Assembly (NCBI GenBank): GCA_963698225.1
Contig: CAVOPW010000018.1
Coordinates: forward strand, 8,972 to 72,971
Reading direction: 5' to 3'
Origin: an uncultured bacterium
GTDB taxonomy: Bacteria > Zixibacteria > MSB-5A5 > CAIYYT01
Length of the DNA: 64,000 nucleotides
Shown: in pieces, positions 1 to 64,000 of the stretch
Layout of the letters: the number at the start of each line of letters is the position of its first letter
Position numbering within the stretch: position 1 is the stretch's first letter
Position numbers and translations under genes: made by a program
Notes under the pieces: model-generated
The model's input: the letters and a program-made list of their open reading frames with translations, nothing else
Database searches by the model: none
Told to the model about the DNA's origin: nothing

Positions 1-726
1 TTGGGGACGGAGGGACTGAGCGAACTGAATTTGTACACGAAGAACCAGACCGATCTGGTGGCCGTGCCAGCCCCGGCAGCGCCGGCGTTTGTCTGCGAGC
101 CGAACGAGCTCGTTCAGCACATCCATCCGGTCGCGGGCCGCACGCTGGAGTTCCGCACGGAAGGACTGGGGCAGCCGACCGATGTCACGTTGCGGCCCTT
201 CTATCAAGTGCATCATCAGCGTTACAGCGTCTACTGGGAGTGTTTTTCACCGGAGGAATGGAAAGCCGTTTGCGCAGCGCGCGGCCGAGGAGGCGGCGCA
301 CGTAGGAGTTGGAACGGCGCACGATCGATCGCGTGCAGATCGGCCGGGAGGACTCGGAGAAGCAGCATCAATTGCAGGGTGAGCGGACGATGGCCGGCCC
401 GCTATTCCGGGCGCTGGTGGCGGCATGCGGATGCGGGGGGTTGGTTCTCGTTCGAGATGCACGTGGATCCCGACCAGGCCGGTGGCGTTGCAATGCACTT
501 ATTGGGGCAGCGATTCGGGGGCTCGCACGTTTGACATCCTGGTGGGCGGCGAGAAGCTGGCGACTCAAACGCTCAACAACGACAAGCCGGGCGAGTTTTT
601 TGACGTTACGTACGAGGTTCCCGCAGCGTTGACCAAGGGCCGCAAGTCGGTGACGGTCCGCTTCCAAGCTCAGCCCGGCAACATGGCCGGCGGCCTCTTC
701 GACTGCCGGATGGTGAGAGGAGTAGT
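1..726 (+). CDS. GH127/GH146-like beta-L-arabinofuranosidase, C-terminal part (5' end outside window; frameshifted)
   Basis: ORFs 1..534, 309..632 and 425..775 join into ...VTLRPFYQVHHQRYSVYW...IDRVQIG...GWFSFEM...YWGSDSGARTFDILV...FFDVTYEVP...VTVRFQAQPGNMAGGLFDCR, the typical C-terminal domains of this family. Exact stop uncertain. Confidence 0.8.
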
Positions 727-730
727 CGCG

Positions 731-783
731 TTTAGTGTGTGTTCGGGGTTCAGTGTTTCAGTGTTTAGTGTTTAGTGTTTAGT
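731..783 (+). repeat. Heptamer simple-sequence repeat TT(T/C)AGTG
   Basis: tttagtg...ttcagtgtttcagtgtttagtgtttagtgtttagt read directly. Confidence 0.85.
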
Positions 784-790
784 TATTGGC

Positions 791-812
791 AGGGTCGTTC
801 ACGACCCTTTTT
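791..812 (+). terminator. Intrinsic terminator-like hairpin
   Basis: AGGGTCG-TTCA-CGACCCT followed by TTTT, between convergent genes. Confidence 0.6.
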
Positions 813-884
813 CGGCCGCAGGCCGCATCGGCCCGGCATTTATGCCGGGTAGCCGTGGTCGGCCTTCCAGGCCGAAGAAAGGGG
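805..884. repeat. Nested inverted repeat (REP/MITE-like)
   Basis: Outer arms CCCTTTTTCGGCC...GGCCGAAGAAAGGGG; inner hairpin CCCGGCATTTATGCCGGG at 832-849. Confidence 0.6.
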
Positions 885-909
885 CTCACGAATCTGCGTA
901 GCCGTTCGA

Positions 910-1831
910 TTAGAACTCTTGATACGCATTCGCGGCTGTTTCTGCGGCGTCGGCGGGCGTCGTGAGCACCTCCAAACGAACCCGAGCCTTCGCTTTCTCG
1001 CCGGCCTTCAGGTCGCGACCAAAGAGCGAGAAATAGACCGAATAGTGCCCCTCCGTCTCAAAGGGCATGGCCATCGCAAACGTATCGTCCGAACTGGCCA
1101 TGAGCAGCGCCGTCAAGCGGCGATCGGGAATGCGCCGCATCGCCAGCGGCTTCCAAAACGTCGGCAGGATCACCCAATCGACCGGATTGGGAGGCAGCTT
1201 CCAGCGTCCGTCCTGGATCATGCGCGACGGCCTTCGGATCACGCGGGAACATCAGCCAATTGCCCAGCTCCTGCTTGGCCGACATGAACCCGGGCTTGCC
1301 GTCCGCCTGCGGGTTCTCGTTGACGTAGGCCGCCGACTGCGTAAAGGCCTTATCGAAATACGACGCGACAAAGACCTCGAAGTTCTTCAGGTCCGTGACG
1401 GGGGTCACCAACAGTTCCAGATCGATGCGCGAAGGACTGACCCAGCGATACGTTCCCTGCAGATCGAACGGGCGGTCGGGCGTCGCCGCACATTTCACGG
1501 TCACCGCTCCGTCAGCACCGAGTTCCGCTTGATTGGGCCATTCCCAACCGGCATTGCCGTACCGCGTGCCGTCCGAGAAAACGCGATAGACATTCAAGAG
1601 TCCGATCGCCCCGGACATAGGTTGGCCGTCGGTGACGTGCTCCACGTCGTTCAAGCCGAATCCGCGTCCATCACTGTGGACGCGTCCGCGCACCACACCG
1701 GTGTCGAACATGAACGTACCGTCCGGCCCAGGCGAGAAGGCGAGCTTCGCCGGGCCGGTGGTTTCCTGTGCCAAACCAAGCGTCCCACCGCAAAACAGAA
1801 CGCACACGGCAAGCAGTTGTCGAGAGATCAT
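910..1831 (-). CDS. Secreted hypothetical protein (one frameshift near 1240)
   Basis: Signal peptide MISRQLLAVCVLFCGGTLGLA in ORF 1058..2188, continuing into ORF 910..1242. No family recognised. Confidence 0.7.
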
Positions 1832-1873
1832 GTTATTGGTTACCTCAGAATTCGAAAGCTCTTCATCGTAACC

Positions 1874-1996
1874 CGAAGCGTCAGCGAGGGATGGCCCCTT
1901 CCACGACCACACGAATGTGATTCCATCATAGCCCGAAGCAACGCGGTCGACAGCGCCAGTGGCCCGCAAGGCGGGCCGTCCCTCGCTGACGCTTCG
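1874..1996. repeat. REP-like 18-bp perfect inverted repeat pair
   Basis: CGAAGCGTCAGCGAGGGA (1874-1891) and its reverse complement (1979-1996). Confidence 0.85.
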
Positions 1997-2013
1997 CGCT
2001 CCAATGGCGAACT

Positions 2014-2039
2014 CGTAGTGCAGGCTGCCAGCCTGCACA
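2014..2039. repeat. REP-like hairpin, copy 1
   Basis: CGTAGTGCAGGCTGCCAGCCTGCACA, identical to 24572-24597. Confidence 0.85.
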
Positions 2040-2260
2040 AGCACACACCCAGGCGGGACGATCCCGCGATGGCGCTTCGAATGAAAAATCGGCGACCCGA
2101 CCTTTGGGTATACTATCGCGCCCAAAGAGTGACGCGGCCCTGACAGTATCCGGGATGTGCCGCCGTCCATTAGAATTCCATATGTCATCGAGGTATAATA
2201 GTCGCCTCATTGATCCGACCCACATCTACATGACGCTCACCCTGCCATAGGAGTCCGCCC

Positions 2261-2706
2261 ATGACTAGTCTCGCCGCTGTGATAAAAAGTGAAATTCAGC
2301 GACTGGCTCGTAAAGAAGTGAAAGCACAGACCGGAGGTACTAAACAGGCCGTTGCGCAATACCGACGAGAAATCGCCAGTCTCAAGCGGAAAGGTGCACG
2401 AACAGGAAAGCAAGATCGCCTACCTGTCCATCGCGGGAAAAGGAGCGATTGGCGGAGCCGGCCGGCGAACAAGCACCAGAAGGGGTGCGTTTCTCAGCCC
2501 GCTCCGTGAAAGCACAGCGAGCCCGATTGGGTCTGTCCGCAGCCGAATATGCGAAACTCGTCGGCGTCTCGCAACTGACGGTTTACAACTGGGAAACAGG
2601 GAAGACACGGCCGCGGCAAGAACAGCTGGCGGCGCTCGTTGCAGTGCGCGGCATTGGCAAGCGTGAAGCGCAGAAGCGTCTGGAACTGCTGGCCGAAGGC
2701 GAGTAA
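2261..2706 (+). CDS. XRE-family helix-turn-helix protein with N-terminal coiled coil (frameshifted)
   Basis: MTSLAAVIKSEIQRLARKE... joined to ...RARLGLSAAEYAKLVGVSQLTVYNWETGKTRP (HTH_3-type motif). Confidence 0.8.
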
Positions 2707-2733
2707 TCCTCATCCGCAGAGCAAGGACGCGGG

Positions 2734-3480
2734 TTGATGTGTGGAACGATGACAGTATCTCCAGGTCCGCACCCTGGCACGGTCCGCGCGGCGGAAGGCC
2801 GAGTGCTGACGGTTCCTGAAGGCTGGGTATTGTTGGCACCAGGTGACGCGGGGCTGACCAGACGCGTCAAGGCGGCCGGCCCGCATTGGGTGGTGCAGGA
2901 ACGCAAAGGGCGACGCGTCTTCTCGCGCGGCGTGTGGGCTCCGGCAGTGACGATCGAGCGGTTTCGCACCGAGTTGGAGACGGAACGAGACACCGTCAGC
3001 TACCGGCGAAAACGCGAACGAGAGACCATTCGCCGCGGGGAGAAACAGACGGCCTATGTGCATGAGTTTCGGGAAACCGTGCTCAAGTTCCTGGCTTTCC
3101 ATCCCCGGCACGAACAGCTGGCGCAACGATTGGCAGTGGCTGTGACAACACATGCGACCCCGGTAGGGAGTGGCACGGTGGCGCGCACGGAACGCATTCC
3201 GGTGGAACGACGTGCCGAGTCCGCTGTGATCGCCTGGCTGCGGCATCAGACAACGGCCTACGATTCGCTGCGCATCCCTCGCGTGAAGGGGAAACGCCGC
3301 GAAGTTCGCCGTGCCTTGGCTGAACAATCGCGCCATGTGCTCGCCCGTTATCGCCAAGGCACTTCGGTGTCAGCCGACTGCCCGCTGCGAGCGGCCTTGG
3401 AGTCGCTCGGTTTCGGACTAAGGACCGCCCATCGTCGCCTTTCGCTCCGCGAAAGTGGCGGCCCCTTCGAGGACCTCTGA
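2734..3480 (+). CDS. DUF2293-domain protein
   Basis: Motifs GDAGLTRRVK and AESAVIAWLRHQTTAYD...RREVRR. The 3' end runs into a REP and may be shorter. Confidence 0.7.
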   Translation: MMCGTMTVSPGPHPGTVRAAEGRVLTVPEGWVLLAPGDAGLTRRVKAAGPHWVVQERKGRRVFSRGVWAPAVTIERFRTELETERDTVSYRRKRERETIRRGEKQTAYVHEFRETVLKFLAFHPRHEQLAQRLAVAVTTHATPVGSGTVARTERIPVERRAESAVIAWLRHQTTAYDSLRIPRVKGKRREVRRALAEQSRHVLARYRQGTSVSADCPLRAALESLGFGLRTAHRRLSLRESGGPFEDL

Positions 3481-3610
3481 GCTCCCCCAGCCCCGACGCC
3501 TCGTTCGCCCGTGTACCAAGGCACTTCCACCGCGAGCCGTGTACACGCGACCGCTACTTTCGCGGAGCGAAAGGCGACTGTGGCGAAAGGCGACTGTGGC
3601 GAAAGGCGAC
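3434..3610. repeat. REP-like 23-bp inverted repeat with 16-bp tandem tail
   Basis: GTCGCCTTTCGCTCCGCGAAAGT (3434-3456) pairs with 3556-3578. GCGAAAGGCGACTGTG occurs about three times in tandem at 3567-3610. Confidence 0.85.
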
Positions 3611-3628
3611 GATAATTCTGCGCCGGTC

Positions 3629-5329
3629 CTAATTGGGAATCTGCAACCTCGCGCCATTCTCGGTGGCCATCCGTCGATTCCAGGTCTCGCCGTATCCTGG
3701 CTGCTCCACTTTGGGATTCTGATTCGGCGGATCGGCTGTCTTGATGTTCCCGTCCACGTATTTCAGGAAGAGCTGTTTGTACAGCTCCCGCCAACGGGCG
3801 CACGTTTCGTCGCCCTGCTTGACTGAATACTCGGTCAAGAACTCGACGGCCAGCTTCGGATCCGCCTGATAAAGTTCCTGGGCCGCCTTGTCGATCGCCG
3901 GTCCATAGGTGAGGAACTTGTTTTCAAGTTCACCTTGTGCTGCCTGCACATCCACGATCACTGACGCGTATCGCGTGTAGGCCAGATTGGCCACCTGATT
4001 GAACACCCAGAACCCAGCGTCATCGGACCAGGTCATCATGTTGCCATTTCCGACCGCAAACGAATGTGGCACACGCGTGATCGATCCATACATTGGTGTG
4101 AAGACCGTGCTTTTGGCATCATCGACGCCAAACCACAACAGTGCGCCAATCGGATCGGGCAACCATGAGCGCGATTGCGAAACGAACACGAACCCGGTTT
4201 GTTGTGTCGCCACGGCTCGCTCATGGAAGTACTTCTTGCCGTCGACGGTCCAGGTAAGGGGTCGCCAGCGATAGGGCACCGAATACGGTCCGGCACCCAC
4301 ATCCTTCGCCATATCGAGCGGCGTTCCCTCATAGGCGTTGCGCATAAAAGCGAACATATCGCGGACGGATACCTTCTGTTTCGGCTGGATCCACAGTGGC
4401 ATACGATGAGTGAGATCACGCCCAAGTACATAATCTTCGTATTGACTCATCTCGTCATTCAACTGGCGGAAGATGGCCCACACCCGTGCTTCGCAGAATC
4501 GAACCGATTCGAAATCGACCGGCGCGTAGGTGTCCGAGAAACTGAAGTCTTTGTCCTCGCCACTGAACCACTGCTTGTCCCGGGCAAAACTGATCACATC
4601 CTGTGCGTACACGACCTCGACCGTCGGCTGCTCGATCAGGTCCAGTTGCTGCGACGTGATGGAGACCTGCCCGTCGGCCAAGGGAAACGTACGAATACGA
4701 GCCTGGTTGGCGTGGCCCGAGACACAGCCATCCGGAATCCGCACGGCCACCCACACGGCACCCTTAGCACCCTCTCCTTTGCCGATCATCTCCATAATCC
4801 ACACTTCCTGTGGATCGGAAATCGAAAACGACTCGCCGCTGCTGAAGTACCCGTGTTCGGCAACCAGTTCGACCATGGTCTTGATCGCCTGCCTCGCGGT
4901 GCGCGAACGCTGTAACGCGATATAGATCAAGCTACCGTAGTCCATAACGGCGCCGGCCTGAGACCCGAGTTCCTTCCGGCCTCCGAAAGTGGTCTCACCG
5001 ATCGCTACCTGGAACTCGTTAATGTTCCCGACCACGTTGAATGTCTGCCGGACTTGCGGAATCTGGCCCAGGTGTTTCCCTGTATCCCATTCGCGCACTT
5101 CAAGCATTGAGCCATCGTCCCAGGTCTTCGCCGGCCAATGGTAGAGTTCCCCGTACAGCACATGGGAGTCCGCCGAGTAGCTGATCATCGTTGATCCGTC
5201 CTTGGAGGCGCCCCGGGTGATGAGAAAGTTCGTGCAAGCACGACCTGTTCCCACCCAACCCAAGCAGACTGCCAACCAAAGCCCGCCCCCCCACACGAAT
5301 ACTCGCCTGCTCGACCGTTCCATGTTCAT
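3629..5329 (-). CDS. Peptidase family C69 dipeptidase, secreted
   Basis: Signal peptide, then N-terminal nucleophile C-TNFLIT...; NEFQVAIGETT, HANQARI and CEARVW motifs. Confidence 0.9.
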   Translation of the reverse strand: MNMERSSRRVFVWGGGLWLAVCLGWVGTGRACTNFLITRGASKDGSTMISYSADSHVLYGELYHWPAKTWDDGSMLEVREWDTGKHLGQIPQVRQTFNVVGNINEFQVAIGETTFGGRKELGSQAGAVMDYGSLIYIALQRSRTARQAIKTMVELVAEHGYFSSGESFSISDPQEVWIMEMIGKGEGAKGAVWVAVRIPDGCVSGHANQARIRTFPLADGQVSITSQQLDLIEQPTVEVVYAQDVISFARDKQWFSGEDKDFSFSDTYAPVDFESVRFCEARVWAIFRQLNDEMSQYEDYVLGRDLTHRMPLWIQPKQKVSVRDMFAFMRNAYEGTPLDMAKDVGAGPYSVPYRWRPLTWTVDGKKYFHERAVATQQTGFVFVSQSRSWLPDPIGALLWFGVDDAKSTVFTPMYGSITRVPHSFAVGNGNMMTWSDDAGFWVFNQVANLAYTRYASVIVDVQAAQGELENKFLTYGPAIDKAAQELYQADPKLAVEFLTEYSVKQGDETCARWRELYKQLFLKYVDGNIKTADPPNQNPKVEQPGYGETWNRRMATENGARLQIPN

Positions 5330-5584
5330 AGATTGCTCGCTGTGTCACATCCGGAAAGGGAAGAGCCGCGAGCCGGAATTCCCGATGACTTCTCCGATTA
5401 CGCGGCGCAGACAATATATGGAATCAAAGATGTCAGGCGAAGTGCCTGAATTCAAGCCCGAAGTTCCTAATCATAGCCCGAAGCATGACGGCTTCGGGCT
5501 GCGATAGGAAGCTTCGGGCTGCGATAAGAAGCGGCCAGCCAGGATGCGCAGAAAGCCAGCCCGACCTAGCTGCAGGCGAGAAAA

Positions 5585-5657
5585 TACCCCCTAGGGGAGT
5601 CGAACCCCTGTCTTCGGACTGAGAATCCGATGTCCTGGGCCACTAGACGAAGGGGGC
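5585..5657 (-). tRNA. tRNA-Glu (CTC)
   Basis: Reverse complement GCCCCCTTCGTCTAGTGGCCCAGGACATCGGATTCTCAGTCCGAAGACAGGGGTTCGACTCCCCTAGGGGGTA. Anticodon stem TCGGA/TCCGA with loop TT-CTC-AG; T-loop GTTCGAC; CCA not encoded. Confidence 0.95.
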
Positions 5658-5986
5658 CCTGCTGGAGCGGCCTAGTTTAGCACATTTTTTGCGCCGACAA
5701 GCGTCCGAAACGTCCCGTTCGAGGTAACGGCCAAATCGTGACCGGCAAGCGGCGATTAGTGCACGTTTCAGGGTCGTGCCATATCGGGCCGTTCTCATGG
5801 CCGCACCGACCTCCCATCTGCGAGCGACTAATACGGCGAACAATAATCGAAAAAAAGTGCCCAGTCTACTTGCCTTTCGGCAACGGGACGACAATAAACG
5901 TGGTACGCTTTGTCAAACGTGAATCTGGGGCAATTAGAACAACAGTTCGCATCACGAAAACTTGCAGGAATACAGAATCTGGTGGG

Positions 5987-6015
5987 TTGACGTTGTCCTA
6001 GGGTAGCTATAAGTT
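5987..6015 (+). promoter_or_regulatory. Putative sigma70 promoter for the Cys-rich repeat gene
   Basis: TTGACG-N17-TAAGTT. Confidence 0.55.
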
Positions 6016-6237
6016 ACGTAAGCTATCGGGATTCGGCACCCGCTGGCCCGCCTAATGCGAAGAGTACGCTGGCAAGAGAAAGCACGCACTGAAGCACACC
6101 CGCGGTTCAGGGCAGGAGTTGACTAACAAGGATGGATTCGTGGGCCGCCTCGGCGACTCAAGCCAGCCGATCATTGTTCCTCCCCAAAACGCCGTCGTTA
6201 TTTTTTAACACCGTAGATCTCAGGAAAGGATGGAAGT

Positions 6238-7541
6238 ATGTCAATTCGCCGCACTTGGCTAGCCCTGTGTGCCGTAGCCTGTTTGGCTACGTCCGCAGTG
6301 GCGGACGATTCCTGCTGTGGAACGCCCGTCGAGACTGGTTGTTGTGAAGCACAGCCGGTCATGGTTGAAAAAGTCGTCTGCGTACCCGAATGGGTTACCG
6401 AGACGCGCACGATCAATGTGACGGAGTACAAGCAGGAGCAGCAGACGAAGACCGTCACCCGCTGCAAGCCCGTGACCACGACCAGGGAAGTCACGTATGA
6501 CGTCACCGTGATGGAGCCCGTCACGAAGACGAAGACCTGCACCTACACCGTCTGCAAGCCGCAAATGGAAGCGAAGACCTGTGATTACACGGTTTGCGTA
6601 CCGGTTTACACGGACGTCGAGAAGACCTACACCGTCATGGTGCCGACGTACAAGACGTCGAGAAGACCTACACCGTGATGGTGCCGACGACCGAGACGCG
6701 TCCGGCACTCGCAAAGTTGCCCGCATGGTCCAAGAGACCGTCAACAAGACGGTTACCGTGGACGAAGGCCACTGGGAAACCCAGATGGTTGAAGTCCCCT
6801 GTGCGACCAATGGCGGCAACGGCGGCCGCATGGGCCTGTTGGCCCGATGCCGTCTGCGTCGCGCGTGCAATGACCCGTGTGCGAAGCCGGCTTGCGGTTG
6901 CGACACGGGTTGTGACACCGGTTGTGACACGGGTTGCGGTAATGGGTGCGACGCCGGTTGTGGCGACTGCGCTCCGAAGACCACGACCGTCTGCAAGAAG
7001 GTTGGGTTCCGAACTGCGTGACGAAGGAAGTGCCGGTCACGGTCTGCAGGCAGGTTTGCGAAGATCAGCCGTACGAATACACCGTCACGGTCTGCAAGCC
7101 GGAAACCAAGACCTGCATGGTCAAGGTCTGCACGATGGTACCCCAGACCAAGACCTGCACGGTCAAGGTTTGCAAGTATGAGAAGCAAGTCAAGCAGCGG
7201 ACCTATCAGGTCTGCACAATGGTCCCCGAAACGGTCACCAAGGAAGTGCAGTACACCGTTTGCGAGCCGAAGACGGTCACCAAGACCCGCACTGTGACCG
7301 AGTGCAAGATGGAGCAATCCAAGAGGAAGTCACCTGCACCGTCAGCGTTCCGGTCACCGTGCAGAAAGAAGTCGAAGTGAAGGTTTGCAAGATGGTCCAG
7401 AAGACCGTCATGGTTGCCGCCGGTGACGGTTGCGGTAAGGCCGCTCGTCGTTGTGGTCTGTTCAGCCGTCGCGCTGCGAAGTGCTGTGCCGAGCCGGCTA
7501 CCGGTTGTGGCGCACCGGCTGCGGATTGCGGCTGCAACTAG
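6238..7541 (+). CDS. Secreted Cys/Val/Thr/Lys-rich repeat protein, planctomycete type (frameshifted)
   Basis: Signal peptide MSIRRTWLALCAVACLATSAVA, then ~15-aa YTV(C/M)(K/V)P repeats, a GCDT-repeat centre and a second repeat arm. Assembled from ORFs 6238, 6594, 6581, 6946 and 7260. Confidence 0.8.
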
Positions 7542-7591
7542 TCATGTGAAGTGAGCCGGGGAAGCGACCCAGTTTCCCTGCTTGAAATGGC

Positions 7592-7634
7592 AGAAGCCCG
7601 GCAACCTCGCGGTTGCCGGGCTTCTGTGTTTCTT
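7592..7634. terminator. Strong intrinsic terminator, probably bidirectional
   Basis: AGAAGCCCGGCAACC-TCGC-GGTTGCCGGGCTTCT plus T-rich tail, between convergent genes. Confidence 0.8.
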
Positions 7635-7724
7635 GGTTTGCTTCTCTCGCCGGCACATCGACCTGTGTGACCGACAGCACGCGCAAAAACCGTCGCGTGG
7701 TGACAAGGCGACGAACGCCGGCGG

Positions 7725-9323
7725 CTATTCAGGCACCGCGTTCATCAACAACTGCTCCAACTGCCCGGTACCGCGGGCACACTCGATCAATTTGCCTCGC
7801 AAGTCCGGATCGAGCCAGACCAGCACGCTGCGCACTTGATCCTCTTGAGGAAGCTCCTTCAGCGCCTCAATAGCCGCCATCAACTCAGCCGTGGTGCGTT
7901 CCGCTATGGCGGGATCACTCTGAGCCAGCTGGTTAAGCAGATTTGCTTTGCCAATCAGCCCATGCGCGACATACAGCGGTTCGGACGACGCGGCCAGTTG
8001 GTCATACAGCCGCATTGCTTTCTCAGGTTGGTTATCGGCGCGATAGAACTCGGCCAGTCGCTGCTTGGCCTGCCAAGCGTATACCAGGTTCATCGGGCCG
8101 TTCTTCGGGTCATCAGGCGGAAAGTACTGGTCGACCGCCAGCCACGCTTCTTCGCTATTGAGCTTCATGGCGTGCCAGTACTGCAGCTTGGCCGATTCCT
8201 TCTTTTCGACCACCAGGCCTTGGACCTGGAGCAGATCGGCTGGACGCGAGAACCACGCCCCAGCCGCTCCGAACAGCACGCCGCCAGCCAGTGCCGCAGT
8301 GAACCAGCGGAACAGAGACCTCCGACGGACAGCCATTGACGACGAACGCATCACGGAGGCCAAACGCATCGTCGCTTCAGAACGCCCCTCCGAGAACGCG
8401 AGTAGTTCCGGCGTGTCCCATTCTTCCACTGGAACCGGCCACTGCTCCAGCCCTTCGACATGCAGAGCGCGCAGATCCTTCACGACCTCGGCAGCACTCG
8501 GATAGCGGTCGGCGGGACTCTTGGCCAACAGGCGATGAACGATTCGGCAGAGCCCTTCGACCAAGTCGGGGCGCAGCAGCTCCAGACGTTCCGGCTCGGC
8601 CCGCAGATGCTGAACCGCCACCGCCAACGGGGTCTCGCCGGTAAACGGCGGATGGCCGGCCAGCATTTCAAAACTCGTCACACCCAACGAATACAAGTCG
8701 CTGCGAGGATCGACCGACCGCCCTTCCACCTGCTCCGGACTCATGTACAGTGGCGTTCCCATGGTGACGCCCACCTGTGTCAGATTCACCGCCTGGCCGT
8801 CGTTGGTGACCCGGGCCAGGCCGAAATCGGCGACCTTCACCTCGCCAGTCGTCGCCAGCATGATGTTTTCGGGTTTGATATCGCGATGGATAATCCCTTG
8901 CTGCGCCGCGCGATTCAGCGCAGCGGAGACCTGCCGCATGATGTGCACGGCCATTTTCGAGTCAGCCGAGCGATGGCGTGACAGCCACTGCTTCAGATTC
9001 TGACCCGCCACATATTCCTGGGCAATGAAGTGCACACCGTCCAGGCACCCCACTTCGTGAATTTGGACAATGTTGGCATGCACCAGCGAGGCGGCCGCCC
9101 GCGCCTCGTTATGAAAGCGACGGACATAGGCCTGATCCTCCGCCAGACTCCGCTTGAGGACCTTAAACGCCACCCGCCGGCGAAGGGACATCTGTTCGGC
9201 CAGATACACGTCCGCCATGCCCCCACGCCCTAATCGGCGCAGCAACTGGTAGTCCCCCAGCTTGCGGCCCGACAGATCGGGATCCGGGCCGGCCGGCTCT
9301 TGGGCAAGAGGAGTTTCAGACAT
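7725..9323 (-). CDS. Hanks-type Ser/Thr protein kinase (PknB-like), single membrane span
   Basis: LGRGGMADVY, VAFKVL, HRDIKPEN, DFGLA and GTPLYMSPEQ motifs; hydrophobic segment WFTAALAGGVLFGAAGAW. Confidence 0.95.
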   Translation of the reverse strand: MSETPLAQEPAGPDPDLSGRKLGDYQLLRRLGRGGMADVYLAEQMSLRRRVAFKVLKRSLAEDQAYVRRFHNEARAAASLVHANIVQIHEVGCLDGVHFIAQEYVAGQNLKQWLSRHRSADSKMAVHIMRQVSAALNRAAQQGIIHRDIKPENIMLATTGEVKVADFGLARVTNDGQAVNLTQVGVTMGTPLYMSPEQVEGRSVDPRSDLYSLGVTSFEMLAGHPPFTGETPLAVAVQHLRAEPERLELLRPDLVEGLCRIVHRLLAKSPADRYPSAAEVVKDLRALHVEGLEQWPVPVEEWDTPELLAFSEGRSEATMRLASVMRSSSMAVRRRSLFRWFTAALAGGVLFGAAGAWFSRPADLLQVQGLVVEKKESAKLQYWHAMKLNSEEAWLAVDQYFPPDDPKNGPMNLVYAWQAKQRLAEFYRADNQPEKAMRLYDQLAASSEPLYVAHGLIGKANLLNQLAQSDPAIAERTTAELMAAIEALKELPQEDQVRSVLVWLDPDLRGKLIECARGTGQLEQLLMNAVPE

Positions 9324-9372
9324 GTTGACGTGTTCCAGGTCCCGCAAAAGTCTACCAGTATGTACCGGCCCA

Positions 9373-10234
9373 TTATGTCAACTGGCTTTCGCGGAGCAGG
9401 CGCTCGACGACACTGGCCGTTGCCAGGAAGCAGCACGTTCAGGCTCCCCGACCGAAACCCCTGGACATCGATCGTCACGAACTTGAACCCGAGTTCCTGC
9501 AGACAGCGGGCTACCTGCGGTCGCAGATCTTCGGACATCAGCCGAGGCAGATCCTCCAATGGCACCTCGATCCGGGCCAGATCGCCCTTGTGATACCGCA
9601 CACGCACGGTCCCGAACCCGCGCTGCCGCAAAAACTGCTCCCCTCGGTCAATCATCGACAACCGCTCGGCCGTTACCGCTTCTCCGTAGGCAATCCTGCT
9701 CGACAGGCAGGGGGTGGCCGGCTTGTCCCAAATCGGCAGCTCCCAATGTCGCGCCAAGGCCCGCACGTCTTGTTTGGTCAGCCCGCAATCAGCGAGTGGA
9801 CTGACCACTTCCTGCTCGCCCGCGGCGCGCATGCCGGGCCGATAGTCGAACAGGTCGTCCGCGTTGGCCCCATTGATGATCAGCGCAACCTGCAGTTGCT
9901 CCCGCAGATCCTTGATCCGCCAGTAAAGTTCGTTCTTGCAGTGATAACACCGATCGGGCGAATTTTCGGCATAGTCCGGCAGTTCCATCTCGTTCGTCGC
10001 GATTTCCACGTGCCGTATCCCAATGAGTTGCGCCATGCGGCGCGCTTCTTCCAACTCCCCTTCGGCCAGACTGGGACTGACCCCGGTCACGGCAACGGCA
10101 CGCTCGCCCAGCGCCAAAGCGGCCGCTTTGGCCACCACGGAGCTGTCCACGCCGGCCGAAAAAGCGACCGCACAGCTCGGGAGCCGCTGCATGTACTCCA
10201 AGAGCCTGTCCCGTAAGATTGCGACGTCCGACAT
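9373..10234 (-). CDS. larE: LarE-family ATP-dependent sulfur transferase
   Basis: PP-loop AFSAGVDSS, RCYHCK, DYRPG, PCLSSRI and GFRSGSLN. C-terminus placed at the TAA at 9373 by assuming one frameshift. Confidence 0.88.
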
Positions 10235-10527
10235 CCAAACCGCCCTCTCTGATGGACAAAAAAAGGTAAACCCTCCACCGCAATGCCGTGGCGATACGTT
10301 TTGTGAGAGCCCGCAGTACCAAATGTGGGAACCTGAACCCCGGGTTGTGTGATCCAGAAACGAGAACGGCCCTGAGACCCTTCTCACTGGCTATACACGC
10401 GGCCAGAGCTGTAGTCAGTTCCCGGCGGACTTCTTATCGGCTCCCCAAAAAATGGTAGCGACAACACGCACATAGCAGAGGATTTACCCGTAATCCCTGT
10501 CGGGATCACCAGCGCATCGTAGCAGCG

Positions 10528-10567
10528 GCGACGCGGCGAAGCAAGCTTCGCGGCTTCGCCGCGTCGC
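10528..10567. repeat. 15-bp perfect stem-loop (terminator or REP)
   Basis: GCGACGCGGCGAAGC-N10-GCTTCGCCGCGTCGC, followed by a purine-rich tract to ~10627. Confidence 0.7.
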
Positions 10568-10679
10568 AGAGAGGAGTGGGGAGAGAGGTGAGAGGAGAGC
10601 GGCAGGGAGAGGGGAGCGGGAGAGAGCGCGCGGGTAGCCGGGACGCCCGTGTCTCTGCCGAGGACGGCTACGGACTGCG

Positions 10680-11952
10680 CTACGCGTTCTGCGACTCCCG
10701 CACCATGGGCTCCATCACCTTCGTATTTCGCTCGACAGCCAATACGATAGTCCGTTGCTCGGCACCATCGCGGCTATTGGCCACAACGGGCAACAACTGG
10801 CGGCGATCGGGCATGCTCATGCGGACCGTAAACGTACCATCCGAGCGGAGTTTGACTGGTTCGCCTGCGAGTGTCACGTGGGACCCGGCTTTCGTCTTGC
10901 CGTAGATGATCATTTCGGCATCGACGGTGAAGTCGAAATCCTTGTCCCGCCGCAAGACCTGCTCCATTCCGGTACCGCAGCGGGCCACCAACGGAGTCCC
11001 CATCGGCCGCCGCAGACGCTCTTCGAACAGTTCCTGCAAGTCGCCGCCGACCGCGTTCTCCTCATATCCACCGCTCTGCGCGAAAATCTTCTCGTAGTTC
11101 TCCGCGATATCGGTCCAATGCTCATCCATGACGTCGCTACTGCCCGGCTGCGGCGTGGTAACGACATTGCTCCGGGCCAACGCATAGAACCGGCCATTCT
11201 CGGCCAGATACCCCAAGTCGACTCGGAAACTGTTGGGGGAGTCCTGGATGTCGATGTACCAGTTCTTCACGCCACCATGAATGGGAATATCCCGCGCCAA
11301 CGATTCGGTGGTCGAGGTCGTGGACCCCGCTTCCACGTGCATCAACCGCAACGTCGGCTCGCAGGTGTGCCAATGCTCGGCCAGAGCGGCCCGAGCCCGC
11401 GCAACACTCTGTCGCGTGACATCCCAGCAGGCCTGCAACCAATACGGGTCGCGCACGAGCAACACGACCCGGTCCTTACCCGGAACGGGCTTGGGCGACG
11501 GCTTGATGTGGGGCGGCTTGACGGGGGCCGGCCTCGGAGCCACGGCGACGACCGGCTTCTCCACTTTCTTTGCCTTCTCCTCGACTTCCGCCGCCAAGGC
11601 AGTGGCGTAAGAAAGATCCTTCCGCTGTTCGCGCATTCGTTGATCTTCTGAATCTTGCGGAGCACACGGGCATCGGTTGGTTTGGGCGGCGGAATCGTTG
11701 GCGGCTTTCCGAGCTCCGTTCGGCGGGGTGGTCGATGCGACTGACCAGCTTCGGGGCCACCGCCACCGCCTGCTTGCGGCCCGCCGTCTTGGCCCGCGAC
11801 GAGCCCGAGGCGGCTTTCGCCTTGGAGGCCTTGACCAGGGCACGCACCAATTGGTCCTTGGTCATCGCGTGAACACCTGACAAACCCATTTTCCGGGCCA
11901 GTGAAGTGAGATCTTTTACTGTTTGCGAGCGGAGGTCAGCTGTGGTAATCAA
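10680..11952 (-). CDS. Rho_N-like domain plus DUF4912 protein (frameshifted)
   Basis: N-terminus LRSQTVKDLTSLARKMGLSGVHAMTKDQLVRAL (Rho_N-like); DRVVLLVRDPYWLQACWD...WYIDI...LARSNVVTTP (DUF4912). Confidence 0.8.
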
Positions 11953-12512
11953 AGGGTGCACCCTGTCTCAACGGATTCGCTGCAACAACCACGTCGTGTC
12001 CGTCACGCCGAACTTCTTCCGTGAGCCAACACATCGGCATCTGCCCCACGTCTGCCCAGTGGGGGTGCCAGGACCATCGAAATCGGGTCAAAGATTCGAT
12101 CTGTCCCGTCGTACGTCGCGTTGCAGGACGGCGGCAACGCGAGTATCGGGCACCCTTCGTGCTACTTCAAGGGTTTGCATTCTTCAGCAGGTGGGTTCTG
12201 GAAATTCCTGATAGTCCGAGTCTAACCAAAATGTGTAAAAACGCAACGCACACAACCCAATAAGGTGGTATCGCATCGGACCGCGGTTCGATACAACCTC
12301 TGCGATTCCGGCACTTACGTCGCAAATCGGCAATGCCTGCCAAGGCGGTTCCTGGAAATCTTGCCCGATTCGGTGCCCCATCGCCGTTCCATTAATGGCA
12401 AACGAAACCCCGAAAAGGGCCCCTTACGGAATTCTGCAAACCGTTTTCTTGCGAGGGTTTAGGTCATTCCGGTTCGTCGTCCATGAAATCTCTCGGCGCG
12501 AGGTGCGGTCGG

Positions 12513-12541
12513 TTGACCGGGCGCGACAGGTGGGATAGATT
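12513..12541 (+). promoter_or_regulatory. Putative sigma70 promoter of the atp operon
   Basis: TTGACC-N17-TAGATT about 120 bp before the first atp gene. Confidence 0.65.
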
Positions 12542-12663
12542 TTGGACTTTCAGTAATACTCGCAGGGGAAGAGGCTGGCAACAGCCGCCTCATTCGGTGC
12601 AAGTGATTTACATTAAACGATTTATAGCTAGTTGCGGACGCTCTGAAATAGTCAGTTAGCGAA

Positions 12664-12907
12664 GTGAAACCGACTCCAGACGATCGAGCGCCGCTGGCGC
12701 GGGCCTACGATCGGGCCACGCGTGGGATGGCTGTCGCCCTGGGGATGGTCGTGCCGGGACTGGTTGGGCTACTACGTTGACACGAAACTGGGAACCCGAG
12801 CACTGCTGACAATCCTGGGTTTCGCGTTGGGAGTGACTTACGGAATCTGGGAGCTCGTGCGGATGGGACGCCGACGATCTCGAGACCACGATGACGTCGA
12901 TCATTGA
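12664..12907 (+). CDS. atpZ: AtpZ/AtpI-family small ATP synthase accessory protein (frameshift)
   Basis: VKPTPDDRAPLARAY...MVVPGLVG / YYVDTKLGT...GFALG; first gene of the atp operon. Confidence 0.75.
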
Positions 12908-13007
12908 TTCGATCATTTAGTTATGGAGTGTGGCAGGATCGAGCGGGGTTGGAACACCGACCGATTGGCGCACGCGTCAGCGGAGCACCGCCGTGTTACC
13001 GGGGTGG

Positions 13008-13407
13008 GTGAGGAACCTGACAGGTCAGTCATTACTGGTCTGTGGTTCTCTTGTTGTTGACCGCCCTCGTGGTCGTGCCCGGCGGTTACGTCGCATATGG
13101 TTGGGCCGGGGTTCTCAGTGCCAGCGTGGCGGGAGCGACGTGTTTGGCGGGAGGCCTCTTGGCATGGGTGCTGGTTGGGATGTTAAATGGTCCCAGCAAT
13201 ATGGTGCCACGGGTACTGCTGGGGATGTTCCCGCGGATGGGCTTGCCCTTGGCCGCCTGCATGCTTGTTTACTTGCAGAACGGCCGTTTGGCGGCGGCCG
13301 GGTTTGTGTACTACATCCTGGCTTTTTACTTTGTCATTCTGGTGGTCGAGACGGTTTTGCAGGTCGGTGACCTCCAGCAACAATCGGCCGAGAAATCGAC
13401 GGTCTAG
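13008..13407 (+). CDS. atpI: ATP synthase I-chain-like membrane protein (frameshift near 5' end)
   Basis: Four hydrophobic segments; lies directly before atpB. Confidence 0.65.
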
Positions 13408-13411
13408 CACT

Positions 13412-14809
<1,398 letters not shown>

Positions 14810-14867
14810 GTCGGACGCGACGCGCCGCTGCGTATCGGGTACCTGTTCATTTCTGGATAAGCGACGG

Positions 14868-15476
14868 ATGGCCATGAGACTCTCACGATTCATCACCTCG
14901 GCGTCAGTCCTGTTTGGGGCCTGGCAAGGCGGCACTCTGGTGGCCTGGGCATCAGAGGCGGCCGAATCCTCGAACAACAGTGTCAACCCACTGTCGATCG
15001 ATCCCGATCTGGCGTGGTTCACGCTGGTGGTGTTCGTGCTGCTCCTGATGGTTCTGACGAAGTTCGCCTGGAAGCCGCTGATGAAGGGGCTGGAGCAGCG
15101 TGAACAGACGATCGCGAAGATGATTGACGACGCGAAACGCAACAACGAGGAGGCCGCCGCCAAGCTGCTGGCTTACGAGCAGAAACTGGCGGAGGCGGCC
15201 ACTGAGGCGCACGAAGTGGTTGTGCGAGCGCGTCGCGATGGGGTGGCAGCGGGCGAGAAACTGCTCGAAGATGCTCGGGCCAGCGCCGATCGTGAACGGC
15301 AGCGAGCGTTGGCCGATATCGAAGCCGCCAAGAATGCCGCGGTGCAGCAGATTGCGGATCAGAGTGCCAATCTGGCTTTCTCGTTGGCGCGGAAGCTGAT
15401 CCACAAAGAGCTGCGGCCGGAAGACCATGCTGCCCTGATCCGTGAGTCGCTCGAACAGTTTCCCAGTGAGAACTGA
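14868..15476 (+). CDS. atpF: F0 subunit b
   Basis: DPDLAWFTLVVFVLLLMVLTKFAWKPLMKGLEQRE followed by a coiled coil. Confidence 0.95.
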   Translation: MAMRLSRFITSASVLFGAWQGGTLVAWASEAAESSNNSVNPLSIDPDLAWFTLVVFVLLLMVLTKFAWKPLMKGLEQREQTIAKMIDDAKRNNEEAAAKLLAYEQKLAEAATEAHEVVVRARRDGVAAGEKLLEDARASADRERQRALADIEAAKNAAVQQIADQSANLAFSLARKLIHKELRPEDHAALIRESLEQFPSEN

Positions 15477-15481
15477 AATCC

Positions 15482-16108
15482 ATGGCCGAGTCCTCACAAC
15501 GCCCATCCTTTGATAGTTCCCGGGAACGCCTGGGTGCGGTCTACGCCAAGGGGCTGCTCGGTGCCACCGAAGCGGCCGGGGTGACCGAACGCGTCTTGCC
15601 CGAACTCGATTCGCTCGTCGATGATGTGTTGAATCGGGTCCCGAATTTCGAGCAGTTCCTGTCCTCGCCGCGGATGCGACTGGACGAGAAGTTGCGTGTC
15701 TTGGACTTGGCGTTTGCCGGTCGCATGACTCCGCTGCTGCTGGACTTTCTCAAAGTCGTGGCGCGTCGAGGAAGATTGGACTGCCTGCGCGAGGTGCGGG
15801 CCGCCTCACGAAAGCAGCTGAATATCCTGCGCGGTCGGCTGGAGGTAACGGTCCAGACGGCCACGCCGTTGAAGCACGGCACAGCACAGTCAGATCGAAC
15901 AACGGCTGGCCGTGGCCTTGGGACAGGCCGATCGATCTGACGTGCTCGCGTGCGCCCGGAATTGCTGGGCGGATTGCTGGTCCGAGTCGGCGACACGGTC
16001 TTCGATGGCAGCCTCGATAACCGCCTCGAAACCATGCGCGTGCAATTGACGAATCGCACGACGCAAGTGATCCGCGATTCGCTGGAACGATTCCTGATTA
16101 CCGATTAG
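15482..16108 (+). CDS. atpH: F1 subunit delta (frameshift near 15880)
   Basis: AVYAKGLL...FLKVVARRGRL...; C-terminus PELLGGLLVRVGDTVFDGSL in another frame. Confidence 0.9.
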
Positions 16109-16135
16109 TAGCTGGCGACCCCAGAGAGGTCTTCG

Positions 16136-17668
16136 ATGAAATTCAATGCTGACGAGATTGCCTCGGTCATTCAGAAAGAGATCGAGCATTACGAGAGCCA
16201 ATTGGATGTCCGAGAGGTGGGCACGGTGCTGGATGTCGGTGACGGCATCGCGCACGTGTATGGACTGTCCAACGCCATGTCCGGCGAGATGGTGGCGTTC
16301 CCGAGCGGCGTCAACGGCTTGGTGTTCAACCTGGAAGAGAACAGCGTCGGCATCATCATTCTCGGCGACTTCCTGGACATCAACGAGGGTGACGAGGTCC
16401 GCGCGCTGGGCAAGCTGTTGTCGGTGCCGGTGGGTGACGCCGTCATGGGACGCGTGCTTGATCCGCTCGGCAACCCACTCGATGGCAAGGGCCCCGTGGC
16501 CACGACCGATCGTCGTCCGGTCGAATTCCTTGCTCCTGGCGTAGCGGAACGGCAGCCCGTGTGCGAACCGCTGCAGACCGGCATCAAGGCCATCGATGCC
16601 ATGACGCCGATCGGACGCGGACAGCGCGAACTCATCATCGGCGACCGCAAGACTGGCAAGACGGCCATCGCCCTCGACGCGATCATCAATCAGAAACATT
16701 CCGGCGTGAAGTGCTTCTACGTCGCGATCGGCCAGAAAGATTCCTCGGTGGCCGGCGTGATCAAGACGCTCGAAGACCACGGCGCGATGGACTACACGAC
16801 CGTCATCGTGTCGGGTGCCGCGAGTCCCGCGCCGATGCAGTACATCGCTCCGTACGCCGGCACCGCGATGGCCGAACATTTCATGTTCCAGGGCGAGCAT
16901 GCCTTGATCATATACGACGACTTGTCGAAGCAGGCCGTGGCCTATCGCCAGTTGTCTCTGCTCATGCGGCGTCCACCGGGCCGCGAAGCGTATCCGGGCG
17001 ACGTGTTTTACTGCCACAGCCGCCTGCTCGAGCGATCGGTGAAGTTGAGCAAGGCCTTGGGGGGCGGTTCGCTGACCTCGCTGCCGATCATCGAAACGCT
17101 CGAAGGCGAAGTCTCGGCCTACATCCCCACCAACGTGATTTCGATTACGGACGGCCAGATCTACCTCCAGCCCGACCTGTTCTTCGCCGGTGTTCGACCC
17201 GCGATGAACCCCGGCATTTCGGTCTCTCGCGTGGGTGGTGCCGCGCAGGTCAAAGCGATGAAGAAAGTGGCCGGCGGCCTGCGACTCGACTTGGCCTCGT
17301 TTCGTGAACTCGAAGCGTTCGCCCAGATGGGAACCGAACTGGACAAGGCCACGCAGTCGCGACTCGACCGCGGCTATCGCATGGTCGAACTGCTCAAGCA
17401 GCCTCAGTACAGGCCGATGCATGTGTTGGATCAGGTCATGAGCATCTTCGCCGGCACGCGCGGGTACATGGACGACGTGCCGGTCAAAGACGTGCGAACC
17501 TGGGAAGAGGCTTTCCTGGCCTACATGCACGAGAAACGGGCCGATGTCGTCGGAGAGCTCACCAAGGCCAATGACATGACCGATGCGATTGCCACCAAGC
17601 TTGTCGCGGCGATCCAGGACTTCAAGGCGGGCTATAAGCCGGTAGCGGGCCGGTCGAAGTCGGCATAG
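16136..17668 (+). CDS. atpA: F1 subunit alpha
   Basis: Intact 510-aa ORF with GDRKTGKT and [13 protein letters not shown]. Confidence 0.98.
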
Positions 17669-17690
17669 CAGCGAGTAAGGCGGGATTGCC

Positions 17691-18578
17691 ATGGCAAAAG
17701 CTCGGACACTGGACAGGCGACGCGGGTCGATCCGCAACATCCGCAAGATCACGCGGACGATGGAATTGATCGCCAACGCGCGATTCAAGAAGGCCATGGA
17801 CCGCGCAACGTCGGCCTCCGCTTACACCAAGCGGATTACGCGTCTGGTCGCCGACCTGGCCCAAAGCGGTCTCGATTTGCGACATCCCTTGCTGGAAGAT
17901 CGACCGCAGCCCCAAAAAGCGGTGATGCTCGTGCTGACCGCCAACCGCGGAATGTGCGGTGGGTTCAATTCCAGCGTCCTGCGGCTGGCGTTTGAACATC
18001 ACGCTCGACTGACCGACAGCGTGCCGGAAGTGATCACGGAAGTCTCGGGCCGCCGCGGCATCTCGGCCCTGAAGTACCGCAAAATCAACCCGGACGAATC
18101 GTATACGCACTTCGAGGATCGCCCGACTTATCAAGATGTCGAAACGCTGGCCAATCGTTACCTGGATCAGTTCATCACCCGTAAGATCGATCGCGTCGAC
18201 GTCCTCTACACCCGCTTCCTGTCCATCGCCAAGCAAGAGGCCGTCGTCGAGACCTTGCTCCCCCTGAGCTCGCTGGAAGGACTCTCGGAGGAAGAAGAAG
18301 TGGTCGGGCGCGGCACGTCGATGTACGAGTTCCTGCCCTCGGCCGAGAGCATTTTGCGCGAGGTGGTCCCGACCAGTTTTCGCGTCAAGTTGTTCAAGTG
18401 CTTCCTGGACGCGGCGGTCAGCGAACACATTGCACGTATGGTGGCGATGAAAGCAGCTACGGAAAACGCAGACGAGATCATTCGTCAGCTGTCGATGACC
18501 TACAACCGGGCTCGGCAGTCGCAGATTACCGGCGAGATCATGGAGATTATCGGTGGGGTGGAGGCCTTGCAGTCGTAG
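17691..18578 (+). CDS. atpG: F1 subunit gamma
   Basis: KITRTMELIA, NRGMCGGFN and YNRARQSQITGEIMEI. Confidence 0.97.
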   Translation: MAKARTLDRRRGSIRNIRKITRTMELIANARFKKAMDRATSASAYTKRITRLVADLAQSGLDLRHPLLEDRPQPQKAVMLVLTANRGMCGGFNSSVLRLAFEHHARLTDSVPEVITEVSGRRGISALKYRKINPDESYTHFEDRPTYQDVETLANRYLDQFITRKIDRVDVLYTRFLSIAKQEAVVETLLPLSSLEGLSEEEEVVGRGTSMYEFLPSAESILREVVPTSFRVKLFKCFLDAAVSEHIARMVAMKAATENADEIIRQLSMTYNRARQSQITGEIMEIIGGVEALQS

Positions 18579-18617
18579 CACCTCGAAGAGGTTCCCCGGC
18601 CATCTGCCAATAACATT

Positions 18618-18661
18618 TGTCAAACACGGTTCTGTCAAACACGGTTCTGTCAAACACGGTC
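18618..18661 (+). repeat. 15-bp tandem repeat x3 in the atpG-atpD spacer
   Basis: TGTCAAACACGGTTC twice, then TGTCAAACACGGTC. Confidence 0.9.
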
Positions 18662-18693
18662 TGGCAACACAGTTCTGGGCTGCGAGTGCCTGA

Positions 18694-20720
<2,027 letters not shown>

Positions 20721-20986
20721 TGATCCCAACAAGCTCTCCACTTTCTCTTCTCTCCCCACTGCGGGCTGCGGCCCGCCGGCCTGCATATCTTTACCAAAGC
20801 AATCGACCGACACGCGACGCGATGATCGAGGTCGGCACTCGCCGCCCCGCTCTCTACTTTGGCCGGACCGCGTGCCGAACATAAGGGTAACGGCCGTGCG
20901 ATGAGTCATCCCGACCAGCCGTAAGCACAGCCAGACCACCACAGGGAAGTGGCCTCTCTTTCTCCAGCAACCATGCAGACCCATTG

Positions 20987-21473
20987 ATGCACTCTCCGCA
21001 AACCTTTCCCGATCGACAGAGTCGTTCCGGCCTGCGCAGTCCTTCCCTGAGGCTCTTTCGTCGAATTGCAGATCACGGTCGGACGCGCCCGCCAACGAGT
21101 AAGGCACGTGACCGGTCCCGTGTTTCTGATCGGCTCCTCCATGGACTGCGACCTGATCCTCGGAGACCCGCTGGTCCCGGCGGTGCATTCGTACATTCTG
21201 CTCACGGCGACGGATGTACGAATCCGCCATCTGGGATTCGCGCCGGATCTGCGCGTCAACGGAACCCAACAGGAGCTGGTCACGCTGCACGATGAGGACT
21301 CGATCGAAATCGGCTGCTTCAGTTTCCTGGCGCGGATTTCTCAGGCGGCCGAACTGTCGCGGCGTGACTCGCTTGCGGCCGAACCAAGGCACCGCGCCGT
21401 TCCATTCTCTCGCTACCGTTCCCCATCCATTCCGGTTGCGGATTGGTCTGCCGACCGCCGCCGCTGCTCCTGA
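20987..21473 (+). CDS. FHA-domain protein (frameshift)
   Basis: FLIGSSMDCDLIL...VPAVHSYI...LRVNG...LHDEDSIEIG. Confidence 0.75.
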
Positions 21474-21496
21474 TTTCCGTGAGGGTGTTTTGCTTC

Positions 21497-21778
21497 ATGT
21501 CCCAATCCCCACAACTCCTCGGAATCATCGAGATCGACGCCGATTCCAGTCAATCGCTGCGTGCGGACGCGACCTTGGGTGAGACTCTCTCCAGCCTGCG
21601 TGGGGAAGGCGAACTCAGGTGGGATACGCCGGAAACGGCAGAGGTGGAAGTGGATCGCTGCCAAGTGTACGATGCGATCGAGTCGATCCACTTGTTGCAC
21701 GCCGATCTGCCACAACTGCGAACCGACCTGGAGAGCGAACTGCGTCGACTGATTCAGCGACTCCTGGCGGCCATGTAG
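21497..21778 (+). CDS. Hypothetical protein
   Basis: Acidic 93-aa ORF with coding-like composition, in operon-like spacing. Confidence 0.55.
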   Translation: MSQSPQLLGIIEIDADSSQSLRADATLGETLSSLRGEGELRWDTPETAEVEVDRCQVYDAIESIHLLHADLPQLRTDLESELRRLIQRLLAAM

Positions 21779-21804
21779 CGGATGGGCTGGGAAGATTGTC
21801 GCCG

Positions 21805-24667
21805 ATGCGTAGGTCGGGATGGAAGGTGATCGTCTGGCTGGCGATCACCATACCACTGGTGACGTGCTTTGGCTCCGCTTTCTTCAGCGGCCAGGTGTTG
21901 GCCTATCGCGACGCGGCCCATTTCTATTACCCGCTTGAGCATTGGCTGGCCGAACGTTGGGGACAGCGCGAGATCCCGCTGTGGAACAGCCAAGACGGCA
22001 ATGGGGTTCCCGTCGTCGCCGAAGCCACTTCCGCCGTCTTCTACCCGGGCAAATTGATTTTCGCGTTGCCGCTGGCATTTTCTCGTCGCTTCGTGTTGTA
22101 TGTCGTGGTGCACTTCGTGTGGGCCGCGTGCGGCGCTTACATGCTGGTCCGCGATGGCATTCGAATCCAGGCGGCGAAGGGGCGGATCATGCCAGGGCAA
22201 AGTGGTCGGAGAGGCTCGTCCTCCGCCGCCCGAGCCACCGCTCGAATCTGCTTGGCCCCAGGATTGTCCGCGGTCGCGTACACGTTCGGCGGTGCAGTGT
22301 TGTTTCAGTACTCCAACGTCGTGTTCCTGGTCGGCGCCGCCTGGTTGCCGTGGACGTTGTGGGCACTCCGCCGCATGCTTGATCGAGCGCCGATGGCGAT
22401 GGCTGCTGGCCGCCTCCGCTTGCCTGGCCCTGACTGTTTTGGGTGGCGATGCCCAGACGGCCTACCATGCCGGACTGGCCGGGGGCTTTTATGGCCTGCT
22501 GAAGCGCAAACGCAGCGGTGCAGGACGGTGATCAGTCGTCGCGGATGGTCCGAACCTGGGGCGGTCGCGGCACGGCATTCGGCTGGTTGGTCGCGGCCGG
22601 CGATGCTCGGGGTTTTGCTGGCGGCGGTACAGGTGCTTCCGACTTGGCATTGGACGGCCAACAGTGACCGAGTGCTGTACAGCTACCCGCGGACCATCTA
22701 CGAAATTCGGCCGTTTATGGCCCGCCCATCGCAAATCCCCATCCGAGCGGCGACTGAGGGTCGAGCCGATGTGCCGCAGGGGTGGGCCGGTGCAGTCTCG
22801 CGGCCTGCTTCGGGACCACCGGAGCCAGCGCGAACATCACGGGCAGATCTACGACTTCAGTGTCGCTCCCTGGCGGTTGATCGAATGCGTGTGGCCCAAC
22901 GTCTCGGGACGGACCTTTCCCGAGAACCGACGCTGGCTCACCGCCATCGACGCCGAGGACCGAATTTGGATTCCCTCGCTGTACTTTGGCATTCTGCCGT
23001 TGCTCGTGGCCTTAGGTGCTTGGAGTTTGCGAAGCAACTCGGACATGGTTCGTTGGCTTTCGTGGCTGGTCCTGCTGGCGCTGGTGGCCAGTCTTGGATC
23101 GTACGGCGTGGGGCGTCTGGTGAAGACAGTCTGCAGCCTCTTCCAGGAGAACACCGACTCGATGCCGATCGGAAATGCAGTCGGCGGATTGTACTGGTGG
23201 ATGGTGGTGCTGTTGCCGGGCCACGCTCAGTTCCGATATCCGGCCAAGCTGCTGGTGATCGCGACGTTGGCCGCCGCGGATTGGCCGGACTAGGATGGCA
23301 GCACCAGCTTGGCACGCACGCGTGAACGTTGGTGACCTGGCTGAGTCGATTGGCCTTGAGTCAGCCTCGTCGTGGCGTTGGTGTGGTCGTCACGGGACCG
23401 TGGTGGCGTTCGTGGCTCGCCGGCGCACAGCCCAACGAGCTCTATCGGACCGCTTGATCGTGCGTGCGGCGTGGATCGACACGTGGACTGGCCTGCCTCC
23501 ACACGGGCATTATCTGTGGAGTTGCCTGGCTGTTCGTCCGTCGCGTGTCACAGCGGTCGCGCGTTGTTGAGTGCGCTGTTGCTGATACTGACCTCGCTGG
23601 AGATCGTCTGGGCCAACAGCTGGATGATTCAGACAGCGCCGGCAACTGTCATGCAGGAGACCGCCCTGCCCTGCTCGATGCGAAAGGCAAGGCACCGCAG
23701 GCCGTGTATCGCTGGCCCGCGCGTACCTGGGTTCCCAGTGAATGGCCGAGAGCGTCGTCGCCGAACCGCCCGGAGCAGAGTCTGCGATGGGACGTGGCGA
23801 CGCTGTACGCGAAACTGCATCTGCTCGGTCCGCTGCGATCACTCCATCCGCATAACACGGTCGCTCCATCGTCTGTATCGCGCCGTGCTGGCGGCCGGCG
23901 AGTCCGGCATGCCGCATCCCGACGCACTGAATCTGCTGGGGCGAGTATGTACTGCTGCCCCAGATCTGCGCGGCCAGACTGGCTGGCGTCGCTGTGGATC
24001 TGCGTCGACGGAACGCGTCGACAACGTAGCGATGTGGCACAACGCGACGCGTTCCCCGCCGCCTGGATCGTGCATGCGTGCGAACTTCGGCTCGCATTCT
24101 CCCACGAACAGACCCGTTCGAAGTGCGCGAGCGGGCGCCGAGGTGTTGCTGTGGCCGTCCGGCGTGAGTCGCGATTTGCGACACGAGGCGGTCATCGAGT
24201 TACCTGCTGGTGAGGAACTGCCGGAGATCCGCATTCCTGCGACGCGTCCCGTGAATACGAGAGCTCGTGACACGCGTAACCTGCAACCATTTTGTCCTGG
24301 ATGCTCGCCTGGAAGCACCGGGAGTGTCGGTCTGGAACCAGTTCTTTGACCCGCAGTGGACGGTGACAGTCATCACGGCCGACAACCTGCACCGCCGGTT
24401 GAGTCCTTGGCGAGTCAATCTGATAATGCAGGGGCTGGTTCTGCCGGCGGGAGATTATCAGGCTTGATTTTCAGTACCGCCCGCGCGATGTTTGTGTGGG
24501 GCGGCGTGATCAGTGGACTCAGTTGGCTGGTCCTGGTGGGAATGGGAGTGTATCGGATCGCGGCGGTAACCCGTAGTGCAGGCTGCCAGCCTGCACATAC
24601 ACACACGCTCTCACTCACACTCACTCACGCGCTCCCACGCACGACAAGGCGGGCCGGGCCGCGCTGA
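21805..24667 (+). CDS. YfhO-like polytopic membrane protein (GT-C type), many frameshifts; 3' end approximate
   Basis: YRDAAHFYYP...PLWN...G.P...AVFYP; SLYFGILPL; FRYPAKL; C-terminal FFDPQWTV...VNLIMQGLVLPAG...YRP...G.VISG. Confidence 0.75.
24572..24597. repeat. REP-like hairpin, copy 2
   Basis: Identical 26 bp to 2014-2039; followed by a CTCACT/CACA low-complexity tail. Confidence 0.85.
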
Positions 24668-25681
24668 CGCGGCGGGCTGCGATGAAAGGGCCTCGGGCGA
24701 TGAGTCCGGTTCGCGGCTCAGATCTGAAAGTCGACTTGCGCTTCGATTTCGCTGGCCGGACCGAATGCGCAGCCGCGGCTTCTCCATGGTGACCGTGGCA
24801 AACGGCTCAACGCTGCTGGTCAACCACACGCTGGATCCGATCACCGAATCGTGGCCGATCACCGTGCGCCGCCCAGAATCGTGGCGCTGGCATAGATCAC
24901 GACCCGATCCTCGATCGTCGGATGCCGCTTTTTGCCGCGGATCAGATTCCCCTCGGCGTCGGTCGGAAAACTCAGTGCGCCGAGCGTGACACCTTGATAG
25001 AGCTTCACGTGCTCACCAATGTCACAGGTCTCGCCGATCACCACGCCCGTCCCGTGGTCGATGAAGAAGTACTTGCCGATCTTGGCGCCGGGATGGATAT
25101 CGATCCCCGTTTCTTTGTGCGCCCATTCGGTCATCATGCGGGGAATGAGCGGAACGCCGAGCACGCAGAGTTCGTGCGCGAGTCGATAGACGGTTACGGC
25201 ATCCAGTCCCGGATAGCAGAAGATCACTTCATCGACGCTCTGGCAGGCCGGGTCGCCGTCATAGGCGGCTTGCACGTCGGTGGACAACACGCGACGCAGG
25301 TCGGGAATCCGTTCCAGAAACGTGATGGCAATCGCTTGCCCCTTGGCCTCGAAATCATCACGTCCCGGCGTGCAGGATTCCTGGCGTTGCACCCGGGCTT
25401 CATGTTGCGAGCGCCCGACCAATCTGCATGGTTAACTTGTCGTGCAGGCCGTCAATCAGGTCTCCCGCATGATAGGTCACGTTTCCACTGTGCAATCCGA
25501 CTCGCCGCCGATAACCCGGATAGAGGATTTCCTTCAGGTCCTCCAGGATCTCGACGACCGCTTCGTATTGCGGCAGGGGGCAGTGCCCCAAATGGTTGAT
25601 GCTGCCCACCTCGCTGTAGGTCGCCACAATGCGGTTGGTTAGACTCGGCAGTTGTTCTTTCAATCGGAAGTCGGAGGCCAT
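24611..25681 (-). CDS. cysE: Serine O-acetyltransferase (frameshifted; 3' end approximate)
   Basis: [48 protein letters not shown] and KRHPTI. Confidence 0.9.
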
Positions 25682-26095
25682 GGCCCGGCTCCTATGCGCG
25701 TCAAGACGGCCAGCAAAGGCGCGGCGAGACAACGCCCTGTTGCCAACAGAGAAAATGCTCGAAAGTAGGGAGGGAGAGTATGTCCGGTCAGACCGGACAG
25801 ACGCAGCGACACGGACATGTCCGAGGATGCGTACATCGAGCATGGCTTCGCACCAACTGATCATTCGCCCGGCGGCAGTCGGCCCGGCGACATTCGTCAC
25901 CGCAGCCCGACCACGCCAGGATTCTATGCGATACTTAGGACTATTCGGCCACTTGGGGAGGCAGGTTGAGAAAGTCTCGCCCGGGACTCCCAAATTGAAC
26001 GCGGGATTTAATCCGCGCAGATCGTGACCCGGCGTAAGCGGACAGCCACGGCAAGTTCTTCCCTCTCTAACGCTCGGTACAGACGCGGGACTTGG

Positions 26096-27162
26096 CTAGT
26101 CCTCTTCCTCTTCTTCCAGTTTCGCCTTGGCGATGATCTCCTGCATCACGTTTGGCGGCATGACGTCGTAGTGGCTGAAGTCCATCGTGTAGCTGCCCTG
26201 CCCGCCGGTCATGCTGGAGAGCGTGCGCGCGTAGGTGGTGACGCTGCGGAGCGGCACTTCACAATGGACCGTCTGCAGTCCGCCGCCGGCCGAATCGGCA
26301 CCGGACACGCGTCCGCCGCGGCTGGACATGTCGCTGTACACGTCGCCCACGTTATTCTCGGGAATCGTCACGTCGAGTTTCACAACCGGCTCGAGCAACG
26401 AAGGCTTCGCCTGCTGGAACACATTGCGGAACACCATCGAGGCGGCCGTCTTGAACGCGGCTTCCGAGCTGTCGACCGGATGATGCTTGCCGAAGTGGAC
26501 TTCGACACCGATATCCTGCACCTGATAACCGGCGATCACACCGCGGCTCAATCGATCACGGAACCCCTTCTCGATGGCCGGCAGGAAGTTACCCGGAATC
26601 ACGCCGCCGACGACCGAGTCGATCCAGACGAAGTTGTTCGTCTCGTCGTAGTGATACTCCTTGAGCGACGGGAAGTTCGCCTTGGTGCAAAACTCTTCCA
26701 TGTTCGTGCCGCGTGGCAGCGGAAACATGCGGATATGCACTTCGCCGAACTGGCCACGGCCGCCCGACTGCTTCCTGTGTCGGTAGCTGCCTTCGGCCTT
26801 GATCTGGATCGTCTCGCGGAACGGGATCTTCGGTTCCTTCGTGTCGACTTCCAGTTTGTCGCGCCGAGCGAGGCGTTCGCGAATCACCATCAGGTGCAAT
26901 TCACTCATGCCAGTGATGACGAGTTCCTTGGTCTGGGCGTCGCGATCGAGGCGGAACGTGGGGTCTTCATCCACGACCTTATGCGATCGCGCCGGACAGC
27001 TTTGTTTCGTCACCGCGGCTCTTCGGACTGACGGCCAAGCCAACCATGGGGGTCGGGAAGCTCATCAAGGGCAGCCGGTAATCGCCCAGCGACGAGTTGG
27101 TGGTCAGGTCCTCCATCTTGGCGATCGCGATGAGATCACCGGGGCCGGCGACGTCGAGCTTG
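26096..27162 (-). CDS. fusA: Elongation factor G paralogue, domains II(end)-V only; 5' part replaced by archaeal DNA
   Basis: EDPTF, GMSELHL, PFRETI, RKQSGGRGQFG, LLEPV and SMTGGQGSYTMDFSHY. Confidence 0.9.
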
Positions 27163-27166
27163 ATAT
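27160..27166. other. Bacterial/archaeal chimeric junction 1
   Basis: Minus-strand reading ...YAEHPYI|KLDVAGPGD... switches from archaeal CCA enzyme to EF-G with an abrupt change in GC and codon usage. Confidence 0.9.
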
Positions 27167-27479
27167 ACGGATGCTCGGCATATTTTTCATGGTACTGGTC
27201 AGTAAACGATCCTGCAATGTTGCGAGCGAGCGACAGGCCTTCCTCTTCAAGCTGTTCGCGGGAAAGGAGCGGATCGAAAAGCATGAAAATATCGAGATCA
27301 CGGTCGCCTTTCACCCAGGTGTGCCGGGCGATGGAACCGACTACCATCGCTTCTGCCCTGCCACTTTGGGCGATTGCTGCCAGCAGGCGCTTTGCCAGAC
27401 CCCAGACATGTTCCTGTTCCTGCCGGGTCGGTCGGAGATCCAGAAGAACGGTCTCTTCCAGCGGCAGCCTGGTTACCAA
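27163..27479 (-). CDS. cca: Archaeal (class I) CCA-adding enzyme, N-terminal ~105 aa only
   Basis: VVGSIARHTWVKGDRDLDIF nucleotidyltransferase motif and YAEHPY. Confidence 0.9.
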
Positions 27480-28015
27480 TTCAGCACCTCGAGGTCTTCA
27501 TCAGACCGGCCCTGAGGCAGCAGCGTACTTTTCTTAAGTACCATACCGTGGATTGTGCAACTGCCGTAACCTGTCTCTGCTCAGCTCTTTAATGACGGAA
27601 AAGAGTGACGGGATCCGGAGATTTTACCCGTGCGACGGTTGCATGGGGAGTAAACCTGCGGGTCTCCCGTGCAAACCCAAGTGGAGCAAGTGCATCCTCA
27701 ATCAGCGTGAATACTTTCTCTCCCTCCCCCGCATCATCAATGGCGCACCAGACCGTATGCGGGCGCCGTGGATTATTTACCGTCACCATTCCTGCTGTAA
27801 CAGGAAAGGGAATGAAGGTGATCTTTTTCAGGGCTTCAATAACTTGTGGAAGGTTCTTCTCATCAATCTCACCGAGGAACTTTGCCGTTACATGAATATT
27901 CTTCGGCTCAACAAATGTCAGACGTGCCCGGCATCCTGCGGAGCACCTGCTGGGCCGCGGCCAGCTGGTCTTTGATTTCCTCCGAAAGCTCCAGTGCAAT
28001 AAACACCCTGACCAT
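27473..28015 (-). CDS. thpR: RNA 2',3'-cyclic phosphodiesterase (frameshifted)
   Basis: MVRVFIALEL, HVTAKFLGE, FTPHATVARVK (two HxT motifs) and LKKSTL. Confidence 0.9.
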
Positions 28016-28144
28016 TAGGGTACTATTATTTCATACCACTACTAATGGTAATCGATTGCCGGAGTGATTGGGCTCAGGAGCATAAACCAAGTTTTTTTTA
28101 CGGGCAATTCCAAATTCATAGATGACAGACCAGAGGGTGTTTTT

Positions 28145-28414
28145 GTGCCGGAAAAATTGCAGTTGATTGTGTATACACTTGAGCATTGTCCGAATTGTGA
28201 CATTCTGAAAGGATTTTTAAAAAAAGGAGGGTATAAATTCATTGAACGGGATCTCTCAACTGCGGAGTCCCTTACCGAGCTGCGAATGAATGGAATCTTT
28301 GTTAATGAAGCTCCGGTCTTACAAAAAAGTTCGGATTTTTATACCTCTGCAGACATTTTTCCCCACGGCGAGCTGGATGCAGGGCACGTATCAAAACTAA
28401 TTTCAGGTGAATGA
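28145..28414 (+). CDS. Glutaredoxin/NrdH-like redoxin
   Basis: VYTLEHCPNC...EAPVL; its stop abuts the nrdD start. Confidence 0.85.
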   Translation: MPEKLQLIVYTLEHCPNCDILKGFLKKGGYKFIERDLSTAESLTELRMNGIFVNEAPVLQKSSDFYTSADIFPHGELDAGHVSKLISGE

Positions 28415-30599
28415 ATGGCGCGGCCGGAGACAAAACAACTGACGTTTGACGGAATTACCGTACCTGTCCTCCCTTTCGTCCGTACATCTGACGGGCATAT
28501 CATCGAATGGAACCGCGATCGAATTGTCCACCAGATTGTTCAGGAAACAAAGCTTGTCGAGACATTCTACGGCTATGAAGGGGCTGACGAATTGACCGCT
28601 CAGGATATTGCGCTTCAGGTTGAAAACCGCATCAAGAATATGGGTCTTAAATCACTTTCCGGTCCACTCATCCGTGAGATTGTCAACATCACGCTGCTTG
28701 AGAAGGGTATGGTGCAGTACCGCAATGTCTCCACCCGTGTCGGTACTCCGGTTTATGATGCACACCAGATTGATGTCGGGAGGGGATTTGAAGCACACGA
28801 CAACGCAAACCTCCAGGAAAATGCCGAGACTTCACATAAGAAGAAAGCAGACAAAATCTCAAAGGAACAATATCTGCTCCAGCTCCCACCCGACCTTGCC
28901 GATCATCACCTGTCCGGCGAGATGCACATCCATGACCTCGAGTATTTCGGTACGCGCCCGTTCTGCCAGGACTGGGACCTGCGCTATTTTTTCTATTATG
29001 GCCTGATGCCTGACGGCAATGGCACAAAGGCTTCAGTCGCTGGTCCTGCGAAGCGTCCGGAGGTTGCAATCCTCCATGCAGTAAAGGCACTCGGATCCGC
29101 CCAGACTAATTTTGCCGGTGGGCAGGGTTATTACAATTTCCTTACCTTCCTGGCTCCTTATATGGAGGGAATGGGGTATAACGAGATCAAACAGAATATG
29201 CAGATGTTTGTCTATGAAATGACTCAGATGATGGTAGCCCGTGGAGGTCAGCTCGTCTTCTCTTCAATCCAGCTCTCACCGGGTGTGCCGACTCTCTGGC
29301 AGGACAAACCATGCATTTATAAAGGAAAGATCTGGGACGGCAAATCAGCACCCCTTCGCACGTATGGTGAGTTCGAGCGTGAGGTGCGATTGCTCTTTAA
29401 AGCCCTCATGGAGGTAATGCTCGAGGGAGATTACTGGGGCAAACCCTTCAACTTCCCAAAGCCCGAGATCTCTATCGAACCGGATTTCATGAATGAACGT
29501 GAAGAGTTCAACACGAAAAACCCGGACCTTCCAACGTTCCAGGAATTATACCTGATGACCTTTGAACTCGCTTCGAAGTTTGGTACACCCTATTACGATA
29601 ACCAGCTCCGGCGTACCGCGGAGCCGGTAAAGGGATTTCCTGTTACCAGTGCTGTGCATATCAGTTTTCTACGGTGGCAGACAAAGATTCTGATTTTGAT
29701 AAGAAGATGTATTTTGAGGATGGCAGGCATTTCTCGATGGGCTCCTGGCAGGTTGTTTCCGTAAACTGCCCCCGTGCCGCATATAATGCAGAAGGAGATG
29801 ATACCCGCCTTTTTGCAGAACTCAAGGCGCTCATGGATGTCGCGGTGGATATTTTCAAGATCAAACGCCGATGGATGGACCTTATCCGGGCTAACAGCCG
29901 GATGCCATTTGCAATGCAGCGCCCCAAGGACCCGAACACAGGAGAACGTGGCGCACTTGCTGTCGATCTTGAAGGACTGGTATATACGATTGGTGTCGTC
30001 GGTGTCAATGAGATGGTGCAGCACCACACGGGTAAGCAACTCCACGAATCAAAAGAAGCATTCAGGCTTGCCATACGTGCGATGACAGAGATGGAGTCGG
30101 TATGGTCGCGAACTTTCCGCAAAGAATGACATGACCATTGCCCTTGCCCGTACGCCGGGCAGAGACAACCGGGTAAAGGTTTGCGGTTGCCGATCTGCTC
30201 GATCGCCGGTATCACGATTTTGCCGTAAACGTGATTAAGGGAGATATCGAAGAAGGTCTGGAAATGCTGGGCAAGAGCCGTGATCTCCCTATATATTATA
30301 CGAATGGCACCCATGTGGCACCGGGGCAAATGTCCCGCTCACCAAACGCATGGAAATCGAGCATGTATTCTTCCCCATTGTTGATGGGGGTAACATTTTC
30401 CATATCTGGCTGGGTGAAGCACGTCCGGATCCACGTGGACTCATGGACATGGCGATGAAGCTTCTGCCGCAACACCCAGATAGGATATTTTGCATTTACC
30501 CGGGATATTACGGTCTCGCTCCGCCAGTTCCACGAGATACGTTCGTCAAAGAAATCCATTACCCCTTATATCCCATCAGATTTTCCTGTCAAGGTTTAA
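28415..30599 (+). CDS. nrdD: Class III anaerobic ribonucleoside-triphosphate reductase with ATP cone (frameshifted; C-terminal radical domain not seen)
   Basis: ATP cone, MHIHDLEY, FAGGQG, CYQCCAY finger loop, YYTNGTH, FFPIVDGGNIFHIWLGE and GYFAFTRD, then TAA at 30597-30599. Confidence 0.9.
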
Positions 30600-30780
30600 T
30601 GGGAAAATTCTTATTTACAGAGACTCGAGGAACAGGCAATGTGCCTGTCCCTGCCTAATCGATACCGGCGATTGAATTTCGTTCACTAGGCGTTCCGCCG
30701 ATTATTTCCGGTTACACTGTTGAATGAATCAGCACGGAAGCAAGGATCAATACCAGTAAATTGGTGTTTTCCGACCTATT

Positions 30781-30990
30781 GAAACCATAAGATTTCAACA
30801 AATTCGAATCACCTATTATCGGAGGGGATAGTGCATGTCCCCCAACCGCCCCTGCGCTTTGCGATTGTGTTGTATAACCTTCTCTGGAATTATCGCTCCG
30901 AAGGGGATGCCACAGCGGCGGGGGCGGAGGCATTACGTGCAGTAGCCCAGAAAGAGCGCTGAAAAAAATTGTGAGGATTTCGACAGAGCC
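30781..30990 (+). mobile_element. MITE-like repeat, right half
   Basis: Closely matches 41929-42143 and ends in CAGAGCC. Confidence 0.7.
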
Positions 30991-31059
30991 TGTTTTCCCT
31001 CAAACATCATAATTTCCTGAAATAGCGGGATTAGTTCTGAAATCAGATTTATGATGAAC

Positions 31060-31170
31060 CCCTCCACCCCCGAAGGGACGCCCCCGCGGCGGATCAATAA
31101 CCAAAAATTGAACGACTCTAAACCACCTGACCCGCCGTGCTTCGAAGAAGCCCTGAGGCGGATGATCCTC
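31060..31170 (-). mobile_element. MITE-like repeat, left half, inverted
   Basis: CCCCGAAGGGACGCCCCCGCGGCG is the reverse complement of ~41836-41860. Confidence 0.6.
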
Positions 31171-31260
31171 ATCAGGTAGTGCGGATTTTTCATCTGTTTG
31201 GATTCACAGGGAACCTGAGATCATGAAAATAAGGAATCAGAACGGGTACCCCAAAAAATA

Positions 31261-31680
31261 TTATCCGGTACTGACCTTTTTCAGGGTAATATCCATGATA
31301 CCGCGATGGACACGATAATAACTGTGAATCCTGTCTATGGGATGATCGAGCATGACAGACACATTCCGGTTATCAATATCCACCCTTACACTTGTTGCCT
31401 GGATGTCAACAAGGGGAGCATTTTTTGAATCGACCGGTATCATGACGGTAATGAAGATCCTGTCGTCAGATTCTACGATTTCGTAAGGGATTTCTTCATC
31501 ATCGCCAGGCTGACCCTGTCGGAAGATCTCCGGTTCCCCGTTCGAAGGGTTGCGGGTGATTATCGTGTATCCAATGATTCGTGCATTGTGGCTGTCAGGC
31601 ATGTTTCTGACGATGTCTTCAACGATCTTTGCGAGGTTATTGAAAACATCGTCATAAGGACTGTTTGGATTATTCTGCAT
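31261..31680 (-). CDS. Hsp20/CS-like small protein
   Basis: IPYEIVESDDRIFITVMIP...YRVHRGIMDITLKK resembles an alpha-crystallin fold; overlaps the regulator gene by 11 bp. Confidence 0.6.
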   Translation of the reverse strand: MQNNPNSPYDDVFNNLAKIVEDIVRNMPDSHNARIIGYTIITRNPSNGEPEIFRQGQPGDDEEIPYEIVESDDRIFITVMIPVDSKNAPLVDIQATSVRVDIDNRNVSVMLDHPIDRIHSYYRVHRGIMDITLKKVSTG

Positions 31681-32293
31681 GTACGCCTCGGAGTGTATAC
31701 AGGTCTTTTGTCCGTCCGATTATTCCTTTACGCTCGAACCGTTTCAGGATTTCACCAAGGTCCTTTTGGGGCAAATCGGTGACTTGTTCCAGTTCATCGA
31801 GAGTAAGTGAATCATGGGAAAGTGCGATTAATACAATAATCTCTCGATCGCTGGTGAATAAATCCTTATGGTTTCGGGCAAGGTCATTGATTTTCATTTC
31901 GATATCATGATTGATTTGCTCGAGATTGGAGAGAATCATATCGTGAGCTCTGATCATCTGCCCGAACATCCTGATCGAGTTTTTAATCCGTTCAGTTTCG
32001 TCACCGGCATCTTCCTCTTCTGCAGGCACACGTGTCCGCTTAAGACTGATGTCGATGAGAATATCGTTGGCAAGATAATAGTATTTCCGCCGACGGTCAT
32101 CTGTCTGGCAGGAAAGAATTGCTTCCCGCTCCATCATCTGGAGATGATCAATAACTGCTTTTGGCGAGATCATCAGTGTCTCTGAGATCTCGGTAACAAA
32201 ACAGGGTTTCTGACGTAACAATCCGATGATCCTCCTCCGGTTCCTGTTCCCGAGGATATCGAGCAGCCGTGAAACCTCAGCAGCTTCGTCCAT
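31670..32293 (-). CDS. ArsR-type winged-helix regulator, HSR1/Phr heat-shock-regulator-like
   Basis: LLDILGNRNRRRIIGLL..KPCFVTEISETL.ISPKAVIDHL...RRKYY. Confidence 0.8.
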   Translation of the reverse strand: MDEAAEVSRLLDILGNRNRRRIIGLLRQKPCFVTEISETLMISPKAVIDHLQMMEREAILSCQTDDRRRKYYYLANDILIDISLKRTRVPAEEEDAGDETERIKNSIRMFGQMIRAHDMILSNLEQINHDIEMKINDLARNHKDLFTSDREIIVLIALSHDSLTLDELEQVTDLPQKDLGEILKRFERKGIIGRTKDLYTLRGVHAE

Positions 32294-32294
32294 C

Positions 32295-32324
32295 TTTACT
32301 TAATGTTAGTATGGGAAATATTTA
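32295..32324 (-). promoter_or_regulatory. Candidate TATA box and HSR1-like operator
   Basis: TAAATA (32319-32324, minus strand) about 25 nt before the ATG; TTTAC-N5-GTTAG at 32295-32309. Confidence 0.5.
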
Positions 32325-32513
32325 GCATTAATTCATTGTTCATACTTTGGTATAGAGAGAGCAGGTCATTGCAGGATATGTTGTCGTGCTTTTTGCTTTC
32401 GTTTTTTTAGGATCCCTGGGGTTATCATGTCGGAATTTTCTTTGAATAATTTACAGAATTATATTATTACCAACTATTATCTGTTTACAGCGCCAATAAG
32501 TTATGGTGATAGT

Positions 32514-32741
32514 ATGGAAAGACAACCCGTTCAATCCTGTAACCTGAAAAGTGTCGGTTACGATAATACATTAAAGAATCTGGAGATTGAGTTTCATTCC
32601 GGGCTGATTTATCAATATCAGAATGTTCCTTCCCAAATCTATGCAAATCTTTTAAGTGCCCAGTCTACCGGGACGTTTTTTACTGACAAGATAAAAAACC
32701 GGTATCGATCGAAGCGGCTTGATAAAGTTACCGTCCAGTGA
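32514..32741 (+). CDS. KTSC-domain protein
   Basis: VQSCNLKSVGYD....LEIEFHSG.IYQY.NVP...Y..LLSA.S.G.FF...IK. Confidence 0.9.
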   Translation: MERQPVQSCNLKSVGYDNTLKNLEIEFHSGLIYQYQNVPSQIYANLLSAQSTGTFFTDKIKNRYRSKRLDKVTVQ

Positions 32742-32891
32742 CTGGCCGGGTAGTGTGGATTTCATTCATTCCCTGCCACTTTTTATCAGTTCAGAACCTG
32801 TTGCCAGGTTTTTCAACAGGATAACCCGGTAGTTACAACAATTTTATGTAAGGAATCTTCTGTCTGAATGAATGAGGAATTTGAAGAAGTC

Positions 32892-34378
32892 TCAATGCCT
32901 GAAGTATCGGACACCGGTAAAAATCATCGCCATATGAAGCCTGTTCGCCGCATCGATTACCTCTTTGTCGCGGATAGATCCGCCCGGTTGAATAAGTGCT
33001 GTAACTCCTGCTTCAGCCTGCAACTTCGAGGGTGTCTGCAAATGGCAGAAATGCATCTGAAGCGACAGCAGACCCAATCAGCGATGATCGGGCTTTCCCG
33101 ACTGCAATTTTTGCAGCATCCACTCTGCTCATCTGACCGGCACCAATTCCGAGAGTACACTTCTGATCGGCAAAGATAATGGTATTGCTTCTGGCATGCT
33201 TACACACCTTCCAGGCAGAGCTGAACCGCCCGCAGACTCATCGGGAGTCGTGTCTCGATCGGTGATCACCTTCCAGTGCTCCTGATAAGGGGGCGTTCGC
33301 TGAACAAGGACTCCTCCATCAATCGATCGGATTTCATCAGAACCGGATTTTTCCGGCAGAATCAGCACACGCATGTTTTCCTTTTTCCTGATGATGGCAA
33401 GGGCTTCTTCAGAAAATGACGGGGCAACGAGGACTTCAACAAATGTTCCGGCAATCTCTTGACTACGTTTTTTTTGATTTCACGGTTGAAGCAGACGACA
33501 GATCCGTAAGCAGAAACGGGATCGACTTCACGGGCATCGATGTAGGCCTCGGCTATGTTTGTGCCGAGAGCGACGCCGCAGGGATTATTATGTTTTATAA
33601 TGACAGCAGAAGGATCTTCAAATTCCCGGAGGAGTGCCACCCCGGCATCTACATCAAGGTAATTGTTATAGGACATCTGCTTTCCCTGAAAGGGTATGGC
33701 TCCTGCAATACCAGACTCCCCGTACACCGCAGCCTCCTGATGCGGATTTTCCCGTACCTCAGTGTTCTGCCATGACTGAACTGAACGGTATATGTGGTGG
33801 GAAACGAATCACTGAGTCCGAACAGGTAGTTGCTGATTGCACCATCATAGGCTGCCGTTCTGGCAAACGCTTTTTTTGCGAAAGCAAGGCGCTGATCGAG
33901 AGAAAGTTGCATTTCCCCGAATTGCTGTAATTAACGATGGATAATCCTCAGGGTCTACGACAACTGCAACATTTTTGAAATTTTTTGCTGCTGCCCGGAT
34001 CATCGCAGGTCCACCGACATCGATAAACTCGATCAATGATTCGCAGATCCATGTGCTGCCCTGCCATCTTCTCAAAAGGGTACAGGTTTACAACGAGAAC
34101 ATCAATCCGGTTAATACCGTGCTTAGCCATTACCAGATCATCAATCTGCCTTCTTCCCAGGAGACCCCCGTGCACTTTCGGATGCAGCGTCTTGACCCTG
34201 CCATCCATCATCTCGGGAAAACCGTGTAGCTGGAAACCTCAGTAAACTTTATCCCGGTTTCGCAAGTGCCTTTCCCGGTCCCTCCTGAGCTCATAATATT
34301 ATATTTTTGGCGCGAAAGTTCCTCGGCAAGCTCGACGATACCGGTCTTGTCCCAGACCGAGAGTAGTGCCCACTTCAT
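32892..34378 (-). CDS. purH: Bifunctional AICAR transformylase/IMP cyclohydrolase, bacterial type (many frameshifts)
   Basis: [60 protein letters not shown] and FTGVRYFRH. Confidence 0.93.
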
Positions 34379-34778
34379 GGTGAAGTGTATACATAACAGG
34401 AAAGAAAAATGTATGCAGCGTGCATACAAAGGTGAAGCATGAGCATGGTCATTTTAATAAAGACATCTGCGATATTCCCGTTTGACCATCATGAATCTTT
34501 TCCTGAAATTGCTTAAAAAAGGAAAGTTACTATTGGAATTATCGGCATGAATCCGGAATAAAACGTGAATTAAAGAATTGTGGTCACCGTATCCTGTGCG
34601 TGATTTTTTTTATTATGCATGAAAAAAGAAATTCTGGATCAGTTGTTGCTTTAATATTCACGTAATCCTGATAATCGGCCGATAAAAATTACCTCAAAAT
34701 AAAATCCATCAAAAATTTATCCCCCATTGGTTAAACCGGGTGAAATTCAGAGGTATTTGAATTAATATGATATCAAAA

Positions 34779-34786
34779 TTTATATA
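34779..34786 (+). promoter_or_regulatory. Archaeal TATA box for grpE-dnaK-dnaJ
   Basis: TTTATATA preceded by an A-rich BRE-like tract. Confidence 0.55.
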
Positions 34787-34806
34787 GAACCACAATACAA
34801 TAGATA

Positions 34807-35368
34807 ATGGAACATCAAACGGGATGTACTATGGACGACGCAGAAATCAGTACAGGACAAGAAAGAGCACCTGATCAGGGAGGAGAAAACTGCCTGACGG
34901 AATGTCCAACGTGTGCAGCCGGCCTGGAAAGACAGAAGACCGCGTATGCTGAATTAAATGACCAGTTCCTGCGTCTTGCGGCGGACTTTGAAAATTTCAA
35001 AAAACGCTCGGTACGCGAAAGGGAGTTTTTTGTCTCTCTTGCAAACGAACGATTTGCAATTGACATTCTTGAAGTACTGGATAATTTTGATCGTGCAATA
35101 CAATCTGATGATACCCATCTGCGCAAAGGAGTGAACCAGATCCAGCACTCCTCATGACCGGTTATTGCGTAATGGGATCACTCCTGTGGATCCACTTAAA
35201 AAACAATTTAATCCCGCGGAACATGAAGCAGTCGCTCATATTGCGTCTGACGAACCCGCGGGTTCGGTGGTAGATGTAATAGCCCGTGGATACCGGATGA
35301 ATGATAAGGTAATCAGATACGCAAAAGTAGCAGTCTCAAAAGGAAATCAGAAAGACCAGGAGGTATAA
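34807..35368 (+). CDS. grpE: Nucleotide exchange factor GrpE (frameshift near 35155)
   Basis: [13 protein letters not shown]; FNPAEHEAV...[18 protein letters not shown]. Confidence 0.93.
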
Positions 35369-35370
35369 AA

Positions 35371-37221
<1,851 letters not shown>

Positions 37222-37227
37222 GCACTG

Positions 37228-38355
37228 ATGGGTACGGGAGATTATTACGATATCCTTGGCATACCCCGTAGTGCTGACGATAAAGAGATTAAGAAGGCGT
37301 ACCGAAACCTTGCACGGAAATTCCATCCCGATGTATGCAAGGATCCGGGTATGAGGAGAAATTCAAGGAGATCAACGAAGCGTATAGTGTGCTTTCCGAT
37401 GATCAGAAGAAAGCACAATACGACAATATGGGCCATGAAACCTACACCAGTGCTTCGAAGGGCTCGTATACGGGTGGAGGCGGGTTCGGGGGAGGTTTCA
37501 GTGCGGACTTTTCCGGCTTTGGCGATATCTTTGATTTCTTTGGCGGTGGTCAGCGACGTTCAGGTCCGCAGCCCGGCGCTGATCTGCTTATGCGCATCCA
37601 GATCAGGTTAGAAGATGCAGTATCCGGAGTGGACCGCGATATCGAAGTGATGCACACAGAACCCTGTTCCGCATGCGGTGGAACCGGAAGTGAAACAAAA
37701 AAACTGAATATATGTCCACGTTGCGGGGGTAGCGGACAGATGAGGCAGGCCGCTCATTCAGTTTTCGGCCAGTTTGTCCGGATGACGACCTGTACCCAGT
37801 GTAACGGGAAGGGAAAAATTACAGAAAAAATCTGCAGGGAATGCCGTGGGTCCGGTCATTCGCGGATGAAAAGAAATATTTCCGTCCATATACCTGCGGG
37901 AATCGATAATGGTATGCGACTCCGCATGGAAGGGTATGGCGAGGCAGGAGATTACGGTGCACCCAATGGCGACCTGTTCATCGAGGTCTATGTCCAGTCC
38001 CATGAACGGTTTACCCGGAACGGGGATAATCTCGAGACGATTATTGAAATCAGTCCTGCGCAGGCAGTACCTTGGTACTTCTGTCGAGATTGAAACGATA
38101 GATAGGCGTCATATTGAGCTGAAAGTCCCCTCCGGTATCCAGTTCAATACTGCCTTGAAAATCGCAGCTGAAGGCGTGAAGCGCCGTGGGAAGCCTGGCG
38201 ATTTGCTGGTCAGGGTAAAAATTGTTACACCAAAGTCTCTTTCCAGTGAGCAGAAAGAACTTTACCAGAAACTTGCAGAGCTTGAAGGCAAAAGCAGCGG
38301 TGCGGGCGGTTTTTTTTCCGGTATAATGGGTGGCAAGAAGAAAAGTAAAAAGTAA
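37228..38355 (+). CDS. dnaJ: Chaperone DnaJ (frameshifted)
   Basis: J domain with HPD, G/F-rich linker and four CxxCxGxG repeats. Confidence 0.96.
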
Positions 38356-38519
38356 ACAGATCACTCTTTCAGTATTTTTTTATGTTCATGCTCGGTGAGG
38401 AAACAAATCAGGTCGGGATTTACGTTCCAATAATCGAGAAAAATTTCAAACCGGACGGCGCATAAATAATGGGTAAAGTGCTAGTTTAGCCCCTGATTTT
38501 TTCGTAAAATCTTCTGTAA

Positions 38520-38600
38520 ATAATCCTCCAATACATAGTTATCACGCTCCTGGGGGCTTCGGCTGTGCCTCTGCCCCGCCACTGTGGCGACCCCCATAAT
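38520..38600 (-). mobile_element. Degenerate third copy of the MITE-like repeat
   Basis: Reverse complement GGGGGTCGCCACAGTGGCGGGGCAGAGGCA...GCCGAAGCCCCCA..GAGCGT resembles 42052-42110. Confidence 0.55.
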
Positions 38601-38921
38601 GCGATAGGCCTGTTAAGGGTTCCATCACACGAAAAAGTGATGCACGAAAATTCTTGTGACTTTTTTATTTCAATTTCAGTCACAAAATTAATTCGAAAAT
38701 ATCGTCGTAAAAATAAAAAATTTCAGGGGTTGAATTGGTATGTTACCCTAAATAATATACCGCGAATTTTCAGGGCGTTTCGGCAGCCCGTCAGGACTTT
38801 GGTCGGATGGAAAAATATACAATTAATACACAGACCGCGATTAGCGATGATATTTTGTAAGTATTATTATCGTATCTCCGCCTGCGCACCTATTTGAATG
38901 AAGGTGACAAATGAGATCAGG

Positions 38922-39891
38922 ATGAGGCTGCTCTTCAAGCTTACCGGTGAAAATCCGACACTGCCCTTCGCCGAACTCGGCTGCATAGGTAAAGTTCTTG
39001 ACAGACGTCTCCAGGTCGCGGTTGTAGAATCAGCGGATCCGAAATCGGCGACCCGGCTTGCCATGACGCAGGTAGTGTCGGAATATCTTGGCGAGTGTGA
39101 ACCCACTACCCCAGCCTTCGAAGAACTACTCAAAGAGCTCGCCATTGAAACCCGGCTGTCATTTGCAGGACGTGCCAAAAAGGTTCACGGAGGTTGCCTC
39201 GAAAGAAATCCCTGTTCACAGCGGGAGTTTGAGTGTCTGATCAGTACCAGGATCTCCGGTCCCGTTTCTCTGAAAAAACCTCAGGTCGAATACCGTGCCG
39301 TGCTCTCGGAGGATCGCTGCTATTTTGGCAAAGTGCTTTTTTCAATCGACCGGGGGTCCTTTGATACCCGGAATCCCGGGAAACGGGACTTTTTTCACCC
39401 GGGCGTAATGATGCCAAGAATGGCCCGCACCCTCATCAACCTGACCTGTGTCAGGGCAGGGGACATCATACTTGATCCTTTCTGTGGAACCGGCGGTATA
39501 CTGATTGAAGCAGAGATGATTGGTATCCGTTCCGTGGGCAGTGATTTTGACCCATTGATGGCGGCTGGCAGCCGGCAGAACATAACCAACTCAGATCTCC
39601 TGCTTGCAGATGCAACACGTCTTCCGTTTCTTCAGTCAATCCTTCGATGCAGTGGTAACGGATTTCCCTTACGGCCAGTCTGTATGCGTCAAAAAAACCG
39701 ACACCATGGACAACCTGTATGCTGATGCGCTCGAAGAAATACGACGCGTAATCAGGCATGGACAGAAGGCTGTTGTAGTTACTCACCGGGATATCTCTGA
39801 TATTGCGGGACAGCATATGACCATTCTCCAGCGTCATGAGCAACGAGTCCATAAAAGTCTGACCCGTCACATCCTTGTCCTGACTCAATAA
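38922..39891 (+). CDS. tRNA m2G10 methyltransferase, Trm11/TrmG10-like (frameshift near 39630)
   Basis: LFKLTGENPTLPFAEL; FFHPGVMMPRMARTLINL; ILDPFCGTGGILIEA; DAVVTDFPYG. Confidence 0.85.
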
Positions 39892-40020
39892 TGTTCACCA
39901 TCCTTCCCATAACGATCTCCTCAGGCCACCCGTCAATCGATCCTATACAGTGGAATGGGTATAATCTTGGAGGCGGTGGATCTGAAAAACAATAAATATC
40001 CACGGGATATACTACTGCAA

Positions 40021-40590
40021 ATGAGGGAGCTGAAAAATAGTATTCGGCAGATCCTGCGTCAGCGCAAAGATGCAATGACCCCGGAAGAGAGGCTGAATAA
40101 AAGTACAAGGATCTGCTACCATCTTCTGGCACTGATCAGGAATGGCGAAACTGTAATGGTATACACCTCAAAGGAAAAAGAGGTAAATACAGCACACCTT
40201 ATCTCTGCCCTCCTTGAACGCGGGAATCCGATTGTCGTGCCTATAATTGTGAAAGAAGATGTCAGTCTGCGACTCTCTTATCTGAAAGATCTCTCTTCTC
40301 TTGTCCCGAGCACGTTTGGTGTCCCGGAACCTATAGGAAGTGAAATACCGGCCACAGGTCGTGACGTGGATACGATCATCCTTCCCATGCATGGTTTTGA
40401 CCGGACCGGGCGGAGAATCGGGTATGGAGCCGGGTATTACGACAGGTTCCTTGCCAAACACCTGAACTTACGAAAGATCGGGATCGCTTTCACCTGCCAG
40501 GAATATGAAAATCTTCCCGTTGATGAGAATGATATTCCCATGGATTATATCATAACCGAAGAAGGTGTCATGTATCCGGATGGGGAGTGA
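40021..40590 (+). CDS. 5-formyltetrahydrofolate cyclo-ligase
   Basis: KEKEVNT, FGVPEP, IILPMHGFDRTGRRIGYGAGYYDRFL and DIPMDYIITE. Confidence 0.92.
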   Translation: MRELKNSIRQILRQRKDAMTPEERLNKSTRICYHLLALIRNGETVMVYTSKEKEVNTAHLISALLERGNPIVVPIIVKEDVSLRLSYLKDLSSLVPSTFGVPEPIGSEIPATGRDVDTIILPMHGFDRTGRRIGYGAGYYDRFLAKHLNLRKIGIAFTCQEYENLPVDENDIPMDYIITEEGVMYPDGE

Positions 40591-40591
40591 T

Positions 40592-41488
40592 ATGACGGAG
40601 ATCAACGGCACAGAGATTCTCGATACCTATGCAGAGGCATTCCCGGTCTGGCTTTCCCGGGTTATTATTACCGCAGCAACACGAAAATGGGCGTATAAGG
40701 CAGCAGTTGAAGCGACAGGATTTGCGACATCAAAAATCGGATGTCCCTGTGAAGCCGGGATCGAAGGATATCTCCCGAAACATGAGACTCCTGACGGCAG
40801 GGCCGGTGTTTCCATCCTGATTTGTTCAGATAAGAAGACTATGAAATCAAATGTTGCATCCCGGATTTCCCAGTGTATCCTCCCGGCTCCTACAATTTCA
40901 GCCTACGACGGATTTCCTGAAGCCGGGTCACGGTTCTATATCCGTATGCACTATTTCGGGGACACCTATGAGGAGCGGTGCAGCATCAATGGCAGAAAAT
41001 GCTGGAAGATCCCCATCATGGAGGGTAACTATATCGGTGAGGAACGATTTGGGACCGTGAAGGGAATAGCAGGAGGCAATTTTCTCGTTATGGGAAAAAA
41101 CCAGATGTCGGCACTTTCCGGTATTGAGGCAGCAGTTGATGCTATCGCGGGATTAAACGGTGTCATTACCAGTTTTGCAGGAGGAATTGTTGCAAGTGGC
41201 TCGAAGCTGGGCAGTAAAAATTACCGTTTTCCTATGCCCGGCAAGCACAAATCATGTATGGTGCCCGACCCTGAAGGGAAAAATCGGCGATTCGAATGTA
41301 CCTGAAGGGGTAGGATCGGTATATGAGATTGTAATGAACGGAATAAACGAAAATCATATCAGGGAATGCTATGAAAGCGGGCATTCTGACTGCCACAGAA
41401 ACAGGAAAGGTCATGTTTATAGGGGCATCAAATTTTGAGGGAAAACTTGGCCGGTACCAGGTTTTACCTGCATGACCTGTTCAGGTAA
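40592..41488 (+). CDS. ftr: Formylmethanofuran:H4MPT formyltransferase-family protein, divergent paralogue (frameshifted)
   Basis: INGTEILDTYAEAF, EAGIE, ETPDGRAGV, GIAGGNF, GGIVASGSK, ASTNHVWCPTL, VYEIV and ASNFEGKL. Confidence 0.92.
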
Positions 41489-41792
41489 CGGTCATTGGTT
41501 TTTACGCGACCTGGTTTTCCAGGAATTCTGCGTAATGTCCGAGGACGCTCTATTTATCGCTGGAGGCGGGATGTATCCTGAAAGGTTTTTTTTATTGTCT
41601 CTGATCCTTTGGATGTTTATTATGAAATGAAAATAAACTGGCATCAAATCTCCTGTCATTTTTAGATAGCCGAATTTGAATTTATTAATGCGAGTTTCCC
41701 ATAATTTTACGGCCTTGTAGAAACGGGCATGAACGGGAATGGTTCTCACCCAACCATGAAAAATTGTGAAGGTACGACTGGCATCCGTAACA

Positions 41793-42143
41793 GGCTCTTG
41801 AGAGGCCAGGGGCGGAGTTTTCAGGTAATTGAAGCGCCGCGGGGGCGTCCCTTCGGGGGCGGCGCAGGTCATCGCAGTAGCGGGATTGGCACTTCCCGAA
41901 ATTACTGGAATTGTGCAATTTTCATAGAGAAACCCTAAGTTTTCAACAAATTGTAAAGCACCTATTTACGGAGGGGACAGTGCCTGTCCCCCCGAACCGC
42001 CCCTGCGCTTTGCGATTGTGTCGTATTACCTTCTCTGGAGTTATCGCTCCAGGGGGATGCCACAGCGGCGGGGGCGGAGGCATTACATGCCGTAGCCCCC
42101 AAAAGAGCGTTAAGAAAAATATTTTGAGGATTTCTCCAGAGCC
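41793..42143 (+). mobile_element. ~350-bp MITE-like element with imperfect terminal inverted repeats
   Basis: Left end GGCTCTTGAGA; right end reverse complement GGCTCTGGAGA. Both halves recur at 30781-31170. No ORF. Confidence 0.65.
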
Positions 42144-42175
42144 AATTTAATGAAACAGATGAAAAAAGTAATTGG

Positions 42176-45100
42176 TCACCCGGCTTTCTTATAACATATT
42201 TTTGCCTCTTCATGTTTACCTATTGTATCGAGTACTCCACCAATATCCTCCCAGACTTCTTTTCGCCCGGGATCGATTTCCAGCGCATGTTTGAAAGACG
42301 TGAGAGCTTCCTGATACTTTTCCTGCTCCTGCAGGGCACGTCCCCGGTAAATCCATGCATCTACAAAATCAGGCTGGATCGTTAACATCGTGTTGAACGA
42401 TTCCACAGCCTCCTTGTACCGTCCGAGTGCGATAAGTGCACTTCCTTTGGTGAAATAGGCGATGGAAAAGGAGGGGTCGGCGGCAATTGCATGTTCATAT
42501 GATTCGATGGCAGCCTCGCTCTGGAATTGAGCGGCAAGTGCCATCCCATGACGTGTCCAGGCAACGGCATTCTCAGGATCAAACTCAAGACATCTTTCAT
42601 ATGCGGCAAGAGCTTCCGGGTGTTTGCCGAGATCATAGAGCACATTCCCCTTCCCCATCCATGCCTCGGCAGAATTTTCATCCTGTTCCAGAGACTTTAT
42701 CAAAAGTCTCCAGTGCATCTCTGGACATACCAAGTTCAGCCAGGGAAATCGCTTTATGGGACAGCGTCACTGCGCTATGACTGATTTCCAGAGAACAATC
42801 ATATGACTGTATTGCTTCCCTGTGCTGGTCAAGTGCAGCATAAGCCATACCCTCAAAGTAATACAGGTCAGCAGTCCTGTGGTTGTTCTCAATGGCATGC
42901 TCGAATGCCCGTATCGCATCTTCAAAATTGCCCATCTCAAAGAAAGCTCTCCCTTTCCAGAAAATAGCCTGGTTACAGGCAGGGTTCATCTCGAGAGCCC
43001 GTTCGAAGGCAGAGATTGCTGCATCAGGATTTCCAAGGCTGAAAAGAGCCCTGCCTTTCTCATAAACAGCATTCGCATATCCGGGACTGAAAGAGAGCGC
43101 AAGGTCAAATGATGCAATTGCTTCTTCATGCTTACCGCTGTGCATGAGTGCCCGCCCGCGTTCATAGAGCGCGTCCTCGTTTTCCGGATTAATGCCAAGC
43201 GCCGCATCAAAGGCAACAATCGATGCATCATAGTCACCAATGCGGGCAAGAGCAATTCCCTTGTGGTGGTATGCCTCTGTATACCGGTCATTCAATTCAA
43301 TTGCATGATTAAATGCGGTTATCGCGTCGTCATACCGTTCATGCCTGAGGTATGTGACACCCTGATAATAGAAGGCTTCCGGATAATCCTTCCGGAGGGA
43401 AAGTGCCCTGTCGAGTGCTTTAAGTGCTTCATCGTATCTGCCCAGGTGAATCAATGCAATGCCACGGTACAGGTATGGGCAGCTAATGGTGCCTCTTTGG
43501 AAATTGCATGATCATAACAGTCGAGAGCGATATCGTATCTGCCAAGGTTCGCTTCAGCAATACCCTTACTCAGCCATGCTTCCGTAAAAGTGCTTTTTTC
43601 ACTGATTGCCCGGTCAATGCACCTATTGCCTCATGATACATCAAAAGACTCATGAGAGCCTGTCCTTTCTGATAGAACGCCTGGATGCATTTCGGGCTGC
43701 GGCCAGGCAGCTTCGAAGCTTTTAATTGCCTCATGATACCTGCCGAGGCGGGATAAAGAAATCCCGGAATAATAGTATGCCCGGGCGTCTTTTGTATCGA
43801 TAGCCAGTGCCTTGTTGAAGCAGGTTAAGGCATCCAGATCCTTTCCGAGTCCTGAGAGGGCGAATCCCTTTCCGGTCCAGGCAAATGCAGCGGTCGGGCG
43901 CAGACGTAATGCCGAATCAAATGAGGTTATCGCTTCTTCGAACCTGGTCAGCCGGGTCAGGGCAATTCCCTTGTGGTAGAGTGCTTCAATATGTGCCGGC
44001 TCGGCTGCAAGGGCATTTTCAAAGGATACTACTGCCTCGCTGTCCCTTCCCAGTTCAAAGAGTGCCCGTCCCTTGTAATATAATGCTGAAACGAAATCCG
44101 GGCGTATTTCCAGTGCTTTGCTGAATGAGTCATCTGCATCTTCGTAACGGGTCAATGCGAAAAGTGCAGTCCCTTTCAGGTACCATGCGTCAGCACTGGT
44201 CGGGTCAGTCGCGAGGGTTTTCACATATGCTTCAATCGCTTCATGATATCTGCCCAGGTCGGCCATTGCCATACCACGGTGCAGCAATGCTTCAACAGAT
44301 TCAGGTTGTACCTGCAATACCCTGTCAAATGCATCGATTGCATCTTTCTGCCGTCCGGTCGCAACAAGGGACAACCCTTTGTTATAAAAAGCCTGTGCAT
44401 TACCTGCATCAAGTTCGATGTTTTTGTTGAAGGCGGAGATGGCATCTTCATAACGGCCCAGATTTGCAAGGGCACACCCTTTATGGAGATAGACATCAGC
44501 ATAATTTCTCTCAATCCTAAGTGCCTTGTCAAAGGCTTTTACCGCATCACGGTACATGCCAAGAGAAGCGTGTGACTTTCCTTTGTTGTACCATGCCTCA
44601 GCAAAGGAAATATCGGTCTCGAGCGCCCGGTCAAATGATTTGACAGACTTCTTCAAACCTCCCGGTCTGAGCAAGTGCGGCACCCTTATAGAAAAGCGAA
44701 TATGTGTGTTTCGGGTCGAAATTGAGTGCCTGGTCGTAAACGGCAATTGCATCCCCGTTCCGGCCGAGTATGTCCAGTGAACGAGCCTTGCTGTAATACG
44801 CCTCAAAATAATCCGTTTTCAGGGCAATCGCTTTTTCAAATGCTGGAATTGCCAGGTCATGGCTTCCGAGTTTTGCATAAACAACACCCTGCTCGAACCA
44901 GATCTGTGCATCATCAGGAGTTATGGCAAGCAGTCTTCCGAATACTTCTGCAGATTCAGCATATCGTCCCAGCTCGGCAAACGATGATGCGTAAAAGAAA
45001 AGGGCATCCGTATTACCGGCTTCAACAGCGAGTGTTTTTCCCATACACTGAGTGATTCTTCAAATTTACCGAGGTGGAATAAAGCAATACCTTTCTCACA

Positions 45101-48100
45101 TAAAGCACTGGCAGTATCCGGCGAGAGCTCAATCACCCGGTCAAAGGAATCGATTGCCTCCTCAAATTTACCGATGCTTGTAAAAACTCTTCCCCGCTCA
45201 AGGTAAGCCCTGGGATCATCAGGCCTGAATTTTATACTGTTATCGAACGCATCGATTGCATCTTCGGGACGATCCAGATAAGTAGTACTACACCTTTCTC
45301 ATACCAGATCTCCCCATCAGTATTCCGGAGTTCAAGCGCTGCGTCAAAAGCACGTCCCGCCTCATCATATCTACCAAGATTAGCCAGGGATATTCCCCGT
45401 AAATATCTCGGTTCATACAGGTCCGGGAGGACAGATGAGGCATGCGCGAAAATTTCCTGTGCTTCTTCGTGCCTTCCCAGGGTTGAAAGGACCCGACCCT
45501 TCTCATTCAGGAGCTGCCCATTTTCAGGAGCCAGAGTCAGGGCAAGATCAAAAATATGCAGCGCATCGTTATAACGTGCGAGCCGCGAAAGTGCGCATCC
45601 TTCTGAGTAGAGCAATGTGATATTCCGCGGGTCGTTCTGACGTGCTTTTTCAAATGCGGAAACAGCATCCTCGTCTTTGCCCAGATGTTCAAAAGCGACG
45701 CCTTTATGGAACCATGCATCGGAATAGTCTCCAATCCGGGAAAGAACCTCATCGAATGCCAGGAGTGCCTCTTCGTACTTCCTGAGATTTTCGAGGGAAA
45801 GCCCCTTATGGAAGTGGGCTTCGGCAAAATCAGGATCGAGAACAAGAGATCGTGAAAATGAAGATTCCGCTTCCTCATACCTGCCGAGCATCGCATACGC
45901 GAGCCCCTGTTCGAAATGCCCGTCCCTGCTCTGATCATCAATTGCAAGCGCTTGAGAGAATGCAATGACCGCCTCTTCATGTTGTTTCAGCTTTGAAAGC
46001 GTACAAGACCCTTGTAATAACAGGCATCAAATGCACGGTTATCAAGATTGATTGCCCGGTCAAATGCTGTAGCTGCTTCTTCAAATCTCATGAGATTGAA
46101 GAGGATGATGCCCTTGTTAAACCAGGTCTCGTAGCTGCCCGGCATCAAGTTCGAGAGCCGCATCGAATGCCTGGAGTGCCTCATCGGGTCGGTCCAGGTT
46201 TTTAAGGGAGAGACCCTTGTGATAATATATCGGTGCCTGTGATGGTTCAACGGCGATTGCCCGGTCAAATGATACAATGGCATCCTTATCTTTCGAGAGC
46301 CGTGCAAATGCGAGTCCCTTGTCATAGAAGGCACTGACAAACCTGGGATCGATGGTCGTAGCCTGTTCAAAAGCTTCGACTGCCTGGAGATCCTTTCCAA
46401 GTTTTGTCAGGGCGATACCCTTGTCATACCAGGCATTTGCATATCTGGGGTTAATGGCAAGCACCCGGTCATAGGATGAGACGGCCTCTTCATGTCTGCC
46501 AAGTTCTGAGAGTGCGATTGCCCAGTTCGTACCACCCGTAGGCGGAACCGGGTTTTATATCCAGGGCGCGGGTGAGGGCGTCCAGTGCGGGTTCAAACCT
46601 CCTGAGCGAGAGCAGCGTACTTCCTTTCTAGCCACGCCGGTGCACACGCCTCATCGTGCGCAAGAACCTGGTCAAAGCAGGCAATTGCATCTTCCGGGTT
46701 CTGGAGTTCTATGTATGTCTTTTCCCTTCCGGTACCATGCTGTTGTGTTGTCCGGTGCAAGGGAGGTTGTCCTGTCGAATGCTTCGAGTGCCTCTTCAAA
46801 CCGTCCCAGTTCGAAAAGCACCCTCCCCTTGAGCAGCCAGACGTCTGCGACACCGCTTTCAAGGCTAAGTGAGGATTCGAGTGCCCCGAGTGCCTCTTCA
46901 AACCTGTGGAGAGATGCCAGGATGATGCCTTTGTTAAACCAGGTCTCGTAGTTGCCGGCATCGCGTTCGAGAGTGGCATTGAATGCCCCGAGTGCCTCAT
47001 CGGGTCGGTTCAGGTTTTTGAGGGAGAGACCCTTGTGATGATATATCGGAGCCTGTGACGGTTCAACGGCGATTGCCCGGTCGAATGAAGCAATAGCCTT
47101 CTTGTCTTTCGAGAGCCGTGCAAATGCGAGCCCCTTGTCATAAAACGCATGGACAAACCTGGGATCAATAGTCGTAGCCTGTTCAAAAGCTTCGACAGCC
47201 TGGAGATCCTTTCCGAGTTTTGTCAGGGCGATACCCTTGTCGTACCAGGCATTTGCATATCTGGGGTTTAAGGCAAGGACCCTGTCATACGAAGAGACAG
47301 CCTCTTCATGTCTGCCAAGTTCTGAGAGTGCGATTGCCCGGTCAGTACCACCCGTAGGCTGAACCGGGTTTTATATCCAGGGCACGGGTGAGGGCATCCA
47401 GTGCGGGTTCAAACCTCCTGAGCGAGAGCAGCGTACTTCCTTTTCTCAGCCACGCCGGTGCACACGCCTCATCGTGTGAAAGAACCTGGTCAAAGCAGGC
47501 AATTGCGTCTTCCGGGTTCTGGAGTTCTATGTATGTCTTTCCCTTCCGGGACCATGCTGTTGTGTTGTCCGGTGCAAGGGCGGTTGTCCTGTCGAATGTT
47601 TCGAGTGCCTCTTCAAACCGTCCCAGTTCGAAAAGCACCCTTCCCTTGAGCAGCCATACGTCTGCGACACCGCTTTCAAGGCGAGTGAGGATTCGAGTGC
47701 CCCGAGTGCCTCCTCAAACCTGTGGAGAGATACCAGGACGGCTCCTTTGTTAAACCAGGTCTCGAAGCTCGCCGGCATCAAGTTCGAGTGCTGCATCGAA
47801 AGCCAGGAGTGCCTCTTCAGGGTGTTTCAGGTTTTTGAGAGAGAGTCCCTTATGATAATATGCCGGGGCCAGTGAGGATTCAACGGCAATTGCCCGGTCG
47901 AATGAAGCAATGGCATCCTGGTCTTTCGAGAGCCGTGCAAATGCGAGCCCCTTATCATAGAATGCATTGACAAACGTGGGATCGATTGTCGTTGCCTGTT
48001 TAAAATCTTCGATGGCCTGGGCATCCTTGCCGAGTTTTGTCAGGGCGATACCCCTGTCGTACCAGGCATGTGCAAATCCCGGGTTAATGACAAGCACCCT

Positions 48101-51100
48101 GTCATAGGACGAGATGGCCTCTTCATGTCTGCCAAGTTCTGAGAGTGTGATTGCCTGGTTGTACCACCCGTAGGCAGAACCGGGTTCAATATCAAGGGCA
48201 TGGACAAGGGCGTCCAGTGCGGGTTCATACCGGCCGATGGATAATAGCGTACTTCCTTTTCTCAGCCACGCCGCGTGCACACGCCGCATCGTGTGCAAGA
48301 ACCTGGTCAAAGCAGGCAATTGCATCTTCCGGGTTCTGGAGTTCGATGTATGTCTTTCCCTTCCGGTACCATGCCGTCGTGTTGTCAGGTGAAAGGGCGG
48401 TTGTCCTGTCGAATGCTTCGAGTGCATCTTCAAACCGTCCCAGTTCGAAAAGCACCCTTCCCTTGAGCAGCCATACGTCTGCGACATCGCTTTCAAGGCT
48501 GAGTGAGGATTCGAGTGCCCCGAGTGTCTCCTCAAATCTGTGGAGAGATGCCAGGATGGTGCCCTTGTTAAACCAGGTCTCGTAGTCTGCCGGCATCAAG
48601 TTCGAGAGCCGCATCGAATGCAAGGAGTGCCTCATCGGGTCGGTCCAGGTTTTTAAGGGAGAGACCCTTGTGATAATATATCGGTGCCTGTGATGGTTCA
48701 ACGGCGATTGCCCGGTCAAATGATACAATGGCATCCTTATCTTTCGAGAGCCGTGCAAACGCGAGTCCCTTGTCATAGAAGGCACTGACAAACCTGGTAT
48801 CGATGGTCGTAGCCTGTTCAAAAGCTTCGACTGCCTGGAGATCCTTTCCAAGTTTTGTCAGGGCGATACCCTTGTCATACCAGGCATTTGCATATCTGGG
48901 GTTAATGGCAAGCACCCGGTCATAGGATGAGACGGCCTCTTCATGTCTGCCAAGTTCTGAGAGTGCGATTGCCCGGTCGTACCACCCGTAGGCTGAACCG
49001 GGTTTTATATCCAGGGCGCGGGTGAGGGCGTCCAGTGCGGGTTCAAACCTCCTGAGCGAGAGCAGCGTACTTCCTTTGCTCAGCCACGCCGGTGCACACG
49101 CCTCATCGTGCGCAAGAACCTGGTCAAAGCAGGCAATTGCATCTTCCGGATTCTGGAGCTCTATGTATGTCTTTCCCTTTCGGTACCATGCCGTCGTGTT
49201 GTCAGGTGAAATGGCGGTTGTCCTGTCGAATGCTTCGAGTGCCTCTTCAAACCGTCCCAGTTCGAAAAGCACCCTTCCCTTGAGCAGCCATACGTCTGCG
49301 ACACCGCTTTCAAGGCTGAGTGAGGATTCGAGTGCACCGAGCGCCTCACCAAACCGAAGAAGTTTCACCAGGACAGATGCCCGCTGATAGAGTGCAGGAG
49401 CATTATCCGGTTCCTTTTCCAGCAAAGTATTGAATGCATCAAGAGCTTTTTTCATTTTTTCCAAGGCTGACAAACGAGAGACCAGACTGGAATATCGCAT
49501 CTGTCAGGGAATTGTCAAAGATAAAAGCCTGACTGAATGACCGGATTGCCTTTTCGTATTTTGCTGTGGCTTTCAGCACGAGTCCTTTATGATAATGTGC
49601 ATAAGCGTGCTCCGGTACATTTTCAAGAGTATAGTCGAACGCTTTGATGGCGTCTTTGTACCTGCCTGTGCGGAAGAGAGCAAGACCTTTATTATATGCT
49701 GCATCGGTAAAGGAAGGGACCAGGGCAAGAGTTTTTTCATAAGCACTGATGGCGTCATCGTCATACCCGAGTGAAGACAGTGCAAGACCCCGGCCATACG
49801 CTGCATCAGCGCTACCGGATTTCAATTCGAGTGTTTTATCAAATGCCAGAATCGCATCGTTGAAATACTTAAGCTTATTAAGGGCGTGTCCCCTCGCTAA
49901 CCAGATGTCAGGATCGTCCGGAGTAAGTTCGATTGAACGGTTCAGGGAAACCAGAGCGTCTTTGTTGCGTCCGGCTGCCATGAGGGCATTCCCGCGGTGG
50001 TAGTGGAGATAACCATTTTCAGGTCCGATGGCAAGTGCCAGATCGAATGCTGCAACCGACTCCTCATATCGCCCGATAGTCTCGAGTGCGACTCCTTTTT
50101 TGTATGCTGCGTTCTGCATACCCGGGCTGAGTTCAAGGGCACGTTCAAACGCAGGCACCGATTCATCAAACCGTTTTAGTGTACAAAGGACATCTGCTTT
50201 ATTGTACCATGCGACTGCACATGAATCGTCCAGAGACGATGCCATCCCGAACGCTTCAAGGGCATCCTCAAACAGTGACATCTGCTTATAGCTGATTCCG
50301 CGGTAATACCATGCAGTGGTATGCTGTTTGTCAAGGACTATCACCTTATCAAACGCTGAGACTGCCTCTTCCCACCGTTTGAGGTGAAGCAGGGCTTTTC
50401 CACGATGAATAAGTGCAAAAATGTTCTGGGGTTCACGCCTTAGCGATTTCCCGAAAGATTCAACTGCTTCCTTAAATCGGAACAACTTATAGAGTGAATA
50501 CCCCTTGCATGAAAGGAGACCTGAATCCGTGGTGTCCTGTTCCAGTGCCCTGTCCAGTGCAATTACTGCGTCTTGGTACCGGGCAAGTTTTACTAAAGCA
50601 ACACCCCTTCCCCGGTGTGCCCGGGTATTTTCCGGATCAAGGAGGAGAGTTGCGTCGAACTCTCTGATTGCGTCCTCATACCGGGCAATCTTTTCAAGAA
50701 TCTCACCCTTGACAAGATGGGATACCACGTCGGTTGAATCAAGTTCGAGGGCGCGATCGAACGAAGCGATCGCATCCTCATTTCTGTCGAGCCGGGAGAG
50801 CACCAGTCCCTTTTCAGCATGTAAACGGGAGTTATCCAGACCCATCTCAATACATGCATTGAATGCATCCAGGGCAGATTTCCGGTTGGCCGAGATGGGA
50901 ATATGAAAGCCCCTTCTCAAAAAGGATCTCACCGGAATCAGGTTTGAGAACAAGAACGGCATCGAATGCTTCTATTGCCCGGTCGTATTTTTTAATGATG
51001 AAAAAAGATCTCCCCATCTCTTTCCAGGCTTCTATTCGGGATGGGTTAAGAGCCACGGAACGGGTGAAAGCCTCAATGGCATCAGAATATTGACGTAAAC

Positions 51101-54100
51101 GAACGAGAGCGGCACCTTTAAAATAAAATACCCGTTCGCACGAGGGCTCCAACTGGTTAATCCGGGAATATACGGTAACTGCTTCTTCAGTTAAATCCTG
51201 GCGGTCTGTTCCCGGGCAAGACCGTATAATGCTGTCAGATCATCTGGATTTGTGATAAGGTACATTCCTGAATGCTTCAGTCGCCTCCGGGTCGCGTCCG
51301 AGAGTGAGAGTGCTCTCCCCTTCTGCAGATACGCATCTGCAAAATCCGGCATCAGACGGTTCGCCTGCTCGAAAGCTGCAACGGATTCTGTAATTTCTGC
51401 GCTTTGGCAAGTGCAATACCCTTATAATAATATGCTTCACCAAATTCCGGTTCGAGAACCAGTGCGTGATCAAATGCTGCAACTGCATCATCAAAATTGT
51501 CAAGGCTGATGTGGGCCCTGCCCTTATAGAACCAGGTATGGGGGTTGTCAGGGTCAATTTCCAGTGAGGTTGCATAGGCAATGAGAGCGTCCTGAAATTG
51601 TTCGAGAGCAAAAAGACAGAATCCTTTTATCAGCCATGCATTGGCGATCCGTGGTTCAGCCTCGAGTGCACGGGTAAGGGCTTTTACAGCTTCGCTGAAT
51701 TCACCAGTCGGCGAGGGCAAGTCCCTTATGGTACAACGCATCGGTAAAACCGGGATTAATCTCAAGGGCGCATGTAAATGCCCTGGCCGCTTCATCATGA
51801 TGTCCCAGCACTGCATGGGATAAACCATACCGGTAAAAATATATCAGCCCTTCCGGGATCGATTGATCTGCCGTCTTAAAAGCAACAGCTGCCTGTTCAT
51901 GTTCATCCAGATGTGCGAGAGCAATCCCCTTCTGATAGAGTGCCTCAGGATTATCAGGGGTCATTTCAAGGGTACTATTGAAAGCGGATATTGCTTCGTC
52001 ATATATACCCACATTTGAAAGGGCTATACCTTTATTGAAGAAGGCTGGTGCGAAATGGGGAATCAGTTCCAGCACGCGATCAAACGAGGCGACCGCTTCA
52101 GGATGCCTGCCAAGGTGGATCAATGCCAGCCCCCTGTCATAATACACCTGTGCATTACCCGGATCAGCTCGATAGCCTGCTCAAAAGCAGTAACCGCAGG
52201 CTCGAAGCGTTCCAGTTCAGCAAGGGCTTTTCCTTTCTGGTAAAGTGCTTCGATAAAGTCCGGTTGAGTTCTATTGCCTTTTCGCAGGCAGCGAGCGATT
52301 CTTCATGACGACCCAGATCGTGAAGTGCGACTCCTTTTCTGAGTGCGGCCTCTGCCGAATTTGGGTCCAGTTCAAGCGCCCGGTCAAATGCATCTATCGC
52401 ATCCTGGCAGCAGCCCATACCATACAGGGCTTGGCCTTTCTGGAAAAATCCCGGGGCATATGACGGGAGGAGGGAGAGTGCCCTGTCAAACGAGACAACC
52501 GCTTCGCTGAACCTGCCCAGTTTTCGCTAAGGCAACGCCTCGGTTGTAGTGTGCATCTGCGAGCTGGGGATTTGTTTCAAGAGCATGATCAAATTCCTGA
52601 ATTGCCTCGTCTGTCCGGGATAATTCCAGGAGGGCAAAACCCTTATGGAAATGAGCATCGGAAAAACCGGTAGATCTCGATCCCTGTCATACGCATAAAT
52701 TGCCTCAGGAGGTGTTTCCGGAATCAAAGAGTGCTCTTCCTTTCTGATAATAGGCATGGTAATTTTTAGGATTATCAGTAATAATCTTGTTAAAGTCCCT
52801 GACAGCATCCTTGAATTTTTTAAGATGAGACAGGGCGATGCCTTTTCGCATCCGTGCTTCTGCATAATTCGGTTTTAGTGAAGCGTCTTTTCGAAAGCAA
52901 AGATTGCCTCATTGTAACGGTTCTGACCCATGTAAGCCTTGCCCTTATGATAGAAAGCCAGTGCATTATCAGGATCGTAAATAAGTGCTTTATCAAAAGC
53001 CTCAAGTGCTTCTTCGAATCTTCCGAGCCTGGAAAGTGCGAGACCACGGTTAGATGCCCCTGTGCATTTCCCGTATCCTTCTCGAGATTCTTATCGAAGG
53101 ATTCAATGGCTTCAGTATATTTTTCCAGGCTAAAAAGTGCAAATCCCAGATGATAGTAGACTTCAGTGAAGGAAGAATCAATTTCCAGAGCACGGGTAAA
53201 TGCAGAAATTGCATCGGAATATTTTCCGCTCTGGTTTAAGGATTTTCCCTTGTTATACCATGCAGGTGCAAAAGAAGGCAGGATATCAGCAGTCTTTTTA
53301 AAAGCTTCGATTGCATCACGGTGATCTCCAAGTCTGGCTAATGCAAGTCCCTTATGGAACAGGAAGCTCGATATTTGTACAGATTTCGAGGAGTATTTCA
53401 TATGCATGGATCGATTCGTCGAATCTGTTTACTTTTTCAAGCGCGAGCCCCTTGTAGTGAAATGCTTCAATGCATCTCTTGTCCAGGGCTATAGCATTAT
53501 CAAACGCATCAATAGCATCCTGGTATCTCCCGATGTCAAAGAGAGCCTTCCCGTTTTTGACCCATGCGTCAACCTGACCGGGATCAATTTTCAGGGATTT
53601 GGTGAATGCGACGATTGCATCCTCTGTTCGTCCGAGATCATTCAGGGCATCACCCTTCTTCATCCAGATGTCGCGAAGGGCAGGGTTAATATCAAGGGCA
53701 CGGGAATAAGCAAAAACAGCATCCTGAATTTTATGGAGATCGTAGAGAGCATTGCCTTTTTTTACCCACGCCTCCACGAAATTCATATTAATCTCAAGGG
53801 CTTTTGAATATGCGAGGACAGCATCCTGTTTTCTCTGAAGAGAAAAGAGGGCATCTCCCTTCTGCATCCAGATCTCGATTATCGTCGGATTGAGCGAGAG
53901 AATCCTGTCGTGTGTCTCGATAGCTTCGGGATACCGGCCAAGCTTAAAAAGTGATTTTGCACGGCAGATGAGTGCTTCGATAAGCGACGGGTTTGCTGAT
54001 AACTTGTTGAGTAAAGGAATAGCTTCTTCGTAACGGGAAAGTTCAGCGTTGGCGATACCCTGGTACATATAACTTTCAGTGAGTGTCGGATCAATTTCAG

Positions 54101-57100
54101 TTGCTTTTTTGTTCGCCGCGATAGCATCCTCATACCGTTTCAATTCGAGATACGAAAGTCCAAGGTAATAATAATTTGAGGCATCGGATGTATCCAGGGA
54201 CAGGGCCGCCTCAAAGGATTTTACAGCATCATTATAGCGTTCACGCTGGACAAGGGCGACCCCTTTGAAGTGATGCGTTGATGGGTTTGAAGGATCAAGC
54301 AGAAGTGCTTTGTCGAATGCTTTTATCGCATCGCTGTATCGTTCTTTACCGGTAAATGCGACCCCGAGGAAATAAAATCCCAATGCATTTTCAGGCCCGA
54401 TATCCAGAGACTTCTCAAATGTCCTGATGGCATCATCGTATCTCTCGCGCTGGATTAGAGCGATCCCTTTCTGGTACAGGATTTGTGGATCATGGGGAGA
54501 TATTTCCAGTGCCATGTCGTAGGACGCAACAGGCTTCCAGGGGCATCCCAAGATGAATAAGGGCATTTCCCTTCTCAAAAAATGCACGGGCACAACGGCG
54601 GTTGATCTCAATAGTTTTATCAAAAGCCTGAACGGCTTCTTCAAATCTTTCAAGGGCTGACAGCCCGATACCAAGGTAACACCATGACCAGACATCGCGT
54701 GGCTGTTCCTCAACCGAGCGGCTAAGGATCAGCACCGCTTCTTCAAAATGGTGAATTTTGATAAGTTCGATACTTTTCCGCACTGTTGCTTCAGTAAGTC
54801 CGGGATCCAATACGAGGGCCTGGTTAAAAGCCTCAATCGCCTCGTCCTGCAAACCAAGATTTGCCAGGGCAATACCCTTGTTCAGCCACAATCCGGGACG
54901 TAATGGATCATATCCGAGTGCTTCCCGAAAGTATCCAGACTTCCTGATAGTGTAAAAGACGTAAATGTGCAATCCCTTTCCCAAATAATGCCTCGTGATT
55001 ATGCGGGGAAATTTCAAGGACGCGATTATAAGCATCGATCGCATCGGAGTATTGTCCGAGCTTAAGGAGCGTTTCTCCCCTGTAATACAGCGCAGGAATA
55101 TAGAGCGGACTGATTCCAATTGCCCTGTCAAAAACATTCAGGGCCTCAGAATAATTTTTTTGGTGTACCAGCGCAAGTCCCATGGCATAATGAACCTCAA
55201 TAAAATCCGTTTGAAGTTCAAGTGCGATGTCAAAGGACCTGATTGCTCATATACCGTTTCAGCTCGGAAAGAGAAATTCCCTTATGGTAGCTGATCATCG
55301 GATCATCAGGTGTGAGGTCAAGTGCCCTGTCGAAGGCTGCGATTGCATCCTTGTACCTGCCCAGGCGGGACAAGGCAATCCCTTTTCTATGATAAGCGGG
55401 AGTGCAACCAGTATTGATCCCTATGGCTTTATCGAATGACTGGACCGCTTTTTCAGGCTGCCCGAGTGCCGCAAGGGCAACACCCTGATAACACCAGAGC
55501 AGGGCATCCCCGCGGCATTCCCCGGGAAGCGCCGCTGAATACTCCGAGAGCCTCTTCATGTTTTCCAAGTTTGACGAGTGCAATTCCTTTTCTGACCAGC
55601 GCATCCGTTCTTTTTGGATCAGCAGAACTGACTGATCAAATGCCTCGACTGCTTCTTCATAATGTTTCAGCTGCTGGTGCACGATCCCTGAGTAATAATA
55701 CGATGGTGCATGGGCAGGATCGAGTGCAATGGCCCGATCGAATTCTGTAAGGGCTTCCTCAAAGTGATCCAGCTCGATAAGGGCAATACCTTTGAAATGG
55801 TGGACAAGGGAATATGAGGGATCTATGGCAAGAGAATGATCGAATGCGGTTACCGCTTCAGAATACCGCTCGGTACCGGCATATGCCAGTCCAAGAAAAT
55901 AATATCCCGAAGCATTTTCCGTTTCATGTGCAAGGGCATGTTCGAACGCATCGATTGCATCTTCAAAACGCTCCTGACGAAAAGAGAGTGACACCTTTCA
56001 GATAGATAATTTTCGGATTATCAGGTTCGATCTTCAGTGCACGATCATAGAGATCTTCCGCTTCTGACTGCTTTCCCAGATAGGAGAAGGCGTTTGCTTT
56101 CTCATAGAGTGCACGTGTGCACCGCGGGTTGATCTCCAGAGTTTTGTCAAACGAACGAATGGCTTCTTCGAATCGTTCAACAGATGAAAGGGCGATACCT
56201 TTATAATACCATGCCTGGTCATTGTCAGGCTGTTCTTCAAGAGCACGGTTAAGAATTGAGATTGCCTCATCATAACGGCAGAGAGTTATCAGGACAATTC
56301 CTTTACGGACTGCTGCCTCCGCATGCCGGGGATTTAAAATAGTACTTTGTCGAACGACGCGATGGCTTCATCTGCCATTCCCAGTCTGCTGAGGGTAATT
56401 CCTTTCTGGAGCCACCCTTCAGTCAGCGCGGGTTCTGCTCGATTGCCTCGTTAAATGCCACCAGTGCTTCCTGATATCGAGAAAGATGGAAAAAAGCCAG
56501 ACCTTTATTATACCATGCACCGGTATTCTGCTGTACCTGTCCGAGCACGCTGTCGAAATCCAGTATCGATTCAGCATATGCCCGGTCATAAGCGGTACCG
56601 CGCTGATAGAGAACGAGGGTATTTGTCGGATCAAGTTCAAGGGCCTGATCATAGGCATATACGGCATCTTCATATCTCCCCAGCTGAATGAGTGAAAGTC
56701 CCAGGTTGTAATACGCATTGATGTAATTTGGGTTGATGGCAATGGCGTGTTCAAATGCATCAATTGCCATTTCGGACTTTCCGAGCTTTGCCAGGGCAAG
56801 ACCTTTATCATAGAATGCCTGGGCAAACGAAGGTTTGATCCTGATACTTTTATTGTATGATTCAATTGCATCAGGATATTTACCGAGTTTGGCAAGCAGG
56901 AGTCCCTTCTGGTGAAATGCCTGTGCATTTTCCGGATTCTGTTTGATAGTCCTGTCAAATTCCTGAATGGCTTCATCGACATTTCCCAGTTTTGCGAGTG
57001 CAAAACCCTTATGGAAATAGCATCCCCATAGCGCAGGATTGATCTTCAGGGCCCTGGTCGTACGCAGAAACAGCTTCCGCATACCTGCCGAGGCTGGCGT

Positions 57101-58372
57101 AGGCAATCCCTCCCTGGAATGCTGCCTGTGAACATCCGGGATCCAGATGAAGCGCCTGTTCGAACGATTCAATCGCTTCTTTATGCCTGCCAAGCTTCGT
57201 CAGAGTGCAATGCCCCGGAAATAAAATGAGGCAGGATGCTCTCCTTTTTTCAACAGAGCCTGGTTAAATGATACCCAGCGCATCCTCGTACCGGCTGAGC
57301 CTGATGCAGGCAACTCCTTTCAGGTACAATGCATCGGAATTTTCCGGCTCCAAATGAGAGAGTACTGTCAAAATCCAGCATTGCATCCCGGTACTTGTGC
57401 AGATCGGAAAACGCAATTCCACGATTATAGTATGCGGAGTGTTTCCCGGGTCAACCTATGACTTTATTAAACGCAGAGACTGCATCGGCATATTTTTGCA
57501 TCGCGTTGAATGCAAGTCCTTTATTAAGCCATGCATCAGCCACAAGCGGGTTCATCTCAAGGGACCGGTCGAGTGCTGCTAACAGTTTCGCCATATCTTC
57601 CGATTCTGAAAAGAGAAATTCCTTTTATTGCCCAGATATCAGCGTGCCCGGGTTCCTGCCCGAGGAATGTATCGGCCGATTGGTCAGCTTCTTCAAACCG
57701 TTCCTGTTCGCATAAATAAAGGTACGGTAATACCAAACCCATATATCCGCAGAATCTATTTCGAGATGCTTTATTGAATGCAATCAGCGCGTCATCATAT
57801 TTTCCGATGTCGTAGAGTGAGATGCCTTTATTATAAAATGCCTTTGCGTAATTGGGTACGATTTCGATGGCCTTATCGTATGCCAGAATTGCTTCGGAGT
57901 GCATGTTGAGATCGGCAAGTGCAATTCCCTTGTTATAATAGACTTTTGCATGCCGCGGATCGACGGTCAGTGCGTGATCATAAGCACCGATAGCTTCTTT
58001 GAAGCGCCCCAGTTCATAAAAAGCAATGCCTTTAAGGATCCATGCCTCGGCGTTGTCCCACTTGATTGTCAGCAGACGATCACATGCTTTCAGGACATCC
58101 TCATTTCTCCCCATCTGGGCCAGGGTCGCCGCTTTATTATACCAGGCATTTGTATCAGCGGGATTGATAGCAACTGCATGATCATACGCATCGATGGCCT
58201 CCTCGTACCTGCCGAGATCATACAGAGCAATGCCTTTAAAATAATAGGCTTTTGAAAGATCGGGAAAGAGGGCAAGTGCACGATCAAACATGACAATGGC
58301 TTCCTGATACCTGCCAAGGTCATAGAGTTCGATGCCCTGTCGCAATAATGCCTCAGGATCACTCTTATTCAT
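42176..58372 (-). CDS. Giant TPR-repeat protein (~5,400 aa if contiguous; broken by many indels)
   Basis: Start MNKSDPEALLRQGIELYDLGRY at 58372. Consecutive minus-strand ORF fragments all show 34-aa W/Y..KG..L..LGR.EEA...FD.AL repeats down to ...AKICYKKAG at 42176. Confidence 0.85.
46060..49340 (-). repeat. Four tandem ~816-bp units (8 TPR motifs each) inside the TPR gene
   Basis: GTTAAACCAGGTCTCG at 46116, 46933, 47749 and 48567; GAGGATTCGAGTGC at 46871, 47687, 48505 and 49322. Confidence 0.92.
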
Positions 58373-58699
58373 GGATTTCTTACCTCACAGTAATACAATC
58401 TGAATTTGGCTATTTTCGCTCAGACCGTTTATAGTGTTCCGGTTTATTAAGCGCGGCATATACCTTTTATGGTATATATGTATGATATACACGGTATTTA
58501 TGAATACTATTTTTATACTATCAGACCATCTTTTCTTTTTTCCGAATCATGTATGCGTTTTCTTACCCGCAGTGTCAGTAAAATGATGTGAATCTGATCT
58601 TTAAAATGATGAAATTCCCTGTCATGGATGGTTTGCAGGAGACTTTCTACGCGATCTTTTTCCGCCCTAAAATTATAAAAATGGGTATAGGACCATTTT

Positions 58700-59161
58700 A
58701 ACTACCGAACTCGTAATAAGGTTACGAGAGGAAAAATGGTCAAAATCCAATGCCCAAAATGCAGGTCAGAAAGGTATACCACAAAGATAGGCATGCAGAA
58801 ATATCAGGTAGAGGTGATAGACGGTGTTTATGTGAGACCCAGCCGTTTTACTGATTCTCGGACCGATGTATCAGGTTCGAATAATTTGATAGCCATGAGA
58901 AATTTTGTGAAAGGGATTTTCGACCCTTCCAGGATGCTGCCCCTGCGGACTCCCCACTCTTTGTAATAACGATAGCACTTAAACTTGAATATACGGACTC
59001 TCCCGATATGATTCTCCCCGCAGAACGGACAACGGGTATACCGTTTAAATATCCCTATTTCACGTAAAACCTGAACGGCCTTCTCTTCATCACTGATGTA
59101 TTGTGCCAACTCACTCAGGTTCATCCACTTCTCGCCATCACTCAGTTAGTTTATAGCAGTG
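58700..59161 (-). mobile_element. IS1595-family transposase remnant (N-terminal Zn-ribbon only)
   Basis: ORF 58828..59124 reads CPFCG...FKCY....W.VRRGSILEGSKIPFTKFLMAIKLF. Frameshift at GLT/YNTVY; no DDE domain. Candidate left end CTGCTATAAACTAA at 59146-59159. Confidence 0.8.
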
Positions 59162-59309
59162 GCTTAAATTAAGCAATCACCAGATATTAAACGAAAGTCG
59201 GATTCTCCGAATTATTCAAAGATTCTCAATACATATGAGGAAAAAGGGATGGAAGTACGAGTACTTCCTACCACGCGTGCCGAGCCTGTCCAAACAGATA
59301 GCAGCGTAA

Positions 59310-59420
59310 AAATCTGATACCGGGCAAGCCGGGGCATTGGGGGAATCTAGCCCTGACAGCACTTGGAAGGTTACGATCAAGGCCTTCGCACCGCTTCACC
59401 CCGGGTTGATCTTCTCGTAC
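59310..59420. other. Archaeal/bacterial junction 2 (position approximate)
   Basis: Composition changes from AT-rich methanogen DNA to GC-rich planctomycete coding sequence ending at 59427. Confidence 0.75.
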
Positions 59421-59426
59421 CGGCCG

Positions 59427-61073
59427 TTAGCGCCGCCCAGCGCCCTTGACCGCGCCGCCGATGGCTTTCAGCACGCCCTCTTGGACTTCCAGCCGTACGG
59501 CGCAGCCGTTTTTGATCGGCGTGGCGGTGAGCGAAATGGTGTCGCTGCCCGCATACTCCTTGACGGCATCGAGCGCCGCCTTGATCTGCGGGTTGGAATC
59601 GGCCGCGGCCACGAAGGTCAGGATGGGCGTCAGGAAAGACGCAACTGCGACGGCGGCAGTTGCTTGCCGCTGTCCGACGACGAAGCCGCCAGGACGTTCT
59701 TCAGCAGTGGCTCGAATCCTTGCCAAAGGCGACGTACGCGCTTTCTTGCCCGTGCCGATGACCAATTCCAGCGGGTCGCCCAGGATCGCGCGAACCTGCT
59801 CGTCGGCCTCCGCAGGGGGATCTTGGCCGTGTGGAACGTAACGCCTTCGCACGTTTCGGCGTCGAAGTTGATGCCGGGGAAGTTGGGGTCTTTCTTGGGG
59901 CGAATCCGGCCAACTTCTTGAGGGCGTCCGCCAGCTTCTCGCCGTCGGCCACAAAGCCGCCGGCCGCAAACGCGAGCGAACCCGGCTTGAGCACCAGCGT
60001 CGCCGAAGTCCATCTTCGCCGCTTTGACGGTGGCGTCGGCGACGTCCAGCAGTTGGTTCACGATCGCCTTGACCGTCTGCCGCTCCTCGTCGTTGACAGG
60101 TTGCCGTCCTTTTCGATTCCCTGCATGGCTTGTTCGCGAGCTGAGCGAGCATGCGCGGTGTCTGCTCGACTTCGGCCTCGCTGCTCGTGCCGTGCCGAGA
60201 ACGTCATGGCGGTGTCCGCCAGGAGAAGCCCGCAAGGCGGACTTGCCCTCTTTGATCAGTTGCATCTGCTTGGCGAGGTCTGCCTTCGACGGCGGTGAAG
60301 TTCACGTCGAGGTAGGTTTTCTTGCCTCCTTGTCAACCTGCCAACCCAGGGTGACGTGATCGGTTTCCTGAATCAGTTGGACGATGGAATCGACCGCCAG
60401 CCCGCCCAACTTCTCTCATCGCCTCGGCCTGCTGGGCGTTGAGTTCCTGGGCCACGCGATCTTCAAACCCTGCCGCAGCTGCGTCACGGCCATCTCTCGC
60501 AGTCCGGCGGGAATGTTGCAGACGTTCACCCGCAGGGCCAACGTGTACTTCTTGTTCAGGCCGTCCAGGAGGGCGACCGGATCTTTCGGCAGATCGTTCA
60601 GGTGCTCTTGGCGGTTGGCGACAAAGGCCCAGCCGTCCGACTTCCTTGACGAACATCGGCTGGGGGCGGTCGCCGGCGACTTTCAAGACGCCGCCTCCCA
60701 GATCTTCGGGCTTGCCGATCTGCTCCTCCATCGTCATCAGGAGCATCTTCAAGTCCTTGACGGGCACGAAGCTCAAGGCCCGCATGTCGTTCTCGCCCTG
60801 GAGCGTCAAGACAACGCCCGTCGGCCGCGTCTTGTCCAGCGGCGCGGTGTAGGGGCTGGCCATCAAGGCGACCAAGCGGCCAAAGTCGCCGACGCCGGCC
60901 GATTCGGTCACGTACAGCACATCCGACAACACTTCGTCGGAGCCGGCCAGCGAGGCCACCATCAGCGGCTTGGCCGTTGCCCGTACGCCGGCTGCGTCAC
61001 GCCCGCCCCAGAGTTGTCAGGGCCAGGGCCACGATGCCAACATCCGAAACCTTCGCTTCCAAAATCTCTTCAC
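59427..61073 (-). CDS. Secreted planctomycete hypothetical protein (multiple frameshifts)
   Basis: AAGGAG ribosome-binding site before GTG at 61073; signal-like start; ORF pieces 60333..60962, 59630..60265, 59701..59994 and 59427..60152 join into one protein. Confidence 0.7.
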
Positions 61074-61378
61074 GATCGCATTCTCCTTTGGTTAATGCGT
61101 CTTCGCCACTTCTTTACGGTTACCCGCGGCGAACGCACGCAGTTTCGCCGAAACGAAGTCGCGGGAAAGGCCGGATGCACAAGAGACCAGCTGAGCATAA
61201 ATACCCGCCAGCGGTCTGAGGTTTCGCCCAAATTGCAGCAATCGCAGAATTAATCAAAACAAGGTGAGAGGTCGCTCGCCAAGTGGACCGGTGCTGCAGC
61301 GGAACCCGGCCCACTCGCGGCGAATGTGCCAGGCTCCTGCGAGAAGCTCGCGAAAGGCATTCTTTCCCCAACAGGCTG

Positions 61379-61600
61379 CTAGCGGTCGCGGTAGATGATG
61401 CGGCCCTTGGTGAGGTCGTAAGGCGAGAGTTCCACGCGGACTCGGTCGCCGGGGACGATGCGGATGAAGTTCTTGCGGATCTTGCCGGCCACATGAGCCA
61501 GCACTTCGTTACCCGTGTCCAACTGGACGCGAAATCGTGTATTGGCAAGGGCTTGCGTCACCGTGCCCTCGACCTCAAAGGCTTCTTCTTTCTTCGCCAT
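61379..61600 (-). CDS. infA: Translation initiation factor IF-1
   Basis: [25 protein letters not shown]...[34 protein letters not shown]. Confidence 0.98.
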
Positions 61601-61824
61601 ACAAAGCTCCTGACCGTGGGACAGTCACTCACGTCTCCACCGTCGCCGTTGGAGCGCCGGCACTGCCGGAACAAATATAATCGCCGCGATTCGCGGATTG
61701 CTAGCAGAGGAATGCCAAAAGCCGCCGTTCGCCGGGCCGTGGATCGGGACCGATCGCAGGGCAAACCGCGGTCGTGGGACGTTAAATATACCGCAAGCGG
61801 GCGAGCTTTGGGAAGTGCGGTTGT

Positions 61825-62694
61825 CTACGGTGGGTGCTTTTGGCCGGGAGTTCCCCCGGAACGGGCGGTCAGCAGTACTAGCACCGACTTGGCATCCGAA
61901 GCTGCCGCTTGCCGCTGTCCGGCGAGAATCAAGGTATCCCCGGATCGCAGTTCAACTTGTGTCTTGAGTCCCAGCGAGCGGTCGGCGGTGCCGGCGTCCT
62001 TGTCGCGGGCGTTTTCGTCCGTTCGCGACCTGAATACGGAAATCGATGTCCAGCCGTAATCGGCCCCCGTCGATCATCCGCGGAGTACACTCGAATCGCA
62101 TTCCGCAGCCGCGAGCCTGGCGGAACCGTTGCGGGATCTTGGCCGATTTCGACCGTTGCGGGCTGGCCGCTGATCGTCCTCAGCTTGGGTCGGGACAGCA
62201 CCTGAGCCAATCCGTCCTTGCACAGCAGCTCGATGAACTCCGAGATCTGGCCGTCCTGGTCCAGGATGGCCGGAGCCTCGTCCGATTCAAACAGATTTCG
62301 TAAACTCACCAGACTCAAGCCCGACTGCTGAAGCTTGGCCCAGGAGAACTCGATCAGCTTCAATTGGACGACAATCTGATCGGCGGTGGCCGGCTGCTCC
62401 GCGGCCGGTGACGTCTGTAGTCGAGCGATCTCAAGCTCCAACTGCCGGATCTGCTCCCGCCGGGCGTCGACCAGACGCTGCCGGTTCGCCTCGGCCTCGG
62501 CCCCCACCAGAGCGTAGATGTCGGCGGCCAGATCCTTTCGCCCGGCCTGTTCCAGGTGCGCCGGCAGCCTGCAGCAGGTGGTCGAATCTTGAGGTGTTTC
62601 CGTCCACGTCCTCCGCTTGCGCCGGGACTGCCAGCCCGAGGGAAGCGATCAGAAGCATCACCAAACTCAATGAATTCTTTCCATGCCACGGTCA
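61825..62694 (-). CDS. Small secreted protein with a partial secretin (CpaC/GspD-like) domain (frameshifted)
   Basis: Signal peptide; QIVVQLKLIEFS; AQVLSRPKLRTISGQPATVEIG; final frame TQVELRSGDTLILAG...VLVLLTA. Confidence 0.65.
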
Positions 62695-63275
62695 CGCACA
62701 ACCTCCATGCCGGAGAAAGAGTCACACCACGCTTACGCGTGCTTATACCAAATCCCGCAGTTTCACGACAACGCCGAAATTCCTTCCTGGACGCGGCATG
62801 CGTTCGTGAGCCATGGCGTTGCCGAACAGCCGACCGGCAAGACGATCGGCCTGAGCTTCGCCGTGCCCGTCGCGAGGTTGAATCCGCTGAACGCGACTCT
62901 AGCTTTTCGGTCTTGCAGCTCGCGACTAACCAGCCACACGTTTGCTGCTCGGCTCGCGCCCGCATCGTCTCATACAACGGCTGCACTGCTCGCATCAGGA
63001 ACGGCCGAGGCCGCGGCACGCCGCAAGATTTCGTGGAAACCGGGTTTCTTCCGTCGCTTGTGGCGGGTATGGTAGAGGCCTGACGGGCGGGCAATGCGGC
63101 CTTGCGAGCCATACCTTGAGTCGGGTGCGGCGACGTGCGAGCCTCACCGATGGCCTGCCACGCCAGAGATTTGGCCGGTCCCTTGCCTCGATCACGCCTG
63201 CAACAGTCGTTCGCATGTTTTCGCAACGGGCTTTCGAGTTATCGAGTCGACTGGGTCGGCCAGGAGCCGCGAATC

Positions 63276-64000
63276 ATGTTCAGCGTCGTCATCCCAGTTT
63301 ACAACGAAGCGGAAAGCCTCGGCGAGTTGCACGGCGAGTTGGCCGACGTTGCGCGCGAGCAGCAGTACGACATGGAACTGGTCTTCGTCGACGACGGCTC
63401 GACGCGACGACGTCGTGGGCGGAGATCGAGCGGTTGGCCGGCCAGGATCCGCGGGTCCAGGGCGTTCGTTTCCGCCGCAATTTCGGCAAAGCCGCGGCGC
63501 TCAGCGCCGGGTTTGCAGCGGCTCGCGGCGAGATCGTCTTTACGTTGGACGCCGACTTGCAGGACGATCCGCGCGAACTGCCGCGATTCTTGGAGCAGAT
63601 GGACACGGGCCTGGACGTCGTCAGCGGCTGGAAGCAGGTCCGCCACGATCCCTGGCACAAAGTCGGGCCGTCGCGCGTGTTCAACTGGCTGGTCGGCTGG
63701 CTGACGGGCGTTCGGCTTGCACGACCACAACTGCGGATTCAAGTGCTACCGCCGCGAGATTTTTGACGAGATCCGGCTGTACGGCGAACTGCACCGCTTC
63801 GTGCCCGTGTTGGCGGCGGCCCGCGGCTGGCAGGTCGGCGAAATCGCCGTCCATCATCGGCCGCGGAAATTCGGCCACTCCAAATACGGCGTGCGGCGGT
63901 TCGTGAAAGGCTTTCTGGATCTGCTGACCGTCTATTTCCTGACGGGCTACAGCCAACGGCCTCAGCACTTGCTCGGCACGCTGGGGTTGTTCAGTTTCCT
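63276..64000 (+). CDS. Glycosyltransferase family 2 (ArnC/DPM-synthase-like); runs off the window, frameshifted
   Basis: [50 protein letters not shown] and YGELHRFVP. Confidence 0.93.

Follow-up and report, generated by a model that had tools for sequence, protein, structure and literature searches.

The window, i.e. the whole stretch of 64,000 nucleotides that was analysed, carries on its forward strand at 6238-7541 a gene without a single open frame. Three-frame translation revealed one coherent protein running across four frame changes (position modulo 3 going from 1 to 0, to 2, to 1 and to 0 again), each of which corresponds to a 1-bp deletion. Reading through these sites yielded a product of 435 aa that is rich in Thr (15.9%), Val (15.4%) and Cys (10.3%) and almost free of Leu (1.6%) and Phe (0.2%), as had been stated in the sequence-only reading of this DNA. 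Given the four frame changes, all parts named in that reading were recovered in the read-through protein: a cap, an N arm, a central Gly/Cys loop, a C arm and a Cys tail.

The ATG is preceded at a distance of 7 nt by the Shine-Dalgarno-like sequence GGAAAGGA (6223-6230, + strand). The block CTCAnGAAAGGA around this ribosome-binding site, the GAAAGGA site itself and several other upstream blocks are kept both in the related contig L004 and in the much more distant locus L005. The start codon and the next 21 codons (6238-6303) encode a predicted signal peptide, MSIRRTWLALCAVACLATSAVA, which ends in AVA and is followed by DD; it was judged from the sequence, and homologues keep the same N-terminus with RR, a hydrophobic core and A-x-A. 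Next comes the Cys-rich N-terminal cap (DDSCCGTPVETGCCEAQP; 6304-6360), which reads DDSCCGTPVETGCC in the read-through protein and in which Cys is 81-91% conserved at columns 27 and 35 of the alignment. The N arm (6361-6799) comprises ~147 residues of YTV repeats (e.g. YTVCKP, YTVMVPT, DVEKT), as delimited by the Pfam match, the periodicity and a 41-bp tandem repeat (6613-6698) that it contains. The central Cys/Gly-rich loop (6800-6979; VPCATNGG...RCRLRRAC...CGCDTGCDTGCDTGCGNGCDAGCGDC), the putative closed end of a hairpin, includes the motif CGCDTGCDTGCDTGCGNGCDAGCGDC, the DNA for which is a 12-bp tandem repeat (6896-6936). The C arm (6980-7418; VKVCTMVPQTKTCT...), again of ~147 residues, was defined by the Pfam match, by its period and by covariation with the N arm, and the protein ends with a Cys-rich C-terminal tail (7419-7541) including the stop codon TAG (7539-7541). 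The repeats themselves had been recognized before, but with a period of ~15 residues and an arm of ~130 aa; in the read-through protein the period is 14 residues in both arms (14/28/42 in the C arm).

Frameshift sites 1 and 2 lie in the N arm and sites 3 and 4 in the C arm, and each lacks one base according to the reading frames and the alignment to L004. Site 1 (6652-6654; TACAA^GACGTC) falls inside the 41-bp tandem repeat, where the missing base would restore 42 bp, i.e. 14 codons. Site 2 (6701-6703; ACGCGT^CCGG) corresponds to an A in L004, site 3 (7001-7003; AAGGT^TGGG) to a C and site 4 (7317-7319; GAGCAA^TCC) to a G. In the global alignment L004 thus has one extra base at all four sites; since this contig is itself noisy, with fragmented genes, it was used only for these four sites and for substitutions. 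Programmed frameshifting was rejected, because inspection by eye revealed no slippery heptamers at the four sites and the relatives are in frame.

Upstream of the gene, our own scan identified a candidate promoter on the + strand with the hexamers TTGACG (5987-5992) and TATAAG (6008-6013) separated by 15 nt, which would give a leader of ~220 nt. Both hexamers are kept in L004 and appear as TTGACG and TATAGG in L005. The claim that the gene has its own consensus promoter thus held for the conserved near-consensus hexamers, but the 15-nt spacer is non-canonical and the sigma-70 scan called no consensus promoter upstream of the gene. The claim of a strong terminator was confirmed: a 17-bp stem with 11 GC pairs (7590-7627) is followed by a T-rich tail, the whole intrinsic terminator (7590-7637, + strand) being located between the YTV gene and a convergent gene. 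The latter (7725-9347, - strand) is an open reading frame for a Ser/Thr protein kinase, and a Pkinase gene is also found downstream in L005 and L006. Kinase orthologues with 61-73% identity occupy the same position in L016-L022, and the kinase neighbour is common to the seven closest loci. On the other side, a tRNA-Glu gene (5585-5657, - strand) was the only hit of an Rfam scan of 5200-7800, which detected no known leader RNA. The gene order, tRNA-Glu, YTV, convergent kinase, a 276-aa gene, DUF4912 and the atp operon, is that of L005 and of the genome carrying P0001, the best homologue of the protein. We presume that the window protein is expressed.

Judged from its sequence, the locus is an orthologue of a conserved Pirellulaceae gene of the YTV family (Pfam PF07639). 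All four frame pieces matched Pfam YTV, piece 1 with 52.9 bits and piece 3 with 25.6 bits (gathering cut-off 21 bits), the other two weakly (E 0.022 and 0.055). With the indels repaired by read-through, the 435-aa protein reached 75.9 bits in four stretches. At E≤0.01, Pfam scans of the read-through protein and of its best homologue P0001 returned YTV and no other family; no NCBIfam model matched, and a profile search for sequence relatives in the PDB gave 0 matches at E≤0.1. A search of 5.8 billion proteins returned 588 homologues, the best of which, P0001, is an intact protein of 437 aa from a Pirellulaceae MAG with 59% identity over 95% of the query. A profile search against 1.84 billion cluster representatives (50% identity) yielded 1722 clusters with E≤1e-3, of which 363 had E≤1e-30. 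In species-representative genomes 304 YTV loci were confirmed, and the 80 loci listed were, without exception (80/80), from Planctomycetia MAGs of the families Pirellulaceae, Planctomycetaceae, Thermoguttaceae and Gemmataceae. The orthology extends over the full length, as seen from the identity to P0001, the synteny and the arm spans of the read-through protein (140/129 residues), which are those of the modal class of the family.

Thus, the kind of protein is already known, and the idea of a coat building block is the established role of the YTV family. The wall proteins of Rhodopirellula baltica, Gemmata obscuriglobus, Tuwongella immobilis and Planctopirus limnophila share with the window gene the YTV repeats, ~10% Cys and a signal peptide, and hundreds of homologues have the same succession of cap, arm, Cys loop, arm and tail; the window gene differs from the known ones by the four 1-bp deletions that interrupt its frame in the assembled sequence. 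Walls of R. baltica, G. obscuriglobus and T. immobilis that were boiled in SDS contain Cys-rich YTV proteins as major components (PMC8567305, PMC5287468, PMC12673574), and the YTV gene of P. limnophila is essential, its product being thought to tune wall rigidity via its cysteines (PMC10632474). According to the literature on the family, YTV proteins are restricted to the class Planctomycetia. How the rigid, largely proteinaceous planctomycete wall is constructed is an old open question, and YTV proteins are its best-documented components. The proposal that the window gene encodes a secreted, Cys/Val/Thr-rich envelope building block is well in keeping with its predicted signal peptide, its composition and its family; wall location would follow from the homologues described in the literature. 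With 10.3% Cys and the predicted signal sequence ending AVA before DD, the product has the features expected of a Cys-rich exported protein.

The most likely source of the four deletions is consensus error in a metagenome assembly that is prone to it; a real inactivation of the gene is improbable. Other genes of the same assembly, including housekeeping genes, are broken in a similar way: in the window nrdD is split over two frames (profile positions 1-250 and 258-398) and so is dnaJ (DnaJ_C 3-97 and 97-152), and on C19, another contig of the bin, atpD is also split. Two long TPR-repeat stretches of the window, at 47750-50971 and 52820-56367, are covered by 4 and 6 overlapping frames, respectively, which follow one another as if split. 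A crude frame-tracking model gave a frame-change density of 11.7 per 10 kb for the contigs C18, to which the window belongs, and C13, compared to ~6 per 10 kb in most other contigs. Moreover, the YTV read-through contains no nonsense codons, larger deletions or loss of repeats, it restores exactly the modal arm lengths, and the orthologues are intact in all close relatives. We consider it improbable that the locus is a real, recently inactivated pseudogene which lost its YTV protein via four independent 1-bp deletions, also in view of the essentiality of the gene in P. limnophila (PMC10632474). This reading draws on the clustering of the deletions, four within 1.3 kb and all in the same direction, compared to 0-1 frameshifts in ~12 kb of the flanking kinase and atp genes; the kinase gene, its 276-aa neighbour, DUF4912 and the majority of the atp genes are intact. 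The deletions are thus strongly over-dispersed, and the error reading needs locally concentrated errors. The dN/dS ratio between the window and L004, 0.185 for the YTV gene, is higher than that of the kinase (0.069) but still far below 1, and both values indicate that selection acted through almost all of the divergence between the two. In this genome, calling a frameshifted gene a pseudogene requires the reads.

C18 was probably also binned wrongly. Searches with P0001 and with the YTV profile found no match in any of 30 genomes related to the bin, of which 12 belong to the same genus; a lineage-specific gain of YTV is not shown by this absence, which we read as mis-binning of the contig. The atpA-atpD genes of the window are only 67-72% identical to those of the bin's relatives, the level of class-level relatives, whereas a second atp locus on C19 reaches 79-85% to same-genus genomes over its full length. 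C18 and C13 are tetranucleotide outliers (~3 SD on PC2) and fit the codon model of the bin poorly, with coding fractions of 0.70 and 0.63 vs ~0.83. Because C18 is probably mis-binned, the YTV count of one in this genome says little about the source organism. The window also encodes a formyltransferase of the H4MPT pathway, an enzyme typical of planctomycetes.

Taken by itself, the window gene is a routine case, a further YTV orthologue from an assembly with flaws; its value lies in the family-level picture. The sequence-only reading had proposed an antiparallel beta-ribbon with a length of tens of nm, formed by the two arms, and this is what covariation, concerted arm lengths and structural models support. 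Mutual information with APC correction was calculated between the arms in our own alignment of 108 sequences (Neff 80). The signal peaked on the antidiagonal i+j=434 with a robust z of 16; the only side peaks, at 432 and 436, are those expected of an antiparallel ladder. Fifty of the 60 strongest covarying pairs are located on this ladder and are spread over its whole length of ~147 rungs, the top pairs being charge swaps (e.g. E-R to R-E and vice versa at 110/326, R/K-E to E-K/R and vice versa at 76/360). Since 26 sequences with equal arm lengths, compared without gaps, still gave the signal (z 10), an alignment artefact was rejected as its source. Parallel pairing of the arms and hairpins within an arm were rejected as well, as neither produced a covariation signal (z≤3.2).

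The lengths of the two arms are coupled. Among 141 members of the family, N-arm span and C-arm span correlated with r=0.988 and stepped together by 14 residues, forming the classes 112/101, 126/115, 140/129, 154/143 and ~168/156, whereas the length of the loop, which ranges from 12 to 130 residues in family members, was uncorrelated with arm length (r=0.05). Odd arm positions are occupied by Thr, Pro and Cys, with Pro accounting for 11.6% at odd vs 0.1% at even positions, and even positions by Val and charged residues. This alternation fits Pro being confined to non-hydrogen-bonded pairs and a ribbon with two different faces.

Monomer structures were predicted with AlphaFold2 for two intact relatives, and arm pairing in the models was read from mirrored DSSP and pLDDT patterns. 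For P0001 (95 homologues; mean pLDDT 71.5, pTM 0.27) the model shows two continuous beta segments (41-187 and 247-393; pLDDT 82-92), and both its only breaks (176-177 and 257-258) and its dips in confidence (101-120 and 311-330) are mirrored about i+j~434, i.e. about the antidiagonal obtained by covariation; cap, loop (188-246) and tail are disordered. P0098, a member of a shorter length class, gave segments 37-156 and 185-304, mirrored about 341, with an arm pLDDT of 93-96. In both models the overall pTM is low (0.27 and 0.32, respectively), the Cys regions of the loop and the ends have low pLDDT, and a beta-bulge is seen in mirrored places, 10-11 residues away from the loop. Neither arm is interrupted by a turn, so that each model represents one giant hairpin and not two. 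The mirrored patterns thus suggest the long-range pairing of the arms that had been anticipated for such predictions.

Covariation by its nature cannot separate an intramolecular hairpin from antiparallel pairing in which N arm and C arm belong to two different chains, and the matching of arm lengths fits both equally well. Antiparallel dimers or open-ended polymers formed between chains would also agree with a long and variable loop of 12-130 residues, and a lone two-stranded ribbon with arms of 147 residues is unlikely to be stable. Against this, the AlphaFold2 monomer models close the hairpin with high confidence in the arms, both place the mirrored beta-bulge next to the loop, and intramolecular pairing is kinetically simpler, so that we regard pairing between chains as unlikely.

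In contrast to the pairing of the arms, the idea that they are cross-linked to each other by cysteines had to be abandoned. When the Cys register across the arms was checked, N-arm and C-arm cysteines faced each other at the pairing register in only 0.3-3% of cases. The mature proteins have a mean of 31 cysteines (the mature chain of the window protein has ~43), and among 107 proteins only 59% have an even number of them. With facing cysteines almost absent and so few even counts, disulfide staples across the arms were rejected as a general rule. Co-occurrence of cysteines was dominated by clade effects, and there may be a few clade-specific pairs, such as 163/273 and 40/396. Most cysteines are found on the Thr/Pro face of the arms and in the end clusters. 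Their likeliest role, in line with the SDS-resistant walls of the homologues, is cross-linking between molecules. We think it very unlikely that the Cys clusters of cap, loop and tail serve mainly as metal-binding sites of a metallothionein-like periplasmic metal buffer on a beta scaffold. The CxxxC repeats (CGCDTGCDTGCDTGCGNGCDAGCGDC) do resemble metal-thiolate clusters, and the low pLDDT of the Cys-cluster regions would suit such a function, but both the length of the loop and the number of cysteines vary widely across the family, no metal-handling genes were noticed beside the YTV gene, and the homologues are major structural components of SDS-boiled wall fractions (PMC5287468, PMC8567305).

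Altogether, we find it likely that the locus represents a YTV orthologue whose product is a giant hairpin exported to the wall, and that its deletions are assembly errors on a mis-binned contig. The protein would be made with a Sec-type signal peptide and directed to the cell envelope, and its length-matched arms of ~147 residues would zip up antiparallel into one two-stranded beta-ribbon of ~45-50 nm, assuming ~3.3 A per residue. Val and the salt bridges between the strands would lie on one face of the ribbon, and Thr, Pro and Cys on the opposite face. At one end it would be closed by the Cys/Gly-rich loop, and at the other the Cys-rich N-cap and C-tail would come together. Cysteines that mostly have no partner across the arms would be free to link ribbons to each other or to other wall proteins, and such intermolecular disulfides could give rise to the SDS-resistant, cross-linked protein layer already attributed to YTV proteins.

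For the family as a whole, we favour, with some reserve, a model in which YTV proteins are single-chain molecular rods, i.e. giant hairpins that are genetically adjusted in length by 14 residues (~4.7 nm) at a time, always in both arms together, to roughly 35-60 nm, and whose end Cys knots and exposed arm cysteines weave the wall. The single covariation ladder, the quantisation of arm length by 14 residues and the non-facing cysteines together offer a concrete and testable wall-protein architecture, in which length-calibrated beta-hairpin rods would be cross-linked via their end knots and one Cys-bearing face. Neither a giant-hairpin architecture nor a structural model for YTV proteins was found in the searchable literature.

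A solved structural counterpart of the rod architecture is lacking as well: Foldseek against the PDB returned no real counterpart (TM-scores≤0.12, probabilities≤0.28). The top matches were unusually long beta-hairpins from pore-forming toxin stems and the phage phi29 tail (6qz9, 5ec5, 6rb9), which share with the YTV model an exceptionally long antiparallel beta-hairpin; these hairpins have 30-60 residues per strand, assemble into barrels and are without sequence relation to YTV.

The likeness to eukaryotic articulins and alveolins that the sequence-only reading had pointed out found no support, as Pfam finds YTV only. These proteins share short Val/Pro-rich repeats with the YTV protein, but the resemblance is one of composition only: the YTV repeat is a Thr/Val/Cys beta unit of 14 residues, and the protein that carries it is bacterial and predicted to be exported. 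Within the PVC superphylum, the chlamydial OmcA and OmcB are exported Cys-rich envelope proteins, considered to make the envelope more rigid through disulfide cross-links. With them the YTV protein shares a functional analogy only, since the repeats and the fold differ and Pfam finds YTV alone.

Two housekeeping genes on the forward strand, nrdD (window 28415-30126) and dnaJ (37293-38352), were each split between two frames while the Pfam profile ran on across the break, which indicates, as judged from the sequence, that the assembly carries indel errors. The DnaJ ORF additionally lacked the start of the J-domain (profile positions 1-32). On the same strand, the ATP synthase delta (OSCP) ORF (15470-15940) matched profile positions 4-115 of 172 only, and the stretch towards its C-terminus may be encoded in a different frame. 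The C-terminal lobe of the formylmethanofuran-tetrahydromethanopterin formyltransferase (FTR; 40556-41302, forward strand), with positions 1-68 of 149 of FTR_C, was shortened, possibly by another frameshift. This gene adjoins a 5-formyl-THF cyclo-ligase gene.

On the reverse strand, long TPR-repeat stretches were read in several (42179-45059), four (47750-50971) and six (52820-56367) overlapping frames. These three stretches represent one of two things: giant TPR proteins interrupted by errors, or TPR genes arranged in series. In the latter two, every frame shift had the direction of a +1 insertion; the YTV gene, encoding the planctomycete cell-wall protein, showed deletions only, by contrast. 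The closest relative of the window, L004 (ENA ERZ25039527 contig_47526; 86-90% DNA identity), was a very noisy contig, with 76 gap openings in 5 kb; its kinase, DUF4912 and YTV genes were all called as fragments, and its frame-scrambled YTV product (P0006) has been deposited in a public protein collection.

From sequence comparison, the contig carrying the window at positions 8972-72971 (C18) and contig C13 look wrongly binned. Both were outliers in tetranucleotide usage among the contigs of the bin, and the codon model of the bin fitted them poorly. Compared with same-genus relatives, the second F-ATPase operon, on C18, reached 67-72% identity, and the F-ATPase operon of contig C19 (G000:C19:121800-125700) 79-85%. 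YTV was found in none of the 30 relatives of the bin, all of which were searched.

Upstream of the YTV gene, a tRNA-Glu with anticodon CTC was detected on the reverse strand (5585-5657; Rfam, 60 bits), and the ~120 nt around it were 89.5% identical to the more distant locus L005, in contrast to only 68-74% for coding regions there. The ~370 nt before the YTV start (5860-6237, forward strand) gave no Rfam match. Several blocks in this region were conserved in both L004 and L005, namely the pair CTTGCCTT...CAATAAACGT, TTCGCATCACG, TTGACG-15-TATAAG-GTTACnTAAGC and AGTTGACT; the region could be a leader of considerable length that is subject to regulation, or could hold promoters used as alternatives.

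Follow-up and report, generated by a model that had tools for sequence, protein, structure and literature searches.

How could a class III ribonucleotide reductase (RNR) function if its catalytic polypeptide, NrdD, ends before the zinc site and the glycyl-radical loop? The question is raised by an nrdD gene in a 64-kb stretch of DNA, the whole of which was analysed and is called the window here. An earlier note made on this DNA had claimed that the NrdD reading stops at 30599, short of both elements, and our analysis agrees: between 30465 and 30781 no forward frame contains a CxxC pair or an RxxGY motif, and the NrdD-type motif R[IVT]xGY is absent from all six frames of the whole 64-kb window. 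The features of the locus to which the following text refers are these.

27043..27060, no strand: junction, located by GC profile, ORFs and tblastn of relatives' proteins
28145..28414, + strand: gene for an 89-aa NrdH-like redoxin with a CPNC active-site motif, starting at GTG (Pfam Glutaredoxin, E 4e-4; orthologue comparison)
28415..30599, + strand: nrdD core gene (PF13597 in pieces, model positions 1-492; tblastn frame map)
29606..29608, + strand: lesion 1, short T/C run with 1 nt fewer than in all relatives, shifting frame 2 to frame 1 (DNA alignments)
30099, + strand: lesion 2, 1 extra G, frame 1 to 2 (DNA alignments)
30157, + strand: lesion 3, 1 extra G within GGG, shifting frame 2 to frame 0 (DNA alignments)
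30174..30176, + strand: lesion 4, TAA in frame at the Gln of ETTGQRFA, a codon that is CAA or CAG in relatives (tblastn map, DNA alignments)
30324..30326, + strand: lesion 5, 1 nt missing in a G run, near 30325, frame 0 to 2 (DNA alignments)
30462, + strand: lesion 6, 1 extra T at a TT pair, shifting frame 2 to frame 0 (DNA alignments)
30516..30599, + strand: short family-typical tail, SLRQFHE..., 27 aa and a stop, standing in place of the zinc site and radical domain (alignments)
30600..31260, no strand: intergenic stretch holding a ~210-bp repeat (30781-30990), with no coding remnant of a radical domain

The NrdH-type redoxin that had been reported next to nrdD is indeed present, the TGA of its gene (28412-28414) directly abutting the nrdD ATG at 28415, and the same gene pair is found in relatives. 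When its pieces are stitched together the window NrdD presents a weak ATP-cone match at the N-terminus, followed by the class III RNR catalytic barrel with a QCCA finger loop (SCYQCCAYQF); the individual matches to PF13597 reach 225, 95.9 and 27.3 bits (cut-off 26.2), and Methanoregula proteins of 727 aa are ~91% identical to the stitched sequence over 100% of its length. The reading ends ...FTRDITVSLRQFHE...DFPVKV at 30599, the last frame being ...GYFAFTRDITVSLRQFHEIRSSKKSITPYIPSDFPVKV with its stop codon at 30597-30599. A QCCR/A finger loop that lacks the upstream Met is the motif of NrdD3 (PMC9669993) and, judged by its QCCA finger loop and by the NrdH-like redoxin encoded upstream, the window NrdD is of the NrdD3 type.

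Two candidates for a concealed or decayed radical domain were rejected. A domain hidden by a frameshift 3′ of 30599 was found in no frame as far as 30781, nor elsewhere in the window, while the sequence ‘KSITPYI’ near 30560, a conceivable remnant of SRITGY, aligns with ISPW, ISEW or VAQW in orthologues, where there is no conserved Gly. Loss of the tail next to a MITE, which the earlier note had offered as an alternative, is refuted, as the short tail is shared across the order and purifying selection acts on it. The identification of the repeat at 30781 as a MITE was itself not confirmed: the repeat has one other copy (41929-42143, 86.6% identity), and the inverted ends expected of a MITE were looked for on it and not found. 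The corresponding intergenic stretch of relatives is shorter than that of the window (178 bp in L004).

The short ending proves to be a trait of the family. Relatives of this NrdD occur in at least 579 species genomes, and among the matches listed 120 of 120 homologues are 719-732 aa in length, with 99-100% of the stitched query covered. The alignment with Methanomicrobiales NrdDs that had been proposed as a check was carried out, the ending being compared in Methanoregula, Methanolinea, Methanoculleus, Methanospirillum, Methanosphaerula and Methanomicrobiaceae, and the truncation is conserved in every orthologue examined; all are 726-750 aa long and share the ending ...FTRD(I/L)TVSL(R/K)QF..., which contains neither CxxC nor RxxGY. 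A Cys4 zinc site and RxxGY on the same chain were thus found neither in the window nor in any of these orthologues. Beyond the barrel the first 7-8 residues of the tail are conserved and the remainder is variable, the length ranging from 20 to 45 aa among orthologues, and the tail is predicted to be disordered (pLDDT < 50 for residues 699-727 in the AlphaFold model of the orthologue P0002).

What precedes this tail is a complete NrdD barrel, with the ten-stranded alpha/beta fold of the solved NrdD structures, the core of ~727 aa ending ~25 residues past the last barrel strand. Orthologue cores match PF13597 with 439-453 bits over model positions 1-510, and the AlphaFold model of P0002 (pLDDT 86.3, pTM 0.86) retrieves class III RNRs as all of its best 36 PDB matches (Foldseek, E 3e-27 to 5e-18), including the structures from P. 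copri, S. thermophilus, T. maritima and T4. A phmmer comparison of the core with PDB sequences recovers fragments only (E 1e-13), the full barrel being seen by fold comparison. The beta-A cysteine C184 and the cysteines C410, C413 and C414 of the CxxCC finger loop do not vary across 25 relatives, split and fused, and YQCCAYQ is present in the window and in all close relatives.

Two properties of the DNA itself were overlooked in the earlier note, namely that nrdD is not one open frame and that the contig is chimeric. At 27043..27060 non-methanogen DNA of 61% GC meets Methanoregula-like DNA of ~48% GC, with the C-terminal half of an EF-G-like gene on one side and a CCA-adding enzyme cut after residue 140 of 455 on the other; the window nrdD lies within this ~32 kb of Methanoregula-like DNA, which is joined mid-gene to a non-methanogen genome; another change in composition lies near 59,000. 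The window's own assembly (G000) contains no mcrA, no small radical-domain protein of the kind described below and no second, intact copy of nrdD. The absence of nrdG from the neighbourhood, already remarked on in the earlier note, extends to the whole of this assembly, in which the best TIGR02495 match reaches 28.9 bits against a cut-off of 131 and lies on another contig; this is consistent with G000 not being the organism from which nrdD came. By its sequence, the window copy is the nrdD of a Methanoregula-like organism.

The tblastn frame map against relatives divides the gene into four frame segments in this assembly, and all six lesions, five 1-nt indels (the deletion of lesion 1 placed after 29606/29607) and the TAA, fall within the 3′ 45% of the gene. 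Conceivably the frameshifts and the nonsense mutation are real and the window copy was already a pseudogene in the organism that it came from, as six disabling lesions lie within 900 bp and a CAA to TAA substitution is not a homopolymer error. This is, however, unlikely, as there is no excess of non-synonymous change, the dN/dS of the window nrdD against relatives being 0.025 in its 5′ and 3′ halves alike, where intact relatives give 0.020-0.028 among themselves. Moreover, the adjacent, highly conserved genes (LigT, a 329-aa gene and a 341-aa gene, 97% identical) also switch frame, at a similar density, and the segment that carries them forms a 32-kb island, wrongly joined to foreign DNA in the middle of a gene. 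The low dN/dS together with the frame breaks in adjacent genes points to errors of assembly. Thus the lesions are most likely consensus errors in a low-quality ~32-kb stretch mis-joined into a non-methanogen bin, a view against which their confinement to the 3′ 45% of the gene has to be counted.

A counterpart to the missing part of NrdD is encoded by a separate, unlinked gene, whose product of ~120 aa combines zinc ribbons with the canonical NrdD glycyl-radical motif ISRVTGYLQDVSGWNAGKQQELKDR. In eight out of eight genomes PF13597 matches twice, once in the large ORF (positions 1-510) and once in a distant ORF of 127-139 codons (positions 504-562), and the small proteins each carry several CxxC motifs in addition to ISRVTGYLQDVSGWNAGKQQELKDR. 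The small protein has an invariant motif, SRVTGY, and 20 of 20 small-protein sequences agree at R92, T94, G95 and Y96. The only Pfam matches are NRDD (positions 504-562) and a double zinc ribbon, and the protein is represented by 347 protein clusters, of which the named ones are all from Methanomicrobiales. Its model is of moderate quality (pLDDT 69) and gives no Foldseek match at E < 1, with generic zinc-ribbon resemblances only. Current annotations describe it variously as ‘hypothetical’, ‘RPABC4/Spt4’, ‘oxidoreductase’ or ‘anaerobic ribonucleoside-triphosphate reductase’. The earlier note had looked forward to a stand-alone Zn-ribbon/RxxGY ORF near nrdG; the ORF exists, but its place is between pyrF and a gene in which CbiZ (cobinamide salvage) is fused to a zinc-finger-like domain. 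NrdG is encoded at a third, unlinked site in all eight closely examined genomes, scoring above the TIGR02495 cut-off in seven, and is an activase of the NrdG2-type radical-SAM kind.

Across 151 genomes of the order the core is present in 128, the small protein in 127 and NrdG in 128 (126 above the TIGR02495 cut-off); 124 genomes have all three, 21 have none and six have partial sets. This co-occurrence is partly phylogenetic, and the 21 absences may correspond to one clade. Core and small protein together span single-chain relatives from end to end, the closest fused proteins being 66-71% identical. In one of these, P0244 from Euryarchaeota, the core alignment extends up to residue 1273 with 69-71% identity, and residues 1282-1323 align to residues 79-120 of the small protein with 71% identity. 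On the virus-like contig L097 the small protein (7436-7756), the redoxin (7749-7991) and a tail-less core containing an intein (8001-11081) are co-directional and abutting, forming a single operon. The proposed link between core and small protein is drawn from this co-occurrence, from the complementarity with fused relatives and from the one operon in a different subclade.

These observations suggest, with a probability that we put at roughly 80%, that nrdD encodes the core subunit of a naturally two-piece class III RNR (NrdD3) which is used throughout Methanomicrobiales. A naturally split enzyme, its radical domain supplied in trans, had been one of the suggestions of the earlier note and gains support from the order-wide short tail, the ~120-aa RVTGY protein, the presence of NrdG and the joint retention or loss of these components. 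The analogy with GrcA that accompanied it is a loose one: a stand-alone radical domain there is, but there is no full-length NrdD for it to rescue, and the arrangement looks obligate. In the mechanism that we envisage, NrdG would act on the small protein, forming a glycyl radical at Gly95. The small protein would dock on the core, probably with the help of the conserved SL(R/K)QF stub in the core tail and of its own additional N-terminal helix and zinc ribbon, so as to bring the radical loop into the barrel beside the finger-loop cysteines. A thiyl radical would next initiate nucleotide reduction, and the resulting disulfide would be re-reduced by the NrdH-like redoxin, as has been reported for the single-chain enzyme of Methanosarcina barkeri.

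A different reading would have the core be a pseudo-enzyme, or else draw its radical from a source other than glycine, for example adenosylcobalamin, the small RVTGY protein having an unrelated role. Core and small genes are after all unlinked in Methanomicrobiales, the small gene adjoins the CbiZ gene with its fused zinc-finger-like domain, and a class II RNR is found in all eight genomes checked, from which it also follows that a split enzyme need not be essential. We nevertheless hold this reading to be improbable, since core, small protein and NrdG share one pattern of presence (124 genomes with all against 21 with none), the small protein shares 71% identity with the C-terminal end of fused NrdD3 relatives and begins where the core stops, small protein, redoxin and core form one operon in L097, and the catalytic cysteines are invariant in a gene with a dN/dS of 0.025.

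Even less credence can be given to the small protein being a spare part in the manner of GrcA/YfiD, repairing oxygen-damaged full-length NrdD and not serving as an obligate subunit. Like GrcA it is a stand-alone glycyl-radical domain, glycyl radicals are oxygen-labile (PMC13450708), and G011, as the single sampled genome to do so, also has a canonical NrdD of 569 aa. In the sampled genomes other than G011, however, the only NrdD is tail-less, with model positions 511-562 missing, so that no resident radical domain is there for a spare part to replace. That a split intein joins the two polypeptides by protein trans-splicing into a single-chain NrdD is the least plausible proposal, for although inteins are frequent in the NrdD cores of the order (ORFs of 1200-2000 aa with interrupted matches) and atypical split inteins may have very short N-terminal pieces, the small protein has no Hint/intein match, the invariant columns include no conserved His-Asn followed by a Cys/Ser/Thr junction, and the core tail is variable in length (20-45 aa) and in sequence and is predicted to be disordered.

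To our knowledge, the radical glycine resides on the catalytic polypeptide in all glycyl-radical enzymes described so far. If the two-piece reading of NrdD is correct, an obligate, order-wide class III RNR of two polypeptides would be a new quaternary design for the glycyl-radical superfamily, and it is one that occurs in cultured methanogens, for example Methanoculleus, Methanospirillum and Methanosphaerula. It would provide a natural system for asking how an activase gains access to a glycine loop which during catalysis lies buried in a barrel, the loop being carried here by a 13-kDa protein that lends itself to separate handling. The sole free-standing radical domains known are repair parts for pyruvate formate-lyase (PMC13450708), and a split class III RNR is described nowhere in the RNR and glycyl-radical-enzyme literature covered, which did not extend to the NrdD2/NrdD3 papers of Wei et al. 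2014/2015. There are consequences for annotation as well, as the cores may be mistaken for truncated or pseudogenised enzymes.

The finding also bears on how the subunit architecture of RNRs evolves by fission, repeated origin and viral capture. The core tree requires at least four switches between split and fused forms, so that the design would be of multiple origin. We tentatively suggest that the radical subunit might be detachable and exchangeable, activated by NrdG off the enzyme and only then docked into the core, replaced at little cost after oxygen damage, and shareable, and that this design might have arisen several times; we would not claim this with confidence. The archaeal-virus-like contigs L098-L101 encode a tail-less core and the redoxin only, and the 8 kb to each side hold no radical gene; were the radical subunit shareable in this way, these viral cores would use the small subunit and activase of the host to boost the supply of dNTPs.

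Among known systems the closest is the single-chain NrdD3 enzyme of M. barkeri, whose disulfide is re-reduced by an NrdH-like redoxin according to Wei et al. 2015, as cited in PMC9176816 and PMC9669993. The two share the barrel, the QCC(A/R) loop without the Met of formate-type enzymes, the neighbouring NrdH-like redoxin and an NrdG2-type activase. They differ in that the zinc-ribbon/radical domain is here a ~120-aa protein encoded at a distance, which has acquired a helix at its N-terminus and one more zinc ribbon, while the core has a short disordered tail. With GrcA/YfiD of E. coli the small protein would have in common a glycyl-radical loop that is activated and then inserted in trans into the barrel of a partner. 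GrcA, however, rescues oxygen-cleaved full-length PFL, whereas here the partner never has a radical domain, and the small protein is homologous to NrdD (Pfam NRDD) and not to PFL; spare-part proteins are known only for formate lyases, according to a 2026 review (PMC13450708). The split class II enzyme NrdJa/NrdJb of Pseudomonas aeruginosa likewise has its C-terminal zinc-finger part as a separate polypeptide, but NrdJ is B12-dependent and encoded by two neighbouring genes, and there is no radical on its detached part (PMC4520616, PMC9669993). The class I RNR alpha/beta pair offers a parallel in that a small subunit of its own generates and holds the radical for delivery to the barrel subunit; there, however, a ferritin-like metal/tyrosyl radical acts by long-range transfer, whereas in the enzyme proposed here the glycyl loop would insert directly.

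The nrdD reading in the window terminates at 30599 with ...GYFAFTRDITVSLRQFHEIRSSKKSITPYIPSDFPVKV*, and the forward frames as far as 30781 contain neither a CxxC nor an RxxGY motif; all six frames of the whole 64-kb window lack an NrdD-type glycyl motif. The earlier note was right to describe an NrdD that stops without its zinc site and glycyl-radical loop, and offered two explanations, a natural split with the radical domain supplied in trans or a tail lost beside a MITE. The alignment it proposed with Methanomicrobiales NrdDs speaks against the second. A stitched 728-aa translation of the gene retrieved 2413 homologues, the best 120 of which are 719-732 aa long and 85-91% identical over 99-100% of the query, their named entries being Methanoregula, Methanoregulaceae or Methanomicrobiales; all sequences aligned share the same ending. 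In all taxa compared (Methanoregula, Methanolinea, Methanoculleus sediminis, Methanospirillum, Methanosphaerula subterraneus and Methanomicrobiaceae) the frames stop 20-45 residues past FTRD(I/L)TV, with neither zinc site nor glycyl motif, and, with each species represented by one genome, a relative is encoded in at least 579 genomes. Window and relatives also share the gene order CCA-adding enzyme, LigT, redoxin, nrdD, 139-aa gene and HTH gene. The short tail is therefore not a loss next to the MITE. The repeat in question was searched for inverted ends and none were found; the spacer downstream of nrdD measures 662 bp in the window vs 178 bp in the relative L004.

Features at and around nrdD (window positions; nrdD lesions from DNA alignment to five relatives)
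27043-27060, junction of CCA-adding enzyme and EF-G-like genes, with a GC step (~48% vs 61%) at the same spot
27476-28057, 32895-33876 and 34822-36527, conserved neighbours that switch frame (LigT; 329-aa gene; 180-aa and 341-aa genes), 1-3 switches each
28145-28414, redoxin of 89 aa, CPNC motif, GTG start
28415, ATG start of nrdD, immediately after the redoxin stop
after ~29606, nrdD, one base missing
30099, nrdD, additional G
30157, nrdD, additional G
30174-30176, nrdD, TAA in place of the relatives' CAA or CAG
near 30325, nrdD, one base missing
30462, nrdD, additional T
30781-30990 and 41929-42143, two copies of a ~210-bp repeat, 86.6% identical

A search of eight Methanomicrobiales genomes with an NrdD model gave two matches in every genome: model positions 1-510 fall in a large ORF, and positions 504-562 in a second ORF, 127-139 codons long and far from the first. 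The latter encodes a protein of ~120 aa that runs from an N-terminal helix through a CxxC...CPxCG zinc ribbon, MCPLDHCHC and YCPLCG...CPECG to ISRVTGYLQDVSGWNAGKQQELKDRxRY, with R92, T94, G95 and Y96 invariant in 20 of 20 sequences. The stand-alone zinc-ribbon/RxxGY ORF that the earlier note had suggested seeking near nrdG thus exists in all eight genomes, only not at that place: its gene adjoins neither nrdD nor nrdG and is flanked by pyrF and a CbiZ/zinc-finger gene, then RPA-like genes. An NrdG2-type activase lies at a third site in the same eight genomes, all of which also carry a class II RNR. Database searching yielded 347 clusters of such ~120-aa proteins, the named ones from Methanomicrobiales, labelled 'anaerobic ribonucleoside-triphosphate reductase', 'oxidoreductase', 'RPABC4/Spt4' or 'hypothetical'. 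One Methanomicrobiales genome has both the split enzyme and a canonical NrdD in a single chain (G011:C1:590703-592373; 569-codon frame, model positions 1-560).

A natural split is supported by these separate proteins, by their complementarity with fused relatives, by co-occurrence and by an operon on the contig L097. Fused relatives of 66-71% identity carry the zinc-site/radical domain themselves; in the single-chain euryarchaeal P0244 the core aligns up to residue 1273, and residues 1282-1323 match small-protein residues 79-120 at 71% identity. Other fused relatives (P0361, P0273 and P0277) show unusual radical motifs, SRISTYLQ (Thr at the expected Gly) and ALITGY (Ala-Leu for Ser-Arg). Among 151 Methanomicrobiales genomes, each at least 80% complete, the core is present in 128, the small protein in 127 and NrdG in 128; 124 hold all three, 21 none and six a partial set. 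The 21 may represent one clade, and therefore do not amount to 21 independent losses.

The L097 contig, deposited as a Bacteroidetes MAG, encodes on one strand an abutting 106-aa zinc-ribbon/RVTGY gene (7436-7756), redoxin (7749-7991) and intein-containing core (8001-11081). Beside this operon, the region 5071-19081 encodes Prim-Pol, an archaeal-type histone-fold protein, ParB, dCMP deaminase and PTPS, radical-SAM and GTP cyclohydrolase I genes; L097 is likely a misbinned archaeal virus or mobile element. Tail-less cores of other subclades also occur on virus-like contigs, L098, L099, L100 and L101 (8001-11393 plus flanks), where numerous small ORFs point the same way and genes for an archaeal protease and NosD-like proteins are present; L100 and L101 have a redoxin as well. 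Because no radical-domain ORF was found within 8 kb either side of these four cores, the elements may rely on their host for a radical subunit. Inteins were called in L097 and L100, and many Methanomicrobiales cores have open frames 1200-2000 codons long and an NRDD match that is interrupted (model positions 53-263 and 259-510; for example G077:C15:622793-624358 and G139:C137:20287-23280, among genomes G010-G155), a pattern that suggests one or two inteins.

The core itself looks catalytically competent, as judged from its sequence and predicted fold. Its AlphaFold model has a pLDDT of 86 with disorder confined to the last 29 residues, class III RNRs take all of the first 36 places among its PDB matches, and C184 and a CxxCC finger loop are invariant. 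The finger-loop motif QCCA has been reported for the NrdD3 clade (PMC9669993), and an NrdH-like redoxin reportedly serves NrdD3 enzymes (PMC9176816). In a quick tree of 104 representative cores the split/fused state has to change about six times, at least four of the changes being forced by well-supported branches, which suggests repeated fission.

In the window, nrdD is not a single open frame, a point the earlier note had missed. The Pfam NRDD match is broken into three pieces, tblastn with an orthologue traverses frames 2, 1, 2, 0, 2 and 0, and the lesions comprise five single-base indels and one TAA. Such damage could mark a recent true pseudogene, but this is improbable: compared with relatives, each half of the gene has a dN/dS of 0.025, matching the 0.020-0.028 among intact relatives, and conserved neighbours change frame too (LigT twice, the 329-aa gene at least three times, and the 341-aa gene, 97% identical to Methanoregulaceae, twice). 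Identity of the 180-aa and 341-aa genes to Methanoregulaceae goes up to 97%, and the methanogen block is rich in indels throughout. Tandem copies of ~817 bp, 89-95% identical, occupy 46074-49355 within it. In L046, from a long-read Methanoregulaceae MAG, the redoxin gene (5707-6001) is also frame-broken, and the open frame before nrdD is artificially lengthened to 825 codons.

The redoxin-nrdD locus sits inside this low-GC block: the composition profile of the window (C18:8972-72971 of a 3.55-Mb, 24-contig assembly) is ~61% GC up to ~27 kb, ~48% at 27-59 kb and ~62% beyond, and the remainder of the genome is mostly 52-56%. At ~27,060 an archaeal CCA-adding enzyme gene is broken off after residue 140 of 455 and adjoins an EF-G-like gene of which the C-terminal half is present, in what looks like a chimeric join; mcrA, NrdG and the small radical protein were not found in the assembly. 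On the simplest reading the block is low-quality Methanoregula-like sequence wrongly joined into a non-methanogen bin.

Taking the observed gene architecture, conservation, co-occurrence and homology of the pieces together, NrdG would form the radical at Gly95 in the small protein, which would dock so that its loop enters the core barrel beside Cys413/Cys414; reduction would run via a thiyl radical, and the redoxin would re-reduce the active-site disulfide. Split-intein trans-splicing was rejected, there being no Hint match, no junction residues and a variable, disordered core tail. In full-text literature searches and in the papers on RNR evolution that were consulted, we found no description of a split class III RNR, and a 2026 review knows spare-part proteins only for formate lyases (PMC13450708). 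The present case is archaeal and order-wide, with unlinked genes for radical domain and core. With no resident radical domain to replace, the small protein would, in contrast to GrcA, be an obligate subunit.

Follow-up and report, generated by a model that had tools for sequence, protein, structure and literature searches.

The window (the whole 64,000-nt stretch of DNA that was analysed) carries a Methanoregula-like chromosomal segment between two high-GC bacterial flanks, and within this segment a cyclo-ligase gene of the MTHFS/5-FCL family lies immediately ahead of ftr2, a paralogue of ftr (Table 1). The tight spacing of the pair described in the first-pass annotation was borne out: the cyclo-ligase gene ends with TGA at 40588–40590, and ftr2 starts at ATG 40592 or, if the start used by intact 301-aa homologues is adopted, at the ATG matching 40580, which gives an 11-nt overlap between the two genes. 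In relatives, the cyclo-ligase is called as a 189-aa protein starting at the ATG that matches 40021.

Table 1. Features of the window, with coordinates in window positions (strand given as +, – or., the last where no strand applies).
Feature	Position	Strand	Remarks
High-GC (61%) bacterial flank, left	1–27043	.	Intact long genes: F-type atpD, PknB-like kinase, C69 dipeptidase
Bacterial EF-G-like gene fragment	26096–27043	–	Pfam domains III (partial), IV and C
Methanoregula-like chromosomal segment	27160–58648	.	31.5 kb, 48% GC, collinear with Methanoregulaceae
purH (AICARFT/IMPCHase), bacterial-type	32890–34430	–	At least 5 frameshifts; dN/dS 0.10
grpE-dnaK-dnaJ	34807–38355	+	All split by frameshifts; dnaK dN/dS 0.016
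UPF0020-type methyltransferase	38898–39891	+	PF01170; split by a frameshift; intact orthologues 322–330 aa
Cyclo-ligase gene (MTHFS/5-FCL family)	39955–40590	+	211 aa from ATG 39955; PF01812, open frame
ftr2, cyclo-ligase-linked Ftr paralogue	40580–41488	+	PF01913, PF02741; broken by three 1-nt insertions
Giant TPR-repeat gene	42176–58372	–	Many frameshifts here; 5,404 aa in related genome G041
Low-GC piece (35–44% GC)	58649–59250	.	No counterpart in three Methanoregulaceae references
Small Cys-rich ORF	58828–59124	–	Within the low-GC piece; no Pfam match
High-GC (62–64%) bacterial flank, right	59251–64000	.	Adjoins the right junction at ~59251

In a profile search, the cyclo-ligase matched PF01812 with 121 bits over the whole model (positions 1–186). 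It could be aligned with the structure 1SOU of A. aeolicus (E 5e-21) and the human structure 3HXT, as well as with 2JCB and 1YDM, and in these alignments both the GxGxGYYDR nucleotide/Mg motif and the N-terminal K/R residues were kept. Judged by these matches, the protein is a canonical member of the MTHFS family.

Both lobes of the Ftr fold were recognisable in Ftr2. PF01913 scored well above the family threshold (188.9 bits against a cut-off of 27), and the PF02741 match was spread over three reading frames (83 + 50 + 26 bits). The protein could be aligned over its whole length with 1M5S and 1FTR (E 1e-96), and the Glu of its YEIV motif fell on Glu245 of M. kandleri Ftr in 47/47 members of the clade described below. 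A catalytic role of Glu245 in Ftr was reportedly described by Acharya et al. in 2006; the same role is documented for this residue as Glu252 of FhcD (PMC6926001).

The peptides ATSKIGC and QCILPAPT, previously noted in the translation, were found in the ftr frame. The uninterrupted ORF at 40592–41488 was not: relative to intact homologues, which include one from a short-read Methanoregula MAG, single-base insertions at ~41237 (C), ~41365 (A) and ~41457 (C) each cost the frame, and three-frame translations placed the first in-frame stop of the assembled gene at 41303–41305. Since the three shifts sum to 3 nt, the start and the final TAA share one frame, which probably explains how the breaks were overlooked at first reading. 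Once corrected for these indels, Ftr2 shared 97% identity with intact metagenome proteins of 301 aa.

Origin of the methanogen segment

The gene order of the segment (CCA-enzyme fragment, thpR, nrdH-like, nrdD, HTH, KTSC, purH, grpE-dnaK-dnaJ, UPF0020 methyltransferase, fcl, ftr2 and the giant TPR gene, where fcl is the cyclo-ligase gene) was repeated in three related loci (L008–L010). By local blastn, the segment was collinear with two references at 90–95% nucleotide identity (G044:C10 and G041:C58) and with a third at 75–85% (G042:C1). The presence of a bacterial-type purH 5.6 kb upstream of the pair on the opposite strand was confirmed; its intact orthologue in related loci L008 and L009 has 494 aa with PF01808 and PF02142.

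Indels relative to the short-read Methanoregula MAG occurred throughout the segment at ~5 per kb (~150 of them frameshifting), and 93% were not multiples of 3. After their removal, dN/dS was 0.128 and a single stop remained among 8,723 codons; two pairs of comparison genomes gave 0.079 and 0.132. Over 8.6 kb, the long genes of the bacterial flank were unbroken. Indel density in the segment exceeded that of the flank more than 14-fold, implying that the two were read at different depths. The left junction lies between the EF-G-like fragment and 27160, where homology to Methanoregula begins in two references, and truncates the bacterial EF-G-like gene and the archaeal CCA-enzyme gene, each in mid-domain. 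No GTPase motifs that would mark the other half of EF-G were found anywhere on the contig (C18), including the far side of the segment. At the right junction (~59251), GC rises to 61–66%. The small ORF in the low-GC piece next to this junction was considered as a possible IS1595-type transposase Zn-ribbon, a candidate that was dropped for want of a Pfam match.

GC along the window runs 61%/48%/62% against an average of 54% in the bin to which the contig was assigned. The tetranucleotide distance of the left flank exceeds the 95th percentile of that bin, and 12 genomes of the same genus had no orthologue of its atpD with more than 66% identity. Other GC-discordant blocks were present in the same bin (contigs C4, C10, C11 and C12), as were many single-base frameshifts elsewhere. 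A methanogen host, as assumed in the first-pass annotation, was contradicted: the bin contained no mcrA, and Ftr or McrA was found in 0/40 relatives up to class level.

Because dN/dS stays at 0.13 and the 8,723 codons hold a single stop after indel removal, we conclude on these counts that the segment is live methanogen DNA that was sequenced with low accuracy and joined to the contig by mistake, rather than decayed transferred DNA. Very probably, the 31.5-kb segment was read with ~1 single-base indel every 200 nt, a long-read contig joined it in error to DNA from a high-GC bacterium, and the chimeric contig was then binned with a third organism (Zixibacteria). On this account the three ftr2 frameshifts are sequencing errors, and the gene is intact in the real organism. 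Genuine inter-domain transfer into the high-GC bacterium, with ftr2 and its neighbours decaying as pseudogenes, is highly improbable: the segment is indeed bounded on both sides by bacterial sequence within a single contig and does contain about 150 frameshifting indels, but its dN/dS resembles that of the comparison genomes rather than that expected under relaxed selection; neutral decay producing 0.5% indels should also have left many nonsense and non-synonymous changes; and the jump in indel density, the junction genes cut in mid-domain with the other EF-G half missing from the far side, and the further discordant blocks and frameshifts of the bin all speak against it. On the mis-joining account, the bin holds chimeric, error-rich contigs, and the 'truncated' NrdD, the CCA/EF-G 'fusion' and the split genes of the segment would be artefacts.

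Distribution and phylogeny of the gene pair in Methanomicrobiales

The pair was surveyed in 121 Methanomicrobiales species. Ftr was present in 118/121, as one copy in 87 and as two or more in 31. In each of the 31 multi-copy genomes, exactly one ftr followed the single PF01812 gene on the same strand at a distance of <400 nt, and a separate canonical ftr lay elsewhere. Among the 87 single-copy genomes adjacency was seen once, and that copy belonged to the paralogue clade; canonical ftr was never linked to the cyclo-ligase gene, and Ftr2 was never found away from it among the 121 species. The cyclo-ligase gene itself was present as one copy per genome in 118/121, with or without Ftr2. In 28 of the 32 loci the stop–start gap was –11 to +21 nt. 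Apart from the pair itself, nothing was conserved in the neighbourhood of 16 diverse loci, and the proximity of purH, offered earlier as support for a link to purine synthesis, was likewise not conserved there. In other Ftr lineages, 0/10 representatives had an adjacent PF01812 gene. Two apparent fusions (P0084, 476 aa; P0105, 452 aa) were rejected as evidence for coupling, since they contain only partial PF01812 matches (1–111 and 43–137 of 186) and look like frame errors.

These results extend the first-pass annotation, in which a separate canonical ftr, conserved adjacency and a common clade of linked copies had been named as predictions: all were found without exception in the 31 multi-copy genomes. 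The same annotation counted it against its proposal should the linked copy be the only ftr of its genome. Formally this is so in the bin, which holds no canonical ftr; the observation carries no weight in a bacterial bin with a mis-joined methanogen fragment, where the donor is represented by no more than 31.5 kb, and the nearest relatives of the segment (G041–G045) all have a separate canonical ftr. The cyclo-ligase and the second Ftr thus form a two-gene module of about a quarter of Methanomicrobiales that is apparently undescribed; a literature search for a description of this module found none.

In the phylogeny, the cyclo-ligase-linked copies grouped together in a single clade (SH-aLRT 99) whose sister was the canonical clade (96), and the corrected Ftr2 of the window nested with Methanoregula copies among the linked ones. 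The tree indicates that ftr2 arose by an old duplication of ftr inside Methanomicrobiales, followed by vertical inheritance and many losses. Ftr2 was 55–58% identical to the canonical copy, and both types fell into one 50%-identity cluster. With dN/dS of 0.09–0.14, 4–5 times the value for canonical ftr (0.02–0.03), ftr2 is under purifying selection.

We asked which residues set the clade apart. The two peptides had been taken to deviate at normally conserved positions, and these turned out not to be diagnostic: K48 is variable within the clade, P98 is present in 34/47 of its members, and Q94 of QCILPAPT is the family consensus, present in four of the four solved Ftr/FhcD structures. Of these positions and an initial list of seven candidate sites, Q94, S103, N249 and H221 were discarded as common states in the structures and in 41 family representatives. 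With the family sampled this broadly, clade-specific states were left at M119, C130 and N210 alone, together with a Pro insertion of one residue after F218, and no striking active-site change was found relative to the solved structures and the 41 representatives.

Taken together, the locus is very probably a Methanoregula-like fcl–ftr2 operon on an error-rich, mis-joined segment, with ftr2 the product of an old duplication that has stayed linked to the cyclo-ligase gene wherever it was kept.

Possible functions of the pair and comparison with known systems

To our knowledge, the characterised Ftr enzymes are H4MPT-specific and 5-formyl-H4F is re-mobilised only by MTHFS; we know of no direct folate measurements in Methanomicrobiales. 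A PurN-type protein (PF00551) was present in 121/121 genomes, FolD in 103 and Fhs in the remaining 18, and with PurN and either FolD or Fhs universal a folate pool is therefore expected. From its family membership and from these universal enzymes, we infer that 5-formyltetrahydrofolate is the likely substrate of the cyclo-ligase. Co-occurrence of Ftr2 with FolD and PurN, anticipated by the first-pass annotation, held in all 32 Ftr2 genomes, none of which has Fhs. This mutual exclusivity of Fhs and Ftr2 runs along clade lines and does not count as evidence that is phylogenetically independent.

We tentatively favour, at somewhat less than even confidence, the reading that Ftr2 is a putative formyl-methanofuran:tetrahydrofolate N5-formyltransferase that would form, together with the cyclo-ligase, a two-step shunt into the folate pool. 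Ftr2, retaining the catalytic Glu245, would take the formyl group from formyl-methanofuran and transfer it to N5 of tetrahydrofolate instead of H4MPT. The N5-formyl-H4F so formed would be a stable dead end, which the co-translated cyclo-ligase could convert to 5,10-methenyl-H4F at the cost of one ATP, and FolD would then provide 10-formyl-H4F for PurN/PurH, or methylene-H4F. A small biosynthetic folate pool might in this way be charged directly from the first intermediate of CO2 reduction, analogous to charging by formate–THF ligase. Such a route would be dispensable, since 71/121 genomes have neither Ftr2 nor Fhs yet contain PurN and FolD. M. hungatei possesses one Ftr only (PMC4704411), and label in its purine C8 reportedly comes from C2 of acetate, i.e. 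via serine and folate (PMC3261824); purH was reported in the genomes of that study. If the shunt exists, it would connect the methanofuran/H4MPT system with the folate C1 system in a new way, and MTHFS would gain a committed anabolic role in place of repair; the strictly conserved, translationally coupled operon offers a concrete test of C1 supply to folate-dependent purine enzymes.

It is rather unlikely, though the next reading to be weighed, that both enzymes act on a methanopterin-type carrier, with Ftr2 producing N5-formyl-H4MPT (or its tatiopterin counterpart) and the cyclo-ligase converting it with ATP to methenyl-H4MPT as an irreversible, low-flux bypass of Mch for anabolism or start-up. 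Action of the ligase on N5-formyl-H4MPT had been named as the alternative in the first-pass annotation. Mch, which cyclises 5-formyl-H4MPT without ATP, already performs this step, and reversibly; catabolic flux cannot afford one ATP per C1. Canonical ftr makes the same product and is never cyclo-ligase-linked in the 87 single-copy genomes, and the occurrence of the cyclo-ligase regardless of Ftr2, with PurN universal, fits ordinary folate salvage. Pointing the other way are the descent of Ftr2 from canonical ftr within the order and its retention of Glu245 and most family-conserved residues. Moreover, Methanothermobacter and M. kandleri, in which no folate was found, have a cyclo-ligase homologue, for which Kaster et al. 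(2011) proposed a role with 5-formyl-H4MPT, and an H4MPT-type substrate is therefore conceivable for the family; the role of the homologues in methanogens was called unclear in that work (PMC3087415).

A folate substrate for both enzymes is also assumed if the pair disposes of 5-formyl-H4F arising as a side product of SHMT, the cyclo-ligase recycling it with ATP and Ftr2, in reverse, moving the formyl group to methanofuran and so returning the carbon to methanogenesis. The substrate shared by the two enzymes would explain their strict pairing, the folate enzymes occur throughout the order, and Ftr can move the formyl group in either direction, FhcD running in reverse (PMC6926001). We consider this improbable: the two routes would be redundant for what is only a minor metabolite, exclusion from Fhs-bearing genomes is given no reason, and Ftr2 would still have to accept folate. 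Equally doubtful is an absence of any metabolic coupling, in which Ftr2 would be a spare or differently regulated H4MPT isoenzyme that landed behind the cyclo-ligase in an ancestor and persists by inertia; its moderate divergence, its origin by duplication within the order and its raised dN/dS, which could reflect relaxed constraint, are compatible with this. Speaking against it are adjacency in 31/31 multi-copy genomes, which span four or more deep subclades and in which all other neighbours have changed, stop and start overlapping or within ~20 nt, the clear purifying selection (ω ~0.12), and the lack of any Ftr2 apart from the cyclo-ligase.

Whichever carrier is used, Ftr2 shares PF01913, PF02741 and Glu245 with characterised Ftr (EC 2.3.1.101; 1FTR/2FHJ from M. 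kandleri, 1M5S from M. barkeri, 1M5H from A. fulgidus). It differs in being an extra copy beside the catabolic ftr, always behind the cyclo-ligase gene, in evolving 4–5 times faster, and in the M119, C130 and N210 states and Pro insertion peculiar to its clade. Chadwick et al. (2022; PMC9012536) noted additional 'Ftr2' paralogues in ANME, Archaeoglobales, M. kandleri and Methanothermobacter, and Kaster et al. (2011; PMC3087415) assigned the second Ftr-like CDS of Methanothermobacter anew, to EhaT. Those are likewise extra, uncharacterised Ftr-family copies beside a characterised Ftr1 in methane-metabolising archaea. They are described as divergent and as grouping across orders, whereas the clade studied here goes back to a shallow duplication within Methanomicrobiales, in organisms certain to produce formyl-methanofuran, and a link to the cyclo-ligase is reported for them in neither paper.

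The cyclo-ligase shares the full-length PF01812 domain and its motif with MTHFS (EC 6.3.3.2; 1SOU, 2JCB, 3HXT, 1YDM). The classical role of MTHFS is salvage of a side product, whereas in about a quarter of the species surveyed here the enzyme is translationally coupled to an Ftr paralogue and may carry out a committed step of a pathway. Under the folate reading, the module would also resemble Fhs (EC 6.3.4.3), which likewise loads a formyl group onto H4F for one ATP, and the two are distributed over 18 (Fhs) and 32 (Ftr2) genomes of the order, with 0 having both. Fhs differs in its unrelated fold, in its use of free formate as donor and in making 10-formyl-H4F directly.

Source of the DNA carrying the gene pair

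The window corresponds to C18:8972-72971 of a bin that comprises 3.55 Mb in 24 contigs, the remaining sequence of which averages 54% GC. GC content in the window is 60–62% over 1–27 kb, 45–53% over 28–59 kb and 62–64% beyond 59.25 kb, a composition that points to three sources of DNA. The low-GC block is collinear with Methanoregula and Methanoregulaceae genomes at 90–95% nucleotide identity and shares their gene order (thpR, nrdD, HTH, KTSC, purH, grpE-dnaK-dnaJ, UPF0020 methyltransferase, cyclo-ligase, ftr, giant TPR gene). The first-pass annotation had assumed a methanogen as host. However, genes of the left flank are bacterial (F-type atpD, PknB-type kinase), no mcrA was found in the bin, and neither Ftr nor McrA was detected in relatives up to class level (0/40). 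In 12 genomes of the same genus, no orthologue of the flank's atpD exceeded 66% identity, and the flank's tetranucleotide profile lies outside the bin's 95th percentile.

Relative to short-read references, the methanogen segment carries ~5 indels per kb, nearly all of 1 nt and 93% of them not multiples of three, which break purH, grpE, dnaK, dnaJ, the methyltransferase gene, ftr and the TPR gene. When indels were projected out, dN/dS against Methanoregula sp. UBA471 (G041, a short-read MAG) was 0.128 (8,723 codons, of which a single one was a stop); comparison-pair values were 0.079 and 0.132, and gene-by-gene values agreed. The substitutions therefore arose in a living methanogen subject to purifying selection of the normal kind, and the indels alone are abnormal, as is typical of indel errors in low-depth long reads. 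In contrast, 8.6 kb of long genes in the bacterial flank contained zero breaks, indicating that the two parts were read at unequal quality. Single-base frameshifts are also seen in other genes of the bin. The segment has abrupt edges on both sides. The left junction interrupts a bacterial EF-G-like gene past its domain III and an archaeal CCA-enzyme gene ~106 residues in; the missing half of EF-G is absent from the entire contig (C18). The two remnants, both cut mid-domain, read through as one ORF, which is a product of chimeric assembly and not a fusion gene. At the right junction, a ~600-bp low-GC piece, for which the references have no counterpart, is followed by a GC jump. From these sequence comparisons, C18 is very probably a chimeric long-read contig placed in the wrong bin, and the ftr frameshifts are very probably errors.

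The second F-type ATPase alpha/beta pair, carried by the flank, shares only ~65% identity with the copy that belongs to the bin itself (G000:C19:121670-125676), in which a frameshift around residue 390 splits atpD. Blocks of 60–73% GC also occur within or at the ends of other contigs of the bin (C4:1-45000, C10:15001-35000, C11:90001-100000, C12:1-5000) and may be further chimeric joins or foreign DNA. Separately, a 2.2-Mb contig (G044:C10 = L024, CAWDVE010000010.1), deposited as 'uncultured Candidatus Rokubacteria', is ~50% GC over the 52 kb examined, encodes both copies of Ftr and shows collinearity with Methanoregulaceae genomes. Its appearance is that of a chromosome from this family inside a mislabelled or mixed 7.3-Mb bin.

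The gene pair and its neighbors as assembled

The cyclo-ligase (5-formyl-THF cyclo-ligase, MTHFS) is unremarkable for the MTHFS family and has its conserved motifs. The close spacing of its stop codon and the ATG opening the Ftr frame was confirmed as first annotated; the intact ftr ORF read to 41488 was not, the frame being lost at three single-base insertions, each within a 2–3-nt homopolymer by comparison with a short-read Methanoregula MAG. Frame 1 terminates short of that position, and the Ftr reading passes through frames 2 and 3 before returning to frame 1 for the final residues; in a whole-genome HMM search the FTR_C domain was likewise split over frames. Because three +1 shifts bring the frame back, a single 299-codon ORF was perceived in a reading without tools. 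With the frameshifts removed, the Ftr matches intact metagenome proteins at 97% identity and Methanoregula MAG proteins at 93–96%. Intact 301-aa homologues begin at an upstream ATG, giving an 11-nt overlap with the cyclo-ligase gene. Two metagenome proteins from Methanoregula-like contigs, P0084 (476 aa) and P0105 (452 aa), appear as cyclo-ligase-Ftr fusions; their cyclo-ligase part is incomplete, so they are probably products of frame errors or mis-called genes and not genuine fusions.

Features of the window and their coordinates
Feature	Position	Strand	Remark
Second F-type ATPase alpha/beta pair	15890-20394		left flank
EF-G-like/CCA-enzyme read-through ORF	26979-27479	minus	
Left junction	27044-27160		
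Low-GC methanogen block	27160-58648		
nrdD	28415-30650		
~200-nt repeat	30781-30981		61-nt core 30839-30899
Cyclo-ligase ORF	39955 (or 40021)-40590	plus	TGA at 40588-40590
ATG equivalent to start of intact Ftr homologues	40580		
ATG opening Ftr frame	40592		
Single-base insertions in ftr	~41237, ~41365, ~41457		
Ftr reading in frame 2, frame 3	from ~41243, from ~41372		
Termination of ftr frame 1	41303-41305		
~200-nt repeat	41717-41936		
~200-nt repeat	41928-42138		61-nt core 41990-42050
Giant TPR-repeat gene	42176-58372	minus	
Tandem cassettes in TPR gene	46102-49355		~816 nt each
Low-GC piece at right junction	58649-59250		

Within the same error-rich segment, nrdD appears truncated before its glycyl-radical end, which is most simply explained as an effect of the segment's single-base indels; the orthologous piece in G041 is intact (dN/dS 0.027). 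The giant TPR gene (dN/dS 0.15), with internal tandem cassettes, is shattered here by ~80 indels; it is one 5,404-aa ORF in G041 (G041:C58:13708-29919) and extends over 4,588+ aa in another Methanoregula-like locus (L009). A ~200-nt intergenic repeat family, possibly MITE-like, has two cores in the segment that are 93% identical, and relatives hold a copy between dnaJ and the methyltransferase gene (L008 7631-8046).

A cyclo-ligase-linked ftr paralogue in Methanomicrobiales

The distribution of the pair was examined in 121 Methanomicrobiales species genomes of at least 90% completeness, centred on Methanoregula sp. UBA471. Ftr (PF01913) was present in 118, as one copy in 87 and as two or more in 31; the cyclo-ligase (PF01812) was also present in 118, almost always in single copy. 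In every multi-copy genome (31/31), exactly one ftr follows the cyclo-ligase gene on its strand at a distance of at most 400 nt, and this copy (ftr2) is always the one that scores lower against Pfam. Genomes with a single ftr (87) have the two genes apart, with one exception, whose ftr falls in the paralogue clade. M. hungatei JF1 is reported to carry a single ftr (PMC4704411). In the ML tree, adjacent copies formed one clade (SH-aLRT 99) apart from the clade with all other copies (99); when 41 representatives of the family were included, these clades grouped as sisters (96). The paralogue tree has subclades matching those of the canonical tree, which together with the sister relationship indicates that ftr was duplicated once within the order, then inherited vertically and lost repeatedly. 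The cyclo-ligase stop lies -11 to +21 nt from the ftr2 start in 28 of 32 loci; no other conserved neighbor, purH included, was found across 16 diverse loci, and PF01812 was next to Ftr in 0/10 Ftr representatives of other lineages. These results demonstrated that an Ftr paralogue is coupled strictly and anciently to the genome's only cyclo-ligase gene. Both the separate canonical ftr and the consistently cyclo-ligase-adjacent clade had been anticipated by the first-pass annotation; its phylogenetic and synteny predictions thus hold within the donor order, and its interpretation overall is partly supported.

Ftr2 aligns end to end with Ftr of M. barkeri, M. kandleri and A. fulgidus and with FhcD, and keeps Glu245. 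The peptides ATSKIGC and QCILPAPT, cited earlier as divergent, are both present, but the argument from their residues is not supported: K of ATSKIGC is found in 30/47 clade members at a position variable across the family; Q of QC is the family consensus, found in 4/4 solved proteins, the canonical Methanomicrobiales E being the derived state; and P of LPAPT occurs in 34/47 clade members and 7/46 others. Compared with a broad background, the clade is set apart by just M119, C130, N210 and a single inserted Pro following F218 (numbered as in M. kandleri). Within Methanoregulaceae, dN/dS was 0.09–0.14 for ftr2 and 0.02–0.03 for canonical ftr; ftr2 is selected, yet evolving like a lower-flux enzyme.

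Possible function and relation to described systems

The linkage suggests that the product of Ftr2 would be the substrate of the cyclo-ligase. N5-formyl-H4F is a stable dead-end compound for which MTHFS is the only re-mobilising enzyme known, and canonical ftr never has any need for a cyclo-ligase; Mch cyclises N5-formyl-H4MPT at no cost in ATP. Together, these points make a folate version chemically compelling, and we tentatively propose a folate shunt in which Ftr2 may act on H4F and the cyclo-ligase on the resulting N5-formyl-H4F. A substrate of the H4MPT type, for which Mch already provides an ATP-free route, appears less likely, although a Methanothermobacter cyclo-ligase homologue has been flagged as unexplained and possibly H4MPT-directed (PMC3087415). 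It is quite improbable that the module has a reverse or disposal function, and equally so that the products of such strictly linked genes work without coupling.

Methanomicrobiales clearly have folate-type enzymes: PurN-type proteins (PF00551) were found in 121/121 genomes, FolD (PF02882) in 103/121 and Fhs (formate-THF ligase, PF01268) in 18/121, small genomes of 1.6–2.1 Mb that are exactly those without FolD. FolD and Fhs, the enzymes able to supply 10-formyl-H4F, are thus perfectly complementary, each species sampled having exactly one of the two. Ftr2 genomes have FolD in all cases and Fhs in none, so the co-occurrence expected with purN and folD stands. The argument from proximity to purH is not supported, that linkage being unconserved. 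The Ftr2/Fhs split fits two alternative one-ATP formyl entries into H4F, but it is weak evidence for the folate shunt, as the pattern follows clades. In M. hungatei, label from acetate C2 reaches purine C8 (summarised in PMC3261824), which agrees with the shunt without bearing on it, the species being without Ftr2.

Further Ftr paralogues ('Ftr2') without known function have been described in ANME, Archaeoglobales and deep-branching methanogens (PMC9012536). Full-text literature searches turned up no paper describing an operon of cyclo-ligase and Ftr in Methanomicrobiales. The module is built from known enzyme families and is new as a variant.
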